A stretch of DNA of 64,000 nucleotides from Epithemia pelagica (lineage: Eukaryota; Protista; Bacillariophyta): contig OX337233.1 in NCBI GenBank assembly GCA_946965045.2, forward strand, positions 1,488,001 through 1,552,000, written 5' to 3'. Under the pieces are notes generated by a model. It saw only the letters and a program-made list of their open reading frames with translations. It had not been told where the DNA came from and did not search any database. This document shows, in pieces, positions 1-64,000 of the stretch. Positions within the stretch are counted from its first letter, which is position 1. The number at the start of each line of letters is the position of its first letter. The position numbers were made by a program, and so were the translations under genes.

Positions 1-1637
1 CACACACCATCACTCCTTTGACTATCTTCTTCCATACCAAGGGCATGAAAGAAGGACATGAGAAACTTGGTCAAAAAGGCTGGCATGGGCATGAGCTGAG
101 GAGCACCCAGATCAAAGAGTTCGAGGCCACGATCTTTGCAGACAAAGGTGTTGTGTAATCCAGCATCCGTCAAGCCACATGTCCATATACAATCATTGAC
201 ATGACTACTATCAAACGAGGTGGCCAATTGCAAAATGCGCAACCAATAACAATTTTTTTCCACATGATCTAGTACACAACTGGGAGAAGGCGGATCGGCA
301 AAAACGTCTGACATGTCGCAGCCTGTATGAAGCAGTTGTTGCAAAAACATGGCTGGCACTTTTTCATCGTCCATGAGCACTAGATGACCACTTTTGAACC
401 GTTTCCCATACTCTCGTAACCGAGGAAAGCGGCCCTTTTCAGGAAGGTAGTTCTTCCGAATGGCAGTGCCTGCAAACTCGTTGCAAGCCTTGGACACGGC
501 CTGAACAAAATCAATAGCAGGACGGTCTGATAATTGTACTTGTGCCTCAAGGTGTTTGACTTCCTCCCGCACCACATGTATGCTCCCTTCTCGTTCTTGC
601 GGAGAGGAGAGTTGACGAAGGTACTGCATTACTTTGATGAAATCTCCAATGATTCGTTCCAAAAACCGTCCCTTTAGTCGTCCTGACAACAGGACCGTGG
701 CTCCATTTTCCGAAGTTGGGCCTCCAACACGTGATTGAGCCAGCGTACATTTCCAAAGGCGATGTTCCTGTTCTTCGGCCATTGTGTTTGTAAAGGAGCT
801 CAAAAAGTCATACCCCTGGTCCAGAATGCAGTCATTTCCGTCGGTTCGTTGAAACAGATGATGAACATGTAGGACAAAGCGTCTCGTTTTGACTTCAATC
901 TCTTTTTTCCTACCGTATCCGTGGTACGAACTGGAATGGGACGGAGCTAATCGACAGACCCATAGCTCTCGTTTCATCAATTTTGTTTTCATGGCTTGGA
1001 AGACGCGATCCCCAAGGTTACTTGAAGAGTCCTCGTCATGACTGTCGTCTTCGTGAGTGTGGTGTTGGTGGCGATTATGATTGTTGGTAAGAGGCTGTTC
1101 AGGACTCCGACTTATATTCTTCAGCTGTGCAGTAAGGTCTCTCAATGTCCCAGTACGCAGGGTGTTCCAAAGTTCCATGGCCCGATCTCTGACATGACGC
1201 GGACTAATGTAACAAAAGAGAAATTGCGGAATGCGACGAGCAAGGAAGGTCGCTGCTTCCTTCGCATCGCCATCTTTCCCTCGTTTCAAAAGCTGCTCGT
1301 GTACCACCGCCAGTGACATGACTTCTTCCGTGTCTTTTGGTCCAGCATGCTTCATTACCACGGTACTGAGCTCAGGATGATTTCCAGAGAATACTGCAGT
1401 CCCACTTCCACCACCATGTAATAAGACCACATCTGTCAAGGAAGCAGGAGCAAAGCAATTTGGGTGGATCTTGGGAAAGTGGCAATCTTCTTCTGAATCT
1501 ACGTGTAGATGACCTGTCTCATTGTCCAATCGAAGCATGAGACCGTTCCCCTCGGGTACTCTGGCCATGCCGTTCACGTCAAACGAAAGTTGGAGAGTCT
1601 CATGTCGTTTGTTCCTCACAAACTTTCTCAGCGGCAT
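1..1637 (-). CDS. Protein-kinase-like protein, 3' end runs off the window
   Basis: Manual translation gives one open frame from ATG 1637 to the window edge. It is absent from the ORF track, probably because no stop lies in the window. Contains Gly-rich HGGGSGTAVF followed by VVMKH, a DxxxxN loop (LTDAGLHN) and DFG-like FDLG. An upstream exon is possible. Confidence 0.6.
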   Translation of the reverse strand, partial: MPLRKFVRNKRHETLQLSFDVNGMARVPEGNGLMLRLDNETGHLHVDSEEDCHFPKIHPNCFAPASLTDVVLLHGGGSGTAVFSGNHPELSTVVMKHAGPKDTEEVMSLAVVHEQLLKRGKDGDAKEAATFLARRIPQFLFCYISPRHVRDRAMELWNTLRTGTLRDLTAQLKNISRSPEQPLTNNHNRHQHHTHEDDSHDEDSSSNLGDRVFQAMKTKLMKRELWVCRLAPSHSSSYHGYGRKKEIEVKTRRFVLHVHHLFQRTDGNDCILDQGYDFLSSFTNTMAEEQEHRLWKCTLAQSRVGGPTSENGATVLLSGRLKGRFLERIIGDFIKVMQYLRQLSSPQEREGSIHVVREEVKHLEAQVQLSDRPAIDFVQAVSKACNEFAGTAIRKNYLPEKGRFPRLREYGKRFKSGHLVLMDDEKVPAMFLQQLLHTGCDMSDVFADPPSPSCVLDHVEKNCYWLRILQLATSFDSSHVNDCIWTCGLTDAGLHNTFVCKDRGLELFDLGAPQLMPMPAFLTKFLMSFFHALGMEEDSQRSDGV

Positions 1638-2250
1638 TCTCGCACACCTCTCCTTCGGGATGTGGAGTGTTGCTGCCTCCAACCAAAGTTTTCTTTAATC
1701 ACACCAATGGACGTTCTCTGTGACGTCCAATTGCGCTCTTGTCTAGGTTTCCTTTTGTGTTGGTAGGTGATAGGTGATGCGTCTCCTACCCCCCAGCGGG
1801 GGTGAGTAATGATGACTAGCGAAAGAATAGACGATTTGTATTCTCTAAATACAAGCGCAGCGTATTCGATCACGCGGGACTCACTCACCCGTGCTTGGGG
1901 GTAATGCGTCTCCATATTCTCGATTTCTCTCTCCTCGATGTCATTGCGTATCTTGTTGCTAACGCTGATGAGAATGATGACAGGGACAAAGACGACGTAC
2001 AGACAGACTGGTGTCTTACACCCCATCTCCCCAGGCGGTCCCCATGAAGCCGGCCAACCATGTTGGCGCGTGCCGAAAGACGAATCTGTCTGTCTGTACC
2101 CCGTCATCCCTCCACTGAACACGTCACAGTGGTCCATCGCCATGGCGGAATCAACCGAGTTTTATCGCACTTTATCTAATCACCATACAAATAAAAACGG
2201 AAAGGACACCGAGTGTGGTTGCAGTGGAAAAGCTTTCCTTTGACAAGGAG

Positions 2251-2788
2251 ATGGGGAAAGGATCCAACGTTCAAAAGAAACAACAAGCGCAGCTGCGCAA
2301 CCAAAAAGATCGAGGGAAGACGGATGCAGAACGAAAAGCTGCCGCAGCCAAGGCCAAGTAAGTGCATGATGGATTCACATCGATGAGGGGGTAAACTCTA
2401 TTTGAACACGCGAATAATGATCAGGGCTGCTCTTTCACCTCAGTCTTAAAATGCCTTACACTGTTGTTTTTGATCCTCCCTTTACGTCCGTCTCAGTGTG
2501 GACAAGGCTGCGTTCATGTGTGAGCTATGTCGGCAAACTTTTATGATTAGTTCGAAACCGCCATTGCTATGGCAACATTTACAAGCCAAACATCCTGCGG
2601 GAACTTCACCAACTGCGTGTTTTCCTATCTTGCTAAAAGATTTCGATCCTAATGATCCAAACGGAGAAAAGAAAGCAGCGGCCAGTGCCAAATCCACATC
2701 TGCTGCACCCATAAAAAAGAAGGTTCCCAAAAAGAACGACGATTTGGATGCATTGTTGGATGCTGGTCTAAAAAAGGGAAAGAAATGA
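2251..2788 (+). CDS. Small basic SERF/4F5-like N-terminus plus C2H2 zinc finger (ZNF706/At2g23090-like), 2 exons
   Basis: Exon 2251-2357 (MGKGSNVQKKQQAQLRNQKD...) splices via GTAAGT...CTCAG (intron 2358-2496) in frame to NVDKAAFMCELCRQTF...WQHLQAKHP. Confidence 0.8.
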
Positions 2789-3370
2789 TAACAGTCCCGT
2801 CCTGTTTAGTAGAATTGGTCATAAGGAGAATCTCTATCGGAACCTGTCAGAGAAATGCGGCGCCCATCCACTGTACGAGTCGATTCATGTACGATTGTCA
2901 TCAGTTTTTAACAAGAAGAGTTACAATTTTCGTTCTCCTTTGCAATGGCTAAAGCTCTGTAATATTAGACCATTAGCTAATACGACAAGTGGTCATGGCA
3001 CCCAGCGTCCAACATCAATAAACGACTACTGATAAAGTATTTCAGTAGACGTCATTTCCATCAGAAGAAGGGATATTGGACAACACAAGGAGTTTTTGGA
3101 TCTCCTGAACACCGACAGGGATTGCTGTAAACTATGTTTCATCATCACGAAATTCTAGCTCCTCTCAAAGACCGGTAGCGATTCGTAGCAAGAAGTGATA
3201 CAAATGTCAGCGTCAAATCAGCCATGATTTGGAATCGAGGCGCGTGGGTCTACAAAGACCACCACGTTTCTGAAACGTTTCGTCAGTTCGACAATGCCTT
3301 GTTTCGCAACTCTCTCTTTATCGTGACTAAGTAGAGGAGCAGAAATCATTATCCGACACCACAGAACAAA

Positions 3371-4678
3371 TCAGTCCAGTTTGATTCCAACAGGTCGACT
3401 TTGAGAAGAGTTTCGTGGACTTAGGTCCTCTTCGGCTCCACTGGAGAGAATCTTGCTGATTCCAGTAGCTTGCCCTGCCCACAAGAAACCTATCATAAAT
3501 GTTCCAAACAAGGAAGAGTACATGATCCACTCGAGTTCTGTCCACGACTGGTACTCATGATTTTCGCCACTACCCTGATCTTGGTTTCGTTGTGGTTTCT
3601 GGTACATCCACACCATGGCAAAGCCATATCGGACGGCCTGAAAAGCACAAACATATCGCATTTGCGGCATGCTGAGGAAGGAACGCACTCGCAACAACCA
3701 AACAGCATTGATCATCGAGTAGAACGCCTGGACACCAAACGCAAACATGACGCGCGGTGTGACTTCAGTTGTGGAAACATGATACATATCGTGAACATGA
3801 TGTTGCCACAGTGCCTGGCCTTGCGCAATGGCGATGAAACCATCCATAACCGCTCCATAGAAGAGAGCGTTCGCGGGGATTGACCATTTCATAAATTCAT
3901 CATCTACGTTGGGTTTTGGGGGGTTCTCTTCCTGTGAATTGATGCTACTGGTAGCAAGTGATGAAGTAGAAGAACTCTGAGCTGACCCCCGAAACATGAA
4001 AGACGCACTTGATTTCCTTCGAGAATCTTCTATTCTCTGTCTCCTGTCCTCATGCCTGGTCCTTGTCAAAAGAGTCCACAAACTTAACGACAGTGCCGCA
4101 AGATTGTAAAATACAAAACTGGAGAAAAACCGACTACTCCAAACTTCCGACGGTACTTGAAGAATTGGAATCCATGAATCGAAGGGTGGCGATGTCAACA
4201 TGTGAGGGTGAGGCTTTTGGAAGAACGTCAACAGCAGCAACGACAATAGTGTGCAGGTCAACAGAACACGGTGAAAATCCAGCATGGCATAAATCCAGTA
4301 CCGTTGAGGACGCAACCAAATCACCAAAAAGACGATCCATGCAAGTCCATATTGATGCAAAAATGACTGTCCCATATCGAAGACAGCACGAACTTCAGTG
4401 TTGTTAACGCAAAATTCACTGGATACATTCATATCATTTTGAAACACGGAGCAAGGTTGCACAGGGAATGATTCCGACGCTAGTCCAAGTCTCTCATCAA
4501 GTCGTCCAAGAGATCTAAGCGTTTTATGAAACCATTCTTGAAGAAGGATTCCAGTCGGAAGTAAGCCAAATCTGAATGGAATGCCGGTAAGTATCATGTT
4601 CAATAGACCAGCCCTGAATGGGGTCAAGAAAAAGGACTCATAAAGAGTTCTTGGTTCAGCTGGCATTGCCGTTGCCAT
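3371..4678 (-). CDS. Hypothetical multi-pass membrane protein (435 aa)
   Basis: Long ATG-initiated ORF with several hydrophobic segments and a Ser-rich loop. No family recognised. Confidence 0.65.
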   Translation of the reverse strand: MATAMPAEPRTLYESFFLTPFRAGLLNMILTGIPFRFGLLPTGILLQEWFHKTLRSLGRLDERLGLASESFPVQPCSVFQNDMNVSSEFCVNNTEVRAVFDMGQSFLHQYGLAWIVFLVIWLRPQRYWIYAMLDFHRVLLTCTLLSLLLLTFFQKPHPHMLTSPPFDSWIPILQVPSEVWSSRFFSSFVFYNLAALSLSLWTLLTRTRHEDRRQRIEDSRRKSSASFMFRGSAQSSSTSSLATSSINSQEENPPKPNVDDEFMKWSIPANALFYGAVMDGFIAIAQGQALWQHHVHDMYHVSTTEVTPRVMFAFGVQAFYSMINAVWLLRVRSFLSMPQMRYVCAFQAVRYGFAMVWMYQKPQRNQDQGSGENHEYQSWTELEWIMYSSLFGTFMIGFLWAGQATGISKILSSGAEEDLSPRNSSQSRPVGIKLD

Positions 4679-5077
4679 GGTCTTCGGTCAACAGTTTCTG
4701 AGAACTTTATTGAGCTGGGAAACGGGAATTCCAGGCGGGGCGAAATGCTCCAAAATTTCCTGGTCAATTGCAGAAACAGTACAAACTACAAACCATAGTT
4801 GCGGGAAGAGAAGGAGTAGTACAGAATGACATGCCTACTAGCAAGGACTAGAGGAGTAACAGCTCTAGAAGAGTAACACACCTTTCGTCGTACCTTACTT
4901 TCTTCTTCCCAATTCACATTGACGATTAAGTCAGACAACCCCCCTCTCAAAGACTCCACCATACCGCAATCACATAAGCCCCATACTGAGATAGCTACTT
5001 GTAGAGGAAATGATCGCGGTTGGCAAACAAACCCCCTCTCAAAGATTCCACCATACCACAATCACATACCGAGATAG

Positions 5078-8000
5078 TTAGAGGAAATGAACGCGGTTGG
5101 AATATTTCATATGGTTGATCTCTTCGCCGCTATCAGGCATTCCACCGGCAAGCTCAGCAAGTTTGTGGGCCATCTGGCACACGGCCGGTACTTTGATCGA
5201 ACCAGTCCAGTTGGGGTACGCATGGCACTGACCCCACGTAAGCTCACTGACTGGAACTGACATCAATCCCTGATCTCGTTCAATCACAACAAAACGAGCC
5301 GGCTTGGCGGTGCTGTATGGAGGCGCTCGACCGTTGATGTAAAAGGTTTGGTTTTCCAAACCTTGTAGTGCAGCAACCATTGTTCCGGCGGGTGCCGACA
5401 GGGAACCATCGTTATATCCTGGAACGCCCATTGCCAGGAACTTGTTGTCAATTCGCTTCTGGCAAGTGATGTACGCGAGATCAACCGGCTTCTTGTTGGT
5501 TCCTACTGTCTCGGAGAGGCCCTGACGAATTCCGCGAATTTCATCAGAGGCAAAACCACCAAAAGCCGAGTCCGCAATACCATCGCGCCAAACAATGCAA
5601 GAAGCCGGAGGAACTTTAAACGCTTTCATCGCGTTCGACAACGCAGATTTGTAGGCGTTTTCCAATTCAAACTCCTGTCCACCGGACTGCTTGAAGGTCT
5701 GCGAGTAGATTTGAACCCTGCTGTCCTTCGGCGTATGTTCTCGCATCATTTGAACAATTATTGCCGCACAAGACGGCTTCCTGACACGCTTTCGTTTCTC
5801 CTGATCATAGTACGGAGGCGCGTGGAACACGTCCACACCGACAAAATAGACGGGCAAAGGGACAGATCGGGGAATTGAAACCCACCTATTGAAGAAGAAA
5901 GAGTTAGAATAATGAAATGAGAAAATGATGTTTGGGGATCCAAGAACTCACCAGAGCGCAACTCCTGCTTTTTGAAGAATCTGTCGCGACACTCCTTGAA
6001 GGATCATGTCGCTTTTTCGCTCATCACGAGGTTGGTCATGACTGTAAGTTTTGAAGTTGACAAATTGGGAAAGATGCCCAGTTTTGGCAAGCAAGTGCTT
6101 GATGACGGGATACGCCGTGTCTGCCGAGCCTCGAGGTTTCACGAAATCCAGCACGAATACATTGTCTTTACCAGATCCAGAAAAGTACTTTGCAACTTCT
6201 CCAATATGCGCATCATCCCGCTTTCCGGTATTCACCAAGGCAGTAGGAGTCTCGGCAAATTGGTATTTTGCGGCAAAGTTATTCACCATTCGGCAAATCC
6301 GCTGAAAGACCGACCGAACATCGCGCGCATCAATCATATCCGAATGGAAAATAACGGCGTTCAATTTGGTTGAACTATTGGCGTTTACACGGAAGTTTGC
6401 CTTTCCAAGCACGGGTGCCCAGTTCTCAGCGTTGCGTTCGGGAACAGCCACACCTGCGGCCATCATTGCTGGAACACTCAATATTTTAGCAGCAACGGGA
6501 AGACGCTTGTTTTCAAGACGAACTCCCAGTGCAGGCAAGAGCCCACCGGCGTTCTTCGTGGTCTGCGCACCGGGAACAAGAAAGTCGCGGACCTTGTCGA
6601 TCGCACTATTACGAATCTCGGGTTTGAAACTGGCAATCATCGGGAGCTGTTCCCGTACATTCGTGTCCAATTCAGTTCCGGTGACCAATTCTGCTGGAAG
6701 AAAAATCTCGCGGTCTTGACGGCCAAGGACGGTCACCATGGGAACATGATCAGGGTATTCAAGACGAACACCTTTGTTCTTAAAGTACTGGTCATGGTTG
6801 ATTTTCTGTTCAGGCACCATTAGCGAACGAGGGCTATTCTCGAAATCCAGACCAACGATCGTGTACCCTGTTTAAAAAGGAGAAACAACAAAATGAGGGA
6901 ACAGCAGTACTTAAAAAGCATGTCCACAACACAAAACACCCATACCCTTCTTCTCACGAGTATACATGACTCGTTCACCAATCCACTGGCGCTTTGCTTG
7001 CTGCTGATTACGTTGGTTCCAATCGGTATCAGTGCTCTGGATATTGTTGAGAACATCAAGCAACGTGTTCGTACGCATAATCTTCGCACGCAAGTCGACA
7101 GTTAGAGTGAGTCTGGCAGAGGAAGTGTTTGGAGATGAGTCCGTACGACGCAACACGCCAAACTTGCACGAATAAGCTTCGTAGATATCAATTCCAAGAC
7201 TTCTTCCATCTCTGGTTTTTCCTGGAATTGCACGACTCTCGTCAATGTACTCCTCACCCCATTTACGGAGGCGTTCTCCCATAGCACGTTGAAGCGCGGT
7301 GTTGACATACGCGAGAAATGTTTCCAACAATGCGGGACCGTCCGTCTCAGCAGGGTAAACAGGCATGTCTCCCGTTTGTGCACAATGCTGAAGCATGTGC
7401 TCTTCTGACTTGAAGGTTTTCGTGGAGTTCATCGTGCGGAAGGTGTCCGCAACAACCTCCCCTGGGCCCGCTTGCGGTACTGGTGTCTTTAGACACTCAG
7501 GAGGGCCAAAATGTTGGACTTGGACAATTGTGAGTGTATCTCCCTTTGTTTCGGACCCGTCTACAAGCTGAAGCGGAAGCTTTCCTCTCTCTAGTCCGTT
7601 GATAGGCCTTCCTGAAAAGAAAAATGAGCCTGCAAAGAAAATTACTCTTTTGAAGCTCTCTTTTTGCGCATTTGACATGTCCTTCAGAAGACCGTCCCAG
7701 ACGCCCCTTCGAAAAAGCTCTGCACGGCGTCCACGTCCCTCAATGTTTTGGTCGTTCTTGTCTTTGCAATCTACAGTGTAGAGGAAGAAGCTAAAGTTGG
7801 GACCTGGGAGTCAAGCAAATCCGGAAGAATGAGAGAAATGATAAAAGAGCAAAAACACCTGTACGCCACCGCCACTTACTAACTTCAGCGGGAAGAATAT
7901 TGGTAAGAACAGATTTAATGCCTGACAAATCAGGGCCGCGTCCACGTCCACCACCACCGCGTCCACCGCCTCGCTGGTCCCGACCTCCACCTCGTTGGTC

Positions 8001-8248
8001 CCGACCACCTCCTCGCTGGTCTCTGTAGCCGCCACGGGGAGGTCCTCTACCTCCTCCTCCGCGTCCACCGTAGTCTAAAGAAGAGAACAGAAATTAAATG
8101 AATCAAACATCAAAGCAACACAATCAGAAGCGCTATCGCAGGCCAGAAACCAACCTCCGCCACCTCGCTGACCGCGGCCACCGCTGCCGCCTCTTCCTCC
8201 TCCTCGATAAGAGCCTCCGCCCCCTCCTTGGCGGCCCCGTCCACTCAT
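5078..8248 (-). CDS. AGO: Argonaute (RG-rich N-terminus, PAZ, MID, PIWI), 5 exons
   Basis: Exons 8248-8155, 8074-7880, 7803-6946, 6867-5952 and 5885-5078 join in frame at GT-AG sites. PIWI motifs VGVDVFH, VWRDG, CQKR, PTY-like PARF, CHAYPNWTGSIKVPA and QMAHKLA; C-terminal HFL. Confidence 0.93.
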
Positions 8249-8835
8249 CTGATCAAAGTACTAAAAAAATAAGGATGTGGTTTCCACAAATGCTTGCTGG
8301 GTGCACCAGTGTATTCAATCCATGCAATGAACCGGAGTTGCGTTGGAAGTTTGGTGTGAAGAGAAGCCGAGGCTGCGTTTGGGCGAGCTTTTGTAGGGCT
8401 TCTTCAGTACTACTAGTATGAGAAAAAGAGTACACGTCGCTGAGTTAAAAATAGGTTGCGTTTGTTTGTTGACTTTTGACCACACATTTACGATTACTGA
8501 CAACTGACAGCAATCACATTGTAGTTGCAGACATCAACGGACGGATGATGAGGCTAGGTACTCCTGTTCCTGCTACCTCCCCGTTGAGTACAAGCGAAAT
8601 AGGAGTAGGAGTAATAGGGAAACATTGGCCCTCTAGAATCCAGGAAGTCAGAGACAAGCATCGCAATCTTGGTACGAACTACGAAATCACTGAGAAAGGC
8701 CTAGGTTTAGCGAGCAAAACTGATAAACTTTACTTCGGACGCTTTAGAACAAACCAAACTGATTTTGAAAAACGACTTGTTCCTTCTTATTCATGCAAGT
8801 GCCAGGTCGAACGAAAGCATGTCGGGAACGCGCAA

Positions 8836-11664
8836 TCAAATAGGTTTATTCGTGGGGTCCGCAAAAGGCAGCCTCTTCCCCTTCTCGGGTCCGTCACTGA
8901 CGAAAACCAGGGGCTTGTACTCATCATCCTTATCCATCAAAGCCGAGTTCTCAAAACGCTTCAACATGGCTGCTTTTCCTTGGATGCGAGCATATGTAAT
9001 ATCGCAAATCTTATCGCTGTTGAATGTGCGCCACTGCTTACCATAGTACCGACGGTGAAAGGCCAAGATATCTTGAAAGTTGATGAAGTTAATGAAAGCG
9101 TAGCCTCTGTTGCACCTGTTTTTGAAATCAATTGGTAAATAAAAGAAATCAATGACACCTGGCCCATGCCCGTTCTCGGTAAATTCGGCGAGTAGCATCT
9201 GCTGTGTGTACTTGTTTGGAATATTGCGCACCATTAACGACGTCCGAGTATCTCGTCCAATTTCAACCGCATCGAAGTCCAACATAAGATGGCTATTGTC
9301 CTTATCGTCACCAGTCGAATGGTGGGAGAGGTGTGTACCATGAGTGCCATGCGAGCGTCCTGAATGAACGCTTACATTGTCGGACGCAACAGAGTGTGAA
9401 TAGTAGGGTGTCGTTGCTCCACCACGGCGTGCACCATCGACATATGCGGGGCCCGTTACAATAGGAGTGGGATAGCCATTTTGTGTCCCTGGTCCATAGA
9501 CATGTTGTGATGGTCCAGAAGATATATAGATATGACCATCAGTTCCATGAATGATCTGTTGCTGTCCACCTCGAGGATCGACGGCATACTGAGTTCCGTG
9601 GGGAGGAATTCCTATCGTGCTCTGGACGACCACTGGTGTATAACGTCCATCTGGTCCCATTATCAGCTGAGTTACCGTTTCAGGTTGACGACCTCCACCA
9701 TATCCACCATAATACGTGTCATGTTGCATCATCTGCGGTTGCGGAGGACCACCAGCACCAGGGTCTCGTCCTCCTCGGTAGTCATTAGGAGGGTACGCTG
9801 GAGCTGCATGACGGTACCCATCAGAACCAATCGATCCAGGACCTCCGTTGACCGGACCAGAACGGCCCATTCCATGCCTCCAGCGACTGATCGTCGAAAG
9901 AAGTTCTCGGCCTCGCCTACGATCTCCCGGTTGGCGAGGACTGACTTCAACCGTGGTGTCGGGTCCCCATGGAAGCGAACTCTCAAGTTCAAGACTCGCT
10001 TGCTTCGCATCCTGAACATTTTGAAACTCAATCAAATATGACCCTGGTCCTTGATAGATGCATGCTCTTATCGCTCCGAAACTTCGAAGCATGTTTGTCA
10101 GTGCACCCTCATTAATTTCGCCCGATAGGCCATTGATGACTATCTGGCTTTCATCAAACTGACTGGATGAATTTAATGGTAAGCCATATCGCACAAGAAC
10201 ATCTTCACTGCTTCCATAATTCAAAACGATTCGCTGAAGTCTTCCCTGGAGTTCCCGTGCTGCAATCTCGGCGCTGCGGATATCGTAAAACGAAGCAAAG
10301 AATATGCCCTTGGGGGCAAACTCGGCACGAAAAGATTCTAAAGCCCCAAAGGATTCACATTCCGAGCGTACTTCTGGAGGCTTCAACCATGACGCATGTG
10401 TAATGGCAATGGTTCGGCTTGATCGAGCACCCCCACTCACTTCCCAGAGGTACGGCTCCAGCTCCGCTTCACATTGACGAGGCGAAACGTCACCTCCTCC
10501 ATCAAGGGGATCAGAAAGCGTCGAAGCTCCATCATTGGAGTCATTAAAGTGACCACCTGGTCTAAATTCTTTCGACTGACTGCTCAGAGTGCTCTGTGGG
10601 CGACCACCTGGGTATGCTCCAAAAGGCGGAGAGCCATGATTGTACGACGGTGCTGCGGGGTCAATTCGCTTGGAAACTACACCGGAGGAAATGTTGTTCC
10701 CACTCAACTGACTTTCAGAGTCGGTCGGTTCGTCCACATTCACTCCGATGTCTTTGCCATGCGGATATGAAAGAGGTCCTCTCGGTGCAGATGGGTGCTG
10801 TGCAACTCCTCTGGCATTTGCCTCCCTCTGAGCCAGTGCCATATCGTCTCGGACCCCACCCGGTGGTCTGTTCGGTGATGAGAGAGATGTGGGAAATCCC
10901 CGAGGATCGTTCGGTAGAGTGTGTTTCGAATCAGCAGCTGTTTGCGGTGCCGTAAAAAGGCGACTCGGATCACGAAAGCCCTGGTGTTCCAAAGTGCCAA
11001 AACCAAGGGACGCGGCAACTGCGGTACCAGACGAGGGGGCACCAATCAAGCGCGATGCAGTATGGCGGGCTTGTCGCTGTAAATTAGGATTGTCTGCAAG
11101 CCTTCGACGAAGAAGTGAGTCCGCCGTATGTTGCCCAGAGTCTTCCACAGAATCCGTGAGACTGCCACCGAGAGCATCCACCAAGTTCGTCAACGAGAAA
11201 CCTCTTTCAGCACTATCGCTATCACCTGTGAACCCTGAGTTAGCATCTTCATCCCCGCGAGATTCACTGCTAGGAAGAGCTGTAGGGCGTTGAACATGAG
11301 CATGTGCTGACCCGGAGTTCAAAGGCACACCAAATATAGCTTCTTCTGCACGGCGATTGCGATCTTCAGAATCAGGGTCAACAAACCCAGGCGGTGGAGG
11401 AGCTGATGTAGGACGCTCATAGGGATCTACTGCCAATTCTCCTTGTTGTAACCGTATCGAGCCCAACGATCCTACAGAAGCTCCATCACCGGTGTTACCG
11501 CTAGCTTCCACTTGCTGCTGTACCAACTGATTATACTCCCTCGCTTGCTCTGGAGTCCACCCTTCTGTTCGATGATTAGGTAGGCGCTTATTCTCACCTT
11601 GATCCAGACGACTTCCGTTATTGAGACCAGCCATGCTTGCTGTTATCGTTGTAGCCACATTCAT
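8836..11664 (-). CDS. Mei2-like RNA-binding protein (C-terminal Mei2-type RRM3 plus upstream degenerate RRMs)
   Basis: DTRTSLMVRNIPNKYTQQML...DFFYLPIDFKNRCNRGYAFINF...ITYARIQG is the Mei2/AML RRM3 signature. RRM-like segments FFASFYDIRSA and YLIEFQNVQDA lie upstream. First ATG at 11664. Confidence 0.9.
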   Translation of the reverse strand: MNVATTITASMAGLNNGSRLDQGENKRLPNHRTEGWTPEQAREYNQLVQQQVEASGNTGDGASVGSLGSIRLQQGELAVDPYERPTSAPPPPGFVDPDSEDRNRRAEEAIFGVPLNSGSAHAHVQRPTALPSSESRGDEDANSGFTGDSDSAERGFSLTNLVDALGGSLTDSVEDSGQHTADSLLRRRLADNPNLQRQARHTASRLIGAPSSGTAVAASLGFGTLEHQGFRDPSRLFTAPQTAADSKHTLPNDPRGFPTSLSSPNRPPGGVRDDMALAQREANARGVAQHPSAPRGPLSYPHGKDIGVNVDEPTDSESQLSGNNISSGVVSKRIDPAAPSYNHGSPPFGAYPGGRPQSTLSSQSKEFRPGGHFNDSNDGASTLSDPLDGGGDVSPRQCEAELEPYLWEVSGGARSSRTIAITHASWLKPPEVRSECESFGALESFRAEFAPKGIFFASFYDIRSAEIAARELQGRLQRIVLNYGSSEDVLVRYGLPLNSSSQFDESQIVINGLSGEINEGALTNMLRSFGAIRACIYQGPGSYLIEFQNVQDAKQASLELESSLPWGPDTTVEVSPRQPGDRRRGRELLSTISRWRHGMGRSGPVNGGPGSIGSDGYRHAAPAYPPNDYRGGRDPGAGGPPQPQMMQHDTYYGGYGGGRQPETVTQLIMGPDGRYTPVVVQSTIGIPPHGTQYAVDPRGGQQQIIHGTDGHIYISSGPSQHVYGPGTQNGYPTPIVTGPAYVDGARRGGATTPYYSHSVASDNVSVHSGRSHGTHGTHLSHHSTGDDKDNSHLMLDFDAVEIGRDTRTSLMVRNIPNKYTQQMLLAEFTENGHGPGVIDFFYLPIDFKNRCNRGYAFINFINFQDILAFHRRYYGKQWRTFNSDKICDITYARIQGKAAMLKRFENSALMDKDDEYKPLVFVSDGPEKGKRLPFADPTNKPI

Positions 11665-12251
11665 CGAAACAAGGATCAAAGAAATCGCGTTAACATAAGG
11701 TTTGGCTCAGATTTCTGATAACTTCTGGGACAGATTCGCGCCAACGAACTGCTCCAGATAGATGAGCCAACCGTGAATGTTAATGGAAGAGCAATTTTTC
11801 CAAACAAATATCGGCAGTGGTTGTACAAAGCACAAACTTAAGCACAAGATCGCCACTCCGAGCAACCCGAAGCGTTGTGTGTTGCGTCGTCTTCTTGTCT
11901 TGCTCTTCACTACCTTTGTGCTTCTCCTGCTGTGTTTTTTTTCGGAGGGACACCTCAAACCTCAAATTTATGGACCCTGCCGTTGTCTGCTGTCGCTTCA
12001 ATCCGTCAAGCCCTGTTGAATTTGCAAAAGATAGGTTGTACGAATGCCACCGTCCTTCATTCGCCCGATTCTACAGTACCACGGAAATCCACCTGTCACT
12101 TCTTGCGAGACTTGACCATGAACCATCTTACTCCAGATGCAATCCTTCTATCTACTGCCCTACTCTCTAGAGAACTTGGCAGTAGCTTTATACGTCTCTT
12201 TTTATCAAACAACATAAGCATTATTTCTTGTAGGGATGTGGGTGGGATTGT

Positions 12252-14132
12252 TTATGATGGCTCTGGTTGACGACTTTCTGTTATATCCGATTGACTTGAA
12301 GCAGTCCAACTCGCCTGAGGCTGTGGTGGATGCATTGTTCCCGACTTCTGGCTCGAAGTTTCCTGAGTAGGCACCGCCAGCAGTGCCGATTGTATTGGGA
12401 TGTTATCCACAGGACAAGTAGGAGGCCCTCCAGGTGTCTGCAGGTTAGGGTTCAGGCACCTTTCGTGGAACATATGCCCACAAGGTCGCAACTGCGTGTC
12501 CACATTTGTTTGATGACATAGCGCACATGCAGTTGAGTACGGAACATTTACATGACCACTCTCTTCGCCTGTAGAAGACGGCTCCACTGACTCTTCACCC
12601 GGCCGCTGGCTTGATGAGACCTGTCTGTCTGGTGATGGTGTTTGTATTGCGGCAAACGGTTGGGCACTAGCGTCTCTTGCTTGTTGCTTACTCATGAAGT
12701 TTTGGCTAAGGGTGCGGCGTATTTTTGCTGGAAGCTCGGTAAGCTTTTCACTACTTCTGCTGACCGATATGAGCCCACGCGCCGCGAGTGCATCGTCGTA
12801 AGCCCTCTTCAATGTTCCTGAATCTATTGTTTCCTCCTGAGAAGACGAAACCTCTGTGGGTAAAACAGTTGAAGGAAGTGCCGCCGCGATATCCTTACGA
12901 GGGGCCTGCGCAGACGGTGATTCATCTTCAAGTGACAACCCAATTTCGTTGTCTTCGTTATCACCAGCCGTTCGAACGCCTTTAGAGTTCGTGTCTTTTC
13001 CAGCTTCCATCCCACTCAAACAAGTGGAGCTCTTCTCGCCAAAGAAGACCTCCAGAAAAGCATAAGAGTCATTCTTCCCCAATGACTCAACGCTCTTCAC
13101 CTGTGCTAGGTTTCCCATCTTGTTTAAATTCCCCTTGCTTGCAAGATCTGCACCACTTAAGCTCGTGATACTCTTGACTCCCGGCATTGTCCCCAGATTG
13201 TTCAAAGACGTTATACTCGAGAAATGTGGCCACGAGTTCAAGGTAGGAACATTTGGAAGAAGGCTCTGCGATGGGTTTTTCATTGGGTGTTGCTGCAAAG
13301 AAGAGGACGCTGTTTGTGGAGCTTGGGAGGGCGGTGGGACTGGTGCTGCAGCTTGTTGTGCCATCATCTGTTGTTTGCTCTCGGCCTTCAGACGAGCGGA
13401 CTCTGTTGCTTGCTTCACAAGGTCCTGATCGCGAGCAAAGAGCTCCATCAACACCGCGTGACTGTCAGTCTTACTCAATTGTCCGTTCGAGGTCATTTGT
13501 GGAAGACTACCTATCGATGCAGCAGGCGGCTTCACCTGAGGTGCTTTAACAGCATTGGTAGCATCATAAAGTTGCCCCGTTGTAACCACCGGGAGAGCGG
13601 TGGCTACCGCTAAACCTTCTAGAGACGGTTGCGCCTGAGTCTGGAAGTAAGTGAGTGAGGAAGTTAGGCAAACGCAAGTAATTGGACTTTTCAGTCTTAC
13701 CGATTGAGATGCGTTCTGTTGTTCCATTGCTTGTTGGTAGTGAACTCTCATCGCTTGAACAGAATGTGGATTGTCCATGGAACCGCTAACAGGCGCCGAA
13801 ACCCCAGGAATTGTTGGTATCATTAGGCCAGGAACGCCTGCTCCCGTTGCAGTGAGCTTTCCCTGTTCAATCTGTTTCTTAAGCATGGGCTTCCATATTC
13901 TCCTTCTTGCATTAGTGAACCAGTTCTTCAGCTGCTTCTTATCTATTCCCGTCTTCTGCATGAGCATTGCTTGATCCTGTGGTGTGGGATAAGGGTGCGT
14001 AAAATGCTCGGGAGAAAGAAGCCACGCTTTCAGTGTGGCCACAGCACCTGCAGGAAGTTCACGCCTGGATTTGGTCCGGCCTTTACCGCCGCTTTCATTG
14101 TCGGCAACATCATCGAAGTCCTCGTCTGCCAT
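12252..14132 (-). CDS. TALE-class (KN-type) homeodomain protein with C-terminal RING finger
   Basis: LKAWLL...HPYPT...QLKNWFTNARRRIWKP is a TALE homeodomain with the PYP loop. CALC-x11-CGHMFHERC-x13-CPVD is a RING. Probable 60-bp in-frame intron at 13641-13700 (GTAAGA...TTCCAG). Likely start MADEDF at 14132. Confidence 0.85.
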   Translation of the reverse strand: MADEDFDDVADNESGGKGRTKSRRELPAGAVATLKAWLLSPEHFTHPYPTPQDQAMLMQKTGIDKKQLKNWFTNARRRIWKPMLKKQIEQGKLTATGAGVPGLMIPTIPGVSAPVSGSMDNPHSVQAMRVHYQQAMEQQNASQSVRLKSPITCVCLTSSLTYFQTQAQPSLEGLAVATALPVVTTGQLYDATNAVKAPQVKPPAASIGSLPQMTSNGQLSKTDSHAVLMELFARDQDLVKQATESARLKAESKQQMMAQQAAAPVPPPSQAPQTASSSLQQHPMKNPSQSLLPNVPTLNSWPHFSSITSLNNLGTMPGVKSITSLSGADLASKGNLNKMGNLAQVKSVESLGKNDSYAFLEVFFGEKSSTCLSGMEAGKDTNSKGVRTAGDNEDNEIGLSLEDESPSAQAPRKDIAAALPSTVLPTEVSSSQEETIDSGTLKRAYDDALAARGLISVSRSSEKLTELPAKIRRTLSQNFMSKQQARDASAQPFAAIQTPSPDRQVSSSQRPGEESVEPSSTGEESGHVNVPYSTACALCHQTNVDTQLRPCGHMFHERCLNPNLQTPGGPPTCPVDNIPIQSALLAVPTQETSSQKSGTMHPPQPQASWTASSQSDITESRQPEPS

Positions 14133-15326
14133 TTCTTCTTCAACGAAAGAACGACTCGTGATCTTTCCTCGCACACGCAATGAATAACTCGAAGGAGCGG
14201 ACGTTTGCAACATAAAAGGCGCTCCTTATCGATAAACTGGTTCCTCTGCTCTCAAACCACAAACGTGCCAAGAGCTTCGACGCTGGTTGATAATTGATCT
14301 TTGCTGTTGCCGAAGATGTGAGTCGGAAGGAATATTGTTAGATAAACTCTATGTTCTCGTGAAATGAATCGATTGCAATTGTGTTCTCTCTTTTGAACTG
14401 CTTGATGGGAAGAGGTCCATCGAAATTAACACTACTCAGCGTGCAGGACTCATGAAAGCTAATGACCGTATGAACAAATATTAAGTCTCTCACACTGGAA
14501 ATTGATGGTGACACTTCAGATGTCAACCCACGTAATGGACTATTCGATGCCAGTAAGCCCTAAAGCAAGTCGTCGAAGGTCCTCACCTGAAACACAATAG
14601 GTTGATCGAAGCAAGGGTGCAAGAATTGGCAAGCTTCGGCTGATGGTTGCGTTTGTTTCCACTTCTACAAAATATGCTGTCTCATTGCCGGTACCGATTC
14701 GGTGTCACCGATTCAAAACCAAACACACACAAAAACTCTCGGCCTGCAACTTCCGGTAAATACACGTCAGTCGCATATTCTGTACCAATACCCAACGGAC
14801 GAAACCAAAAAGTAGGATCGATATTATTACAAAGCACGTATTATGATTCCTAAGGAATCTTAGTCTAGTATGATCATATCAGAGGTACTACTGTATGATA
14901 ATGAAGAAGTTATATCGTGACGATACTCTGAGTAGTAGAAAGATTACCCACGTTTTGAGTCCATTACCGGAAGTTGCTGGGTGTGTGTTGGCCACTCTTG
15001 GTCGCGTCCAATACAACAGCCCTTTCTGCGACCAAGTCTCGTGATTGATCCACCCTCTCTAGTCTACGGTAGTGCAAACAATCTTTGTCTCTTGACTCTT
15101 GAGTCGTCATCGGCATTCTATGCTTGCTAGGAGTAACTCTAGGGTAGGAGGTTGGAGTGGAATGGAACCGCTCTACAGGAGTCATGGGAATAGCAAATAG
15201 CAATGCAATGGAGGTCTGAAACAAGGACAAGTCCCATAGAATCCGCCACGTTCTCTCTAGGTCCAAGTAGAAAGTAGAAAGAGCTTCTGTGTGACTAGAG
15301 CAAGCGTCCTTATACCAACAAAAGTC

Positions 15327-18300
15327 TCATAGAAGCCCGGCTTCAAAATCTTGATGCTGCGGTGTATCCTCAACAGATCTGTTGGGGCGTCGCATGTATT
15401 CCGGTGTGAATGGTGTGTTGACGGCATTATATTTGTGAGACAGAAGATTTGACACTAGTGGACCAACAGCCGACAAGACGGATGATGCCGTTGATGATCC
15501 AGCCTCACTGAAGGACCTTGGTTGATAGCTGCCATAATTTCGTGCGGTTGCCCCCGGGGAATTGAATGGGACGCTTTCGTCTTCGCCAGTGTTGTTCGCA
15601 AAATGCACCGACCGTATTGACGGGGCTGATCTAACCGATTCGTCTTCCAGTTGGTCATTTTCATGACTCCCAATAGATACGGTACTCACAGATGGTTGGG
15701 TGGAACCATCTCGGTATTGAATAAGCGGCCGGTTTGGTCCCGGAATGTCCTGTTCCACTTCCCTGGTTGCCTTAGTCAGGATTTGGCGTTGTTCCGTTGT
15801 CAAGAAGTCATTACGAAAACTCAATGTTAGAGGCCTCCCTCTCATTTGAATGGCTTTTCGAATACTTTCAAAAGTCCACATCCCGATTTCAACAGAAACT
15901 CCATCAAATGCTACCAGTCTAGCTCCAAGCTTCGGTCTAGTGTTGGTGCCAGAATCATCGAAACCGACGAAACCACAAACCAATACAGCATGGACAGGTA
16001 CAGCAACTTCCAACGTATCCCCTTTCGTTGCATGTGACTTGTCAGTTTTGGCCCACGTCGAAAGTGTTGCAATTCGACGAAGCTCTGCTGCAGTCTTCTC
16101 ACCAGCAACTCTGACACCAGCCAGGTCAGCAGTCATGGCTTCCGTCAACAGTCCCCTCGATTGAGCTGGAGGTGGCGGTACCTTTTGAAACTGTATACCA
16201 ATCTTGCGGCTGTAAAACGTCAAATGATAGACTTGCAATTCTTCCCTTATATTGCTCCCATCAAAACGATGGTTGATCAAAGGAGAACCCATTACATCTA
16301 CTAGTGGACATTCCAGCGCAGATGTGGCATATCCGCTGTTCGTGATTAATGGACGCTGTGGTGAAGGCTTGATTGTATCGTGAAGAACGGGGCTATTCGA
16401 GTTTTGTAGTTCAAGCAATGGGTTTGCTTGGTAAGGTGCATTGTTGCAAGACATATCATCGGGAGGAACGTCATCAGTCGTCTTCATGATTGCTGGAGAA
16501 GTAAGCACCGCATCCCCTATTCGTGCTTCGTATGACGAGGATCCAAGTTCCACGGTACATTTTCCTTCACGAACGGATTCATCGGCATCACCCATTTCGG
16601 CCTGAATGGAAGATACGGTGTCTAGTTCTGTGTCAGAAGTCCCGTGTTCTGAATCCTCTTTGTCAAGTCCAACAACAGAGTGATTCATGCTATTCTCATC
16701 ATTCTCATCATCTGACTCGTCCTCGAAATCATCAAACAAGGATTTCGCTTCCATGTTACCCTTTGAACTGTTCTTGTGAATTGGACCATCGCTTTTGCTT
16801 GGGGTCTTAACTGCAAATTGAGGTGTCTTTTGGGGCGACTTGCCTCGTAACATTTGTTCATGAAGCTGAATACTTGTAGAAACGTGTTCTTCAAGTTCAT
16901 TTAGCAGTTTTTCTTCTTCCATATCCACTTCACCGCCCTCGAATGTGTCATCTGCTACTGCCACCGTGGGCACCGATTCAGATTTTATGCTCGATTCCTG
17001 TTGGTTTGATAGCTGCTGCTGTAAGTTCTTCACCTCTTGTACAAGAACTCGCTTTTCTTTCTTTCGTTGTTTGAGCTGCCGCCGAATATCGCAATTTTCC
17101 TCCCAAAGCTTCAGCAATTGCTGTTCTGCCTTGGACAATCGTTTCTGGAGTTGTTGCATGTTAGCTTGAGCCGCTGTCAAATCCTCAACGGCCGTAGAAG
17201 ACTCTTGCACAGCCAGCTTCCAGTGGGTTTCAAGTGAAAGACAAGCATTGAAGAGAGTGCCAAAGTTTTCCCCTGGTATTTGATTTAGTTGATCTTGCGT
17301 CATTGAATTATCCTGATCACTATCTAGTGACGAAGGTCGTTTCGCAATGTCACTCTTTGTGCCAGGCAAAGCATTGCCGTCCAGGATTTTGATTTGGTCA
17401 TCCGATGAATTATTGATTGCGCAATCTTCTTCCGTAGCATGATGAAAATCCTTTTCACTTCCCCGATTTTCCGCAGTTCCAACTACCCCATTTTCCCCGT
17501 TAACGCTTTCGGTTGGATTCAAAACATCTGTTGGATCAGTCTGCTCAGATCGCTGTTCCATATCTAGAGGTGATGTCTGTGATGCAGCAACGTGTGCCGC
17601 AACAGGGGAATACTCTTGATCTGAGGTCGCCGCATTGGGTGTCGATCCTTCCTTGAAACAGCGTATCTTTCTTTGTAGCATCTGAGCCAACCGAAGTATA
17701 CTTTGATCCAATAGTTGGTTGTTTTTTTGATATTTTTGAGCATCGAGAACTGCTCCGTCTCGATCTATTTCGATCAGTTTGTACCTTTCCAAGGTTGCGT
17801 TTAACTCCTTCAGACGCGCTTTGTACCCGGCAGTTTGATTCATGGATGTTGCCAATTCTGATTGTACCACATCCAGTCGTTGTGTACGCAAGGACTCAAT
17901 CCACGCTTGTGCTTCTTCCGGAGATTTTGCTCGGAGAATAACACGCCTGATGGATCCACGATGAGCATTGACAGCTGCGCGATCACCATCCGAGGTGCTA
18001 GGCCAACATACGGCAAACTCACTATCGGTCTCTCCAAAATCCTCTTCAATCCAGCTGTCTTGAAGATCGAGACAGCCACGAGGTTGGCTATCGTGAGGGC
18101 TGAGAAAATAGTACAAATGAGTGGCGGGTTGCAAAACAAAGAATCGTCGCTTAAACTCCGGGACTTGCGTTCCGAATTTGTACAGGAATCCAGCGGCAGG
18201 GGCATCCCGTGCGAATTTTGCCGCTGTAGGTGAAGTAGGGACCGTATCCGTATGTGGTACCAGACGTTCTTCGTTCCCATTCGGTGCGGGCATCGAAGAT

Positions 18301-18737
18301 GAAATGATGCTGTTTGGTAGTGATTGTCGAATCAATCGCGAGAATCGATTTGTTTGGGAAGCGACATGTTGTGGATGGGTGGACTGGCTATGGCCATCGT
18401 GTCTGGAATGTCCCTGCGGCCGGGGATCTATCATACCAGTCTTTGAGAAGCGATTTCCTCCAGAAGAAGCTTGTGCATCAAGCACGAGCCCAGGCCCACC
18501 TCTTTGAGGAGATAGCATGTGATCAGCCAGAGTCGAAGGATGATGAAAGTTCTTGTTCTTCTTATTCAACGTTGACTGCGAGAGTGACGAAGCAGAGAAA
18601 GAAGCCGATGGTGGAATCTGACGGACTGACCAGTTGTGCTCAAGAGCGGTTCTGTCCGTACCGATGGCATGCTGAGGTCCATGGCTCCACTCCTCGCTGC
18701 GGCTCCCACAGTGGCCGTCGGAGCTACCCCTGTTCAT
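15327..18737 (-). CDS. PH-domain protein with coiled coil and C-terminal PDZ-like segment (1136 aa)
   Basis: AGFLYKFG...FKRRFFVL...LYYF...PRGCLDL...VILRAKSPEEAQAWIESL is a PH domain. Heptad-rich region LQKRLSKAEQQLLKL. RLVAFDGVSVE...IRKAIQMRGRPLTLSFR resembles a PDZ fold. Confidence 0.8.
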   Translation of the reverse strand: MNRGSSDGHCGSRSEEWSHGPQHAIGTDRTALEHNWSVRQIPPSASFSASSLSQSTLNKKNKNFHHPSTLADHMLSPQRGGPGLVLDAQASSGGNRFSKTGMIDPRPQGHSRHDGHSQSTHPQHVASQTNRFSRLIRQSLPNSIISSSMPAPNGNEERLVPHTDTVPTSPTAAKFARDAPAAGFLYKFGTQVPEFKRRFFVLQPATHLYYFLSPHDSQPRGCLDLQDSWIEEDFGETDSEFAVCWPSTSDGDRAAVNAHRGSIRRVILRAKSPEEAQAWIESLRTQRLDVVQSELATSMNQTAGYKARLKELNATLERYKLIEIDRDGAVLDAQKYQKNNQLLDQSILRLAQMLQRKIRCFKEGSTPNAATSDQEYSPVAAHVAASQTSPLDMEQRSEQTDPTDVLNPTESVNGENGVVGTAENRGSEKDFHHATEEDCAINNSSDDQIKILDGNALPGTKSDIAKRPSSLDSDQDNSMTQDQLNQIPGENFGTLFNACLSLETHWKLAVQESSTAVEDLTAAQANMQQLQKRLSKAEQQLLKLWEENCDIRRQLKQRKKEKRVLVQEVKNLQQQLSNQQESSIKSESVPTVAVADDTFEGGEVDMEEEKLLNELEEHVSTSIQLHEQMLRGKSPQKTPQFAVKTPSKSDGPIHKNSSKGNMEAKSLFDDFEDESDDENDENSMNHSVVGLDKEDSEHGTSDTELDTVSSIQAEMGDADESVREGKCTVELGSSSYEARIGDAVLTSPAIMKTTDDVPPDDMSCNNAPYQANPLLELQNSNSPVLHDTIKPSPQRPLITNSGYATSALECPLVDVMGSPLINHRFDGSNIREELQVYHLTFYSRKIGIQFQKVPPPPAQSRGLLTEAMTADLAGVRVAGEKTAAELRRIATLSTWAKTDKSHATKGDTLEVAVPVHAVLVCGFVGFDDSGTNTRPKLGARLVAFDGVSVEIGMWTFESIRKAIQMRGRPLTLSFRNDFLTTEQRQILTKATREVEQDIPGPNRPLIQYRDGSTQPSVSTVSIGSHENDQLEDESVRSAPSIRSVHFANNTGEDESVPFNSPGATARNYGSYQPRSFSEAGSSTASSVLSAVGPLVSNLLSHKYNAVNTPFTPEYMRRPNRSVEDTPQHQDFEAGLL

Positions 18738-18879
18738 CAGGGAAGAGTCCTTTTTATTTCGAACCCTGCGGATGGATTCTACCTCAACTCAAGAATATGT
18801 CCACCAATGCGAGCAACAGAAGGAGAAGAAGAAGTGTCCACGTGAAAATATTATTTGTCTTGAGTGCCTTGTCATGGTG

Positions 18880-18932
18880 GCAGTTTGTCCCTCGCCCCCG
18901 AATGATGAATCGTGGGAAGAATAATGGGGGGC
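18880..18932. repeat. 53-bp exact direct repeat, copy 1 (copy 2 at 21414-21466)
   Basis: GCAGTTTGTCCCTCGCCCCCGAATGATGAATCGTGGGAAGAATAATGGGGGGC is identical at both positions; flanks differ. Confidence 0.95.
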
Positions 18933-19552
18933 ATGAATTAGGTAGACCGCTTCGCGATAAGGGGCTGTGAGTTTTCGAGTTCTGAAATCGAACTACTCCT
19001 AGGAGTAACTACTCCTACATAGGAGTAGTCTGGTATGGAGATAGTTTAGTAAGTGCACAGTTTACCCCAAATTCCATTCACTCAAACTAGTAGAGATTTA
19101 TATCTGGAAATACCATTTTGATGCGATTCAATCATTATAAACGCACAGACCCTTGGATCGATCTACGGCGGTCGTATTACAGGGCATGCACTTGTTGGAT
19201 CGTTTCGCCGACGAATTATCATATCACGGAATCACGCGTCGCACAAACAAAGAGCATGATGTTACTGTCGATACGTTCTGGGGATTGTCCCTGGATCTAC
19301 ACGTCTTTGGGCCGTGGAAACCCATCTAGCGCAAGGATGATCCGTCGCTTACAAACAACAATAGCAACAACAAAGTTCATCGAAAGCAACACTACAAGGG
19401 ACCACGAGGGACGTTTCCTCTCAACGGATTGCAAGTCTTGCAAAAACGGATCATTGACAAGACTCGGGACTCTTTGGTGATCCCAATGTGATACCTATAG
19501 TTTCTTGTTGGATAGTTTCACGTAAAAATGCAAAAGCATTCCTTCAAACTGC

Positions 19553-21235
19553 TCATTGGTTCTCCGCTAACCATACCCGAATGGTCTCTTGCCATGATTT
19601 CAATGGGCGCAAGACATGAATCCTTGTGCTACCCCACAGTGTCTTCAATGTAGCGGCGGGGATCAGTTTTCCGCGTGTCCATTGAAGATCGACATCCAGA
19701 GAACCTTCAAGAAACTGCATTTTATCCTTCGACTTGTAATTTTCTTCATTATCTGGGGAAGCAAGGTAAATGGTTAAGATTTGGGTATCAGGGATCTTCA
19801 TTTGTTCACACCGAAGGTCATACAATGCCCGTACTGTCATTGGGTGCGTTGTATTCCAGGTGCATTGAAAGGCAATGATAGGTCGAGACATATCGGAACT
19901 CGTGCACAAGAAATCGACAAGGGGAAAATTGGTTCTTGTTGGCGCGATAATCATATCGGGCTGCGACAAGTTTTCTCCGATGGTGAATGTGCGCCTTATC
20001 GACTTCTTTGTTATCTTGAACTGAACCCAAGAAGACCCTCCAACTTCACACGACTGCCATTCATGTGCTGTTCCGCGAGACAACAATTCCATTGCGGCAT
20101 TTTCTAGCATCTTGCCTGACAAGTCAATCAGTTCTCTATCCAAACGGTGCAACACACCTTGCATCTTTTCAACAGTTGATAGGACCCGAAGCTTGTTCAT
20201 CACTGCGTCTTCCACCGCCAAACTTGTGTACTCAAGAGTCTTTGTCGAAAAGTCATCGCGCGTTTCTCCTTTGTCCCATTTATGATCATAGCACACGAGA
20301 TACCCGCTGACTGTGCTCCCGTCGTTGTTGTCTTCGTCAACGTCCAGAGCAATCGAGGACACTATTCTTAACGAGATATGTTGCAAACGACTGACGAGTT
20401 TTTCCTCGGCATCGTCGTCCTCTCCCAAGATGTTGCGAATGATCCCACCAAATAATTTGTACCGACTCACGAATTCATCAAAATTGATCGAGACCTTCGA
20501 ATGGCAAACAACGGCCCACATTTCAGCAAAGGACCACGGCCAAAAATAGAATCTTGTGGTACGTCGTTTTGAGTACTCTTTGATCCTCTTCTCATAGGGA
20601 GACAGGGTTGAGAGGCTTGGTATGAAGACTTCGAGTGGAGATCTTTCCGAGTTACCCCCGGGTTCGAAAAAGTAGAGGGTTCTACTCAAGGCCGTGCTAA
20701 GTTGAATGATATGGTCGTGCGAGGTCGTCCAGACATACTCCGCCGCATCGGATAGGTCGATAAGATAAACTCGTGTGTTGACTTGACGAATGACAAAATC
20801 ATACTTCCGTTCTGCTCGGTAGCAAAGAAGCTGCTTCAGTGCAAAGAGTTGGAACAAACTTTTGCCCGTGCCAGCATTTCCAATCAAACAAACACGGAAT
20901 TTTTTCCGTGTCCATGCTTCATAGACGCGACGGTACAGTTCGTTGTAGCCACTTCGAACATACAATCTTGATGGTTCGCAGGTAAGTTCCAAGAACTCCT
21001 GATAATTCGTCATCGGTAGGCTGTAACAATAGAGTGGTCGTAAAGACGACCCAAAGTTTTGCGAAAGAGTGACAATTTCTAGTTGCGAGGACCGAAGAGC
21101 TCTCAAGTTATTGGTGCCGATGGGGTTCAACTGGAACGTTCCGTTCACAGACAGAAGATTATTCGTAAGACTTTCCAGCTTCATCGCAATCGCATGCTTG
21201 CTCTTCATACCACTATCATTCATCGCATCTTGCAT
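19553..21235 (-). CDS. Crinkler/RHS-family P-loop NTPase plus restriction-endonuclease-like domain (CR1)
   Basis: LYVR, Walker A CLIGNAGTGKS, YFFEP, LSP, WPWS..E, FGGIIR, GKMLE, PTRTNFPLVD...AFQCT...H match the motif order of CRN/RHS NTPase-REase proteins. Intronless. The conserved part starts near ATG 21013. Confidence 0.8.
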   Translation of the reverse strand: MQDAMNDSGMKSKHAIAMKLESLTNNLLSVNGTFQLNPIGTNNLRALRSSQLEIVTLSQNFGSSLRPLYCYSLPMTNYQEFLELTCEPSRLYVRSGYNELYRRVYEAWTRKKFRVCLIGNAGTGKSLFQLFALKQLLCYRAERKYDFVIRQVNTRVYLIDLSDAAEYVWTTSHDHIIQLSTALSRTLYFFEPGGNSERSPLEVFIPSLSTLSPYEKRIKEYSKRRTTRFYFWPWSFAEMWAVVCHSKVSINFDEFVSRYKLFGGIIRNILGEDDDAEEKLVSRLQHISLRIVSSIALDVDEDNNDGSTVSGYLVCYDHKWDKGETRDDFSTKTLEYTSLAVEDAVMNKLRVLSTVEKMQGVLHRLDRELIDLSGKMLENAAMELLSRGTAHEWQSCEVGGSSWVQFKITKKSIRRTFTIGENLSQPDMIIAPTRTNFPLVDFLCTSSDMSRPIIAFQCTWNTTHPMTVRALYDLRCEQMKIPDTQILTIYLASPDNEENYKSKDKMQFLEGSLDVDLQWTRGKLIPAATLKTLWGSTRIHVLRPLKSWQETIRVWLAENQ

Positions 21236-21413
21236 TGTTGTACATCATCTTTCATCTCGGCCATGGTCACCCGTCGTCGCTGGCTGTTTTGATCGGAGCA
21301 TGAAAGTCTGACATCTTACAATTCTATGGTGCGTTTCACTCGTCTCTACAAAATGATCGGGAGAATTTACTGACCGTAACCGGGGAGAAGCGGTGTCCCT
21401 CATTCTTTTGGTC

Positions 21414-21466
21414 GCAGTTTGTCCCTCGCCCCCGAATGATGAATCGTGGGAAGAATAATGGGGGGC
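21414..21466. repeat. 53-bp exact direct repeat, copy 2
   Basis: Identical to 18880-18932. Confidence 0.95.
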
Positions 21467-22281
21467 TCTCTGATGGCACGTGTCATAGAGATGATGCGTT
21501 TCAGGACATGTAGGCAAGGTTCCTCGGTCGACGTAAAGTGACGTATTAGACGTTGGACGTGACGTGACCAGGGTCAGCATGTCACGTCTCCCACAATCTA
21601 TTGACGTAGACGCGACGTTGAAGAAAAGAAATCTACCTTTAGTATAATGCCACCCATGCCACTCCTTACGTTCATTTTAAGTGTGTTTTAGCACTCCTGA
21701 TGTAACAATTGACAAGGTAACAGGTACCTAGCAAGCATGCAGATGCATTTGTCCCCCCACCCCGTGATCTCTAACACAACACTGAGATGTCCGGCGGGAC
21801 TCACTAGCCAGTCAACAACATACAAACGTTACACTAGAAGACATTCCTCTGTCTATTTGGTGTCATCAAGCATAGTAAGGCAAAGGAAGAGGCAATAAGG
21901 ATGAAGGATGGAGGGGACTTCAGCACCAGCAATACGGAGTAGCATCAATAGCTTCAACTATGTGTATTAATGCAAGTATCTATCGTAGTCATATCCGCTG
22001 TCAACGTCTCTCAGCGTCTCTCAACGTCTACGTCTACGTCCACCGTCAATCCGTCACGTCTACGAAAATCCATTGACGTGACGTACGAGGAACCTTGATG
22101 TAGGAGCGTGCGGGAAATTTTTGGCCCTCCCCCAACAGCCCCCAGCCCCAGGCACCTCCACCGCTTCGTTGTGGATACACTACTGACCAAATGTTCGCCA
22201 CACATGAATAATGATAAACTCTAATGCATTTCATGTTAGACAAGGATACAAACTGAGTCTTTCTCATGCAAACATAGCAAC

Positions 22282-23376
22282 TCAAAACTCGGCGAGGTTT
22301 CGTTCTGAGAAAATAGAAACACTGATATCATCGGCTTGTTCTGTCTTTGTCTCATGTTGATGATAATCCATGACATTGTTGCCAATTCGTTCGTGGGAGT
22401 TCTGAGACGACTCCTCTCCGCCAATCTTGTCATAGCCTTGATCAGACAAGGATGATACGTCTGACGTATCGGTATCATCCAGCTCTGGCTCCCCTTGGTC
22501 CATGTTGTGCAGCAACATTTTATCAATGGACGCCAAGTAATTTTCATAGGAAGCACCAACATCGCGAGCGCCATAGCCGTGATGTCGTTTTCGTTTGCTA
22601 TTTCCACGATGATTCCCTATTTGGGGTTTCTTGTGCTCATTGTCCAATGTTTCTGGGTATTCGTAAGAGGGGGTATTTAAGCTTCCGAAAGTACCCTCGT
22701 CACGAAACGCTGAAGATTCTTTCGACTCCTTTTCATCTGCCTGAAGCTCTGTAACGAATTCATCGCTTATCTCACGAAAAAATTCTTCTGCTTCAAGATC
22801 AAATTCAAGAATATCTTGGTTTTCTGCCTGATCTTCGACCGAAGTGCAACATCCTCCTGTCATGATGTAGGTCGCCATTTGCGACCAGTACGATTGGTCG
22901 TTCCGCTCCGTTTCATCCCCCACAACCAACTTTGTCCTAGGCTCTGTCTGTGGGTCCTCAGTGATGATTATCGGAACGCTTTCTTTGGATGGCGTTCGAG
23001 GAGATTTCGCAAGTATCGACTCGGCAAGTTTCTTTAGCACACCGTTCTTCATGCTTCGTTTAGAAGACGCATTGACGGACTCCATGTGCGCCAATCGTTC
23101 TTTGAGAGCAAAGCTTTCGGAGTTTCGTAGTGCTCTTTCATCAACTGACGCGTTTGCACGGTTTATTTTCATCCCCGTGTCATTTTGAGTTTTGTCCAAT
23201 TGAGGGGATCTATCAGATAGCTGCTTGGACCGAAAACGCATTAAACCAAAGCCCCCTGCACCTTTTCGGGGCCTTCTGGCTTTTAATGACTCGATCACAT
23301 GTCTTATATCATCGTCATCGATCTGGTCCGAGTAGTCCACGTCCTGAACATTGTGTTTGGGGTCAAGCCTGGACAT
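22282..23376 (-). CDS. Hypothetical acidic, low-complexity protein (364 aa)
   Basis: Long ATG-initiated ORF with no recognisable domain. Confidence 0.6.
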   Translation of the reverse strand: MSRLDPKHNVQDVDYSDQIDDDDIRHVIESLKARRPRKGAGGFGLMRFRSKQLSDRSPQLDKTQNDTGMKINRANASVDERALRNSESFALKERLAHMESVNASSKRSMKNGVLKKLAESILAKSPRTPSKESVPIIITEDPQTEPRTKLVVGDETERNDQSYWSQMATYIMTGGCCTSVEDQAENQDILEFDLEAEEFFREISDEFVTELQADEKESKESSAFRDEGTFGSLNTPSYEYPETLDNEHKKPQIGNHRGNSKRKRHHGYGARDVGASYENYLASIDKMLLHNMDQGEPELDDTDTSDVSSLSDQGYDKIGGEESSQNSHERIGNNVMDYHQHETKTEQADDISVSIFSERNLAEF

Positions 23377-23870
23377 CCTGCTTGTTCATTTCTAGTGGCG
23401 ATGAAGATTGCTCACTTGTCGCAATGGAGGATCTTTCGTTGCTTGCTAAAGAACCCATTCAAGGTGCAAGGCGAGTGGACACTCATCCAACAGCATCCAA
23501 CAGCAAAGAGGAGAAGCCTCTGTGCACATTTTCCCGCCTTGTCCGATGTTTTGCTCGGCTGGCGCAGATGATTATGGACTGCTCGTTCCCTTGTTTTTGC
23601 CGTTCAAACGCGAGCCAGCCGAAGTATGCTTACCCATTATGTTGGTTTGATTCCGTTGCTTGCTTCTCACGTGGAGAGTAATCGTTTCTTGATATTATAT
23701 ACTCCTATTAGTTAGACTTTTGATTATCGAAAATCGACACATCTCTATTAGGAGTAGGAGTATGCTCTATCATCCTGAGACTATCTAACCACAACCAATT
23801 AGTTAATCGGTGCTGATTCTGCTACCGACCTATTTTCTCAGGTTCCAAACCATCAGGATCACAATCACTA

Positions 23871-25424
23871 TCAAGCATACCGCACAACTACACAGCTTAC
23901 ATCGTCCACTTTTCCTCCCAGCCCGTCTGCAAAGTCTGGATCACCATTCCTTTTCGCCTGCTTGGAATAAGGTGTAGCGGCTTTCCCGTTAAGCGATATC
24001 TTCCGTGATTGATCGGCAATCTTTTTCGCCAACAAACTTGGCTTCGCGTTGGGTCTATCTTGTGTTGTTGTTTTCACCAACTCAACGATATCGGAATCTG
24101 GAAAATTGTCAAATACACCATCCGAAGCCATGACAATAATGTCCCCCCGAACCAATTCAATGTTGAGTCTCGTCCCATCACGAGGTTTGTCGGGAGAATC
24201 CACCGACAACTGATAGGGACAGTCAAAGTAGTGAGAAATGTCACGAGTCCGGGCAGCCAATTTTCCGTTGCGGACGACAATGCAAGCAGAATCCCCAAGG
24301 TTTAAAGCACGGAGATAGCCATCCTCTGTGATTGAACCCACAATTGCAGTTGAGGCACCGGTTGAAGACGAATCGGCCTTGTTCTTTGCTTCCGTCAAGC
24401 ATCTTTGTAGCTCTTGTACGTTCATCCCTGAAATGTCGGCATTGTTTAATTTACAAGCCTTTCTCATTTCGGAAGCCAATGTCTTGCTATACAAGGGCAC
24501 ACCGTCAATCTTGCTGGCACTTGTTACCCCATCGAAAACACCGAAAGTCCTACCCGCGGTGAAAACTGCATCTTCACCTCCCCAAAGCATTTTCGCAGGG
24601 TGAGGCAAGACGCAAGAGGCCGCCTCAATCTTCATAGGAGTCACGACCTCTTCCGCTGGTACAATTTCAACAGGGGCTGGTTCTTTAACCGATGCAGTCT
24701 TCTGCTCTGTGCCAGCCATGATCCTTTCAAACAAGCCAGGCTTTCTAGTCGTTTCTTCCGTCTTCGACGTCTCCGTAGGTTCAGCAGAAACTCCTCCAGT
24801 TGTCACAAGACGTTCGAAAAGACCTGGTTTCTTTTCTTCTTCCTCATCGACCGCAATTTGATCATCAACCACGGCTGTTCCGCTTCGTCCCTGGGAAGTA
24901 GATCGTCCGTTGGCATCCGATCCCTGGAACACTGAATCAAACCAACCTTGTTCAGGCTCAGGTTCTTCTTCAAACAGGAAGTCAAACCAACCCCCATCAC
25001 TTCCTTCCTTTTGTTTCTCTTGTTTCTTTTTCCCCTCATCCTTGGATCTGGGCGATCCAACTTCAGGGAATTCATTTCGCGCTTGTGAGTCTTGCAGACT
25101 CTTGATATACTCGGATCGTTTGCTCTCTGCTTGCCTCCTCATTTGGCGTGGTAGTACAACGATAGGAAATGTCTCAGTCGGCGGCTCCCACAATGATTCT
25201 CCCGTTCTTTGGTGAAAGTAGTATATCAACCCAGTTGTTTCTTCATCTAGATAAGCCGACCAGTCTCCTTCTGTTGCCAGAGGTTCGGGCAATGCCTTCA
25301 AGGCCGACAGAAAATTGGTGCCACGCGATGACGGCCGAGACAAGAACGCTTGGAAGGCAGTTCCGTAGGAGACCAAGCCCAACGTGATGATAGCCGCAAA
25401 AAATAAGCTTAACCTCATTGTCAA
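23871..25424 (-). CDS. PP2C phosphatase (PTC7/PBCP-like) with WW domain and bipartite plastid-type presequence
   Basis: Signal peptide then A-F cleavage motif (YGTA-FQAF). WW domain DWSAYLD...IYYFHQRTGESLWEPP. PP2C motifs GGEDA, GVFDGV, NLGDS, ASDGVFDN and GGKVDDVS. Confidence 0.85.
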   Translation of the reverse strand: MTMRLSLFFAAIITLGLVSYGTAFQAFLSRPSSRGTNFLSALKALPEPLATEGDWSAYLDEETTGLIYYFHQRTGESLWEPPTETFPIVVLPRQMRRQAESKRSEYIKSLQDSQARNEFPEVGSPRSKDEGKKKQEKQKEGSDGGWFDFLFEEEPEPEQGWFDSVFQGSDANGRSTSQGRSGTAVVDDQIAVDEEEEKKPGLFERLVTTGGVSAEPTETSKTEETTRKPGLFERIMAGTEQKTASVKEPAPVEIVPAEEVVTPMKIEAASCVLPHPAKMLWGGEDAVFTAGRTFGVFDGVTSASKIDGVPLYSKTLASEMRKACKLNNADISGMNVQELQRCLTEAKNKADSSSTGASTAIVGSITEDGYLRALNLGDSACIVVRNGKLAARTRDISHYFDCPYQLSVDSPDKPRDGTRLNIELVRGDIIVMASDGVFDNFPDSDIVELVKTTTQDRPNAKPSLLAKKIADQSRKISLNGKAATPYSKQAKRNGDPDFADGLGGKVDDVSCVVVRYA

Positions 25425-25931
25425 AAGAGAACCTAGTCAAATGCCTTAGTAGTAGGTTTCGTCGGACCAAGGGCGCGGTGTTGAAAATGTGTTTCAAGTT
25501 GAAATGGTAGAACAGCGTGACAGGCAGGGTGAGGGTGACTTGTTCTTTTTTCTTTTTGTTGGCACGTTGCCGTTGGCACTTCGAGATTTTAAATTTCCAA
25601 TTGCCTAATGCATGCAACCGCCAGGTTGTGAATCAGTACTTCTTGAAACGACCCTTACGCGACTAAAAATGACTGAGGTGGCCAATCGTTTTGAGCCAAC
25701 CATAAGGTGAAGTATAGGTTTTGTTTCGACTATACAAGCGAATTGTAGCGTTTTCTACTTCTAGAGTAAAGCTCAAATGAAATCCCTAGCGCTAAACGAT
25801 CTCCGAAACTCTGACCCGGATATTCCTGAATTCCGTGGCTTCTCGTCTTCGTTGCAGACAACTTGTCAACCCAAGCAAAAAAAATAAAGCGCATCATGAG
25901 GCAACCGAGATCGAGGGCTTCCCATAGAAGG

Positions 25932-27221
25932 ATGCATTACCTCGAGTGGACATGCATCGTCTCTTCCGTTCTATGCTCAAAAGGTGCCCTGAGTTTCGTG
26001 TTCCCGTCATTGACAAATGGGCGCAAAGTGCGGATCGCATCTAACCGGCCAGCACGGTTGTTTGACATCACACAGCCTTCTGGCCGAAGAAAACGGCTTT
26101 TGGCGCCGTTTAGCCGTCCATCTCGAGACCCTTCGCTATGTTATGTTTCGAGGACAGCTGAAATGAATGATGAGCTATCTCACGTTGAAGTAAGCTGGGA
26201 GCAAGTCGTCCTTCCCAGCGAACTTGAGGTGGAGTGCCTGACGGACGAAAGCGAACCCTGTCTTATACAGGGGCAAGACCCTGGTGAAAAGTTTTCCGAA
26301 CGAATTATCTTAGGAAGTGCAGCTCTGGCCATGTCGACTTTGCTAGTTTTTATGGTTCTCGGCTCTGGAGACTGGAGGTATTATTTGGCGGGTGGTATAT
26401 GTGCTGCAGCATCACATATCGTCCCAGTCCCTGTCGATGTAGTGAAAACACGAAAGCAAGTTGATAGCAACCTTGCTGATTCTGGTTTGGTCCAAGCTAC
26501 TCGACATATAGTCCGGAATGAGGGTTGGCGTTCGTTGTTTGTGGGCGCGGCTCCGACGTTCTGGGGATACTTTCTGGAAGGGTCAATCAAATTTGGTGTG
26601 TACGAGTTTTTGAAACCTTGGATCAAGACCATTATACCGATGCAATATGTGGCCTTCATTGTTTCAGCCACAGTCTCAGGACTTGCGGCTTCTATTGTTT
26701 TATCTCCCATGGAAGCTCTCAGAATTCGGTTGGTAGCTGAACCACAATATGCCAAGCTGGGATGGGTCCGCGGCGGGATTTCGATGATTGAACAAGAAGG
26801 AGCTTCTGGCTTTGCGAAAGGCTTAATACCCATGATGTGCAAGCAAGTTCCGTATACAATCACCAAGAATGTATCTTTTGATCTTTTTACGAAACTGGCG
26901 TACGGTCTTCTGAAATCATCGTCTGCATCGAGTACGACCAAGTTTCTCATTCCCTTGGTATCGGCGGCTCTTTCAAGTGTACTTTCTTGTGTGAGCAGCC
27001 AACCAGGTGATATGTTGTTGAGTTTGGTAAATGCTCATGGAGGGTCAAGACGGACAGGCGAAATTGCACGTGATATCATGCGTTCAGATCGTGGCATTAG
27101 AGGTTTCTTTGTGGGTATGAAAACAAGATTCATACATGTTGGAATAATTGTGACGATGCAGCTCTTGATCTATGACTTTGCAAAGAGAATGTGTGGAATA
27201 GCAGCAACTGGATCAGTTTGA
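25932..27221 (+). CDS. Mitochondrial-carrier-family protein, phosphate-carrier-like, with N-terminal presequence
   Basis: PVDVVKTR, GYFLEGSIKFGVYE, PMEALRIR, KQVPYTITK and SQPGDMLL match PiC/Mir1-type carriers. About 140-aa extension starting MHYLEWTCIVSSVLCSKGALS-FVF. Confidence 0.85.
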   Translation: MHYLEWTCIVSSVLCSKGALSFVFPSLTNGRKVRIASNRPARLFDITQPSGRRKRLLAPFSRPSRDPSLCYVSRTAEMNDELSHVEVSWEQVVLPSELEVECLTDESEPCLIQGQDPGEKFSERIILGSAALAMSTLLVFMVLGSGDWRYYLAGGICAAASHIVPVPVDVVKTRKQVDSNLADSGLVQATRHIVRNEGWRSLFVGAAPTFWGYFLEGSIKFGVYEFLKPWIKTIIPMQYVAFIVSATVSGLAASIVLSPMEALRIRLVAEPQYAKLGWVRGGISMIEQEGASGFAKGLIPMMCKQVPYTITKNVSFDLFTKLAYGLLKSSSASSTTKFLIPLVSAALSSVLSCVSSQPGDMLLSLVNAHGGSRRTGEIARDIMRSDRGIRGFFVGMKTRFIHVGIIVTMQLLIYDFAKRMCGIAATGSV

Positions 27222-27428
27222 TGGTAGTTGAGCTTTATTTCGTTCATCGAAATGAGTTTCGTATTGGTGACAATCTCCCAAATATAAGAGAGGTGTTGGC
27301 AATTGGCAACGAGACCAGGGTGTTGAAGTTCGACTTTACTGTTTTAAGTAAAAATTTAATTCTCATCTGATTTTCCTTAACTTCAACACCCTGAACGAGA
27401 ACGAGACACAACACTGAAAAGTTGGCGC
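27150..27428. repeat. Direct repeat, copy 1: last 72 bp of the carrier CDS plus 3' flank (copy 2 at 42939-43123)
   Basis: First 66 bp identical, then a few substitutions and indels. Homology resumes after the MITE (AACAC/ATG.AAAGTTGGCGC). Confidence 0.9.
27316..27393. mobile_element. 78-bp hAT-like MITE
   Basis: Perfect 15-bp TIRs (CAGGGTGTTGAAGTT / AACTTCAACACCCTG). AACGAGAC precedes it and AACGAG-AACGAGAC follows it. Absent from the paralogous copy near 43100. Confidence 0.8.
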
Positions 27429-27465
27429 AAGACATTGTGCGGCTGAGGCCGTCGAGTGAATAGGG

Positions 27466-28190
27466 CTAGGAGCATTCGGGGCAATATGTGCCGGCGTCTG
27501 GATCCAAACAGTCCACACAAAAGGTGTGCTGGCAAGTGTGAATAATGATGGCCATGTCCTCGCTCAAAAGCTCCTCGCAGCTGAGACACTTAAGACCGTC
27601 CGCAACGTCGGGCTGACTCTCTAGTGAGCCTGAATCGGCGTTGTCGTCTGATTCCGAAACGAAGGACTCTTCCAGCTGGTCCTGCTCTTCTTCAACACGG
27701 GCGCTGTTCAAGTCACCGATCAGTTTCTCCAATAAAGCGATACCTTCCAATGACGTCAAGTCATCAATTTCCGCCATTTCTTCGGCCATCGCGGCTACAA
27801 TCATTCGGCGACGGTAAGGGACGAGACGGAGATCACACGCTTTTGTGATTTGACAGCTATAACCTGTTTTCCGTTGGCGATCTAGTCCTTCAAACCATCC
27901 AGGTAGATCATCAGAGTCTTCGTTGTGAATCAACCACGAGATTCCCTGGACTTGATGTTCGTAGAACGTCGCATCCAACTCTTTTGGCATGGCGATCTTT
28001 GGGAGTCACGCCAATTTCTTGGCCGATACATCTGCAAAGTGAGCGTTTAGCTCTTGGCAGCGTAGTAGTTCCCGCTTGTTCTCTTTTCACACCGATTCGA
28101 AGCCATCGTCGATTTTCTTTTCTTCAATCTTCAGCGCCGCGATTCGAAGCCATCGTCGATTTTCTTTTCTTCAATTTTCAGCGCCGCCAC
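27466..28190 (-). pseudogene. Fragment of a SNF2/RAD5-like helicase-RING gene
   Basis: MPKELDATFYEHQVQGISWLIH resembles the start of an SNF2 N-terminal domain and is joined, without the helicase core, to RING CLSC...HTCQHTFCVDC...CPEC. In-frame TGA stops at 28089-28087 and 28008-28006, plus a frame-breaking 47-bp duplication. Confidence 0.6.
28094..28187. repeat. 47-bp tandem duplication
   Basis: GATTCGAAGCCATCGTCGATTTTCTTTTCTTCAAT(C/T)TTCAGCGCCGC twice, one mismatch. Confidence 0.9.
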
Positions 28191-28376
28191 GGCGGCGATG
28201 GCAGCATCCATGACGACCAGGATTTATGATGACCATCATTCGGATCTGAATTTTTGGGTTCATGCAAACATGAGTGGGATGGGTAACGGCTGGGAATGTT
28301 GCGATTTGGCGTTTTCCTGTGAAAATGACCGCGTCCACATCCCTTCCGACGTACCCCCCAGCGGGGGTGGCTTTAA

Positions 28377-28490
28377 GGGTGTAATTTCGCACCTCTCATG
28401 TGAAAATTCACATCTCATGTGAATTCACATCTTCTTCACATCCTCTTCACATCATCTTCACATCCTCTTCACATCGTCTAACATCATGTT
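28377..28490. repeat. Left subterminal array of the Harbinger-like element (ATGTGA..TCACAT palindromes plus 11-bp CACATCNTCTT units)
   Basis: Two palindromes followed by about five CACATC(T/C/A/G)TCTT units. Confidence 0.85.
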
Positions 28491-29006
28491 CGAATGACCT
28501 TCTTGTCTTATAGATCGTGGAACAAGAAGCATAATCAATTGATGTTACTTCGTTTAGGCACTAGTGTAGGTTTTCATCATCCCATCGTCTTGTCGTCTTC
28601 TTATCCTCTCGTCTTGTCGCCTTGTCGTCCTCTGCTCGTCTTGGCAGGCTCCTGGTGGTCAAACTTCTTGTGGGAGTAATGGGATCTTGCACGCTGCGAT
28701 GGCTCCTTCGTTTTACAATGGACGCTATCGATGGAGATGACACACATGGGGATCGGTTCTTCTTCTTGGTTCACCATTTGATTGTTTGTGTGGTGGTCGA
28801 TGAACAAAAGTAGAGGTGCGGCACTCGTTTCCGTGTGCACGCGCGTTTGGCAACAAACGAAAAAACGCGATACAAGCCACGATTCTCAATCTTGCTACAA
28901 TAGACAAAGGAAATACAAAGATATAAACGATTCTCGTTATTCGTCGTATACGCACACTACTTTAGGCAGGTTGGAATAATAGCATCAACCGCAACAGAAA
29001 TGGACC

Positions 29007-29441
29007 TCAGTTGTCGAGGGGGTCTTCAACGTGCCTCCAGCGGGCTTTGTGGGGTTTCTTGGTTTGCTGCTTTCGAATGGCTTCAGTCAGCATGTCTTCG
29101 AACCTTTTTGCCATTGGCTTGGCATCGTGGATGTTGCATTTGGCCAGCTCAATGCACAGAACATGCATCTGGCTGGCAATGTCCGGATGCTGGTCCAAAA
29201 CTGCCGTCTCATAGGTGAAATCGTCATCTTCTTTCCACTCGCTGATGCTGTCCTTGTTGACCTGGGTGCGAATCAGCATAGCCTCTGGCTGACTGACCAA
29301 CACCCACACCTTGACTTCAGTTTTCTTCCCTTCAACGTTGCACCATCCATGCCCACCCTTGTACGTTCCTTTCAGGAACCGAATACGCTCTCCTTTTCGG
29401 TCCTCCCATGCCTGGGTCAGTGCAAAAGGCTTCGGCGCCAT
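29007..29441 (-). CDS. Transposon-borne small protein with KOW-like motif (144 aa)
   Basis: ATG ORF divergent from the transposase. KGERIRFLKGTYKGGHG resembles a KOW motif. Confidence 0.55.
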   Translation of the reverse strand: MAPKPFALTQAWEDRKGERIRFLKGTYKGGHGWCNVEGKKTEVKVWVLVSQPEAMLIRTQVNKDSISEWKEDDDFTYETAVLDQHPDIASQMHVLCIELAKCNIHDAKPMAKRFEDMLTEAIRKQQTKKPHKARWRHVEDPLDN

Positions 29442-29734
29442 CGTTCGTTTGGTTGCTGGTTGTTGTTGCTGGCTTGTTGTTGTTGCTAGCTGGTTGCTGC
29501 TGGCGGTCTGGTTGCTGCTGCTGTTGTTGTATTGGATGTCGTTCTCGCGTCAATTTGTTTGGTTGCTGCGTACCCCCACGCATTTGACATCTGCTCAATA
29601 ATATGAGAACACGAGAATTTTTTGGCAAGAGTAGGATTTCTGTGGGGGAGTGCGCCATCGGAAAACCCTCACAAAACACAGAAGAGAAAGCATTCTCGTT
29701 ATCAAGCAAAGCAGAGCGCAACCAGTCAGGTACG

Positions 29735-30667
29735 ATGATCATCTTAACACCTAATGAGATTGCCCGTGAAGGCCTAGAGCTCTGTAGTGTTGTGCATGGC
29801 ATCGAGTGTAGCTTAGCACAGATCTACAAGGATTTTCGATCTCTCTATGGGTCTGACCCACTCACCGTGGCTAACATATGGTATGATATGAATACCACTG
29901 CTATTTCTGAAGCTTCTCTTTCTGAGAAAGAGAAGCTTCATGGACTAAAGATGTTTATGCTTGCGATGTACTTTTTGTGGAACTATCCACGGAACACAAC
30001 AACCCTGGCACGTACATTCAAGGTGAATGAGAAGTATGCCTCGGGGAGAACACTATGGAAGTGGATCGCTTGGATCCAGGCTCTAAAAGGTACGAAAATT
30101 GTTTGGGAGAAGAACCGTGCTCTCGATCGTTATGACAGGCCGCTCCCGAAATTTGCGATATCTGTTGACGGGGTTGATTGTAAAATCAATGAGCCAAAGC
30201 ATCCGACGAAGCCTGTCGATCGCAAGTACTACTCACACAAGTTCAACCACGGAGCGTTGAAGTATGAGCTTGCAATCGACATCTTCAAGCCCAAACTGGT
30301 GTGGATAAACGGCCCGTTTCAAGCGTCAAAACACAACATTACTGTGTTTCGAGACCACGGACTCTTGGAGAAAATGAAAACCGACCATCCGGGAAGATTT
30401 GTGGTGGCTGATCGAGGATACCAGACGAGTCGTCCGGACGAGATTGGAATTATGAGCACCCCAAATGACATGGACCCCAAGTTGCTGAAGAACTTCAAGA
30501 CTCGTGTTCGCCAGAGGCATGAGAGCTTCAACGGACGAATCAAGTTCTTCAAATGCCTCAGTGAGACGTTCCGCCATACCCAGGAGAAACACAAAATCGC
30601 TTTCGAAGCGGTTTGCGTCATTGTCCAGTATCAGATGGACAATGGAGCACCAATCTTTGACGCTTAG
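29735..30667 (+). CDS. Harbinger/ISL2EU-type DDE transposase (DDE_Tnp_4)
   Basis: ISVDGVDC, YYSHKFNHGALKYE, WINGPF, VADRGY, RQRHESFNGRIKFF. D, D and E are all present. First ATG at 29735. Confidence 0.85.
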   Translation: MIILTPNEIAREGLELCSVVHGIECSLAQIYKDFRSLYGSDPLTVANIWYDMNTTAISEASLSEKEKLHGLKMFMLAMYFLWNYPRNTTTLARTFKVNEKYASGRTLWKWIAWIQALKGTKIVWEKNRALDRYDRPLPKFAISVDGVDCKINEPKHPTKPVDRKYYSHKFNHGALKYELAIDIFKPKLVWINGPFQASKHNITVFRDHGLLEKMKTDHPGRFVVADRGYQTSRPDEIGIMSTPNDMDPKLLKNFKTRVRQRHESFNGRIKFFKCLSETFRHTQEKHKIAFEAVCVIVQYQMDNGAPIFDA

Positions 30668-31329
30668 ACGTATTGGAAGTTTGACCACTGCATAATAATT
30701 GATAATTGATATAAGTACTAATTCACCATTATTGCCTACCACGCTATAGGTCTGTTGCTTTGTGCTGTTGTCTTTTCAAAAGTGGCTGAGACCTCACTAC
30801 AATTGGCTCTCGATCTCATACTAGTCTCAGCTCACACATGCAGTCTCATGAATCTAGTTGTGAACCGTGGAGTCTTCCCCTCCACTAGTAGGGGCAATGG
30901 GAGTAGGGGCAGCGGGAGTGTGAGCACGACGACGAGAAGCCAGACGGTTTGCAATATCCACGTCACGCCGAGAAGTGCTGGATTTGAGGCCAACGCGACG
31001 GCCCCCAGATTTGGCAATTGTCCAATAGGCATACCAGGTCAGTGAATCGTACGTCTCCCCTTGGAGGTGAAACGTGTGAGGGATGGCGGTGACTTCGGTA
31101 GGGACATAAGTCTCGTCGTTCGCAAGCGTGAAGTTGTCTAAATAAATCTCCTCGCTGAACTTCAAGAGGTAGTTCATCAACTCGCGACTTTTTCCTGCGG
31201 CCTTGATGTCACTTCTCAGACCATTGATGGTTTCCAGTGTGACCGTCTGCGCACTGGCTTCCATGTCAATCACATAATCTTCGGCATTGTTACGGGCATG
31301 ATGGTCCTGGGATGGTCCAGTAAGTAAGA

Positions 31330-31929
31330 TGACAAGCTGGAAGGAAGGGAGGTTAGATAGGGTGTAACAAAACACACACGATGGAGACGGTATAGTTACG
31401 ATAGAATAGAGGGTTTCGAATAGTTGATGATAAAATATTGTGATTACATGAAGTGATTATCTAGATTGGATCCTTTCGATCCCAGGTTCCCATTAAGGTG
31501 ATCCTGGATCTTGGATCGAGGTGTAAAAGGCTTCTAGACGGAAAAGATCGCCGTCTAGGGTCATCGGCACAGGCCTATCTCACCTAGAGGTGCATATATA
31601 AGTTAGATGTAATAGTTCGCCGTAGACTGTCCGTTGCGGCTCTTTACGCGCGGTTGATAAGCCTCAATCCGCGATTAGCGCGATACGGTTAAGTCCAGCG
31701 GATCTTGGAGAATATAAATAACATAGCCTATGAGACATAGGACTAGTTCGATCGTGGAGTATACATAAGTTAGGAGTGAATAGATCTTCGTGACTCAATC
31801 GTGCCTAATCTAGATTCGTACAGGAATCTAGGCTATATGCGATTGATCTGCCGCGTACTTTCCGCGACTCTTCATGACTATAGAACTACCTATTGGGGAA
31901 TATAGCCAATATAGGTGTTCTAGGTATTA
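31330..31929 (-). repeat. 3' LTR (600 bp)
   Basis: About 4 substitutions against 37598-38197 by eye. Sense-strand termini TA...CA. Confidence 0.95.
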
Positions 31930-34900
31930 CTTCCCTTCGGGGAAATGTCGGCGGTATCACCCATCCAAAACAACATAGGTTTGAGATGAGGCCAAACTTG
32001 TTGATATCCAAGGAACTTGGTAAGAACATCAAATGGATTCTCAGCTCCTGGAATGTGATATAACTTGAGCATCCCACTTGCGACGGCTTCACGGACTCGA
32101 TGGAAAGCTAGGGCGTTCCAACGTTTTGTCAGCTGTGATTCAGGCACTGTCGACTGGGTAATAATAGACTTGTTGTCTCCAAATGCATAGGTGTGGTAAT
32201 CTAGAGGGACTCCCAACATCCTAAGCGTGTATCAAAGATCCAGAACTTGATCAGTCATAGTACGTCCTGCTATGAACTCTGAAGTGAACGTCGCAGTGGC
32301 GACAGTACTTTGTTTCTTGGAGTACCAATCTACAGGCGTCTTGTTGACAAACATCAGCACGCCGGTCATTGCACGTCCTGTGATGAGGTCATGATATAGA
32401 TTTGCGTCAAAGAATGCAGAAATCCTAACCATCTTTCCTAACGGCGTCGGCATGTCTTGAGGAAGTTCTTCATCAATATTTCCATAAATGGAATTCAACC
32501 AATCATGTTCTTCTCCTTTAAGTTCACTATAATCAGGAATACCTGTCCTGACTCTTATAGCTCCATCTTGAAAATGCTTGACGTATCCATAGAGACGTTT
32601 CATGCGATCCATGTGTCCAATTCTTGGGGCAACACGGTATGAAGATAATGCGTTTACAGCAATTGCTACATCAAATTGGCCAAGTGTGACTAACCATTGT
32701 GTAGCACCAACCATTGACATGTACTTTGCTATGCCCTCTTCATCCAAGAAATCTGTTTCATCAAGTTCAGGATGATCACCACTTTGTAATGGGGATGATT
32801 GTTTCTTCAAGGTCTCCCCTGGAAACATCTTTTCATAAGTACTGACCATCTTCTGAATGTACTTCTTGGGCTTATAGTAGAGTGTGCCATCAGGATCTCT
32901 ACCAAAGTCACAGCCAAGGTGGAAACTGAGAGGCTCATCACCTTTGAGCTTATACTTGTGGACATTGACAAGTCTGTCAAGGTATTCTCTTGGGTTCTTC
33001 ATGATCAACAGTAGGTCATCTACATATACAGCAATGTATTCATAAACATTACCATTGCGTCTCATCCAAACGTCTGTGTTGGCGCGACATGGGGAGAATC
33101 CGTCACTACGCATTGTGTCGGCAAAGCGTTCATGATAACGTTTCCCAGATGTCTTAAGACCACAGAGTGCCTTGTTTATAACCATAGTGTACCCTTCAAG
33201 ACCAAATGCTCTAAATTCTGGACCAGCTTCAAAGTATACCTTTTCTTTTGTATACGCTTCGAGGTACGCATTCCCAACATCAGCTTGATAAGCCTGTAAG
33301 CCATTGAGCTCACCAATCAGGAGGATAAGTCTGATACTTCTGAGAGATACTACTCCAGAATACACACTTTCCCCAGGATCGTCTGTCAGGTGTCCACCTG
33401 CCACGAATCGTGACTTATGGCGACCATCATGTTTGACGGCAAAGACCATGCGGCATCTAATCTTGGTGAAATCAGCAGGCATGTAGACATTAGTTCCCTT
33501 GACTATAAAGGTCTGGTAATCCATTAACTGCTGTATCTCTAGTTTCATTGAATCAAGCCATTTAGTGTTGCCATTTTCTTCATCAAAACGAAGTGCTTCG
33601 GCTGGATTGCGCGGAATGCGAACACCATACATGTACTTGATCTTGTTATGATTATGTTTAGCTTTCTTGATAGATCGTTCCATTCGTTCTTCAGCTTCAA
33701 GAAGACGTTTGAATCTTTTCCATCCTGGAGCGGACAATAGCCCATTGTCTTTGGCATATGTGGCACATGCCAAAGGAGCATCCTTGCAGAAGATGTCAAG
33801 CGGTTCATGTGTGACTGAATCGTCTTCCCACTCAATAACAAGATTATACTTGGATCCTTTGTAGCTAGGATGTGTAGAGGATAGTGGGCCTTCATGCGAT
33901 TGGATTTGTTTCCAATTCCAGAATGTAAGATCTTCTGTATTACCTTCCTTGAGGTTGCTTTCTTGGGTAGATAGGGCGTCTATGAGCTCCTGATATCCCA
34001 TAATACGATCATGTTCTTTGTGGGGCACCTTAACTAGATATTTCTCTCTAGCTTCTTGTGTGTCGTTGTCTAGCTCTTGTATCTTGCTAACAACGGTAGC
34101 TTGGAATCTGCGACCGTCTTCAGTGGGGTCGGTAAGAAAGGTGCGACCAACGAGGTCTGTTTCATCCAAAGGCGAAAAAACTGGTGGTGGGGGACATCCA
34201 TCCGACTCAAAATCGCGGGAATGGACTATTTCTTGAATTGCCTTCTGAGAATTCTCCCCTTCGAATGGATCAAGCGGACGGTTACGCTCCGACTCGATGA
34301 GAGCAGACCGTACCGCGGAGCGATGTACGATACGTTGGGTATCATCGCTAAGGATTTGGAACGTCAAGGCGTCACCCACATTATCAGCAAAGCCTACCCA
34401 TCTCCCCTTACGTTCTTGTGGGGAAGGGAATTGGCCGGTTTCGGAGTAATAGACCGGTTCATAAAATAGAAAACACGTAGCGGCAGAAATGTCTGGCCGT
34501 TGTCCGGTTAACTTCTGGTGTGGGGATAGGTTATCAAGTGATTCGAGCGAACATATGTTGAGAACGGTCGCGACATAAGACAGACACAGAAACCACAAAT
34601 TGGTAGGGGCACCTGTAAAGGTAAGAACTCTATTGCACGTGTCCTTGAGGAATCCAATCGTGCGCTCAGCAAAATTTTGGTGCTGGTGGTGTGGTTTGCT
34701 CTGATAGTCAGAGATCTTGTACATACGTAGGATATCCTTGACCTTGTAACTGATTTGTGCCTTGGCATTATCGCTAATGAGCATATCCATTGCCCCGCGC
34801 CGGCGAATATTGTCCTCTAAGGTCTGGACAAATTTGCCATCGGTACGGACAGGATAGACATCGACGAATTTGGTCGTACGTCCAACAAAGACTTGGGCAC

Positions 34901-35887
34901 CTTTAGCTCCTCCATCTATAGCGGGGACTTCTGACCACATAGTATCGGTAGCAACTGGCTCATGACGTCGAGGGACGTTGAAGGCCGAGAACCATGACTT
35001 GAAATGCTTCCTGAATGGAATACGGTACATGTTGCGAAACCACTGAGTAGAGTTCTCTAGTGTTTTCTTGACGCGATCTAGGGGCAGCCATAGGAGATAG
35101 GGCCTTAGCTTCTCATAGTCATAGCTGTTGAGACGCCTATTCCTGGGATTGACTGTAGCATTTAGCTCGTCATCGGTATCCATAGGTTGACCGGGATGTG
35201 TTCTTGCCTGATAGGCCTCTAGGACACGAGCGACACAGTCCACATGTAGGTAGTGGCCGGTCTCGTTGTACCTAGGATCGAAGGAGTTGAACTCCTCTAG
35301 TTCTTCAGGGGACTCCATAGCTTCGTGATATACATCTTCTTCGACATTAATTTCATGATCTAAGACACCAGGTTCCCATAAGGCATCACTAGTCAACACT
35401 ACTGTAGGTAGCGTATCTAGTTCTTCATCCGTAGGAGGGTGCATAGGCATCCTAATTAATCCTTGCGGCATTGAAAAGGAATTACCCATTGGTCCACTGT
35501 AACCATGCGTTGCTGATGGCCAGGGATCATAGCCGACTTGTCGTCAACCGTATTGCCAAAATGGGACAGTTGTCCTGTAGAGTGCGCAGTACTCCCCTTT
35601 CCATAGTAGGCGTACTGATTCATGATGAGTACGATTGGTCCACGTGTTGTCTGAACGACACCTGCACACGTCACAATGGGAACGTCTTCCATATGGCTGT
35701 CGCCAATTCCCGTGATGTCAGCACTTCTATCCGTGTAACTCAGAACGCGTACGTCTTCACCAGCGAGTCCTCCATTCGCTCCGCCATCAATGAGCGAGCC
35801 AGGCAGAGTGGTAGATGCTGCGGCTTGCGTGCACCTGTAAGTAACACTTGCCATGTTGATGCTCCGTGTGGAGCCACTTCCCGACAC
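31920..35887 (-). pseudogene. pol: Copia pol (protease, integrase, RT, RNase H), disrupted
   Basis: Protease LIDGGAN; integrase ATDTM...ISDNA...QNFAE; RT QADVGNAYL, LCGLKTSG, YVDDLL; RNase H FDAN...SEFIA, GDNKS. Frameshift near 35470 and TGA in DL*YTLRMLG at 32234-32232. Confidence 0.9.
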
Positions 35888-36042
35888 GCGTTGGTAGATT
35901 GCGCCGGTACTGCTGATGACTCGCTCGCTGTTATCAGATCGAGCGTTGGATAAGAGATTATTAAGGAGTGTCTGGTTGCTGGCTTGACTTGGCGGGATCG
36001 CGAACTGGGTCGACGGACTTGGTGGTGTAGTTGTCGTGGTAG

Positions 36043-37438
36043 CTATGGTAGTTTCAGAGATAGATGCACTATCTTGTACAGCTGCCTGACGGCTTTGATT
36101 ACTAGACCGATTGCTTTTGTTAGAAGAAGCAATAGCCTTTCTTGCATTAGGAGGAAGTTGATCCCATAATGCCTTGGGTATCTTGCCTGAGTTTTCTTGT
36201 TCACTAGAGTTAGCCTGATATTGGGACTTGTTCTTAGTGATGATAGCCTGTCGAGCGTCGGGAGGTAGTTGACTCCAGATTTCTTTCGGGACTGAAATGC
36301 GATTTGGATTGGAATTCCCCCCTTACTGCCATGAGACGACCCCCCTTTGCCATGTCCCCCCTTGTTATGGGAACTAGAGCTAGAGGAAGTCTGATTGGCA
36401 GTATTAGCTTGACGACGAGGCTTGCCCGTGTGCCTAGAATCGATATTGAAGGCCGTAGAACGGAGCAGCGCAAGATAATTATCATAGGTAATCGGTGAAT
36501 TACCCTGAGCCTGGAAGATATTGTCCTGATGTTGGAGGCTAAAGAATTCCGGTTCATCACGGAGTGCCGTGCAAAGCATAGTTTTCCGAACAGCGTCCAA
36601 CAACGTTCCGACATGGTTGAAATAGGCGTAACGGGATCGCCGCTCGCAGACATTATGACCGCAAGAATTGGTTGGGCAAATAGACTTGGGTCTAATGGAT
36701 GAATCGTGTGAACCGGAGTCTTGGAAACTTGGTCTTGTAGCGCGAAATTTTAGTCCTAGATCTTGAAATTTGGTCGTGTTCGAATGTCTTGATTCTTGTT
36801 TGTGAATCTTGGTTAAGCTTGAAACTTGAATCCCACAAAAGCACGATAAGCGTGCGTAATATTTACTTAGTGGGTCTTGATGGTAGAACACGAGCTACCC
36901 CTACTTTTCACCTAATACTGACCTGGTCCCGTGACTTCAGTATCAGTAACAGACGTAGCAGATATGCACGAACAGGATTCTGCAGTCGCTGTTCGGCCAC
37001 ACTGGCGGATTCGGGCTTCTCTAAGGCAGTTCTTAGTAGTTCCCCAGGTCCAACGCAAATGCCAGGCAGGGACCTCTTGCACGTTCTTGATATCGTACTC
37101 GCTCAACGATTGGCGCTGAGACGGGGTGGCTGTATGACAGAGATAGGTTGGATGGTACTTTCAAGACCGCTTTCCCTCAAGCCCTAGATGTCAGTGACTC
37201 CCTGTGTCCCCGGACGTGTTCTTCGTTCTCCGTAGGATGCTCGTCGTCGTTCTCTGATGTTCTCGTAGTTCTCCCCAAATCTCCGTATGTCCGTCGATTG
37301 CTTGGTCGTGGTCGGATGTGGATGGTCGTGGTCGGATAGCTGCGGTCTCTCCGTCAGTCCGTTGTCTCCACTTGTACTTGGTCGTGGTCGGGTAGCTGCG
37401 GTCTCTCCGTCAGTCAGATGTCTCCACTTGTGTCCCAT
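36043..37438 (-). pseudogene. gag: Copia gag region, fragmented
   Basis: Gag-like remnant ...PITYDNYLALLRSTAFNID... followed by a Gly/Ser-rich segment. No continuous frame upstream. Confidence 0.6.
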
Positions 37439-37597
37439 AGGCTTGTCGTAGTAAGTCTCGCGTAGAATCAGTCGTCACCGTCGCGTCGTGTCGTATGGTA
37501 GTATAGGATGGATAAGAGGATGGATTAGAGATAGGTCCAACCTTCCAACTTGGAAAAGACAACTCCGCGGGTGATCAAGCCGATGAGATTGTTAATC

Positions 37598-38197
37598 TGA
37601 CAAGCTGGAAGAAAGGGAGGTTAGATAGGGTGTAACAAAACACACACGATAAAGACGGTATAGTTACGATAGAATAGAGGGTTTCGAATAGTTGATGATA
37701 AAATATTGTGATTACATGAAGTGATTATCTAGATTGGATCCTTTCGATCCCAGGTTCCCATTAAGGTGATCCTGGATCTTGGATCGAGGTGTAAAAGGCT
37801 TCTAGACGGAAAAGATCGCCGTCTAGGGTCATCGGCACAGGCCTATCTCACCTAGAGGTGCATATATAAGTTAGATGTAATAGTTCGCCGTAGACTGTCC
37901 GTTGCGGCTCTTTACGCGCGGTTGATAAGCCTCAATCCGCGATTAGCGCGATGCGGTTAAGTCCAGCGGATCTTGGAGAATATAAATAACATAGCCTATG
38001 AGACATAGGACTAGTTCGATCGTGGAGTATACATAAGTTAGGAGTGAATAGATCTTCGTGACTCAATCGTGCCTAATCTAGATTCGTACAGGAATCTAGG
38101 CTATATGCGATTGATCTGCCGCGTACTTTCCGCGACTCTTCATGACTATAGAACTACCTATTGGGGAATATAGCCAATATAGGTGTTCTAGGTATTA
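37598..38197 (-). repeat. 5' LTR (600 bp)
   Basis: Near-identical to 31330-31929 and followed on the + strand by the TSD TAAGA. Confidence 0.95.
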
Positions 38198-39690
38198 TAA
38201 GATGCATCTGTTCCACAAGGACTGGTCCACGTTTTTGTGAGGGATCGACGCTGACCACAGATGTCGATCCTCACCCGCGATCAGCTTGCGTATGTGAATG
38301 GCATTGCGTATATGGTTGTTGTGGCGCAATCCGAGGAGTTGAAAAATCTCAAACTCACGATTTCTCTCCAATTTTGATAGGTCAACATCGACCTCGATCC
38401 AGTTCGATGTATCGACGGGGGATTCGTTGGAGCTGCTGTCGTCCATTGTGGTGGGTGAAAAGAGAGGGGACCTGTTGGAGTGCTGTCGTCCTGGAGTTTG
38501 TTGGTTTCGCGGAGGAGTCCGTTGGTTTCGCGGAGGAGTCCGTTGGTTTCGTCGGGGAGGAGTGCGTTGGTATCCTTGTTGCCGACGATTTGGGGAGGCT
38601 TTTGTGGCGGGTGTTGGCTGAAACGATGGTGGTGCAAACGACAATCCACCAAACTGATCCGACAATTCACCAGCTTTGTCGTTGGAAGCGGAAACTTTGT
38701 GAGGCGGCCTGTGGATTCGGACAGACCCGTCTTTGGTGCTTTCGCTGGAGGCAGAGGATGATGATTCAACAATCTTCGTCGCCTCGGGGATGGATGGGTC
38801 AACGTCTCCCTCGCACTGCTTAAACGCGTCAATCTCTGCCCTGGTTGTCTCACTGACTTCGGAGACTTGGAGGCTCTGCAAGTGGACGAGGTAGTTCTTG
38901 ATGGGCAGAAGTTTGTACCAACTAAACTTCTTTGCAAGCTGCTCTCGTCACTTCTCGCCTTTGGTTCCGTAAAAGAAGGGGTTTTTCTCTGCAATCTCCA
39001 AGAAGCTGACCGACTGCCGTGGAAGCTTCGACCTTTCGATGTCACCAACAATCTGCTTCAACTCGTATTGAGCAAAGAGTGTTTGCCTTTTCTCTTTGGC
39101 TTTTTTCTCGTTCTCTTGCTGTTCCTCTTCGGTCTGCATTATGCTCTCGTCTTTCGTCTTGTGACAGCAGAAACAATCAACCAGCATGACCGAGCCTTGC
39201 TTGCAAGTCAGAGGCGCCAAACAACAAAGACGAGGATGCCTATCTAGTTGATAAGAACCATAGAGCAATGATTGCCTAAGTCTTCTTCTATTTAAACTCT
39301 TTCTTAGGAACATCGTGGTCAAGCCCTTGATGTGCATGCTACATTCGTTTCCGTGTAGGAGACCAAATGACAGGCGTGACCCCACAACAAGTCGAAAGAG
39401 TCTCGACATGCGTCAAATGATGGATGCTTGTATAAAGGGAATGCTGATTTGTGCCATGCATGCGAGGCAGGCTTCTGTCCATCCGTTTCCGCATGGTAGA
39501 ACGAAAACACAAAACCGAGTAACAAGCATCTCGACATGCTTCGAATAATTATTGCGTGTATCTACCTAGGTAGAATGCCGATTTGTGCCATGCACGTGAT
39601 CCCTGCGTCCGTTTCCGCATGGTTGAACGGACAAAACACAAGACTCATACATGTGACGGCCCCGGACGTCTCACAAAACAATCAAACACC

Positions 39691-40272
39691 ATGGCTCCAA
39701 GCAAGAACAACGGATGGATCAATTGGAGGTTCTGCAAGTCCAGGGACCTGGTGATCTTGGACCTGGTGGACGGGACGATGCCCATCGATGCAACAGCTTC
39801 TGCCGCATGGGACCATTACAAGAAGACAGCTGTTTTTATCAAGGAGAAAGTTGTTTGGAGCCAGTTCGAGCAACGCTACAAGGATCACGTCAAGCAGACT
39901 CCTAAGAGCAAGTCTCTCAGTGATCAACCGATGGAGGCTCTACTGTTCGACAGGACCTACTACCCTCGACAGACGAAGAATGACCGTGGAGAGTTGACTT
40001 TTGATCTCTCGGAAGCCAAGATGGAGTTGCGTGCTGATGTTGCGGACGGAAAGCATCTCAAGACTACACTGCTTGAGCTACAACGCACGCGACAATCCTA
40101 CAAACAGTTTTCGTCCAAAAAGTTCAAGGAGCATATCTACCAGAAGCAGCGCCGCAAAAAGTTTGTTGCTGTTTTGGAACTCAAACGAGTCAACGAAAAG
40201 AAGAAGAAAGAGCAGCTACGAGGAATCAATGAGGTCCCAGTGCCGGAGGATCAGGAAAACCAGCAGAACTAG
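39691..40272 (+). CDS. Transposon-borne basic helical protein (possible DNA-binding partner of the transposase)
   Basis: ATG ORF MAPSKNNGWINW... with two similar modules (W..CKSRDLVILDLVDG / FDLSEAKMELRADVADG; F..RYK / FKEHIYQ), next to the right subterminal array. Confidence 0.6.
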   Translation: MAPSKNNGWINWRFCKSRDLVILDLVDGTMPIDATASAAWDHYKKTAVFIKEKVVWSQFEQRYKDHVKQTPKSKSLSDQPMEALLFDRTYYPRQTKNDRGELTFDLSEAKMELRADVADGKHLKTTLLELQRTRQSYKQFSSKKFKEHIYQKQRRKKFVAVLELKRVNEKKKKEQLRGINEVPVPEDQENQQN

Positions 40273-40324
40273 TAACTACTTTCTATAGTCCTTCATTCAC
40301 CCATTTAAGACTCTCATTTTTGTT

Positions 40325-40550
40325 GTTTTCACATCGTCTTCACATTTCACATCGTCTTCACATCTTCTTCACATCTTCTTCACATCTTCTTCACATCTTC
40401 TTCACATCTTCTTCACATCGTTGATGTGAATTTTCACATATTCATGTGAATTTTCACATGAAGTGTGAATATTCCTATCGCCACTGTTTTCTTCACATCA
40501 CAGATGCGAAATTTCAAATCGTCGATGTGAAATTTCACATGAAGTTTCCC
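40325..40550. repeat. Right subterminal array of the Harbinger-like element
   Basis: About six tandem CACATCTTCTT units followed by three ATGTGAAWWTTCACAT palindromes. Confidence 0.9.
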
Positions 40551-41120
40551 TTAAGTAAAATCACACGCCGTCCGGTTAGGTTACTTAGATACGAGAGAAG
40601 GCATGCGTGATAACACATAGAATACTTAGATGAGGAGTACAGTACTACCAATTTTCTAAAATGTCAACCTACAGTCCTCTGTGAAGATTTTCCGGGTGTC
40701 CCCGTATTACAGATTACAGCGTCACTGTATTGGTCATTTCCTAGAATGGCCCGCATGAACTGTGCCCCTCACAATGCACTGCCATGGTAGCGATATGAAG
40801 CATGTGATGGTCGGATCATGATGGGGTGGCCATAGGAGGTCACCAGCAACGACAAAGTTTGATTGTCGTGTTGTTATCGCGGTGGAAGGAATGAGATAGG
40901 CCGGCCGACTGGAGCCAGGAAAAAGGTATGGGGGTGGTTCACAGAAACTACAACCTCAAAACCACCCCCGCTAGGGGGTAATACGTCTTGTATTGCGGTG
41001 AGTCGATCTCCATCGTTTTGCAGCACGAGAACGTCTGTCCATCGTCACAAAGCACAGGTTTTTGCAAAGCGAGCTCCCGGCATATCGACTTGTTCTTGTT
41101 CCCCCTCTTCTCAGTATAAG

Positions 41121-42563
41121 ATGGAGATTAGCGTATCTCAAGAGTACGCGTTTGTGCCTCAAGATAAGAATGAATCATTCGACGACGTCGGGTTTGGTCC
41201 TTTTGTGGTCCAACGGAAGCATCTGATCGACGAAATCATTGACTATGCCACACCAAAAAAATCGGTTCACATCAACGGATGCAGGGGATCCGGGAAGACC
41301 ACTGTGCTCAACCAGATCGGGCTAAATTTGATTGGTCAGAACAAGACAGTATTCTTGTTCGAGAGCGCTACTGCACTCAGTAGAGAATCCGTGATTCGAT
41401 GGGTGAAATCGCTGATTCTTGCCAGAGAAGAGGTTTGGCTTTTGATTGACGAGACCCAGAACAATGTGGAAGCAGAGCTGTTTACTTTGCTGTTAAAGAA
41501 CACGAAAGGCCACAAAATCACTACAATCGGAGCCGGTGTACCGGAGTACCAGTCTATGAGTCAGAGGTTCAAGAAAAGGATTGACACCGATCAATTGTTC
41601 TTGACGTCTAACCAAATGCTTGTTGATGAAGGAGTCGTTCAATACTTCAAGAGTATTGCATCGGGAATCAATGGAGCTGCAGACACCGACCAAGTCGACC
41701 TCCTAATTGAGCATTTACGCAACTATGTAGGTGGGCACGTGTATCCGCTTATGTGGTTGTCTGAGAAACTCGTGCCAATGCTCGCTGCCAAAAGTTATTC
41801 AGCCGATGAAGTCATCAACTACCTCGGTTCCTCTTCGTTTCGTCAGCAAGAAGACTTCGCTGCGATGGTGGACCGAATCCTTCCTACAGTTGCAGAAACA
41901 GACATACGTCCTCTTTTGTACAAAGTTCCGGATCCCAACGCCCTCTATGATCTCCGGCGCAAGGGCTTTTGCGACAAAGAAAACAAAATCATATCACAGT
42001 TGCTGTTTCAGGAGTTCATTGCGAAACTGTCTCCAAATGCAACGCTTCCGAGTCGACTGGTGGCTGGTGTCGATGGCATCCGCCAACTGCTACAATTTGC
42101 TTTGCCACACCTTGATTGGACGCGGTACATGGCATTTGGAGGTCCTGTTGAAGATGCGTTGACGCTTGAGTTGTTGATCATTCTTGCTGGAGTTTCCCAC
42201 CTTACGACTCGCCTATTTAACCCCAAGCTTATCAATGCCGGCACTGCATCAAGGAAGCCAGATCTTTATTTCAACACCTCAGTTGACTCTTTTGTTGAGT
42301 GTGTCCTTACGACAGCAAACAACGCGACTGAAGTTGCCAAACTCGATGAACACATTGCTCGGTTCTATGCCACGACTCCAGGAGGCACTGAATATTACCA
42401 GATTGGGCACTCAAATTTTGCTATCCTGAACTACCAACAATACGGAGACCAGCCTATGCTTCCTGGCACTCGTTTTCGAGGGCACGTGTTTGACACAAGA
42501 GTCTTCACTTTCCTTATGGGCACAAAGGAGGTCTTTCTGGGAAGTGCACGCATCGGTCCATAA
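41121..42563 (+). CDS. Crinkler-like AAA/P-loop NTPase with PD-(D/E)xK-like C-terminal domain (CR2)
   Basis: Walker A HINGCRGSGKTT, Walker B WLLIDE, YVGGHVY, and C-terminal EDAL...RKPDLYFN...FVECV. Intronless. Likely ATG at 41121. Confidence 0.7.
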   Translation: MEISVSQEYAFVPQDKNESFDDVGFGPFVVQRKHLIDEIIDYATPKKSVHINGCRGSGKTTVLNQIGLNLIGQNKTVFLFESATALSRESVIRWVKSLILAREEVWLLIDETQNNVEAELFTLLLKNTKGHKITTIGAGVPEYQSMSQRFKKRIDTDQLFLTSNQMLVDEGVVQYFKSIASGINGAADTDQVDLLIEHLRNYVGGHVYPLMWLSEKLVPMLAAKSYSADEVINYLGSSSFRQQEDFAAMVDRILPTVAETDIRPLLYKVPDPNALYDLRRKGFCDKENKIISQLLFQEFIAKLSPNATLPSRLVAGVDGIRQLLQFALPHLDWTRYMAFGGPVEDALTLELLIILAGVSHLTTRLFNPKLINAGTASRKPDLYFNTSVDSFVECVLTTANNATEVAKLDEHIARFYATTPGGTEYYQIGHSNFAILNYQQYGDQPMLPGTRFRGHVFDTRVFTFLMGTKEVFLGSARIGP

Positions 42564-42938
42564 AAAAGCGTGGGCAGAATGACCAGATGCACCCGCGTCC
42601 GATCGTTTTGTGTATTCGTAGTAGCAACAAAAGGCTAATTAGAGTCTTCGGCGCAGAGCGCCTTGGAAGACTGTTTTACATGGCTTTGTCCGCGTTGGCC
42701 ACGGTTGGAAGAAAAAGCAACCAAAAAACTACTGGGGGCAGGGCCTGCAGTCCTTTCTTGATTCGGTAGGTCAGGGACACCTTCGAAATTTGTAGCCAAG
42801 GAACAATTTTGTTGTTGACCCTAATAGGCAACAATGCCTTTTGACGGTAAGTTCAATTGGTGAAGTTGACGACCACCTATGTACTAGGGGCATCGGTTTT
42901 ATGATAGGTAACCTAGCAAAACGAATCCGCAAATTACG

Positions 42939-43123
42939 GTGACGATGCAGCTCTTGATCTATGACTTTGCAAAGAGAATGTGTGGAATAGCAGCAACTGG
43001 ATCAATTTGATGGTTGTTGAGTATTATTTCGTTCATCGAAATGAGTTTCGTTTGGTTGACAATCTCCCAAGTAGTATATCCGTAAGATCGTGTTGGCAAC
43101 GAGACAACAATGGAAAGTTGGCG
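42939..43123. repeat. Direct repeat, copy 2 (orphan 3' end of the carrier gene)
   Basis: Matches 27150-27428 minus the MITE and encodes VTMQLLIYDFAKRMCGIAATGSI-stop. Confidence 0.9.
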
Positions 43124-43948
43124 CCGGTTGTGAATAACACAAGTGTCCAAGGCTCTCGGATTCGAAGTCTTCGTTTAATTTTAGACTTCGGCTCAACAAC
43201 AATTACTCCTATGGGATGGTACTCCAATAATGATAACAGAAGGTACTCCTAGTAGAAGTAGACTCCTCTAGAGAGGAACACCGTACTACGGCAGATAGCA
43301 GAGTCGGAAACTCGTGAATCAAGGCGACCTACTACCTACCCCTCATTAGATTGGGGAGTACCGACAAAGAAGCGATACCAACACAATACACCACAGATAC
43401 GAGGCTAGGGCGTAGGCGTGGGATGTCGTGACACGGCATAGCGGCAACCGCTACTAGGAGTTTAGAGAACATACTTCTTGTATCGGGATAACGGGAACAC
43501 GGAAGCCGGGAGACATGCACCGCGCGTTTTTTTCATTCTTACCCGTACAAGACGTCTTGTGTCTTGTGCTCATAAAGCGACATACTTTCGTCGAAGTAAA
43601 ACGAATCATCGAAGATTGTCATTCATAGAGACCTTTTACAGTATTACGTTGTCAATTCCGACACATCATATCAACTTTGGTCCTCGGTATCTGGTATCAA
43701 AGATATCAACCGTCTGGTGTGAGGCGGTTTCAGTGAAGCATCCAAGATATCTCAAGCATTTACGATATTTGGCCATCAGCGACTTTCTGAATCGACTTAA
43801 ATCTGAACTAAGAACCTCACGGATTCCAAACTAGAATCACGTTTCATCGAAGCCTTCGACGTACCAGTCGTGGAGCGATCAACTTCCTGCCTACGTTAGA
43901 TTTTCGACCGTACCATTGGACTTGGAAGTGCATTCAAAATATCTCAAA

Positions 43949-45403
43949 ATGGCGCTACTCGGTGAACTGGCCGCGTCGGTCCTTCTGTTTTGTTTGGTTT
44001 TTGGCATGTCTGCGACGGTGGAAATGAAATCTCTCAAGAAACAGATTCGAAACCGCACGGCATTATTGATTGGTGTCGTGATGCAATTTCTTGTGCTACC
44101 TTTCGTTGGATTTTGTGTTGTAAAAATTCTACAATTGCCATCGACCTATGGTGTGACGCTTCTTGTAATTACGAGCAGTCCTGGTGGAAGTTACTCGAAC
44201 TGGTGGTGTTCTCTCTTCAATGCGGAATTGGCCTTGAGTGTGACAATGACAACTATCTCAACCTTACTGTCCGTGGTAATGCTACCGGTGAATCTGATCC
44301 TATACACAAGATGGACGTACTCAGAAGATGTGGTCGGATCGTTGGACTGGTCAGCACTGATTTTGAGCCTGATAGTGGTAATATCAGGTATCGGCGGAGG
44401 TCTGTATTCTTCTTATAGAGCTGAGCAACGAGGAGACAAAGCCCGGTTTCACAAGACTGCTAATCGACTTGGTAATGTCGCAGGTATCCTATTGGTGATT
44501 TTGAGTGTAGTGATCAGTTCCACGGGCAATAATGATCATCACAAGGCGAGTCTGTGGGATCAAGATGCAAGATTTTATATCGGTGTGGCGTTACCTGCTA
44601 TATTGGGCTTACTCCTTGCAGTCAAAATGTCATCGCATTATGAGCTCGAAAAACCGGAACGTGTCGCTGTCGCTGTGGAAGCATGCTACCAGAATACCGG
44701 AATTGCTACATCGGTTGCGATATCGTTGTACGATGGTGATGATCTAGCCACCGCCATTGGTGTTCCTCTTTATTATGGAATTGTTGAAGCCGTCCTTCTG
44801 GCGTTCTTTTGCATGGTGTGTTGGAAAATGGGTTGGACCAAGGCCCCGCCTGAAGAGAACTGCTGTAAAGTGATTTACAACTCCTACGAAGGTCATGAAG
44901 AGGGCGAAGGAGGAGAAAATAATTTGGAAGGTACTGCAAATTCCAAGCGAGAAGGAGCGGAAGTTCCGATGGGAGCGTCAAATGATGAGAGTGGTGAGTT
45001 TGTTGGTACCGGTGATCGCAAGAGAATAGTCGGCGACTCAGCTCCTGACGGTGGAGAATCAGTTGTTACGGAGACAGAAATGACCGAAACATCAGGTTCT
45101 GGCGTTGTTGTACAAGCCTCAGAAGACGGAGCCGTTGCTGTCGTCAGCGGTAATGAGGGAGAACTGCCACAGCAGGTGTCTGGGTTTGACCGTGTAATGG
45201 CCACGGTTCGTGCACGTGTTGCTGGGTATGGATTTGGTCAACAGGACGAAGAACGTGGATTAAGAACAAGACGTGGTCCCGTCACATTGGGGCTGTCTCA
45301 GGTTGCGTCCCCGCGAGACAAAAAACGAAAGAAGAAGAAGAAAACCAGTCAAGAGAAGAATAAAGAAAACGATTTACCCTTGGAAGGTCGAAGTATCGAC
45401 TAA
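43949..45403 (+). CDS. Bile acid:Na+ symporter (BASS/SBF) family transporter
   Basis: FGMSA, QFLVLP, SSPGGSYSN, ALSVTMTTIST and QNTGIA motifs; multiple TM helices; long acidic tail. Confidence 0.88.
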   Translation: MALLGELAASVLLFCLVFGMSATVEMKSLKKQIRNRTALLIGVVMQFLVLPFVGFCVVKILQLPSTYGVTLLVITSSPGGSYSNWWCSLFNAELALSVTMTTISTLLSVVMLPVNLILYTRWTYSEDVVGSLDWSALILSLIVVISGIGGGLYSSYRAEQRGDKARFHKTANRLGNVAGILLVILSVVISSTGNNDHHKASLWDQDARFYIGVALPAILGLLLAVKMSSHYELEKPERVAVAVEACYQNTGIATSVAISLYDGDDLATAIGVPLYYGIVEAVLLAFFCMVCWKMGWTKAPPEENCCKVIYNSYEGHEEGEGGENNLEGTANSKREGAEVPMGASNDESGEFVGTGDRKRIVGDSAPDGGESVVTETEMTETSGSGVVVQASEDGAVAVVSGNEGELPQQVSGFDRVMATVRARVAGYGFGQQDEERGLRTRRGPVTLGLSQVASPRDKKRKKKKKTSQEKNKENDLPLEGRSID

Positions 45404-46215
45404 AAGTAAGGGCGGTCCAGTTCGCTATGAAGGTTGTATGGTTTGAATGGTCTGGCTCAAAAACCTGATCTCGGTTGCGATTTTTTGCACAAAATGTGTA
45501 GAAGGAGAGTCCCAACAGGACCAAAGATCCGGATACTACTTTTTTCTGTGGTTACATGATGAACATGTAACTCCAGTGAAAACCTTGAAACATTTTCAAG
45601 ATCGACCGCTGACAAGGTTCGTAAGGTCACTCAATGATTCATTTTAATAGTCAAGTGTGTTATTTCTTACTCTGCAGTAATGGCGAAGCATCTATATCTC
45701 ATACATACAACCTGCTTTTGAAAGGAGACAGAGATCTTTCCTCTAGAGTATGAGTTATTCTAAAATAAGCTTAGCCTAAAACAGGAGAACACATACTCCG
45801 TACGGATATCAAAGGATTACTACTCGTACTCGTAGAGCAGCTTGGGTAGATTGTGCATAGTAGCCCTAGCATTTTTTATCCCTGTCACACCCAAGCGTTT
45901 CCAGATCAAGGAATCTGTAGTGTCGTAAGTCGTAGCAGGACTGACCATTTCTACTGACTATTTCTTAGTCCTACTTACGATAGTGACAACGCAGGATTCC
46001 TTCAACAACCCATCACAAAAGCGTGAGGGGTATCGGCGTTCTCTTGTTGCACCAAACGAGAGACACCTGGTGCATTCTCTACTTGTCCAATCTTCTCTTC
46101 AAATTCAATTGAACTCTTTCCAACGCCCATTGCATCGATAGAAGCTGGACAGAAGAGCAAGTTGTTGCTTCCACCCCACCATCAATAATCTCTTCGTGAC
46201 ATCTATCGCTTCAAA

Positions 46216-47806
46216 ATGGATCCAACGAGGTTTTGTTTGTTCCTGGTTTTGTTGGGGAGATTTTCTGTTGGAGCATGGACAACTACTTCGGTCCAACTAA
46301 CAAGAAGAAAGCAAATGTCTTCTCCAACGGTTCTAGCTTCGTTTGCTCCTTCGGCTGATCGCGACAACAGCAACCCTGGCGCACCCGACTCCCCTAGCAG
46401 CAACGTCAACCAAAATCTTCATCACAGTCAGGATGAGTTGGAGCTTGGACGGAAGCTTGAGGGTGGTCACGTGATTGATTTTTCTTCTGTGAAAGCAAGT
46501 TCAAAGGCTGAAGCAGCGCTTGCTGCAGCAAGGCAGCAGCTTTTGAACTCCCAAGCAATGGCGACATCAGCTCAAAATGGACAGATTCTTGGAATTAACG
46601 ACGACGTGATTGGAGAAGTTGGTCATCCATTGGGGCAATTCGCAGGACCTGAACAGATTCAGAACTGTGCGACATGGATTCGCTCCATTGCGCCGCCCAA
46701 TGTCTTTGAGTGGAAGAATGGTCTTTCATCGGATAGTTCGTCCTTCACACGTGAACAGATCTCGTCTTTTCGAAGCATTCTGGACAAGTCGTTTGAAGAA
46801 TCTGGAGAGGTGACTGGAGCCTACGCAAAAACTTTTTACATGGGTACAATGTTGTTGGGAGAAGAAGCACGTAAAGCGATCTGGGCGATCTATGTGTGGT
46901 GTCGACGCACTGACGAAATCGTAGACGCCCCTCGTGACAGCGATGACGAGATGTTGTCAGATTTGAGCTCTTGGGAGATGCGTCTGGAAAATCTGTGGAA
47001 GTACGGAGAGGTAGAGGACGTGTATGACCTGGCTTTGCTTTTCGTGCGCGCGAAGTACCCAAATCTTGATATCACTCCTTTTATGGATATGATTCGTGGA
47101 ATGCTCATGGATGTACCAGGACTTGGACAAGAACGGTACGAGAGCTTCGATGAACTCCATTTGTATTGCTACCGTGTCGCGGGTACGGTGGGACTGATGA
47201 GCCTCCCCGTTTTCGGTTGTGCACCGGGTTACGATGACGAAATAGCACGGTATGGTATTTAATCATGTTTGCCGCTTATCTTTGACCATGACCCGCTGTT
47301 CTCACTTCGTGTTTCCCATTTTTGCTGGCTCCTTTAATCTCGGCAGGGAACCTGCGCTTTCGTTGGGCGTAGCTTTTCAATTGACAAATATCCTACGGGA
47401 TGTGGGTGAAGATGCTGTTCAACGTGGCCGTGTGTATCTTCCTCAGGAAGACCTCCGTCGTTTCGGTGTGACCGAGGAACAAATTTTTGAACAACGTGTT
47501 GATGAAAATTACGTTGCTCTCATGAAGTTTGAAATTGCACGTGCTCGCTCGTACTACGAACGAGCGCGACGTGGTGTATTCATGTTGGCCGCTGGAAGTC
47601 GGTTACCAGTCCAATCTTCTCTTGATGCCTACGGCCGCATTTTGGACAAAATTGAAGAAAACAATTACGATTCCTTAACGACAAGAGCCTATGTTGATAA
47701 ATGGGAGAAGCTCTCGATAATACCCTCTTCGTGGTACCGAACCTTGGACATATCCCGAATGCTCCCGTTGCCAGGTGACAGCGCTGTTGAACTCGATCAA
47801 GCATAA
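46216..47806 (+). CDS. PSY: Phytoene synthase, plastid-targeted, 2 exons
   Basis: YAKTFYMGT, WCRRTDEIVD, YCYRVAGTVG, FQLTNILRDVGED, GRVYLPQED. Intron 47250-47346 restores EIAR-EPALSLG. Presequence SVGA-WTT. Confidence 0.95.
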
Positions 47807-47910
47807 AGTAAAATTATAGGAGTACATAGATGCATGAGGTAATATGTTATGTTGAAACGTAAACAAAGCTGTATATTACGTTGTCCGATGAGTTTTCTTT
47901 TTGGTTCGTC

Positions 47911-48987
47911 TCAGCCAAGAGGAAAGAGCTTTTGTGCGCAAGAATGGTGTTCAATGCCACGAAACATCTGCTTCAGCAAGCGAAATTGCGTTTCACGGCC
48001 TTGCTTGATCTCTGACAAAATGTGGCAATGACGCTCATGGAAAAGATAAGCGGACGGATTTCTCGCTTCTGCTTCTTCAAGCCTATTTCTTCCATGATGC
48101 GAATCCTCGGCCACTGAGTTATGACGAACCACCAATGAACAGAAAAGCCGACGGAGGCGTGATGGGCGTTGTCTATGCCCGTCTTCCATATCCTGCTGCT
48201 CGTACTTGGACAAGGTCAATTCCAGTAACTTTTCTCGCACATACCATTCTTCACGACGCCAGCGCCGAATATCTTGTTCCACAAGAAGCAAGTCTTCACG
48301 AAATTCACCCCAATAAAAGATAAAACGTCGACTGGGGCTGTATTGGTCAGACGGATCCTCGTCTTGTTTTTGACGGCGATAGGATAAAAAGTCCTGAGAC
48401 AGACAGTAGTCGAGAATCATTTGTCGATTCCGGCTGCAGGCACTCGAAGAGCTACAAGAACAAAGCTGACTTTCAACAATGGACCGTGCAGATTCTTCCG
48501 ACAAGCGATTTGTCCCTTCCAACAGCAGGGCTTCCGGGAAAGCGTGAAGAAAAGCTTCCACCTGGGCTACATCAGCATTGATGGAACAAAGATAACACAA
48601 AGCCGTGTTGAGGGCCTGAATCTCATCTAATCGCTCATAGTCTTTCTGGTTACTTTCAAACTCGACATGCTCGGGAACAGAAGCGATAGATGCGACTTGC
48701 CCTTTCCTCATTGTCAGGTTTTCCGAGTGCTTCCGCATTCGCGATGGTTGTGACAAGCCACTTTCATTTGAAGATCGTACCTCATGACAGAGTACTTGTG
48801 ACACATCCAACGGTACATTTGCTTCTTCCGTTGACCGTCTCGTTTGGAGTTTCGGTGCGACGTTCCATTGTTTGTTGTCATTCTTGAAAACAAGTGTCAC
48901 TTGAAAACAGTACTGGGGGATTGTGGGGGAAAGGCCACAGTGGATTTTTCGGTAACCTTGAAACATGGAATGTGGAACATCACGCAA
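47911..48987 (-). CDS. Hypothetical protein
   Basis: 358-codon ORF. The true start is probably near 48735 (MRKHSEN). No family recognised. Confidence 0.5.
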   Translation of the reverse strand: MRDVPHSMFQGYRKIHCGLSPTIPQYCFQVTLVFKNDNKQWNVAPKLQTRRSTEEANVPLDVSQVLCHEVRSSNESGLSQPSRMRKHSENLTMRKGQVASIASVPEHVEFESNQKDYERLDEIQALNTALCYLCSINADVAQVEAFLHAFPEALLLEGTNRLSEESARSIVESQLCSCSSSSACSRNRQMILDYCLSQDFLSYRRQKQDEDPSDQYSPSRRFIFYWGEFREDLLLVEQDIRRWRREEWYVREKLLELTLSKYEQQDMEDGHRQRPSRLRRLFCSLVVRHNSVAEDSHHGRNRLEEAEARNPSAYLFHERHCHILSEIKQGRETQFRLLKQMFRGIEHHSCAQKLFPLG

Positions 48988-50086
48988 GGGCTCAAAAGCG
49001 TGGATTCAAATGTTGGCAACAAGAAATAGTCCTTTGTCGGTCATGTCCATGAGCATGGACTTATCCATTAGCATAGCGCCCACTGACCCAGCTCAATTTC
49101 GACTATCGGCACACGTCGAATGATATTCCCCATCACCTAATCCTCAAAGCAATAATTATTCTTTTTGGCCTTTGGGGAAGATAACAACATTGCTTTACTG
49201 GGGAATGGCATGGGTATATATTCGTAACAAGATCGTCGACCATCGGAGGGTGAGAAGTGAAAAATACAGCGATAGAACGGTTCCCGCCTTTTTTTTCCTT
49301 GGCACTCGTCACATGCCATTTTACCATTTACCACATGCCAAGAAATGCCAACGGACAACCCGTTTGTTCGTTGGCTCACACATGACGAAGGACTGGAAGT
49401 GGTAACCTTACAATGAAACTGCTACCGAGCATGCGCGCGAGGCGACACGTGTTACGCCTGTGCGTTAGGCAGGAGTTGGATATTCGTACTCCTACAATAC
49501 TATAAGCTTCCATATAATATTGTACAAGGAATTTGGGGAAGCAGGCTTGCTCTTCTTCTTGGTATGGAGTTTAGTGATTAAGCCTCATGGGCAATAACAA
49601 ATTAATTAAGCTCGTCATTTATGATTCAAAAGTACTCGTATAGTATGCCTTTGAATTGCCTGGTATACTTCCTATTTATCTCTCTTATACACAACAACAG
49701 GTGGCTTTAATCCACCATATATCCGTTGAATGGACAGTTGGTCTTGGGAATGCGTGTGAAATAATTTTGCTTCATCATCCTGAAACGATTGACGGTGCAG
49801 GACATGTTGTCGAAGAATGATCGTCCTTCTCTTGTGCATGATAACTGATTGTCAATTTGCGACGATTGGACGGCCTTCCCAGAGAACTTCACTAAAGGTT
49901 TGGCTACCTCGTTCATTTCAGGTAATCGTAGGCTGTTGGTGAAATCGACCCAAGGGTCCTCGTCATTGACCTTGAAGAGTTGTCTTTGCCGTTGAGGTTT
50001 TCCGAAAGGCGACGATGCACGCCCGTTACGCTGATGAGAGACGAAGTCGTTGGGAAGGAAGGGAGGAATCAGAGCGCGTCTCCACA

Positions 50087-53000
50087 ATGGACGACCCGTA
50101 TGCAAGAAGTCATCGGAACGGACGGAGGGCATCTCCTGTTAGCATGCTCAGCGGAGGCAATCAACAGTACGAGGATACATTTGGACCACCTCGAACTGTG
50201 GCATCTCTGTCAGTCGGAGGCAATCTTAATTCGTCGCCTCCTTCCTCGCGAGCCTCTCGACGTCGTAGAGAGAACGATTCCTCTGCTTTGCCAGGTCTGG
50301 TTTCTCCGTCAGATTCTTCCTCTCCCGCTGCTAATAACAAGTACAAGGACCGCGAGATGCGATTACACCAATCCATCATTTACAATCGTGCTCGGCTGAA
50401 GCAACAACAAAAATACCAACAGCGGGCTGAACAAGAGCATAGCAGCTCGCTGCCATTGGTGTCACCAGACCGGGGGACGCGTTCCACAGTGAATGGGACA
50501 CCTTCCTCCACTTCATCGCCCATGCATTCCACACGCAGCCGATCTCCTGCGAGCAGCACTTCGTCGTCCCGCGTGGCTGTCAGCCGCTGGCAAAATCTTT
50601 CGGATGGCTCAAACTCGAGCCGTCGAAATCACGTGTTCCCTCCTGCTACCACCACGAGTATCACTGGCAGCAGCCCCAACAATAGCAACACCCGCATCCA
50701 AAGCTCCCCATCAAGTCAAAGCAAACAAGAAGAACGAAGACTAAAGTATAGCAGTCATGATCACGAGAGAAATGGGGAACTAAGAACACCTTCGAGGAAG
50801 CAGCTTCGTGATCGCGATGAATTTCACCATGAAGAGCCTCAACAGAATGAACAACAACCACAACTTGAACACCAGAACAACGACCGGGACATGGGAGAAC
50901 GGCCCACTCTAGAGCATAATCGGGCGTCCTCCCCTGAGATAACTCATCCGCAAGGAGACGATTACCATGAATCTTACGAACAAAATCAAGAAGATAAATG
51001 GAAGATGAGAGAGCAACATCAAGAGGAAGAACGGAAAATGCAAGACTACGAACGACTCTCCCAGGAGCAGCAACGCCTGTTGGAGGAGCAACAACGTCTG
51101 CTCCAAGAACAGGAAGATCAACAACGAGCAGATGAAGAAGAGCGGCTTTTTATGGAACAACAGCGACAATACCATCTTGATGACCAAGAGGTCAGCGAGC
51201 TGCAAATTCCTCCACCTCCGGATGAAGGTGAATCTGTACTCAGTGGCTTTAGCAAGCCTTTCGACGAACGACATATTGCAGGTGTTGGCGCTTCGTCGGT
51301 CTTGAGTGGTTACAGCAAACCGTTTGACGAAAAACAAGAATCTAAATCGAGCCATCATGAAAAGAGGGAACAATTCCTTCCCATGTCTCTTGGTGTTCGC
51401 CATGGCGAAATCTCGACCACACCCAATGCTCCTCCAACGTTGTCCCAGAATGCTTCCTTCCCCTCCCACGCACCGTCTCAACTCGAACAGTCAGGCCATG
51501 GATTATCTCAAAATCGATTTAAGTTGCCTCCGCCACGTGTGTCGGAGCCGGAGGGGTCTAATTACAATGGAGAGTACTTCCCTCCGTCTACCCCAAAGGC
51601 TTTCGTGAAGCAGATTAATTCACGGACAACGCACAACGAATACTACGGAGCGCCTAAACAAAGAGAAAATGACGAAGATGATAATATCAGTCCTTCCGTG
51701 ATAGATGCAAGTCTCTTTGTGAACGAACCTTCTTCGCCTCAGCTGTCGCCTGATCGATCTCATGTGAGCAACCAACTTAGGGCATCCCTGGGGTCTAGAA
51801 CCGATCCTAGAAATACGGGCTATGGAGATGATGGCGAAGACGAGAAGAAACTTGATATTGTAATCCCACCTCCTCATCCTCGTGAAGGACGAAGCACAAG
51901 ACGACCGGATTTCATCCTAAATCAAGATGACACAAGCAGAGACGAGACCGAAGATGATTCTCTCTTTGGATACTTGACCGAGCAGTCAAAGCATAGAGAA
52001 GAAGATACTGAAGGATCCAGCACTGGCAACCGACGGTATAGCCATAACTTTTTGGATACAACTGATGATGATGATTTTGATGATGACGACGACGAAGAAG
52101 AAGAGGATGATGATGAAGGTGACGACAGTACGTCCGTCGAAACACCACGCGAGAACCAGATACAGCGCAAGGCGTCGGCGTCTCCAGGAAGTCTGCCACG
52201 GCGGTCACAGGAAGCTTGGAAGCGCCATGCTGAAATACAAAAACACAACGCTCGAAAAACAGCTCAAGAAGAGCTGCTCAACAAGAACAAAGTCTCATTT
52301 GGTAAAGTGGACACTGTTCACACGTATCAAAATGAACGTAATAACTCCCGGGACAAGCTCAACACAACGAATGATTCAATTGAGTCAGGTTACACAAAGT
52401 CGTTGGAGTCTGAAGTTGAAGATGTATTCAAGGATATATTTCTGATCGGAAGTGGCAGGGCGAGTAAACCCGGTCGTCGGAAACCGAAGGACGCACCGGA
52501 GAAGCCACCACCTGATGACGACACTTTCGAATCCACGGATGATGGGTCCTCGGACAAGAAACCTTCAGTAAAGAACAAGAAAGAGAGCAACGATGAGGAT
52601 GAAGATCCTTTGTTGACAGGTATGTGGAATATGATGGAGAGTAGTGTTGGTGCCCTTGGTGGTGCATTAGGAATTTTGAATCCCGATGACGACGAAACAA
52701 CAATTCAGACTGCCGAAACAGGACCTACAATGGAATCATCTGTTGACCCCATGCCACGGAGAAAGCCGCTTCAACCTCCTGCAGAAACCAAGGCCCATAG
52801 TCGAGACGATTCGCCGCCGCGGTCAACCTCACAGAGAAATGCGGGATCCCCATCACCTCGATCCTCCACGCGCGATGTTTCTCTTTTAGAATATGTTTCG
52901 GAAAGCTTTCTGGGCTCTCCAGAGCGACGCTCTTTGGCCAAAAACGCGTTCCCCAAAGATCCGTTCTCCAATGACCCTGACATTGTTGGGAGCTCTCCGT

Positions 53001-53701
53001 TCACCGAACCCTATAGCTCAAGAAATGAACCCGCTTCGTCCTCCGACCAGGATTTGCGACTTGCGCAGTTGTCTACAGAGGCGGCTCGGATGTTCCACAA
53101 AATTCATGGCTATGATTTCGACGATAAGAAAGAGGTGGACATTGTTAATGAGATAAAGTTTGTTGTGGTCGATCTTCGATTGCCCATGGGTGTTGTTTTC
53201 CAAGAAAACCAAGGAGGTTGTTGGATTAAGAAGATATTACCCGATGGACTTGGCGCCCAAAAGCCAATTTCTGTTGGAGATCAGTTAGCTGCAATTGATG
53301 GAGTGAATGCTGCAGGGATGAAGGTAGATCAAATCGCGGATTTTGTTCGTAAGAAAAATGGTGAATTTGAGTTAACCCTCCTCAGGTACATTGGGAAGCT
53401 ACGACCTGCGGTTGAAGGATCGGATGCAGGCTTCGAGATAAAGGCCAGAAACGCAACGATTACAAGAAATAGGCCTAGTTCTCAGGGACGAGCCGAGTCT
53501 GTTGGGAGAGCGAACTCCCGTGGAAAGGACTCTTTGGTTCGAGAAATATTCGCTGGGAGGCGAAATCAAAGAGCAATTACTCCAAGCCAGCGCCGATCGG
53601 ATAAGCAAGACCAACCAATCAGCGAAGCCCCGGAGGCCTCTCCTCGAGGGAAGAGGCGTTTTGTATTCTTTGGCAGACGACGGAAGAATGACACTTCCTA
53701 G
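50087..53701 (+). CDS. Large disordered protein with C-terminal PDZ domain
   Basis: Ser/Gln/Glu/Asp-rich ORF of about 1200 aa. PMGVVFQE...CWIKKILPDG...SVGDQLAAIDG...ELTLLRY is PDZ-like. Confidence 0.8.
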   Translation: MDDPYARSHRNGRRASPVSMLSGGNQQYEDTFGPPRTVASLSVGGNLNSSPPSSRASRRRRENDSSALPGLVSPSDSSSPAANNKYKDREMRLHQSIIYNRARLKQQQKYQQRAEQEHSSSLPLVSPDRGTRSTVNGTPSSTSSPMHSTRSRSPASSTSSSRVAVSRWQNLSDGSNSSRRNHVFPPATTTSITGSSPNNSNTRIQSSPSSQSKQEERRLKYSSHDHERNGELRTPSRKQLRDRDEFHHEEPQQNEQQPQLEHQNNDRDMGERPTLEHNRASSPEITHPQGDDYHESYEQNQEDKWKMREQHQEEERKMQDYERLSQEQQRLLEEQQRLLQEQEDQQRADEEERLFMEQQRQYHLDDQEVSELQIPPPPDEGESVLSGFSKPFDERHIAGVGASSVLSGYSKPFDEKQESKSSHHEKREQFLPMSLGVRHGEISTTPNAPPTLSQNASFPSHAPSQLEQSGHGLSQNRFKLPPPRVSEPEGSNYNGEYFPPSTPKAFVKQINSRTTHNEYYGAPKQRENDEDDNISPSVIDASLFVNEPSSPQLSPDRSHVSNQLRASLGSRTDPRNTGYGDDGEDEKKLDIVIPPPHPREGRSTRRPDFILNQDDTSRDETEDDSLFGYLTEQSKHREEDTEGSSTGNRRYSHNFLDTTDDDDFDDDDDEEEEDDDEGDDSTSVETPRENQIQRKASASPGSLPRRSQEAWKRHAEIQKHNARKTAQEELLNKNKVSFGKVDTVHTYQNERNNSRDKLNTTNDSIESGYTKSLESEVEDVFKDIFLIGSGRASKPGRRKPKDAPEKPPPDDDTFESTDDGSSDKKPSVKNKKESNDEDEDPLLTGMWNMMESSVGALGGALGILNPDDDETTIQTAETGPTMESSVDPMPRRKPLQPPAETKAHSRDDSPPRSTSQRNAGSPSPRSSTRDVSLLEYVSESFLGSPERRSLAKNAFPKDPFSNDPDIVGSSPFTEPYSSRNEPASSSDQDLRLAQLSTEAARMFHKIHGYDFDDKKEVDIVNEIKFVVVDLRLPMGVVFQENQGGCWIKKILPDGLGAQKPISVGDQLAAIDGVNAAGMKVDQIADFVRKKNGEFELTLLRYIGKLRPAVEGSDAGFEIKARNATITRNRPSSQGRAESVGRANSRGKDSLVREIFAGRRNQRAITPSQRRSDKQDQPISEAPEASPRGKRRFVFFGRRRKNDTS

Positions 53702-54344
53702 TTCTTTGAATTGGCAATCCCGGCGACTTCCTTATTTCCTTTGCGTAATGACCTAGTTTTCAGTTATCTTGCCACTAGAGGTGTCAATTGACAACAGCTG
53801 TAATAATTATGGACCGATTTTGTTGACAAGTATCTGAAGACAGTTTGATCAAAGGAGTGTTCATAGTCATGAAGGCGCGGAATTATTGAGCGAGACAAAC
53901 ACAAAAGTAATAATCCATTTACCATTGTTGTGCAAGAGGATAGTCCAGAGTCCAGAGTCCACTCCTAAAAATTGCTTGGACGCATAACCCAATCACATGG
54001 CATAAAAACGAAAAGGCATTTCAAAGCTATCACTCTCCCTTGAGTTATACGAAATCTTTCGAACGTTTCAACTTTCAACTAAGCCCATGCCGGTTCCACC
54101 AGGGCGACTACCCAGCACCACCATGTTCGTTTATGGGATGTGGAATAGTTAGAGAACACCCGACGAATCCATCTGACGCGTTCCCCATCAAAAATCGTTG
54201 ACACGTGTACTTATGCAATGTGTGGAAATCAGAAAAATTGTTAAATAAAAATATTTTAAGCGACAGAAATGCGACTAGACATTCTACACAATCTGCCGGA
54301 AGCGCCTGGACGAGCGGTAGTTTTCGTGTGTCTGTTCTGTTTTG

Positions 54345-57300
54345 ATGGGTCTTGATGCGCAAATGGGCCTCTCATGTCGGATTGGCAATAACATGCAGCA
54401 CGGTTGGAACAATGGCATTGCAGATAGCCGCAATCAGGAAGAACCGATGATGGGAGATCAACGTGGATCGTTGGGCCTTTTCATTGAACGGAGCACGTCG
54501 GCTCCTCCTGCATCATCTTCCGGCGCAAATGCAACATCCGACCTTTCCGGAATTGTGAGTTGTTTCTTCTTACCTTCGCTCCCACTGCACTGGTGTTCAG
54601 ATACCTCTAACTCCTTTTTTGCTTCACTTGGAAAACTTCGACCTCAATGCCTATAGAAACTGTTTTCTCAGCATGACGCATCGATCACTGATCGGAACAG
54701 CCTTTTCTCGCCTCCTTCTTCTCTCGTAAGTTCACAAGCTACTACACCCGTCATCGGGAATCCTAGATTCAACGACAGTCCAGCTCTGGAAAATGAGACA
54801 TTCCGAGTGGCCATGCTTTCTTCTATGATTGACAATTCTGGAAGAGCGACAGCACCTTCAGAAACGGTGAGTTTTCTGTCCGGAAGCAATCCATCCACTG
54901 GAGGAGGGGGAGAAACGTTGGGATTGGGTTTTGGTTCACCAAGAACCGAACGAATACCTTCTTCTCTTGGCCATGAACCATTTCAAAGAAGTCATTCTGC
55001 GACACCTTCATCTCAGTCGGTTGCACCTCCCCCTGGTATGGCGGCACTTGGGGACGCATTAGATCACCATGTCGAGCACCCAACTTCACACCTGACGAAT
55101 GATGCCATAAGGAGACCTGCATCGACAGGACTTCTTGATTCGCCAGCACATGGGTCTTCTTCCACTAAAGCTCTTAGACCTTCGGCAAAAACTCTGATGG
55201 ATTGGATACAAGAAGACTTCCCACAGGATGACGTTCCTCGCTATGGCGACGAAGCAAACACTCTCCCGGGTCAGTTGGACCGTCGCTCCACTCTACCCGA
55301 TAAGCATCACCTCTATGATCACCATGCGCAACCTGCTGGTAGCCAACATTCACAGCACCTTGGTCTGACGCACGAGACTCAACCACAGCCCTTAATTGAC
55401 CAGCTTCAGCACCAAGTACAGCGCATTCGATTCGACTCAATTCCAGGAAGTGGGGGACAGGTACAGCAAATGAATCCGCCCCAAGTTGCCGGAGTTGCCG
55501 CCCAGCAACAGTCCCTTCCTCAACAAGTGATGACACAACGTTTTACGCCCACTGGGTTTGATGGAAGAGAATCTGCCAAGCCAGATCTTCCATCGATGCT
55601 TTACCAATCGGGAACTTCTCGAAATCAACATCCACAGATACCACATGGGCAGCCACAACAGCATCAACAGGTGTATGTTGCGGCGCCAGGTCGACCTCAG
55701 CAACCAGGGCATGTGGTGTCGAATCCAGAGACGGTTTATTATCAGCAGCAAATCGAGGTTGCGCCCTCAAGACTACAGGCCCAATTGCTTCCAAATGGAC
55801 AAACTGTGTACATTCAAGAACCCTCGCCTCCTTCGCAGCAACATGCTGGAGGCTACACTTATACGACGATTCAGTACCACCCCCAGTCGGGACAAATGGC
55901 ATCTGAGCAAGCGCAACAACCGACGCGAATCGTTTCGACGGCCCCAACTTCTCTGATACGCCAAAGTGACGGTTCCTATATATCAGCAGTCCCTGTTCCA
56001 TCCGGAAACACACAATCAATTTCTTATTGGCCGGCCGATATAGCGGGTCAAGGTCAAACTGTGATTGTCGGAGCACCGCCCGGTGTGGCGACTCACATGC
56101 CGCAAACAGTTACGGTGAGCCATACTCGAAGTCCCCAACAACTTGCTAATGTTGTTGAGCATAGCTTTGGCCACGGTGGTCATCAACAACGCCACTCGCA
56201 GGCTCATGGCGGAAGGAGTACACGAGACAAAGGAGGTGGCTCTCCCGTAAGCGGTGGTGGAGGTGGTGGAAACAGGTCGCGAAGGGGTGGTCATCAGTCG
56301 AGGCGCACCGAAAGCAAAGGCCATTCCACATCGAGTCCGCTTTTGGAGGAGTTTCGTACAAACAAGAATAGGCAATGGACGGTGCCCCAAATTGAAGGTA
56401 ATATCGTCGAGTTTTGCCAAGACCAGAATGGCTCTCGATTCATTCAGCAAAGGTTGGAACTTGGGGACGTCTTGGAGCAGGAAATTGTGGTTCGAGAGGT
56501 TCTCCCTTCCATTCGCAGACTTCGGAACGATGTCTTTGGCAACTACGTTGTCCAGAAGCTACTTGACTTTGGAAGCCCTCAGGTCCGAGCCAGTATAAGA
56601 GATACTCTTGAAGGTGAAATGCTCCAGCTGTCGCTTCAAATGTACGGCTGTAGAGTTGTCCAGAAAGCCCTCGAAGCTTTGGACTTCGAAGATCTCTCCA
56701 GACTTCTGTCGGAATTCCATCACAACGTACTCAGCTGCATTCACGACCAGAATGGGAATCATGTGATTCAGAAATGCATCGAAGTTATGAATACTAGAGC
56801 CAGAGCCGCAGAATCGGCCGGTGACGACGAGAAAGCCAAGCACTCTCGTGAACTTATAGATTTTATCATCTCCGATGTTTTGGTTAACGCGACAACACTC
56901 TCCTGTCACCCATTTGGATGTCGTGTTCTCCAACGCATTCTTGAGCACAGTGATAGCAATCGGAAAAACAACCTCCTTGATGAAGTGCAGAAAAGTCATA
57001 AACGTTTGCTGGACGACCAATATGGTAACTATGTCATTCAACACGTTCTTGAATACGGCAGGGTGGAAGACAGAGATTCCATCCTTGCTATCGTTGTCGA
57101 GAGCGGTCTCCTCAGCTTGTCTCGGCAAAAGTTTGCCAGCAATGTTGTGGAAAAACTCCTCAAATACGGGAATGGGCCTCAGAGAAAATCTATAGCCCGG
57201 GAAATGTTAAAGAAGGTGGACAAATCATCTGGAATGAACATGCACGGAGGCGACAGCAGTGTCGTGCTCCTCATGGTACGGGACGCCTATGCAAACTATG

Positions 57301-57522
57301 TTGTACAAACCACGCTTGATGTCGTGCCCATTTCAGAAGAAAGGACTTCCCTTCTCAACGAGTTAAACTCACATTCAGATGAACTGGTAAGGCTTCCAAC
57401 AACTAGTTTATCGTGGGATCGAAGAAATACTCACATCCTGTATTATTATTCGTTTTCAGCGGAACTACACTTTCGCGAAGCACATTGTAGCCAAATTGAC
57501 GGCTCTTGATGAAACGAAATAA
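54345..57522 (+). CDS. PUM: Pumilio/PUF RNA-binding protein, 3 exons
   Basis: Puf repeats DQNGSRFIQ, DVFGNYVVQK, MYGCRVVQK, DQNGNHVIQK, FGCRVLQR, DQYGNYVIQH, KFASNVVEK, DAYANYVVQ. N-terminal ERSTSAPP. Introns 54555-54656 and 57387-57459; the last exon gives RNYTFAKHIVAKL. Confidence 0.93.
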
Positions 57523-58210
57523 ACATATGCACATTACGCCGACCTTTCCATCACATATCCCTACCAAGTGCACTGTAAATGCAATAACAGCACCTCTGGG
57601 AAGGAATGAAATACATAGTCTGGGTCTTTAGAAAGGAGACTTATCAAAACTGATACCAGAGGTCCTTCTACAATACTAATAAGCTGGTGGCCGAGTTAAC
57701 GATCTATTTGCTTCGACAGAGAAGGACTGTCCATGAACAAGTATTCTTTTTGTTCACGGAAACACCACACGCCAACCTAGAAAGGTGGGTCCATTTCAGT
57801 TACCGGTAGGGTAGTAGTAACTTTGATATTTGCTTTGTCATAGAGGAGTACCTCGTCTTGGTGTCACCGGCACAATGCAGCATGCAAAAGGCGCACATGC
57901 GTGTGACAGATTTGATGCCATTTATGGATGACGTGGGTCGTCTACCATAGCTCTCTATGAGCTACTCCTATGAATAGTGAATAGCGACAGAAGCAACATC
58001 AACAACGGGGAGAATGTGCGAGGGATTGCTTTTCTCTTAGGGTTCAGGGTTCTCCCCCTTCTTGACAAAGAACACCAAAAATGGAAAAAATGAGGATGAC
58101 AGATGACACGCATGACACCCGTGAACTTTTGCCCGAACACCCCACTTCTTGAGACCATTACTTTTGTCATTGTGTGAGAGTTTTGTTATTGCTTTCTGGT
58201 GTCTGGCTAC

Positions 58211-61203
58211 ATGATGTCGACTCTTCTACGGCTCTTGCCTTTGTTCTATGTGCTGTTGCTGACATGGATAAGAAAAGGCGAAGCTGAACCGATAGATGGC
58301 AGTGAAGAGAAAATTGAAAAGGATGGTGTTGTGGAGAAACAACCAAGCCAATACAGAATCACGGATTTAGCTCAATCGATCAAATCAAAATTAGAATCTC
58401 GGGAAGACCCTGAGGACGAAGAAATACGAACACAATACTGGAGAAAGACCTTCGAAGATATTAAAAAACTGTCCAATCTGATTTCAGAAAAAGAACCTCC
58501 GTTGCTAAGCAGATGGAAACAACGCCTGGATCAGGACCAAGGGTCCGTCGTTTCCGATACCAAAGTCCTCCCGAACATGACCAGTTCCGTGGATGCAGTG
58601 CAGAGCGCGGAAGAAGAATCCCTGTTGAAGGAGGGAAGTTCGAATCCGCGTGTTGTTCAAATTCCACGGTTCGAGGGTTTTCTGAACTGGGAGCGCATGT
58701 TGCAAGAATGGGCGGATGAGGTTCAAGAATATATCCAAGAAGTGGAAAGAGAATCTGGATCTGAGTACATGCTTGCAAACTATGGAAGGCCTCTTTTATA
58801 CAACAGCGAAGGATCGAAATCTAATTTCTCTATGGATTTGGACGCTGAGGACGAAGAGGACACGGACATGTTGACAGTGCAACCTTACGTCTCTGATTTC
58901 GAAGATGATGCCACCGAATTGAGTGAAAAGACAGAGACAAGAATAGGCGAAATGAGTGAAAGAGAATCTTACGTGAGTGGACAGCGAATTGTCCCTTCCC
59001 CCCTTCCAAATGGCGAATTGGCGCTGCCACACACAGATTTGTCGGATAAATCAAAGCGTATCGAAATTGTTACAACCGCCTCTCTTCCATGGAGAACTGG
59101 GACAGCGGTCAATCCACTTCTGCGAGCGGCGTATATGTTGGAAGGACGCAAGGAGATGGGAGGGAGTGTCACACTTATGCTTCCTTGGTTAGAGCGTCGG
59201 GCTGATCAAGAGCGAGTGTATGGAGTTGGCAACACATTTGAAACGAGCAAAGATCAAGAAGACTATATTCGAACCTGGCTAAGGGAATCTGCTGGCATGC
59301 CTGAAGCGAGCGAAAACCTCGGAATTCGGTGGTATACTGCATGGCAAAACAAGGCGGAGAATTCCATCTACAGTATGGGAGACATTACGGCACTGATACC
59401 TGCTGACGAAGTTGATATATGTATCTTGGAGGAGCCCGAGCATTTGGTAAGTACAAAAGAAGGATATCTGTAAAGGTGCTATGTTCACAGAATACCTCTT
59501 AAAGGCTGTCACGCTGTATCAGAACTGGTATCGAGCTCCAGGTGAGAGTTGGACGAAGAAGTTTAAGCATGTAGTTGGTATCCTCCATACAAATTACTTT
59601 CAATACGCCATGGATCAACCGGCTGCCATTATTCGTGCCCCAGCAATGCGTTTGCTGTGTTCATGGATGTGCCGAGCACACTGTCACCGTGTCATTAAAC
59701 TTTCAGGAACCATCGACAAGGTTGCACCCGAGAAAGAGCTGGTTGAAAACGTTCACGGAGTTCGTGGAACGTTTCTGGATGTTGGATCCGAAGTGAGTAA
59801 GATGCTGCGGGAATCACCGAGGAAAGCAGAGGCATCGGTCTTTGGAGCGGAAGTCGAGCCGACTATATACTTTATCGGGAAAATGTTGTGGTCGAAAGGA
59901 CTTGGTTCTTTGATGGAGCTTCTAAAATACTTTGAGGAGATATCTGGTACCAAGGTGAAAGTGGACATGTATGGAGGGGGACCAGACAAGGATGCTGCGC
60001 AAGCAAAAGCTAAAAGCCTTGATCTCGACATGCCCTTTCATGGGCCTTTGGATCATGCCGAACTGGCAGATACACACAAAATTTTTGTTAACCCGTCCAC
60101 GTCGGAGGTGCTGTGCACTACCTCTGCGGAGGCACTTGCTATGGGAAAGTTTTTGATCGGTAGGTGGTTGGAATCAGTAGCCTCCATTCCATCGTTGAAG
60201 AGCTAACCTCACCATACATCACCTTTCTTTACATGTTGGCTTGTCTCCAGTGCCTTCCCACGTCTCAAATGACTTTTTTGCTCAGTTCCCCAACTGCTTG
60301 AGCTATGCTTCTAAAGAAGAGTTTGTTGGCAATCTATTCTACGCAATGACACATTCACCGGAGCCTCTTTCGGAGGAATACTTGCATGCACTGTCGTGGA
60401 GAGCTGCTACCAAGCGACTTGAGGCGGCAGGGTGTATACCTGTTGCCGAGGCTCAAAGTATGGAGGAGTTGGGAGTAGAGATTCCACTTCCTCTTCTAAT
60501 TGAAAATGAGACGAGACGCAAACAAATTTCAACGACGCTTCATTATACAAGAAGGCGGTTCACGCAATTTCGCTCGAGGCTGTCCATGGAGATTCGTCAG
60601 AATCGGGTGCTTCCGAAGAAGCTAAAAGAGCGTTTGGCAGCAGATCTGAAAAAGAAGCTTGACCTGGAAATCGATGAGATGCTAGAGTCTCCAAAGCTAC
60701 GTCTACGACTCTCGCCGGCGGAGCTAGACAAGACACTGCTTGAGCTTTATGACAACATTAGCGCAGGTCCTAGCGGTGATGTTCTTCGAGTGATTGGAGG
60801 TGGTGGTTCCATTGGTCTACAGAACATGTACATGCGTCGCCAGGCAATGAAAAAGCTCGGCCGCGCAGGTGCACTTTCTAGTTCCGATCTATTCCCTTTT
60901 GACCTGAATGACGCGGACGTGGTGGAGCGTGACCGATCAATTAGTCAATGGATCCGATGGGCACTTCGCCGCAATCTCCCCGCAAACCGCAAGGATGGCA
61001 TTTTACCACCATCTCCGCTGGGTAAACCTTTGTCGACAAAACCAGTGAGCCAAGACAAGGCTGTTGAGACGACAAAGATGTCTCTCTCACCGTTCTCGCA
61101 CCAAACGCGGCATTCGGTCATGTCGTCGTGGTCAGGGCTCGCTGCGCCTCGCCAAAGCTTCAGGTACCAATCACAAAGAACAACAAGTACCCTTCTCATA
61201 TAA
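58211..61203 (+). CDS. DGD: Digalactosyldiacylglycerol synthase (GT4), 3 exons
   Basis: VTTASLPWRTGTAVNPLLRAAY, LEEPEHL-NWY, VVGILHTNY, FVNPSTSEVLCTTSAEALAMGK. Introns 59447-59522 and 60160-60250 join in frame. Confidence 0.92.
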
Positions 61204-61752
61204 CCCACTTTATCATGTCGTTTTGATGATTTACACCATCCGGTTTGTTGAGCGTTTCGTTCTCGACCCATCGGTAGCTGGCCTTTTCCCATGGCACCAA
61301 GTCATGTCCCATCATGAAAACGTTTTCGATCGCTTGTCCTCTTTTACTGCAATCTCTCGTCATCGTCCTAGTTAGACAAATACTCTACTATTAGAACTAC
61401 CTCTACAGAATGTTTCAAAAATCTTAGCGTTCGATTTGTGTCTACTTTGATTCCCAGAAGTCATTAAGAAATTCTGTGGAAGGTCGCAGAAGGTTGCGTG
61501 GCCTCTCCTCTACTAAAGAGGTCGAGCAGAGAGGCCTCTAACTTCTAACTAACTCCATACCAGACTGTGTAGGTAGTTCGTCTCACATTTTTATACTACA
61601 GTAGGAATTTTTTGTACGACCGGGAAGTAGTTTCGTGCGAGTCGCGCGGTTTCCCTCTCGTGTGTGACACTTGTGTGACACTTGTGTGACACTTTGTGAC
61701 ATGGCTTCCATGAATTTCTCACTACCTACACAGCTTGATAGGGAGTAAGTTT

Positions 61753-61930
61753 ACTACTTCCCTGTGTCTGGCCGTCCTCTCGCGTCGGGCGCGCCCGGCT
61801 TGTCGGGAGAATGACTCGACGGGCAATTGTCTTGTCGGGCGTGCGCCCTCCTCGACCATTGCCCTCCTCGTCATTCTACCCTCCGCGCCGGGCGGTCCCT
61901 CCTTGAAAGGACTCGACACCGGGAAGTATT
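61753..61930 (-). ncRNA. Candidate structured RNA or ssDNA element: rod-like hairpin with four iterated 5x5 loops, copy 1
   Basis: Continuous nested pairing from TACTTCCC/GGGAAGTA in to a GGGC-GCAC-GCCC cap. No known RNA family recognised and transcription is unproven. Confidence 0.4.
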
Positions 61931-62127
61931 AATACTAACTCCATACCAGACTGTGAAGGTAGTTCGTCTCACATTTTTATACTACAGTAGGAATTTTTTG
62001 TACGACCGGGAAGTAGTTTCGTGCGAGTCGCGCGGTTTCCCTCTCGTGTGTGACACTTGTGTGACACTTTGTGACATGGCTTCGAGGAATTTCTCACTAC
62101 CTACACAGCTTGATAGGGAGTAAGTTT

Positions 62128-62305
62128 ACTACTTCCCTGTGTCTGGCCGTCCTCTCGCGTCGGGCGCGCCCGGCTTGTCGGGAGAATGACTCGACGGGCA
62201 ATTGTCTTGTCGGGCGTGCGCCCTCCTCGACCATTGCCCTCCTCGTCATTCTACCCTCCGCGCCGGGCAGTCCCTCCTTGAAAGGACTCGACACCGGGAA
62301 GTATT
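62128..62305 (-). ncRNA. Candidate structured element, copy 2
   Basis: Same as copy 1 except one C>T on the minus strand (62259), which turns a C-G pair into U-G. Confidence 0.4.
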
Positions 62306-62946
62306 AATACTACCTCTACAATTCTCGAAAATATAGGGGGATCTTACAGAAGAGGAGGGGAAAAAAGGAGGAGAAAAAAAGAAGAAGAAAAGGAAAAAAG
62401 AAAAAGAAGGAAGAAATTATGGTAAGATTCCCTTCGTCGAGAACGTGCGATTGCCGCTATCAGAATGTGATCTAATTGGCTGTTGTCTTTGTCACTGTTT
62501 CTTCCCCTGTGTGCAATGTGTGGTGAGTACGTGGTGGACCACGAAGTAGAGAGGAGGGGATTTGGCAGGTCCCCACGGTCAACGTACGAGTGTTTCTACG
62601 GTAAGTGCTGAGAGCAGCTGTCTTTTGCCTATGTAAAACAACGTCAGCCTCACATATGCCTTGTGACATTTGTTCGTATTGCCGGTGTGTGTCTTTTAGC
62701 CATACTTAAAACGCCGTATACTGCGCGAAGATTTGCAAATGGCTAGCTACTCCACGGCACGCAAATTTGCAGATCTTCTCATTATTTTATCAACGATGGC
62801 TTTCTCACTACTGTTGTTGTGTTCTTGCCAATACTGTTTTCTTTCGTTCTTCTGTTTCTGGTAACAGCACCATGGTAAGTGCTCAAGCACTGCTGGTGCC
62901 CGAATCATGTTGCTTTTTTCATTTCACTAACTATTTTTATTTTTTC

Positions 62947-64000
62947 TCAATACAGACGATTGCTCGCATGGTTTCGGCATGATTTGTCATGCGGTGGGAT
63001 GCCCCTTCGATTGGGGCGATTCCAGTACTGAATGTTGCGGATGCAACAGTTGTTGGTTGGAAGTTGCGGGGGGAATTGTGGTGGTGGTTGATTTGGCAGC
63101 AGTATTTGTTGATGGGCCGGATTGGGCACGGCCGTTGTTTGCTGGCAGAGGATCGTGGACAAGAAAGCTGCCTGCTGCAGCAATTGCTGCTGGTAGTGAT
63201 AGACCTTGGTCTGGTTGTGTTGCATGGATGGCACCGCTTGGTGCTGGATCATTTGTTGTTGTGTTGGAGGCATGGTAATGTTTGTTGTTGTTGTTGTTGC
63301 ATTTGGATTCTTTGCAGGCTGGAAATGGGCGGCCACTGGAGATGATTCAGCTTGCATACTGTTTGTCTCACCCTCCTCATCTGCCATATTGATATCTTCG
63401 CTGTCACTCTCCTTTTCTTTTTCTTTTTCTTTTTCTTTTTCTTCATTCATGTCTTGCTCTTCATCTGATTCATCTTCCTCGTCATGCTGTCCGTTGTTGT
63501 TGTCATCGTTGTTGTCTTCATGATCGTGTCCCATCTCTTCGATTGCAAGTTGTGTTTTAGTGTGGAGATAACTGGAACAGCCATTGCAGGGACAGTGGTC
63601 ATTGTGGAAGAATTGGAGCGGCCATTGTTGCTGGATCTCTGTTTGGATTGAGAGATATTCCGAGAAGAAGCGTTCACCGTTGTCGTCCGGTAAGTCCTCC
63701 ACGTAGTCGAACGGTTTCTTTGCCCCGCAGCGAACGGCAAGCTTGTTGATGAATGCCAACTCGCAGTGATTCCAGTGACTCACAACTCCTTCCCATGCTG
63801 CAGGCATTTTCTTGTTGCGTTGTTGCGAATTGAGATTGGCTAAACGGACGTTTTGTCGTATTTTCTTGTTGTATCGTGCTGTTCCACAGAGATTCAGCAC
63901 ATCGCTGAGTGCCTCGTTCATACCTCCATTCCCACAATGGGCAAGGTCGTCGTGCCATGATTCAAGCTTACTTTCACCACGGTAAGACACAAACTCACTC
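62947..64000 (-). mobile_element. C-terminal part of a probable Mutator/ISL3-like transposase; ORF enters from the right edge
   Basis: Frame is open to 64000. YRGESKLESWHDDLAH...RYN resembles the catalytic-Glu helix (xxNxxESxH/N) of MULE-type transposases, followed by an acidic and Gln-rich tail. Confidence 0.5.

What the first reader, a model, noticed from the sequence alone, without database searches (positions are those of the whole stretch)
18880..21466. Crinkler-like NTPase-nuclease gene sits alone in a 2.5-kb block flanked by a perfect 53-bp direct repeat
Seen: identical non-microsatellite 53-mers at 18880-18932 and 21414-21466 enclose 2481 bp holding only the intronless CR1 gene. I found no TIRs, LTRs, poly(A) tail or N-terminal effector header. 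Established: CRN/RHS NTPase+REase modules have been proposed to derive from transposons (Zhang, Aravind and colleagues). Inference: this is a recent insertion of a minimal self-mobile NTPase-REase unit that leaves a very long target-site duplication, for example through widely staggered nicks. The same pattern recurs for CR2.
Basis: partly seen in the sequence, partly recalled or inferred. Interest (0 to 1): 0.8.

Follow-up and report, generated by a model that had tools for sequence, protein, structure and literature searches.

The report
Inserted NTPase gene between duplicated host DNA
A single 560-residue ATPase gene of the Crinkler/RHS type sits in a diatom chromosome as a 2.5-kb insert bracketed by a perfect 53-bp duplication of the surrounding DNA; about half of the related genes checked are bracketed the same way, by duplications of 50 bp to more than 0.7 kb, which no classical transposon makes.

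Summary
Identical 53-mers lie at 18880-18932 and 21414-21466 (58 nt with one mismatch). They occur only twice in the 60.5-Mb genome and enclose one intact, single-copy 560-aa ORF.

The protein has an AAA+/STAND-type P-loop NTPase domain. Its C-terminal domain has restriction-endonuclease-like topology and motifs. It is tied to the Crinkler/RHS clade only by sub-threshold and transitive evidence.

The pattern recurs. Five of 10 CR-type genes examined are flanked by locus-specific direct repeats, against 1 of 23 other genes (p=0.005). In at least three loci the repeat is host-derived: it carries the 3' end of a DNA methylase gene, the 3' end of a mitochondrial-carrier gene, or the start of a NUDIX domain.

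Repeat length runs from about 50 nt to 0.7 kb or more, and identity from 82 to 100%. No conserved element ends, poly(A) tail or donor copy were found. The youngest paralogue pair (97% identical) has no flanking repeats.

Best reading: a recent cassette insertion with a target duplication made by break or replication repair. Self-mobilisation is unproven. Other first-stage notes report the same pattern elsewhere in this genome.

The parts
18875..18932 (+). Left copy of the direct repeat. It is perfect from 18880 (53 nt), or 58 nt with one mismatch at 18879. It lies 143 nt upstream of the ATG of the PH-domain gene.
21409..21466 (+). Right copy of the direct repeat. It lies 178 nt upstream of the CR1 ATG, in the same orientation relative to that gene as the left copy is to the PH-domain gene.
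18933..21413 (-). Inserted cassette. It is single-copy in the genome and consists of a 178-nt 5' flank, the ORF and a 620-nt 3' flank.
19553..21235 (-). CR1 ORF, 560 aa. Walker A is GNAGTGKS at residues 119-126. Residues about 30-350 are an AAA+/STAND NTPase. Residues about 375-545 have REase-like alpha-beta-beta-beta-alpha-beta topology with conserved E378, D441 and Q457-x-T459-W460.
18935..18953 (+). Left arm of a near-terminal imperfect inverted repeat (16 of 19 matches). Its significance is uncertain and it is not a family feature.
21387..21405 (-). Right arm of the near-terminal inverted repeat.
15327..18737 (-). Host PH-domain gene whose upstream region received the insertion.
27143..27284 (+). 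Left copy of the direct repeat that brackets CR2. It contains the last 79 nt of the coding sequence of a mitochondrial-carrier gene (25896-27221).
42932..43073 (+). Right copy of the CR2 repeat (92-95% identical; only two copies in the genome).
41121..42563 (+). CR2, an nSTAND_NTPase5-family gene. The longer ORF from 40863 begins inside a dispersed repeat and is probably not coding there.

Best explanation
The 2.5-kb block is a recent insertion of a gene-sized cassette (ORF plus a few hundred bases on each side) into the upstream region of a PH-domain gene. The cassette encodes a header-less Crinkler/RHS-type AAA+/STAND NTPase with a C-terminal REase-like domain.

The insertion duplicated 53-58 bp of the target, so one copy of that segment now lies upstream of each gene. 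This is one event in a recurrent process in this diatom: cassettes of this and related NTPase families land in gene ends and promoters, bracketed by duplicated host DNA of very variable length.

Because length varies so much and the cassette ends are not conserved, I infer that the duplication is made by host break or replication repair, not by a transposase with a fixed stagger. Possible routes are two offset single-strand breaks, or a small tandem duplication whose junction captured the cassette.

In a compact genome, selection would favour events whose duplication keeps both neighbouring genes intact.

Shown: the repeats, their uniqueness, their host origin, their enrichment, and the protein's NTPase fold. 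Inferred: the direction of the event (insertion), its recency, the repair-based mechanism, and any role of the encoded protein.
For: - The 53/53 repeat has only two copies in the genome.
- The block is single-copy. The nearest paralogue has dS about 2.75, while zero differences in 53 nt bounds repeat divergence below about 6%. No donor copy of matching age exists.
- Flanking repeats occur at the C4, C8 and C2b paralogue loci and at CR2, plus a weak one at C16. All are two-copy and locus-specific.
- The repeats carry host coding sequence: DNA methylase motif-X region, the carrier C-terminus, and the start of a NUDIX domain.
- Enrichment is 5 of 10 CR-type genes against 1 of 23 others, p=0.0054. 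In the 64-kb window the only long-range direct repeats are those of CR1, CR2 and the Copia LTRs.
- Repeat identity of 82-100% implies events of different ages.
- Unit ends are not conserved, and the 5' flank included varies from 8 to 91 to 178 nt.
- Base composition of the block matches its surroundings.
Against: - No empty site was seen, so insertion is inferred, not shown.
- The youngest dispersed pair (C2a and C7, 97% identical) has no flanking repeat, so duplication is not obligatory.
- A diatom homologue on a metagenome contig (L040) also has none.
- The 16/19 near-terminal inverted repeat at CR1 (p about 0.001) could point to a transposase-type end.
- The sample is small: 10 CR-type genes and about 150 kb of control DNA.
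- Why repair-based capture should favour these gene families is unexplained.
Confidence: 0.5

Rival explanations
1. Autonomous element. The encoded NTPase-nuclease itself cuts the target with widely spaced nicks and moves its own gene by cut-and-paste, leaving a long target-site duplication.
For: - The pattern is specific to NTPase(-nuclease) cassettes.
- Repeat-flanked copies have no donor of matching age, as expected for cut-and-paste.
- CR1 has a near-terminal inverted repeat with p about 0.001.
- The NTPase domain resembles AAA+ regulators, including Tn7-type TnsC, at Z 7.6-8.3. These scores are tied with many other AAA+ proteins.
- Intact ORFs evolve with dN/dS of about 0.5.
Against: - Duplication length varies more than ten-fold.
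- There are no shared termini, and no inverted repeats at five other loci.
- The unit boundaries differ relative to the ORF.
- CR2 and C2b belong to other NTPase families.
- The REase-like motif lacks the canonical lysine, and no fold or HMM match was obtained.
- The 97%-identical pair shows copy-type spread without repeats.
Confidence: 0.2
2. Retroposition. The cassette is a cDNA copy of an intron-less mRNA, inserted by a reverse transcriptase (target-primed, or cDNA captured at a break). The variable duplication comes from variable second-strand cleavage.
For: - Units are transcript-sized: the ORF plus 8-178 nt upstream and 176-620 nt downstream.
- Variable target duplications are typical of target-primed insertion (established knowledge of LINE-mediated retrocopies).
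- A recently active Copia element with 99.3%-identical LTRs lies in the same window, so reverse transcriptase is available.
Against: - There is no poly(A) or A-rich tail at any cassette 3' end.
- No donor gene of matching identity exists for CR1 or C8, yet retroposition leaves the donor in place.
- Duplications of 350 nt to 0.7 kb or more are far beyond the usual range.
- Intron loss cannot be tested, because the whole family is intron-less.
Confidence: 0.1
3. No insertion at all. The repeats are remnants of local tandem segmental duplications of [host segment + CR gene], followed by deletions or unequal crossing-over, or short templated repair patches copied across the gene.
For: - The contig-5 locus is exactly such a tandem duplication of an epimerase gene plus a CR gene, with the left unit decayed.
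- At C2b and C5 the non-functional host copy carries a large internal deletion.
Against: - For CR1 this needs a duplication plus a base-precise deletion, leaving a perfect 53-mer with sharp edges and nothing else duplicated.
- The paralogues lie on different chromosomes, so the family does disperse.
- Each flanked locus has a different host repeat.
Confidence: 0.12
4. Assembly artefact: a chimeric or mis-joined read placed the block here.
For: Nothing specific. The block is single-copy and read data could not be inspected.
Against: - Artefacts do not create clean flanking duplications.
- The same architecture recurs at several independent loci with diverged repeats.
- An identical 560-aa protein (P0069) is recorded on a 1,997,458-base ENA contig. 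Whether that contig is an assembly independent of this genome was not established.
Confidence: 0.03

Closest known systems
Crinkler/RHS (CR) C-terminal NTPase + REase modules (Zhang, Burroughs, Vidal, Iyer and Aravind 2016, as summarised in PMC5289972)
   Same: - The architecture is a P-loop NTPase followed by a helical region and a C-terminal REase-like domain.
- Distant members of the same HMM family hit Pfam RHSP (PF07999) at 19-23 bits.
- The nearest ESM-feature clusters for residues 370-560 are euglenozoan (RHSP) and oomycete proteins.
- A proposed link between this module and transposable elements is reported in PMC5289972.
   Different: - There is no N-terminal Ubl/LFLAK header and no signal peptide.
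- CR1 itself matches no Pfam model.
- The REase-like motif reads D...QxT in place of D...(D/E)xK.
- The organism is a free-living diatom, not a parasite.
- Flanking host duplications have not, to my knowledge, been described for these genes.
Cut-and-paste DNA transposons (for example the Harbinger in this window; Mutator; casposons)
   Same: A discrete unit flanked by a duplication of the target. CR1 has a weak near-terminal inverted repeat.
   Different: - Known target-site duplications are fixed and short, 2-15 bp (established knowledge). Here they are 50 nt to 0.7 kb or more and variable.
- There is no DDE or Cas1 enzyme, no conserved termini and no multi-copy family.
LINE-mediated processed retrocopies
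   Same: A gene-sized, intron-less unit with a variable-length target duplication.
   Different: There is no poly(A) tail and no donor copy, and the duplications reach hundreds of bases.
Small tandem duplications with inserted DNA at the junction (replication-restart or microhomology-mediated template switching; offset-nick repair)
   Same: A variable-length local duplication bracketing foreign sequence, with no sequence-specific ends.
   Different: Junction insertions described in that literature are usually short (from my own knowledge). Here the insert is always a whole 2-2.5 kb gene of particular families.
Tn7-type TnsA (REase-fold nuclease) + TnsC (AAA+ regulator)
   Same: An REase-like domain combined with an AAA+ domain. 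TnsC structures are among the fold matches at Z 7.6-8.3.
   Different: - Those matches are tied with Clp, ORC, RFC, CED-4 and NLR proteins.
- There is no TnsB-like DDE partner.
- Tn7 makes a 5-bp duplication (established knowledge).

Membership tests
Crinkler/RHS NTPase-REase module | P-loop NTPase domain with Walker A and Walker B motifs | tested here: met
   - GNAGTGKS at residues 119-126 and a conserved D160.
- The model has pLDDT 89.
- AAA+/STAND matches reach Z 8-9.2.
Crinkler/RHS NTPase-REase module | Sequence membership in the RHSP/CR NTPase family (Pfam PF07999 or equivalent) | tested here: inconclusive
   - CR1 and 38 relatives have no PF07999 hit.
- Four distant relatives found with the family profile hit PF07999 at 19-23 bits, below the cut-off of 25.
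Crinkler/RHS NTPase-REase module | C-terminal restriction-endonuclease fold with a catalytic D...(D/E)xK | tested here: inconclusive
   - The alpha-beta-beta-beta-alpha-beta order and conserved E378, D441 and Q457xT459 fit the fold, but the lysine is absent.
- The domain folded alone gave pLDDT 64 and no match above Z 3.
- The PDB profile search gave nothing.
- ESM features point to RHS and oomycete clusters.
Crinkler effector (secreted CRN) | N-terminal header (Ubl domain with an LFLAK-type motif) and a secretion signal | tested here: not met
   The N-terminus is hydrophilic and has no LFLAK or HVLV motif. This is judged by eye only; no signal-peptide predictor was available.
Class II (cut-and-paste) DNA transposon | Terminal inverted repeats shared by family members | tested here: not met
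   A 16/19 inverted repeat occurs at CR1 only. There is none at five other loci, and the motif is absent next to paralogues.
Class II (cut-and-paste) DNA transposon | Target-site duplication of fixed, short length | tested here: not met
   The duplications measure 53-58, about 51-90, 142, about 350 and 733 nt or more.
Class II (cut-and-paste) DNA transposon | A recognised transposase domain | tested here: not met
   No Pfam transposase domain was found.
Processed retrocopy | 3' poly(A) tract next to the downstream duplication | tested here: not met
   There is no A or T run at the 3' ends of six cassettes.
Processed retrocopy | Parent gene present elsewhere in the genome | tested here: not met
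   The best paralogue of CR1 is 53% identical at protein level, with dS of about 2.75.
LTR retrotransposon | Long terminal repeats that belong to the element, plus gag/pol genes | tested here: not met
   The repeats are host-derived, and the single ORF is an NTPase.
nSTAND_NTPase5 (Pfam PF25199), for CR2 | Match above the gathering score | tested here: met
   CR2 scores 36.5 bits against a cut-off of 34. CR1 does not match.

The most novel reading that the evidence does not exclude
Header-less Crinkler/RHS and STAND-type NTPase(-nuclease) genes of diatoms form a previously undescribed class of mobile gene cassettes. They relocate as single-gene units and insert with long, variable duplications of host DNA (50 bp to about 1 kb or more). 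The insertion might be triggered by their own nuclease at offset breaks in promoters and gene ends, where R-loops or stalled forks are common. The duplication would preserve both neighbouring genes.
Probability: 0.2. Interest if true: 0.85.

Novelty: new variant of a known kind. Interest (0 to 1): 0.6.

Why it matters
If these cassettes really move, they would show what a eukaryotic 'transposon-to-toxin' intermediate looks like. The Crinkler/RHS NTPase-nuclease module has been proposed to derive from transposons, but it has not been seen behaving as a mobile unit in a eukaryote.

They would also add an insertion mode with long, variable target duplications that lies outside current transposon classifications.

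Even under the more conservative repair-based reading, the pattern has uses. It explains how fast-evolving conflict genes spread through a very compact genome without destroying their neighbours. It also gives a simple, datable signature (the flanking repeat) for tracing gene gain in diatoms.

Tried and rejected
- **Dispersed repeat or promoter module.** Rejected; there are two copies in 60.5 Mb.
- **Multi-copy element.** Rejected; the block is single-copy.
- **TIR motif as a family signature.** Rejected. The two near-matches on contigs 5 and 10 belong to an unrelated 2.5-kb repeat.
- **TAGGAGT palindromes inside the block as element signals.** Rejected; the motif is common across the window.
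- **Viral origin.** No relatives in IMG/VR. The Pox_A32 hit is only E=0.014.
- **Foreign composition.** Rejected; the GC profile is flat.
- **Fold test of the REase domain.** The domain folded alone was too uncertain (pLDDT 64) and gave no match. The whole-protein searches were filled by the NTPase domain.
- **Naming the family through named homologues.** Two large protein searches returned only unnamed diatom or metagenome proteins. Cluster look-up gave no names. PADLOC gave nothing for CR1.
- **Empty-site search.** The one metagenome scan gave a single usable contig from another diatom, without flanking repeats.
- **Bacterial promoter and terminator scan.** Not meaningful for a eukaryote.
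- **Zhang et al. 2016.** Not held in the paper library, so it is cited only through PMC5289972.
Full report
**1.
- The window carries two identical 53-mers at 18880-18932 and 21414-21466. With one G/C mismatch the repeat is 58 nt long, from 18875 and from 21409.
- A search of the whole 60.5-Mb, 23-contig assembly finds these two copies and no others.
- Between the copies lie 2,481 nt with one long ORF, 19553-21235 on the minus strand, 560 aa.
- At DNA level the block is unique. The only other matches are 67-74% identical stretches inside the ORFs of paralogues on contig 5.
- Base composition is the same as in the surroundings.
- There are no LTRs and no A or T runs at the ends.
Bases 18935-18953 and the reverse complement of 21387-21405 match at 16 of 19 positions. 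These arms lie 2 nt from the left end of the block and 3 nt (58-nt repeat) or 8 nt (53-nt repeat) from its right end. Only 4 of 5000 random end pairs from this genome do as well.
- That inverted repeat is not found at five other repeat-flanked loci and its motif does not accompany any paralogue. I record it as unexplained, not as a terminal inverted repeat.

**2. What the gene is.**
- Homologues are unnamed proteins from diatom assemblies and transcriptomes. Nitzschia and Cylindrotheca appear in source names, and identity is at most 58%. The genome is therefore a pennate diatom.
- No Pfam model matches CR1 or 38 aligned relatives.
- An AlphaFold model built on that alignment is confident, with pLDDT 89 and pTM 0.86.
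- Residues about 30-350 match AAA+/STAND NTPases: ClpA Z 9.2, archaeal PAB2304 8.7, a wheat resistosome 8.7, CED-4 8.3, TnsC 8.3. These are essentially tied.
- The C-terminal 180 residues have the alpha-beta-beta-beta-alpha-beta order of the restriction-endonuclease fold. E378, D441 and Q457-x-T459-W460 are conserved at the expected places, but there is no lysine in the last motif.
- Folded alone, this domain was too uncertain (pLDDT 64) and matched nothing. A PDB profile search was also blank.
- Two indirect links lead to the Crinkler/RHS clade. First, a profile search of 1.84 billion representatives found 2,142 relatives, and four distant ones hit Pfam RHSP (PF07999) at 19-23 bits against a cut-off of 25. 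Second, language-model features of residues 370-560 are closest to euglenozoan (RHSP) and oomycete clusters.
- There is no N-terminal Crinkler header and no hydrophobic signal.
- 'Crinkler-like NTPase-nuclease' is thus a reasonable but not proven label. The NTPase is shown; the nuclease is inferred.

**3. The pattern recurs and is host-derived.**
- The genome has about ten loci related to CR1. I fetched 10 kb around each and compared each locus with itself.
- Flanking, locus-specific direct repeats were found at the following loci:

| Locus | Repeat | Spacing |
|---|---|---|
| Contig 4 | 51 nt at 84%, longer if indels are allowed | 2,530 nt |
| Contig 8 | about 350 nt at 84% overall, with a 117-nt core at 94% | about 2,485 nt |
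| Contig 2, a third and very distant NTPase family ('C2b') | 69 nt at 96%, plus a second 30-nt pair | 2,611 nt |
| Contig 16 (weak) | 51 nt at 82% | 3,692 nt |

- CR2 in the window (41121-42563) is flanked by a 133-142-nt repeat at 92-95%. It is a Pfam nSTAND_NTPase5 protein with no detectable similarity to CR1.
- Each repeat has just two copies in the genome.
- Where a neighbour can be recognised, the repeat is host sequence:
  - The contig-8 repeat contains the end of a C5 DNA-methylase ORF, with an IGNSINV stretch that I read, from my own knowledge of these enzymes, as methylase motif X.
  - The CR2 repeat contains the last 26 codons of a mitochondrial carrier.
  - The C2b repeat contains the start of a NUDIX domain.
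- One copy is always continuous with the intact host gene, and the other is a stranded fragment.
- In all DNA held, 5 of 10 CR-type genes are flanked, against 1 of 23 other genes with enough flank (Fisher p=0.0054). The single exception is an epimerase lying between two CR copies; leaving that locus out gives p=0.0009.
- In the 64-kb window, the only direct repeats more than 800 nt apart are those of CR1, CR2 and the Copia LTRs.
- Other first-stage notes on this genome report further CR cassettes bracketed by repeats of about 55 bp to about 0.95 kb. I did not test those.

**4. What argues against a classical transposon.**
- Duplication length spans 53-58, about 51-90, 142 and about 350 nt. At C2b it is probably 733 nt or more, with a later 590-nt deletion in the dead copy.
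- Cassette ends share no sequence.
- Two recent paralogue pairs define the shared unit:
  - Contig-2 and contig-7 copies are 97% identical (dS 0.02) over 2.03 kb. That is the ORF plus about 90 nt upstream and about 200 nt downstream.
  - Contig-1 and contig-16 copies are 90% identical over 1.9 kb, with only 8 nt upstream of the ATG.
- Neither member of the 97% pair has a significant flanking repeat.
- The contig-5 locus is a plain tandem duplication of an epimerase gene plus a CR gene, whose left unit has decayed.
- The family therefore spreads in more than one way, and a long duplication is frequent but not obligatory.

**5. Age and donor.**
- Zero differences in 53 nt bounds the divergence of the CR1 repeat below about 6% at 95% confidence.
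- The nearest paralogue is saturated at synonymous sites, with dS of about 2.75.
- At contig 8 the repeat differs by 6-16%, while the nearest paralogues are at dS 0.52.
- Repeat-flanked copies therefore have no surviving donor of matching age. This fits relocation (cut-and-paste), loss of the donor, or arrival from another genome. It speaks against simple copy mechanisms such as retroposition.

**6. Most likely mechanism.**
- I take the block to be a recent insertion into the upstream region of the PH-domain gene (15327-18737), with duplication of 53-58 bp of target. One copy now sits 143 nt before the PH-domain ATG and the other 178 nt before the CR1 ATG.
- The cluster of ACGT-core motifs at about 21520-21640, formerly upstream of the PH-domain gene, now lies upstream of CR1. 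That it has any promoter role is inference.
- The variable length of the duplications, their position in promoters and gene ends, and the lack of defined ends fit repair of two offset breaks, or a small tandem duplication whose junction captured the cassette. They fit a fixed-stagger enzyme less well.
- In this compact genome, events that duplicate the gene end or promoter leave both neighbours intact and would be the ones retained.
- The rivals are retroposition (no poly(A), no donor), purely local duplication and deletion (needs base-precise deletions for CR1) and assembly artefact. All three are less likely. On the last point, an identical 560-aa protein is recorded on a 1,997,458-base ENA contig, but I could not establish that this contig is an assembly independent of this genome.

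**7. Limits.**
- The single metagenome scan gave one usable contig.
- As a result, no empty site, no CR2-family paralogues and no random genomic controls beyond about 150 kb could be examined.
- The frameshifted contig-4 paralogue was analysed as two separate pieces and left as it is.

**8. Verdict.**
- Insertion with a long target duplication is well supported.
- The family-wide recurrence is the most interesting result.
- Autonomy and the nick model remain hypotheses.
- I class the finding as a new variant of a known kind, namely a gene insertion with target duplication involving a Crinkler/RHS-type module. There is a modest chance that it represents a new class of mobile cassette.

Noticed in passing
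window 28377-40550, with 31330-38197 inside it: A Harbinger-type element (DDE_Tnp_4 ORF at 29603-30667) carries a nested Copia-type retrotransposon (RVT_2 ORF at 32232-35489). The Copia has 600-nt LTRs that are 99.3% identical, so it inserted recently. Both lie inside the CR2 repeat-bounded block.
   Followed up: partly
window 40713-40980: A 268-nt dispersed repeat with at least 40 copies at 83-98% identity. Elsewhere it is paired with an inverted partner of about 115 nt some 600 nt away, which looks like a MITE. It makes the first 45 or so codons of the long 'CR2' ORF spurious; the real start is probably the ATG at 41121.
   Followed up: partly
L035:3873-5902 and L034:3977-5995 (contigs 2 and 7): Two CR1-family genes on different chromosomes are 96.6% identical over a sharply bounded 2.03-kb unit (dS 0.02, dN 0.03), with no flanking repeats. 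This is either very recent copy-type dispersal or ectopic gene conversion.
   Followed up: partly
L030/L031 (contig 5, 1046500-1060799): A tandem duplication of an NAD-dependent epimerase gene plus a CR gene. In the left unit the epimerase copy has lost 1.2 kb and the CR copy is a fragment. The CR copies are 93% identical, but the host parts only 82-83%.
   Followed up: partly
window 21520-21640 and 22040-22079: A dense cluster of TGACGT/ACGT-core motifs (bZIP-site-like) in the intergenic region just outside the right repeat. It may be the promoter that the insertion separated from the PH-domain gene.
   Followed up: no
window 61548-62316: Two tandem copies of a unit of about 375-386 nt at 99% identity.
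   Followed up: no
window 28402-28501 and 40335-40434: Arrays of an 11-nt unit (TTCACATCNTC) just inside both ends of the Harbinger-type element.
   Followed up: no
L027 and L029 (contig 5 at about 3.55 Mb, contig 10 at about 0.41 Mb): A repeat of 2.5 kb or more, 98% identical between the two loci and unrelated to CR1. It was found only because it contains a chance near-match to the CR1 inverted-repeat motif.
   Followed up: no
window-wide, e.g. 8600-8612, 18995-19026, 23701-23761, 43205-43251: The heptamer TAGGAGT and its complement occur 24 times in 64 kb, against about 8 expected, often in small intergenic clusters. It may be a regulatory motif of this diatom.
   Followed up: no

Follow-up and report, generated by a model that had tools for sequence, protein, structure and literature searches.

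A rod-like hairpin in the diatom Epithemia pelagica is part of an abundant miniature element, very probably a Crypton-type transposon, whose joined ends form a long imperfect palindrome

The rod-like hairpin studied here, which lies in a 64,000-nt stretch of Epithemia pelagica DNA (referred to as the window), was found to be part of a 386-bp dispersed repeat, and the window carried a head-to-tail dimer of this repeat at 61548–62312. The repeat is very probably a non-autonomous transposon of the Crypton type, which would be mobilised in trans by the tyrosine recombinase of related 4.4-kb elements. Elements of this class are known; what sets the present clade of Cryptons apart is the long rod that spans the joint between the two ends. 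Throughout, the element is read on the minus strand of the window, which corresponds to the sense strand of the partner's gene.

A sequence-only reading of this DNA had described a rod of about 178 nt with four 5 × 5 internal loops, present twice at 61753–62305 and belonging to no recognised RNA family, and had proposed folding of both strands, a search for covariation among homologues and an examination of linkage to a neighbouring reading frame. The minus strand of 61753–61930 (178 nt) was predicted to fold as a single rod with four 5 × 5 purine loops and a GCAC cap, with an RNA minimum free energy (MFE) of -112.1 kcal/mol (z = -11.2) that was equalled by 0 of 200 dinucleotide-preserving shuffles, versus -96.6 kcal/mol (z = -7.9) for the plus strand. 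Loop parsing on the minus strand gave AAGGA/GACGC, GCGGA/GACAA, GAGGA/GUCGA, and GAGGA/GACAA, the same loops as had been listed, and all four were closed by C-G on the outer side and GGG/CCC on the inner side. Pairwise alignment of the units placed the second copy at 62128–62305 with a sole difference, G at 61894 versus A at 62269, which on the minus strand changes a C-G into a U-G pair. Thus the rod, its loops with their closure, the second copy, and the single change between copies were as described; the statement that the hairpin is present twice was right as to the number, but the two hairpins sit in the units of one tandem dimer and are therefore not two independent occurrences. A search with the covariance models of Rfam 15 at E values up to 10 gave no usable match to any known RNA family, again in agreement with the earlier reading, the only row for the hairpin being a chance match to MIR1144 (E = 4.8; 17 bits versus a gathering score of 90); nor was a self-cleaving ribozyme of the retrozyme type found in this search even at E up to 10.

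A first look through the assembly from which the window was taken (60.5 Mb, 23 contigs) gave 172 candidate places for the 386-bp unit. From 40 scored candidates, 56 matches were obtained, 45 of which spanned the full unit at 92% to 100% identity, and BLAST comparison of 30 fetched loci showed that similarity broke off at the same two points, give or take a few bases, and that the flanks were unrelated. In the dimer, unit 1 was 386 bp and unit 2 was 375 bp in length, the latter lacking one 11-nt repeat unit and differing by four substitutions, one in the hairpin and three outside it. The features assigned in the window are as follows.

61548–62312, minus strand: head-to-tail dimer, 765 bp with the 4-bp cores at its two outer ends (direct repeats D1 and D2, BLAST comparison with 30 further copies, end mapping)
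61548–61933, minus strand: unit 1, 386 bp counted with one core (96–100% identical to copies elsewhere in the genome over positions 1–386)
61934–62308, minus strand: unit 2, 375 bp (pairwise alignment of the two units)
61548–61551, minus strand: core at the outer right end of unit 1, ACTA as written in the window and TAGT in the sense of the element (edge survey of 29 arrays)
61934–61937, minus strand: single shared core at the joint of unit 2 and unit 1 (tandem junctions, with one ACTA only)
62309–62312, minus strand: core at the outer left end of unit 2 (end mapping)
61753–61930, minus strand: rod hairpin of unit 1 (folds, loop parsing, covariation)
62128–62305, minus strand: second rod hairpin, in unit 2 (a single difference from that of unit 1, 62269 A versus 61894 G)
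61721–61751, minus strand: inner extension of the descending arm, which pairs with the other end once the ends are joined (inverted repeats I1 and I2, joint fold, compensatory changes in six families)
62096–62126, minus strand: inner extension, counterpart in unit 2 (evidence as for the unit 1 segment)
61933–61963, minus strand: right-end arm of unit 2, which lies across the shared core from unit 1 and makes the palindrome of that unit complete (inverted repeats, joint fold, compensatory changes)
61547–61577, minus strand: right-end arm, counterpart in unit 1 (evidence as for the unit 2 arm)
61587–61595, minus strand: conserved TATAAAAAT as read on the sense strand, located immediately beyond the palindrome's outer edge and directed at the joint (present in 6 of 7 right ends compared, variant in the seventh)
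61973–61981, minus strand: TATAAAAAT, unit 2 copy (same evidence)
61662–61694, no strand assigned: three tandem 11-nt units (GTGTGACACTT) in the miniature-specific part (sequence, unit alignment)
About 62047–62069, no strand assigned: two 11-nt units of the GTGTGACACTT repeat in unit 2 (unit alignment)

As to function, the conserved TATAAAAAT may serve as a promoter at the junction or as an A/T-rich element for unwinding. The 140 nt to the left of the dimer (61408–61547) had no other occurrence in the genome and were for this reason rejected as a part of the element. A 12-nt string, ACTACCTCTACA, consisting of the core plus 8 nt, was observed at 61396–61407 and again at 62309–62320, bracketing these 140 unique nt together with the dimer; this duplication could be a host repeat, a flank carried along, or a trace of longer homology at integration. 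A reading of the unit as an introner was also rejected, on inspection only, because an inserted copy spliced out at GT...AG would take one extra base with it. Upstream of the element, a long ORF on the plus strand (54807–57509) with seven Pumilio (PUF) repeats represented an ordinary host gene. At 60900–61311, where the upstream gene ends, a contig of run X4 gave coverage of high depth and was followed by adapter letters at 61311, and another X4 contig carried a copy of the element from a different locus; run X4 may be a transcriptome. On the other side, purine-rich low-complexity runs (GAA/GGA) and their complement at 62360–62412 and 63410–63448, about 1 kb apart, flanked the 3′ part of an ORF near the right edge of the window (62947–63990).

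In the survey of 29 arrays, TAGT was present on both sides of 24, the other five differing at one edge, mostly by one base; counted by edge, it was observed at the left in 24 and at the right in 25 of the 29, with variants mainly at the outermost base. The target consensus reconstructed from the 29 arrays was RG-TAGT-A, the non-palindromic core had one orientation relative to the element in 29/29, and tandem units had one core in common. Fixed orientation of a non-palindromic flanking 4-mer is what would be predicted from core pairing in site-specific recombination, whereas the target duplication made by a cut-and-paste transposase would not be expected to have a fixed orientation. Neither terminal inverted repeats nor long terminal repeats were found in the element, no obvious inverted recombinase-binding sites were located beside the core, and ends of the Helitron type (5′-TC and CTRR-3′) were absent. 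At the hairpin-side end of two loci (L003 and L019), TGGC replaced TAGT and was followed by about 8 further identical flank bases (ATCGTAA...) before the sequences diverged; this variant end may mark a subfamily with another core or a carried flank.

Arrays were observed at 8 of the 29 best-scoring loci. Some arrays were mixed, L027 having an older subfamily (subfamily 2) beside the young one (subfamily 1) and L068 a miniature unit followed directly by a 4.4-kb element. Mixed arrays of this kind cannot have come from copying of one unit; they fit the insertion of a circle at the TAGT beside a copy already in place, and the dimer in the window would have arisen in the same way. Miniature units were also seen beside 4.4-kb elements or about 60 nt from them (L066:7873–7973, L068:2970–3349), members of the family thus being apt to insert at one another's ends. 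At one locus (L030; G000:C8:3331582–3334966), about 15 nt were near-repeated on both sides, GCACATGCTTCCGCA before the left core and GCTCGTGCTTCCGCA after the right core, unlike the other insertions.

When the older subfamily (L027:1887–2277) was used as the query, places matching the hairpin half only and one place matching the other end only were obtained. A walk from there led to two adjacent reading frames on the minus strand (L063), the homologues of which were all from one public assembly, and whole 4.4-kb elements were retrieved from public assembly ERZ21939226 by exact-protein look-ups. The partner element of L065 occupied 3383–7808 (4,426 bp); its left end matched positions 1–217 of the miniature at 80% and its right end positions 307–389 at 82%, while the miniature matched L066 at 80% and L067 at 82% at both ends. 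Elements of the L065 type began with TAGT and ended with TAG plus one variable base. The miniature has thus kept about 217 bp of the end proximal to the recombinase gene and about 83 bp of the opposite end, and since both ends are common to the miniature and the 4.4-kb elements, the 386-bp unit is an internal-deletion derivative. A Pfam search with ten ORFs of L065:3383–7808 at E values up to 0.1 gave no match, and precomputed Pfam annotation of the called genes of the partner element held none; by this search, no reverse transcriptase, RNase H, methyltransferase, HUH, or helicase domain was present among the partner-element ORFs, and the element is therefore taken to lack a reverse transcriptase.

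The partner protein itself gave nothing in Pfam or in a direct sequence search of the PDB. A full HMMER search collected 162 relatives, and an alignment of 47 sequences was used as a profile; the only PDB matches of this profile were tyrosine recombinases, namely XerA (E = 0.04) and Tn1549 Int. Within the close family, RTGRRT, RH, and Y were invariant, the XerA counterparts being HVLRHT, GH, and the nucleophile Y; thus, in the catalytic signature, the first His is replaced by Arg, and the box I Arg and the Lys had no confident placement. A structure prediction from eight sequences was unusable (pLDDT 40); the AlphaFold model based on the 47-sequence alignment had a pLDDT of 88. The first 28 rows of a wide structure search with it consisted only of tyrosine recombinases, type IB topoisomerases, Ndc10, QRICH1, and integrase-like phage regulators, led by Cre (Z = 6.8) and XerA (Z = 6.4), scores that are moderate and all below 8, and the top match in Foldseek was QRICH1, a Crypton-derived domain. 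Furthermore, PF00589 gave sub-threshold matches in two relatives, the language-model features of the protein fell with PF00589 and DUF3504 clusters, and its nearest language-model cluster was mostly from diatoms. Since these scores, each moderate, are concordant, the partner protein is very probably a tyrosine recombinase.

The PF00589 and DUF3504 models found no match in the whole genome; the NDC10_II model detected about a dozen other Crypton-like recombinase loci (L031–L062, e.g., G000:C16:2733720–2734670 and C5:1152420–1153304), and none of the three models reached the partner recombinase. The 10-kb surroundings of the NDC10_II loci (5 kb on each side) had no sequence, motif clusters, or long hairpins in common with the element, and these recombinases were rejected as partners on account of surroundings devoid of the rod, its motifs, or any similarity. 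Profile comparison between the partner recombinase and the NDC10_II-type recombinases of the same genome was not significant. Judged from these comparisons, the rod-linked recombinases are a clade distinct from the NDC10_II-type Crypton recombinases of this genome. A tyrosine recombinase, absence of a reverse transcriptase, absence of terminal repeats, and 4-bp repeats matching the target together correspond to the published definition of a Crypton.

Eight rods from one genome were aligned, comprising two miniature subfamilies, a variant, and five 4.4-kb elements. Across them, 95.4% of the cells were paired, versus 36% to 49% when the partners were slid by 1 to 3 columns, and 12 pairs had changed on both sides, versus at most 5 when slid; the 12 pairs, and likewise the 26 cells changed on both sides, were reached in none of 500 shuffles. 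Loop columns were invariant or almost so and were among the most conserved of the alignment. These findings, which agree with the earlier description of varying stems and conserved loops, indicate that the rod is under selection. Each loop module, 5′-C GAGGA G-3′ over 3′-G AGCAG C-5′, can be read as two tandem G.A/A.G steps around one G-C pair. At two further loci (L071 and L072), whose recombinases are about 42% identical, rods with unrelated stems were located upstream of the gene, and their loops had GAGGA opposite GACGA or a doubled 8 × 8 version of it. A metagenome scan with an invariant 23-mer gave no match, and a scan with the loop pattern gave more than 120, nearly all GC-rich noise. 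Two environmental contigs (L177:300–475, plus strand; L134:51–216, minus strand), both short and neither with a recombinase, had rods with GACGAGGA-type purine loops and different stems.

Pairing was not confined to the rod of one unit. The natural joint in the window (261 nt) folded into one rod of about 243 nt, with DNA-parameter energies of -66.1 (z = -8.7) for the minus strand and -61.1 for the plus strand. When the right end was joined to the left end by script for six families, the last 36 nt of the right end paired with a segment located about 190 nt inward from the left end, and compensatory changes on both sides were observed in 11 of the 36 right-arm columns, even though the compensating outer arms are more than 4 kb apart in integrated 4.4-kb elements. 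The first T of the core was opposite a T in 6/6 families, while its A, G, and T were paired. Joined ends, as in a circle or a tandem array, therefore form an imperfect palindrome of about 245–260 nt with TAGT inside one arm, and this palindrome is complete only with the ends joined.

As to the strand, G.U appeared in 12 stem columns of the eight rods on the sense strand, G.A in 6, A.C in 4, and pyrimidine-pyrimidine pairs in 2, and all rod loops were purine-rich on the sense (minus) strand. The excess of G.U and G.A together with the purine-rich loops indicates that one strand is favoured, and the preference for the minus strand suggested earlier from the sequence was thus upheld, by the better fold as well. 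A strand bias of this kind is equally expected for RNA and does not separate RNA from single-stranded DNA; sheared G.A pairs in tandem, when set between a pyrimidine and a purine (pyrimidine-GA-purine), are stable in either molecule. In 7/7 recombinase loci (L065–L067, L069–L072), the rod was located 5′ of the gene with its purine-loop strand as the coding strand; the miniatures, although devoid of a gene, retained the complete rod plus the arm from the opposite end.

We consider the chances about even that the rod is a cis-acting recombination site working in folded DNA form. The folded form would be either a hairpin of the purine-loop strand or a cruciform, and folding would bring both ends and the core together for the recombinase, the descending arm acting like the internal complementary region of DIRS elements. 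Folding of the purine strand would also set the TAGT core in a defined, mismatched context, and the sheared G.A pairs would stabilise the hairpin of one strand only, the pyrimidine strand folding poorly, thereby providing a choice of strand. Strand-biased copying-out would, in addition, fit the gain in copy number of active Cryptons (PMC9977147). A more specific version, namely that a eukaryotic clade of Cryptons recombines through a folded single DNA strand in which the G.A-zippered rod splints the ends and presents TAGT with a T.T mismatch, is put forward tentatively and is possible but doubtful. If true, eukaryotes would possess an equivalent of the recombination seen with integron attC or CTX phage, the DIRS complementary region might have a structural forerunner here, and the minimal cis requirement would be defined by the 386-bp miniature.

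Two alternatives keep the same transposon and differ in the form in which the rod acts. It is unlikely, although not far-fetched, that the rod works at the RNA level. In this case, TATAAAAAT would be a right-end promoter that fires across the joint only in circles or tandem arrays, giving a leader with the rod upstream of the recombinase gene, and the G.A loops would serve to bind a protein or to control translation, stability, or silencing. The constant position and strand of the rod in all seven recombinase loci, the better RNA fold of the minus strand, the predominance of G.U over A.C columns, and the conservation of TATAAAAAT just outside the palindrome, pointing inward across the joint, would all suit a leader; however, the retention of the rod and the other-end arm in gene-less miniatures is the pattern of a mobility site and would be needless in the leader of a missing gene, a start site 25–30 nt beyond the TATA motif would leave some of the outer arm on its upstream side, none of the sequencing runs containing the stretch was on record as RNA, and Rfam had no match. 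Rather improbable is the proposal that the DNA remains unfolded, with one arm serving as an array of GAGGAGGG and the other as an array of CTYGTCGGG duplex binding sites, spaced at 16–18 bp, which would build a recombination complex like arm-type sites and leave the palindrome as a by-product. Such arrays would account for the regular 16–18 bp repetition of motifs on both arms and for the loop motifs being the most conserved columns, but the spacers between duplex sites would have no need to covary as they do in keeping the arms complementary, and covariation extends to outer arms separated by more than 4 kb in integrated elements. Moreover, two unrelated types of motif would be required, versus one module in the folded model, and homogenisation of the arms by gene conversion would remove the conserved mismatched loops.

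The remaining alternatives dispense with the recombinase or with the transposon. Rolling-circle movement by a Helitron- or Replitron-like HUH protein, or retrotransposition of a circular RNA as in retrozymes, with the likeness to the recombinase-encoding elements being incidental, is very improbable: head-to-tail tandems and short terminal direct repeats occur in rolling-circle elements too (PMC10288648) and rod-like folds are typical of retrozymes, but both ends are common to elements whose only recognisable protein has the tyrosine-recombinase fold, no HUH, helicase, or reverse-transcriptase domain was detected in the partner ORFs, no ribozyme matched at E up to 10, Helitron ends are lacking, mixed-subfamily arrays are impossible by rolling-circle copying of one unit, and Replitrons were not found in diatoms (PMC10288648). 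Least credible of all is an independent gene for a structured non-coding RNA with a functional tie to the right-edge ORF, which the sequence-only reading had called transposase-like. Its strong fold, its conserved loops, and the shared sense of the rod and the ORF at 62947–63990 are in keeping with such a gene; against it, the 386-bp unit is a dispersed repeat with 172 candidate places, its flanks were unrelated in the 29 arrays examined, and the ORF had no significant Pfam match, to a transposase or otherwise, and no relation to the partners of the element. With unrelated flanks around the dispersed copies, the hairpin has no particular relation to this ORF, and the proposed linkage was abandoned.

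The direct repeats of 4–6 bp at Crypton termini are considered to serve as substrates of recombination, and non-autonomous Cryptons have been described (PMC3212892); in Chlamydomonas, an active Crypton has CACCG ends and a CAYCG target, and a gain in copy number has been reported for active Cryptons (PMC9977147). Like the Cryptons described previously (Goodwin et al. 2003; Kojima and Jurka 2011, PMC3212892), the present family combines a tyrosine-recombinase gene with the absence of a reverse transcriptase, has no terminal inverted or long direct repeats, carries 4-bp target-matching repeats at both ends, and includes miniatures with the two ends only that far outnumber the full-length elements. 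It differs in that its ends form a conserved joint palindrome of about 250 nt with regular G.A-type loops and in that its recombinase is too divergent for the PF00589, DUF3504, and NDC10_II models. Cryptons have been stated to lack conserved structural features (PMC12130899), and no mention of hairpins or palindromes was found in the searchable Crypton literature.

The nearest parallel to the pairing of the ends is with DIRS elements, the internal complementary region of which is complementary to both extremities and essential for completing the circle junction (PMC7192593). Here the descending arm pairs with the right end (36 nt), with the core, and with the left end, so that an internal segment complementary to both extremities would likewise bring the termini together at the circle junction; in both, a short junction sequence flanks insertions and insertion into resident copies is frequent. 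Unlike DIRS, the present element has no reverse transcriptase, RNase H, methyltransferase, or inverted terminal repeats of the DIRS type, and a long rod beside the end supplies, with its descending arm, the complementary segment. Folded sites are known from bacteria as well. The attachment site of CTX phage is a folded single-strand recombination site of a bacterial tyrosine recombinase. Integron attC is another site that a bacterial tyrosine recombinase uses as a folded strand, with a choice of strand (PMC2727003). Both kinds of site resemble the rod in being imperfect palindromes in which unpaired features rather than sequence are conserved, in favouring one strand, and in having a tyrosine recombinase as partner, whereas the present rod has a eukaryotic host, is four to five times longer than attC, is known from sequence and predicted folds, and possesses iterated symmetric purine loops in place of the extrahelical bases of attC. 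Strand-biased circularising integrative elements of Vibrio are tyrosine-recombinase elements that, in the accessible part of their description, copy a circle from one strand without excision (PMC9345347); copying-out of one strand in this manner would fit a gain in copy number, although these elements are bacterial and multi-gene, and that part of the description reports no long rod.

What is new from this locus is an abundant 386-bp miniature that is nearly all joint palindrome, together with its partners and the mixed tandem arrays in which they occur. The movement of Cryptons has largely been inferred, and the described lack of structured ends has made their annotation hard. With the rod-bearing clade, Crypton mobilisation can be tested on a compact cis element of about 300 bp, and other genomes can be searched for such elements by the structural signature of the rod. 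It may also represent a link between Cryptons, the complementary region of DIRS elements, and the folded-strand sites of bacterial recombinases.
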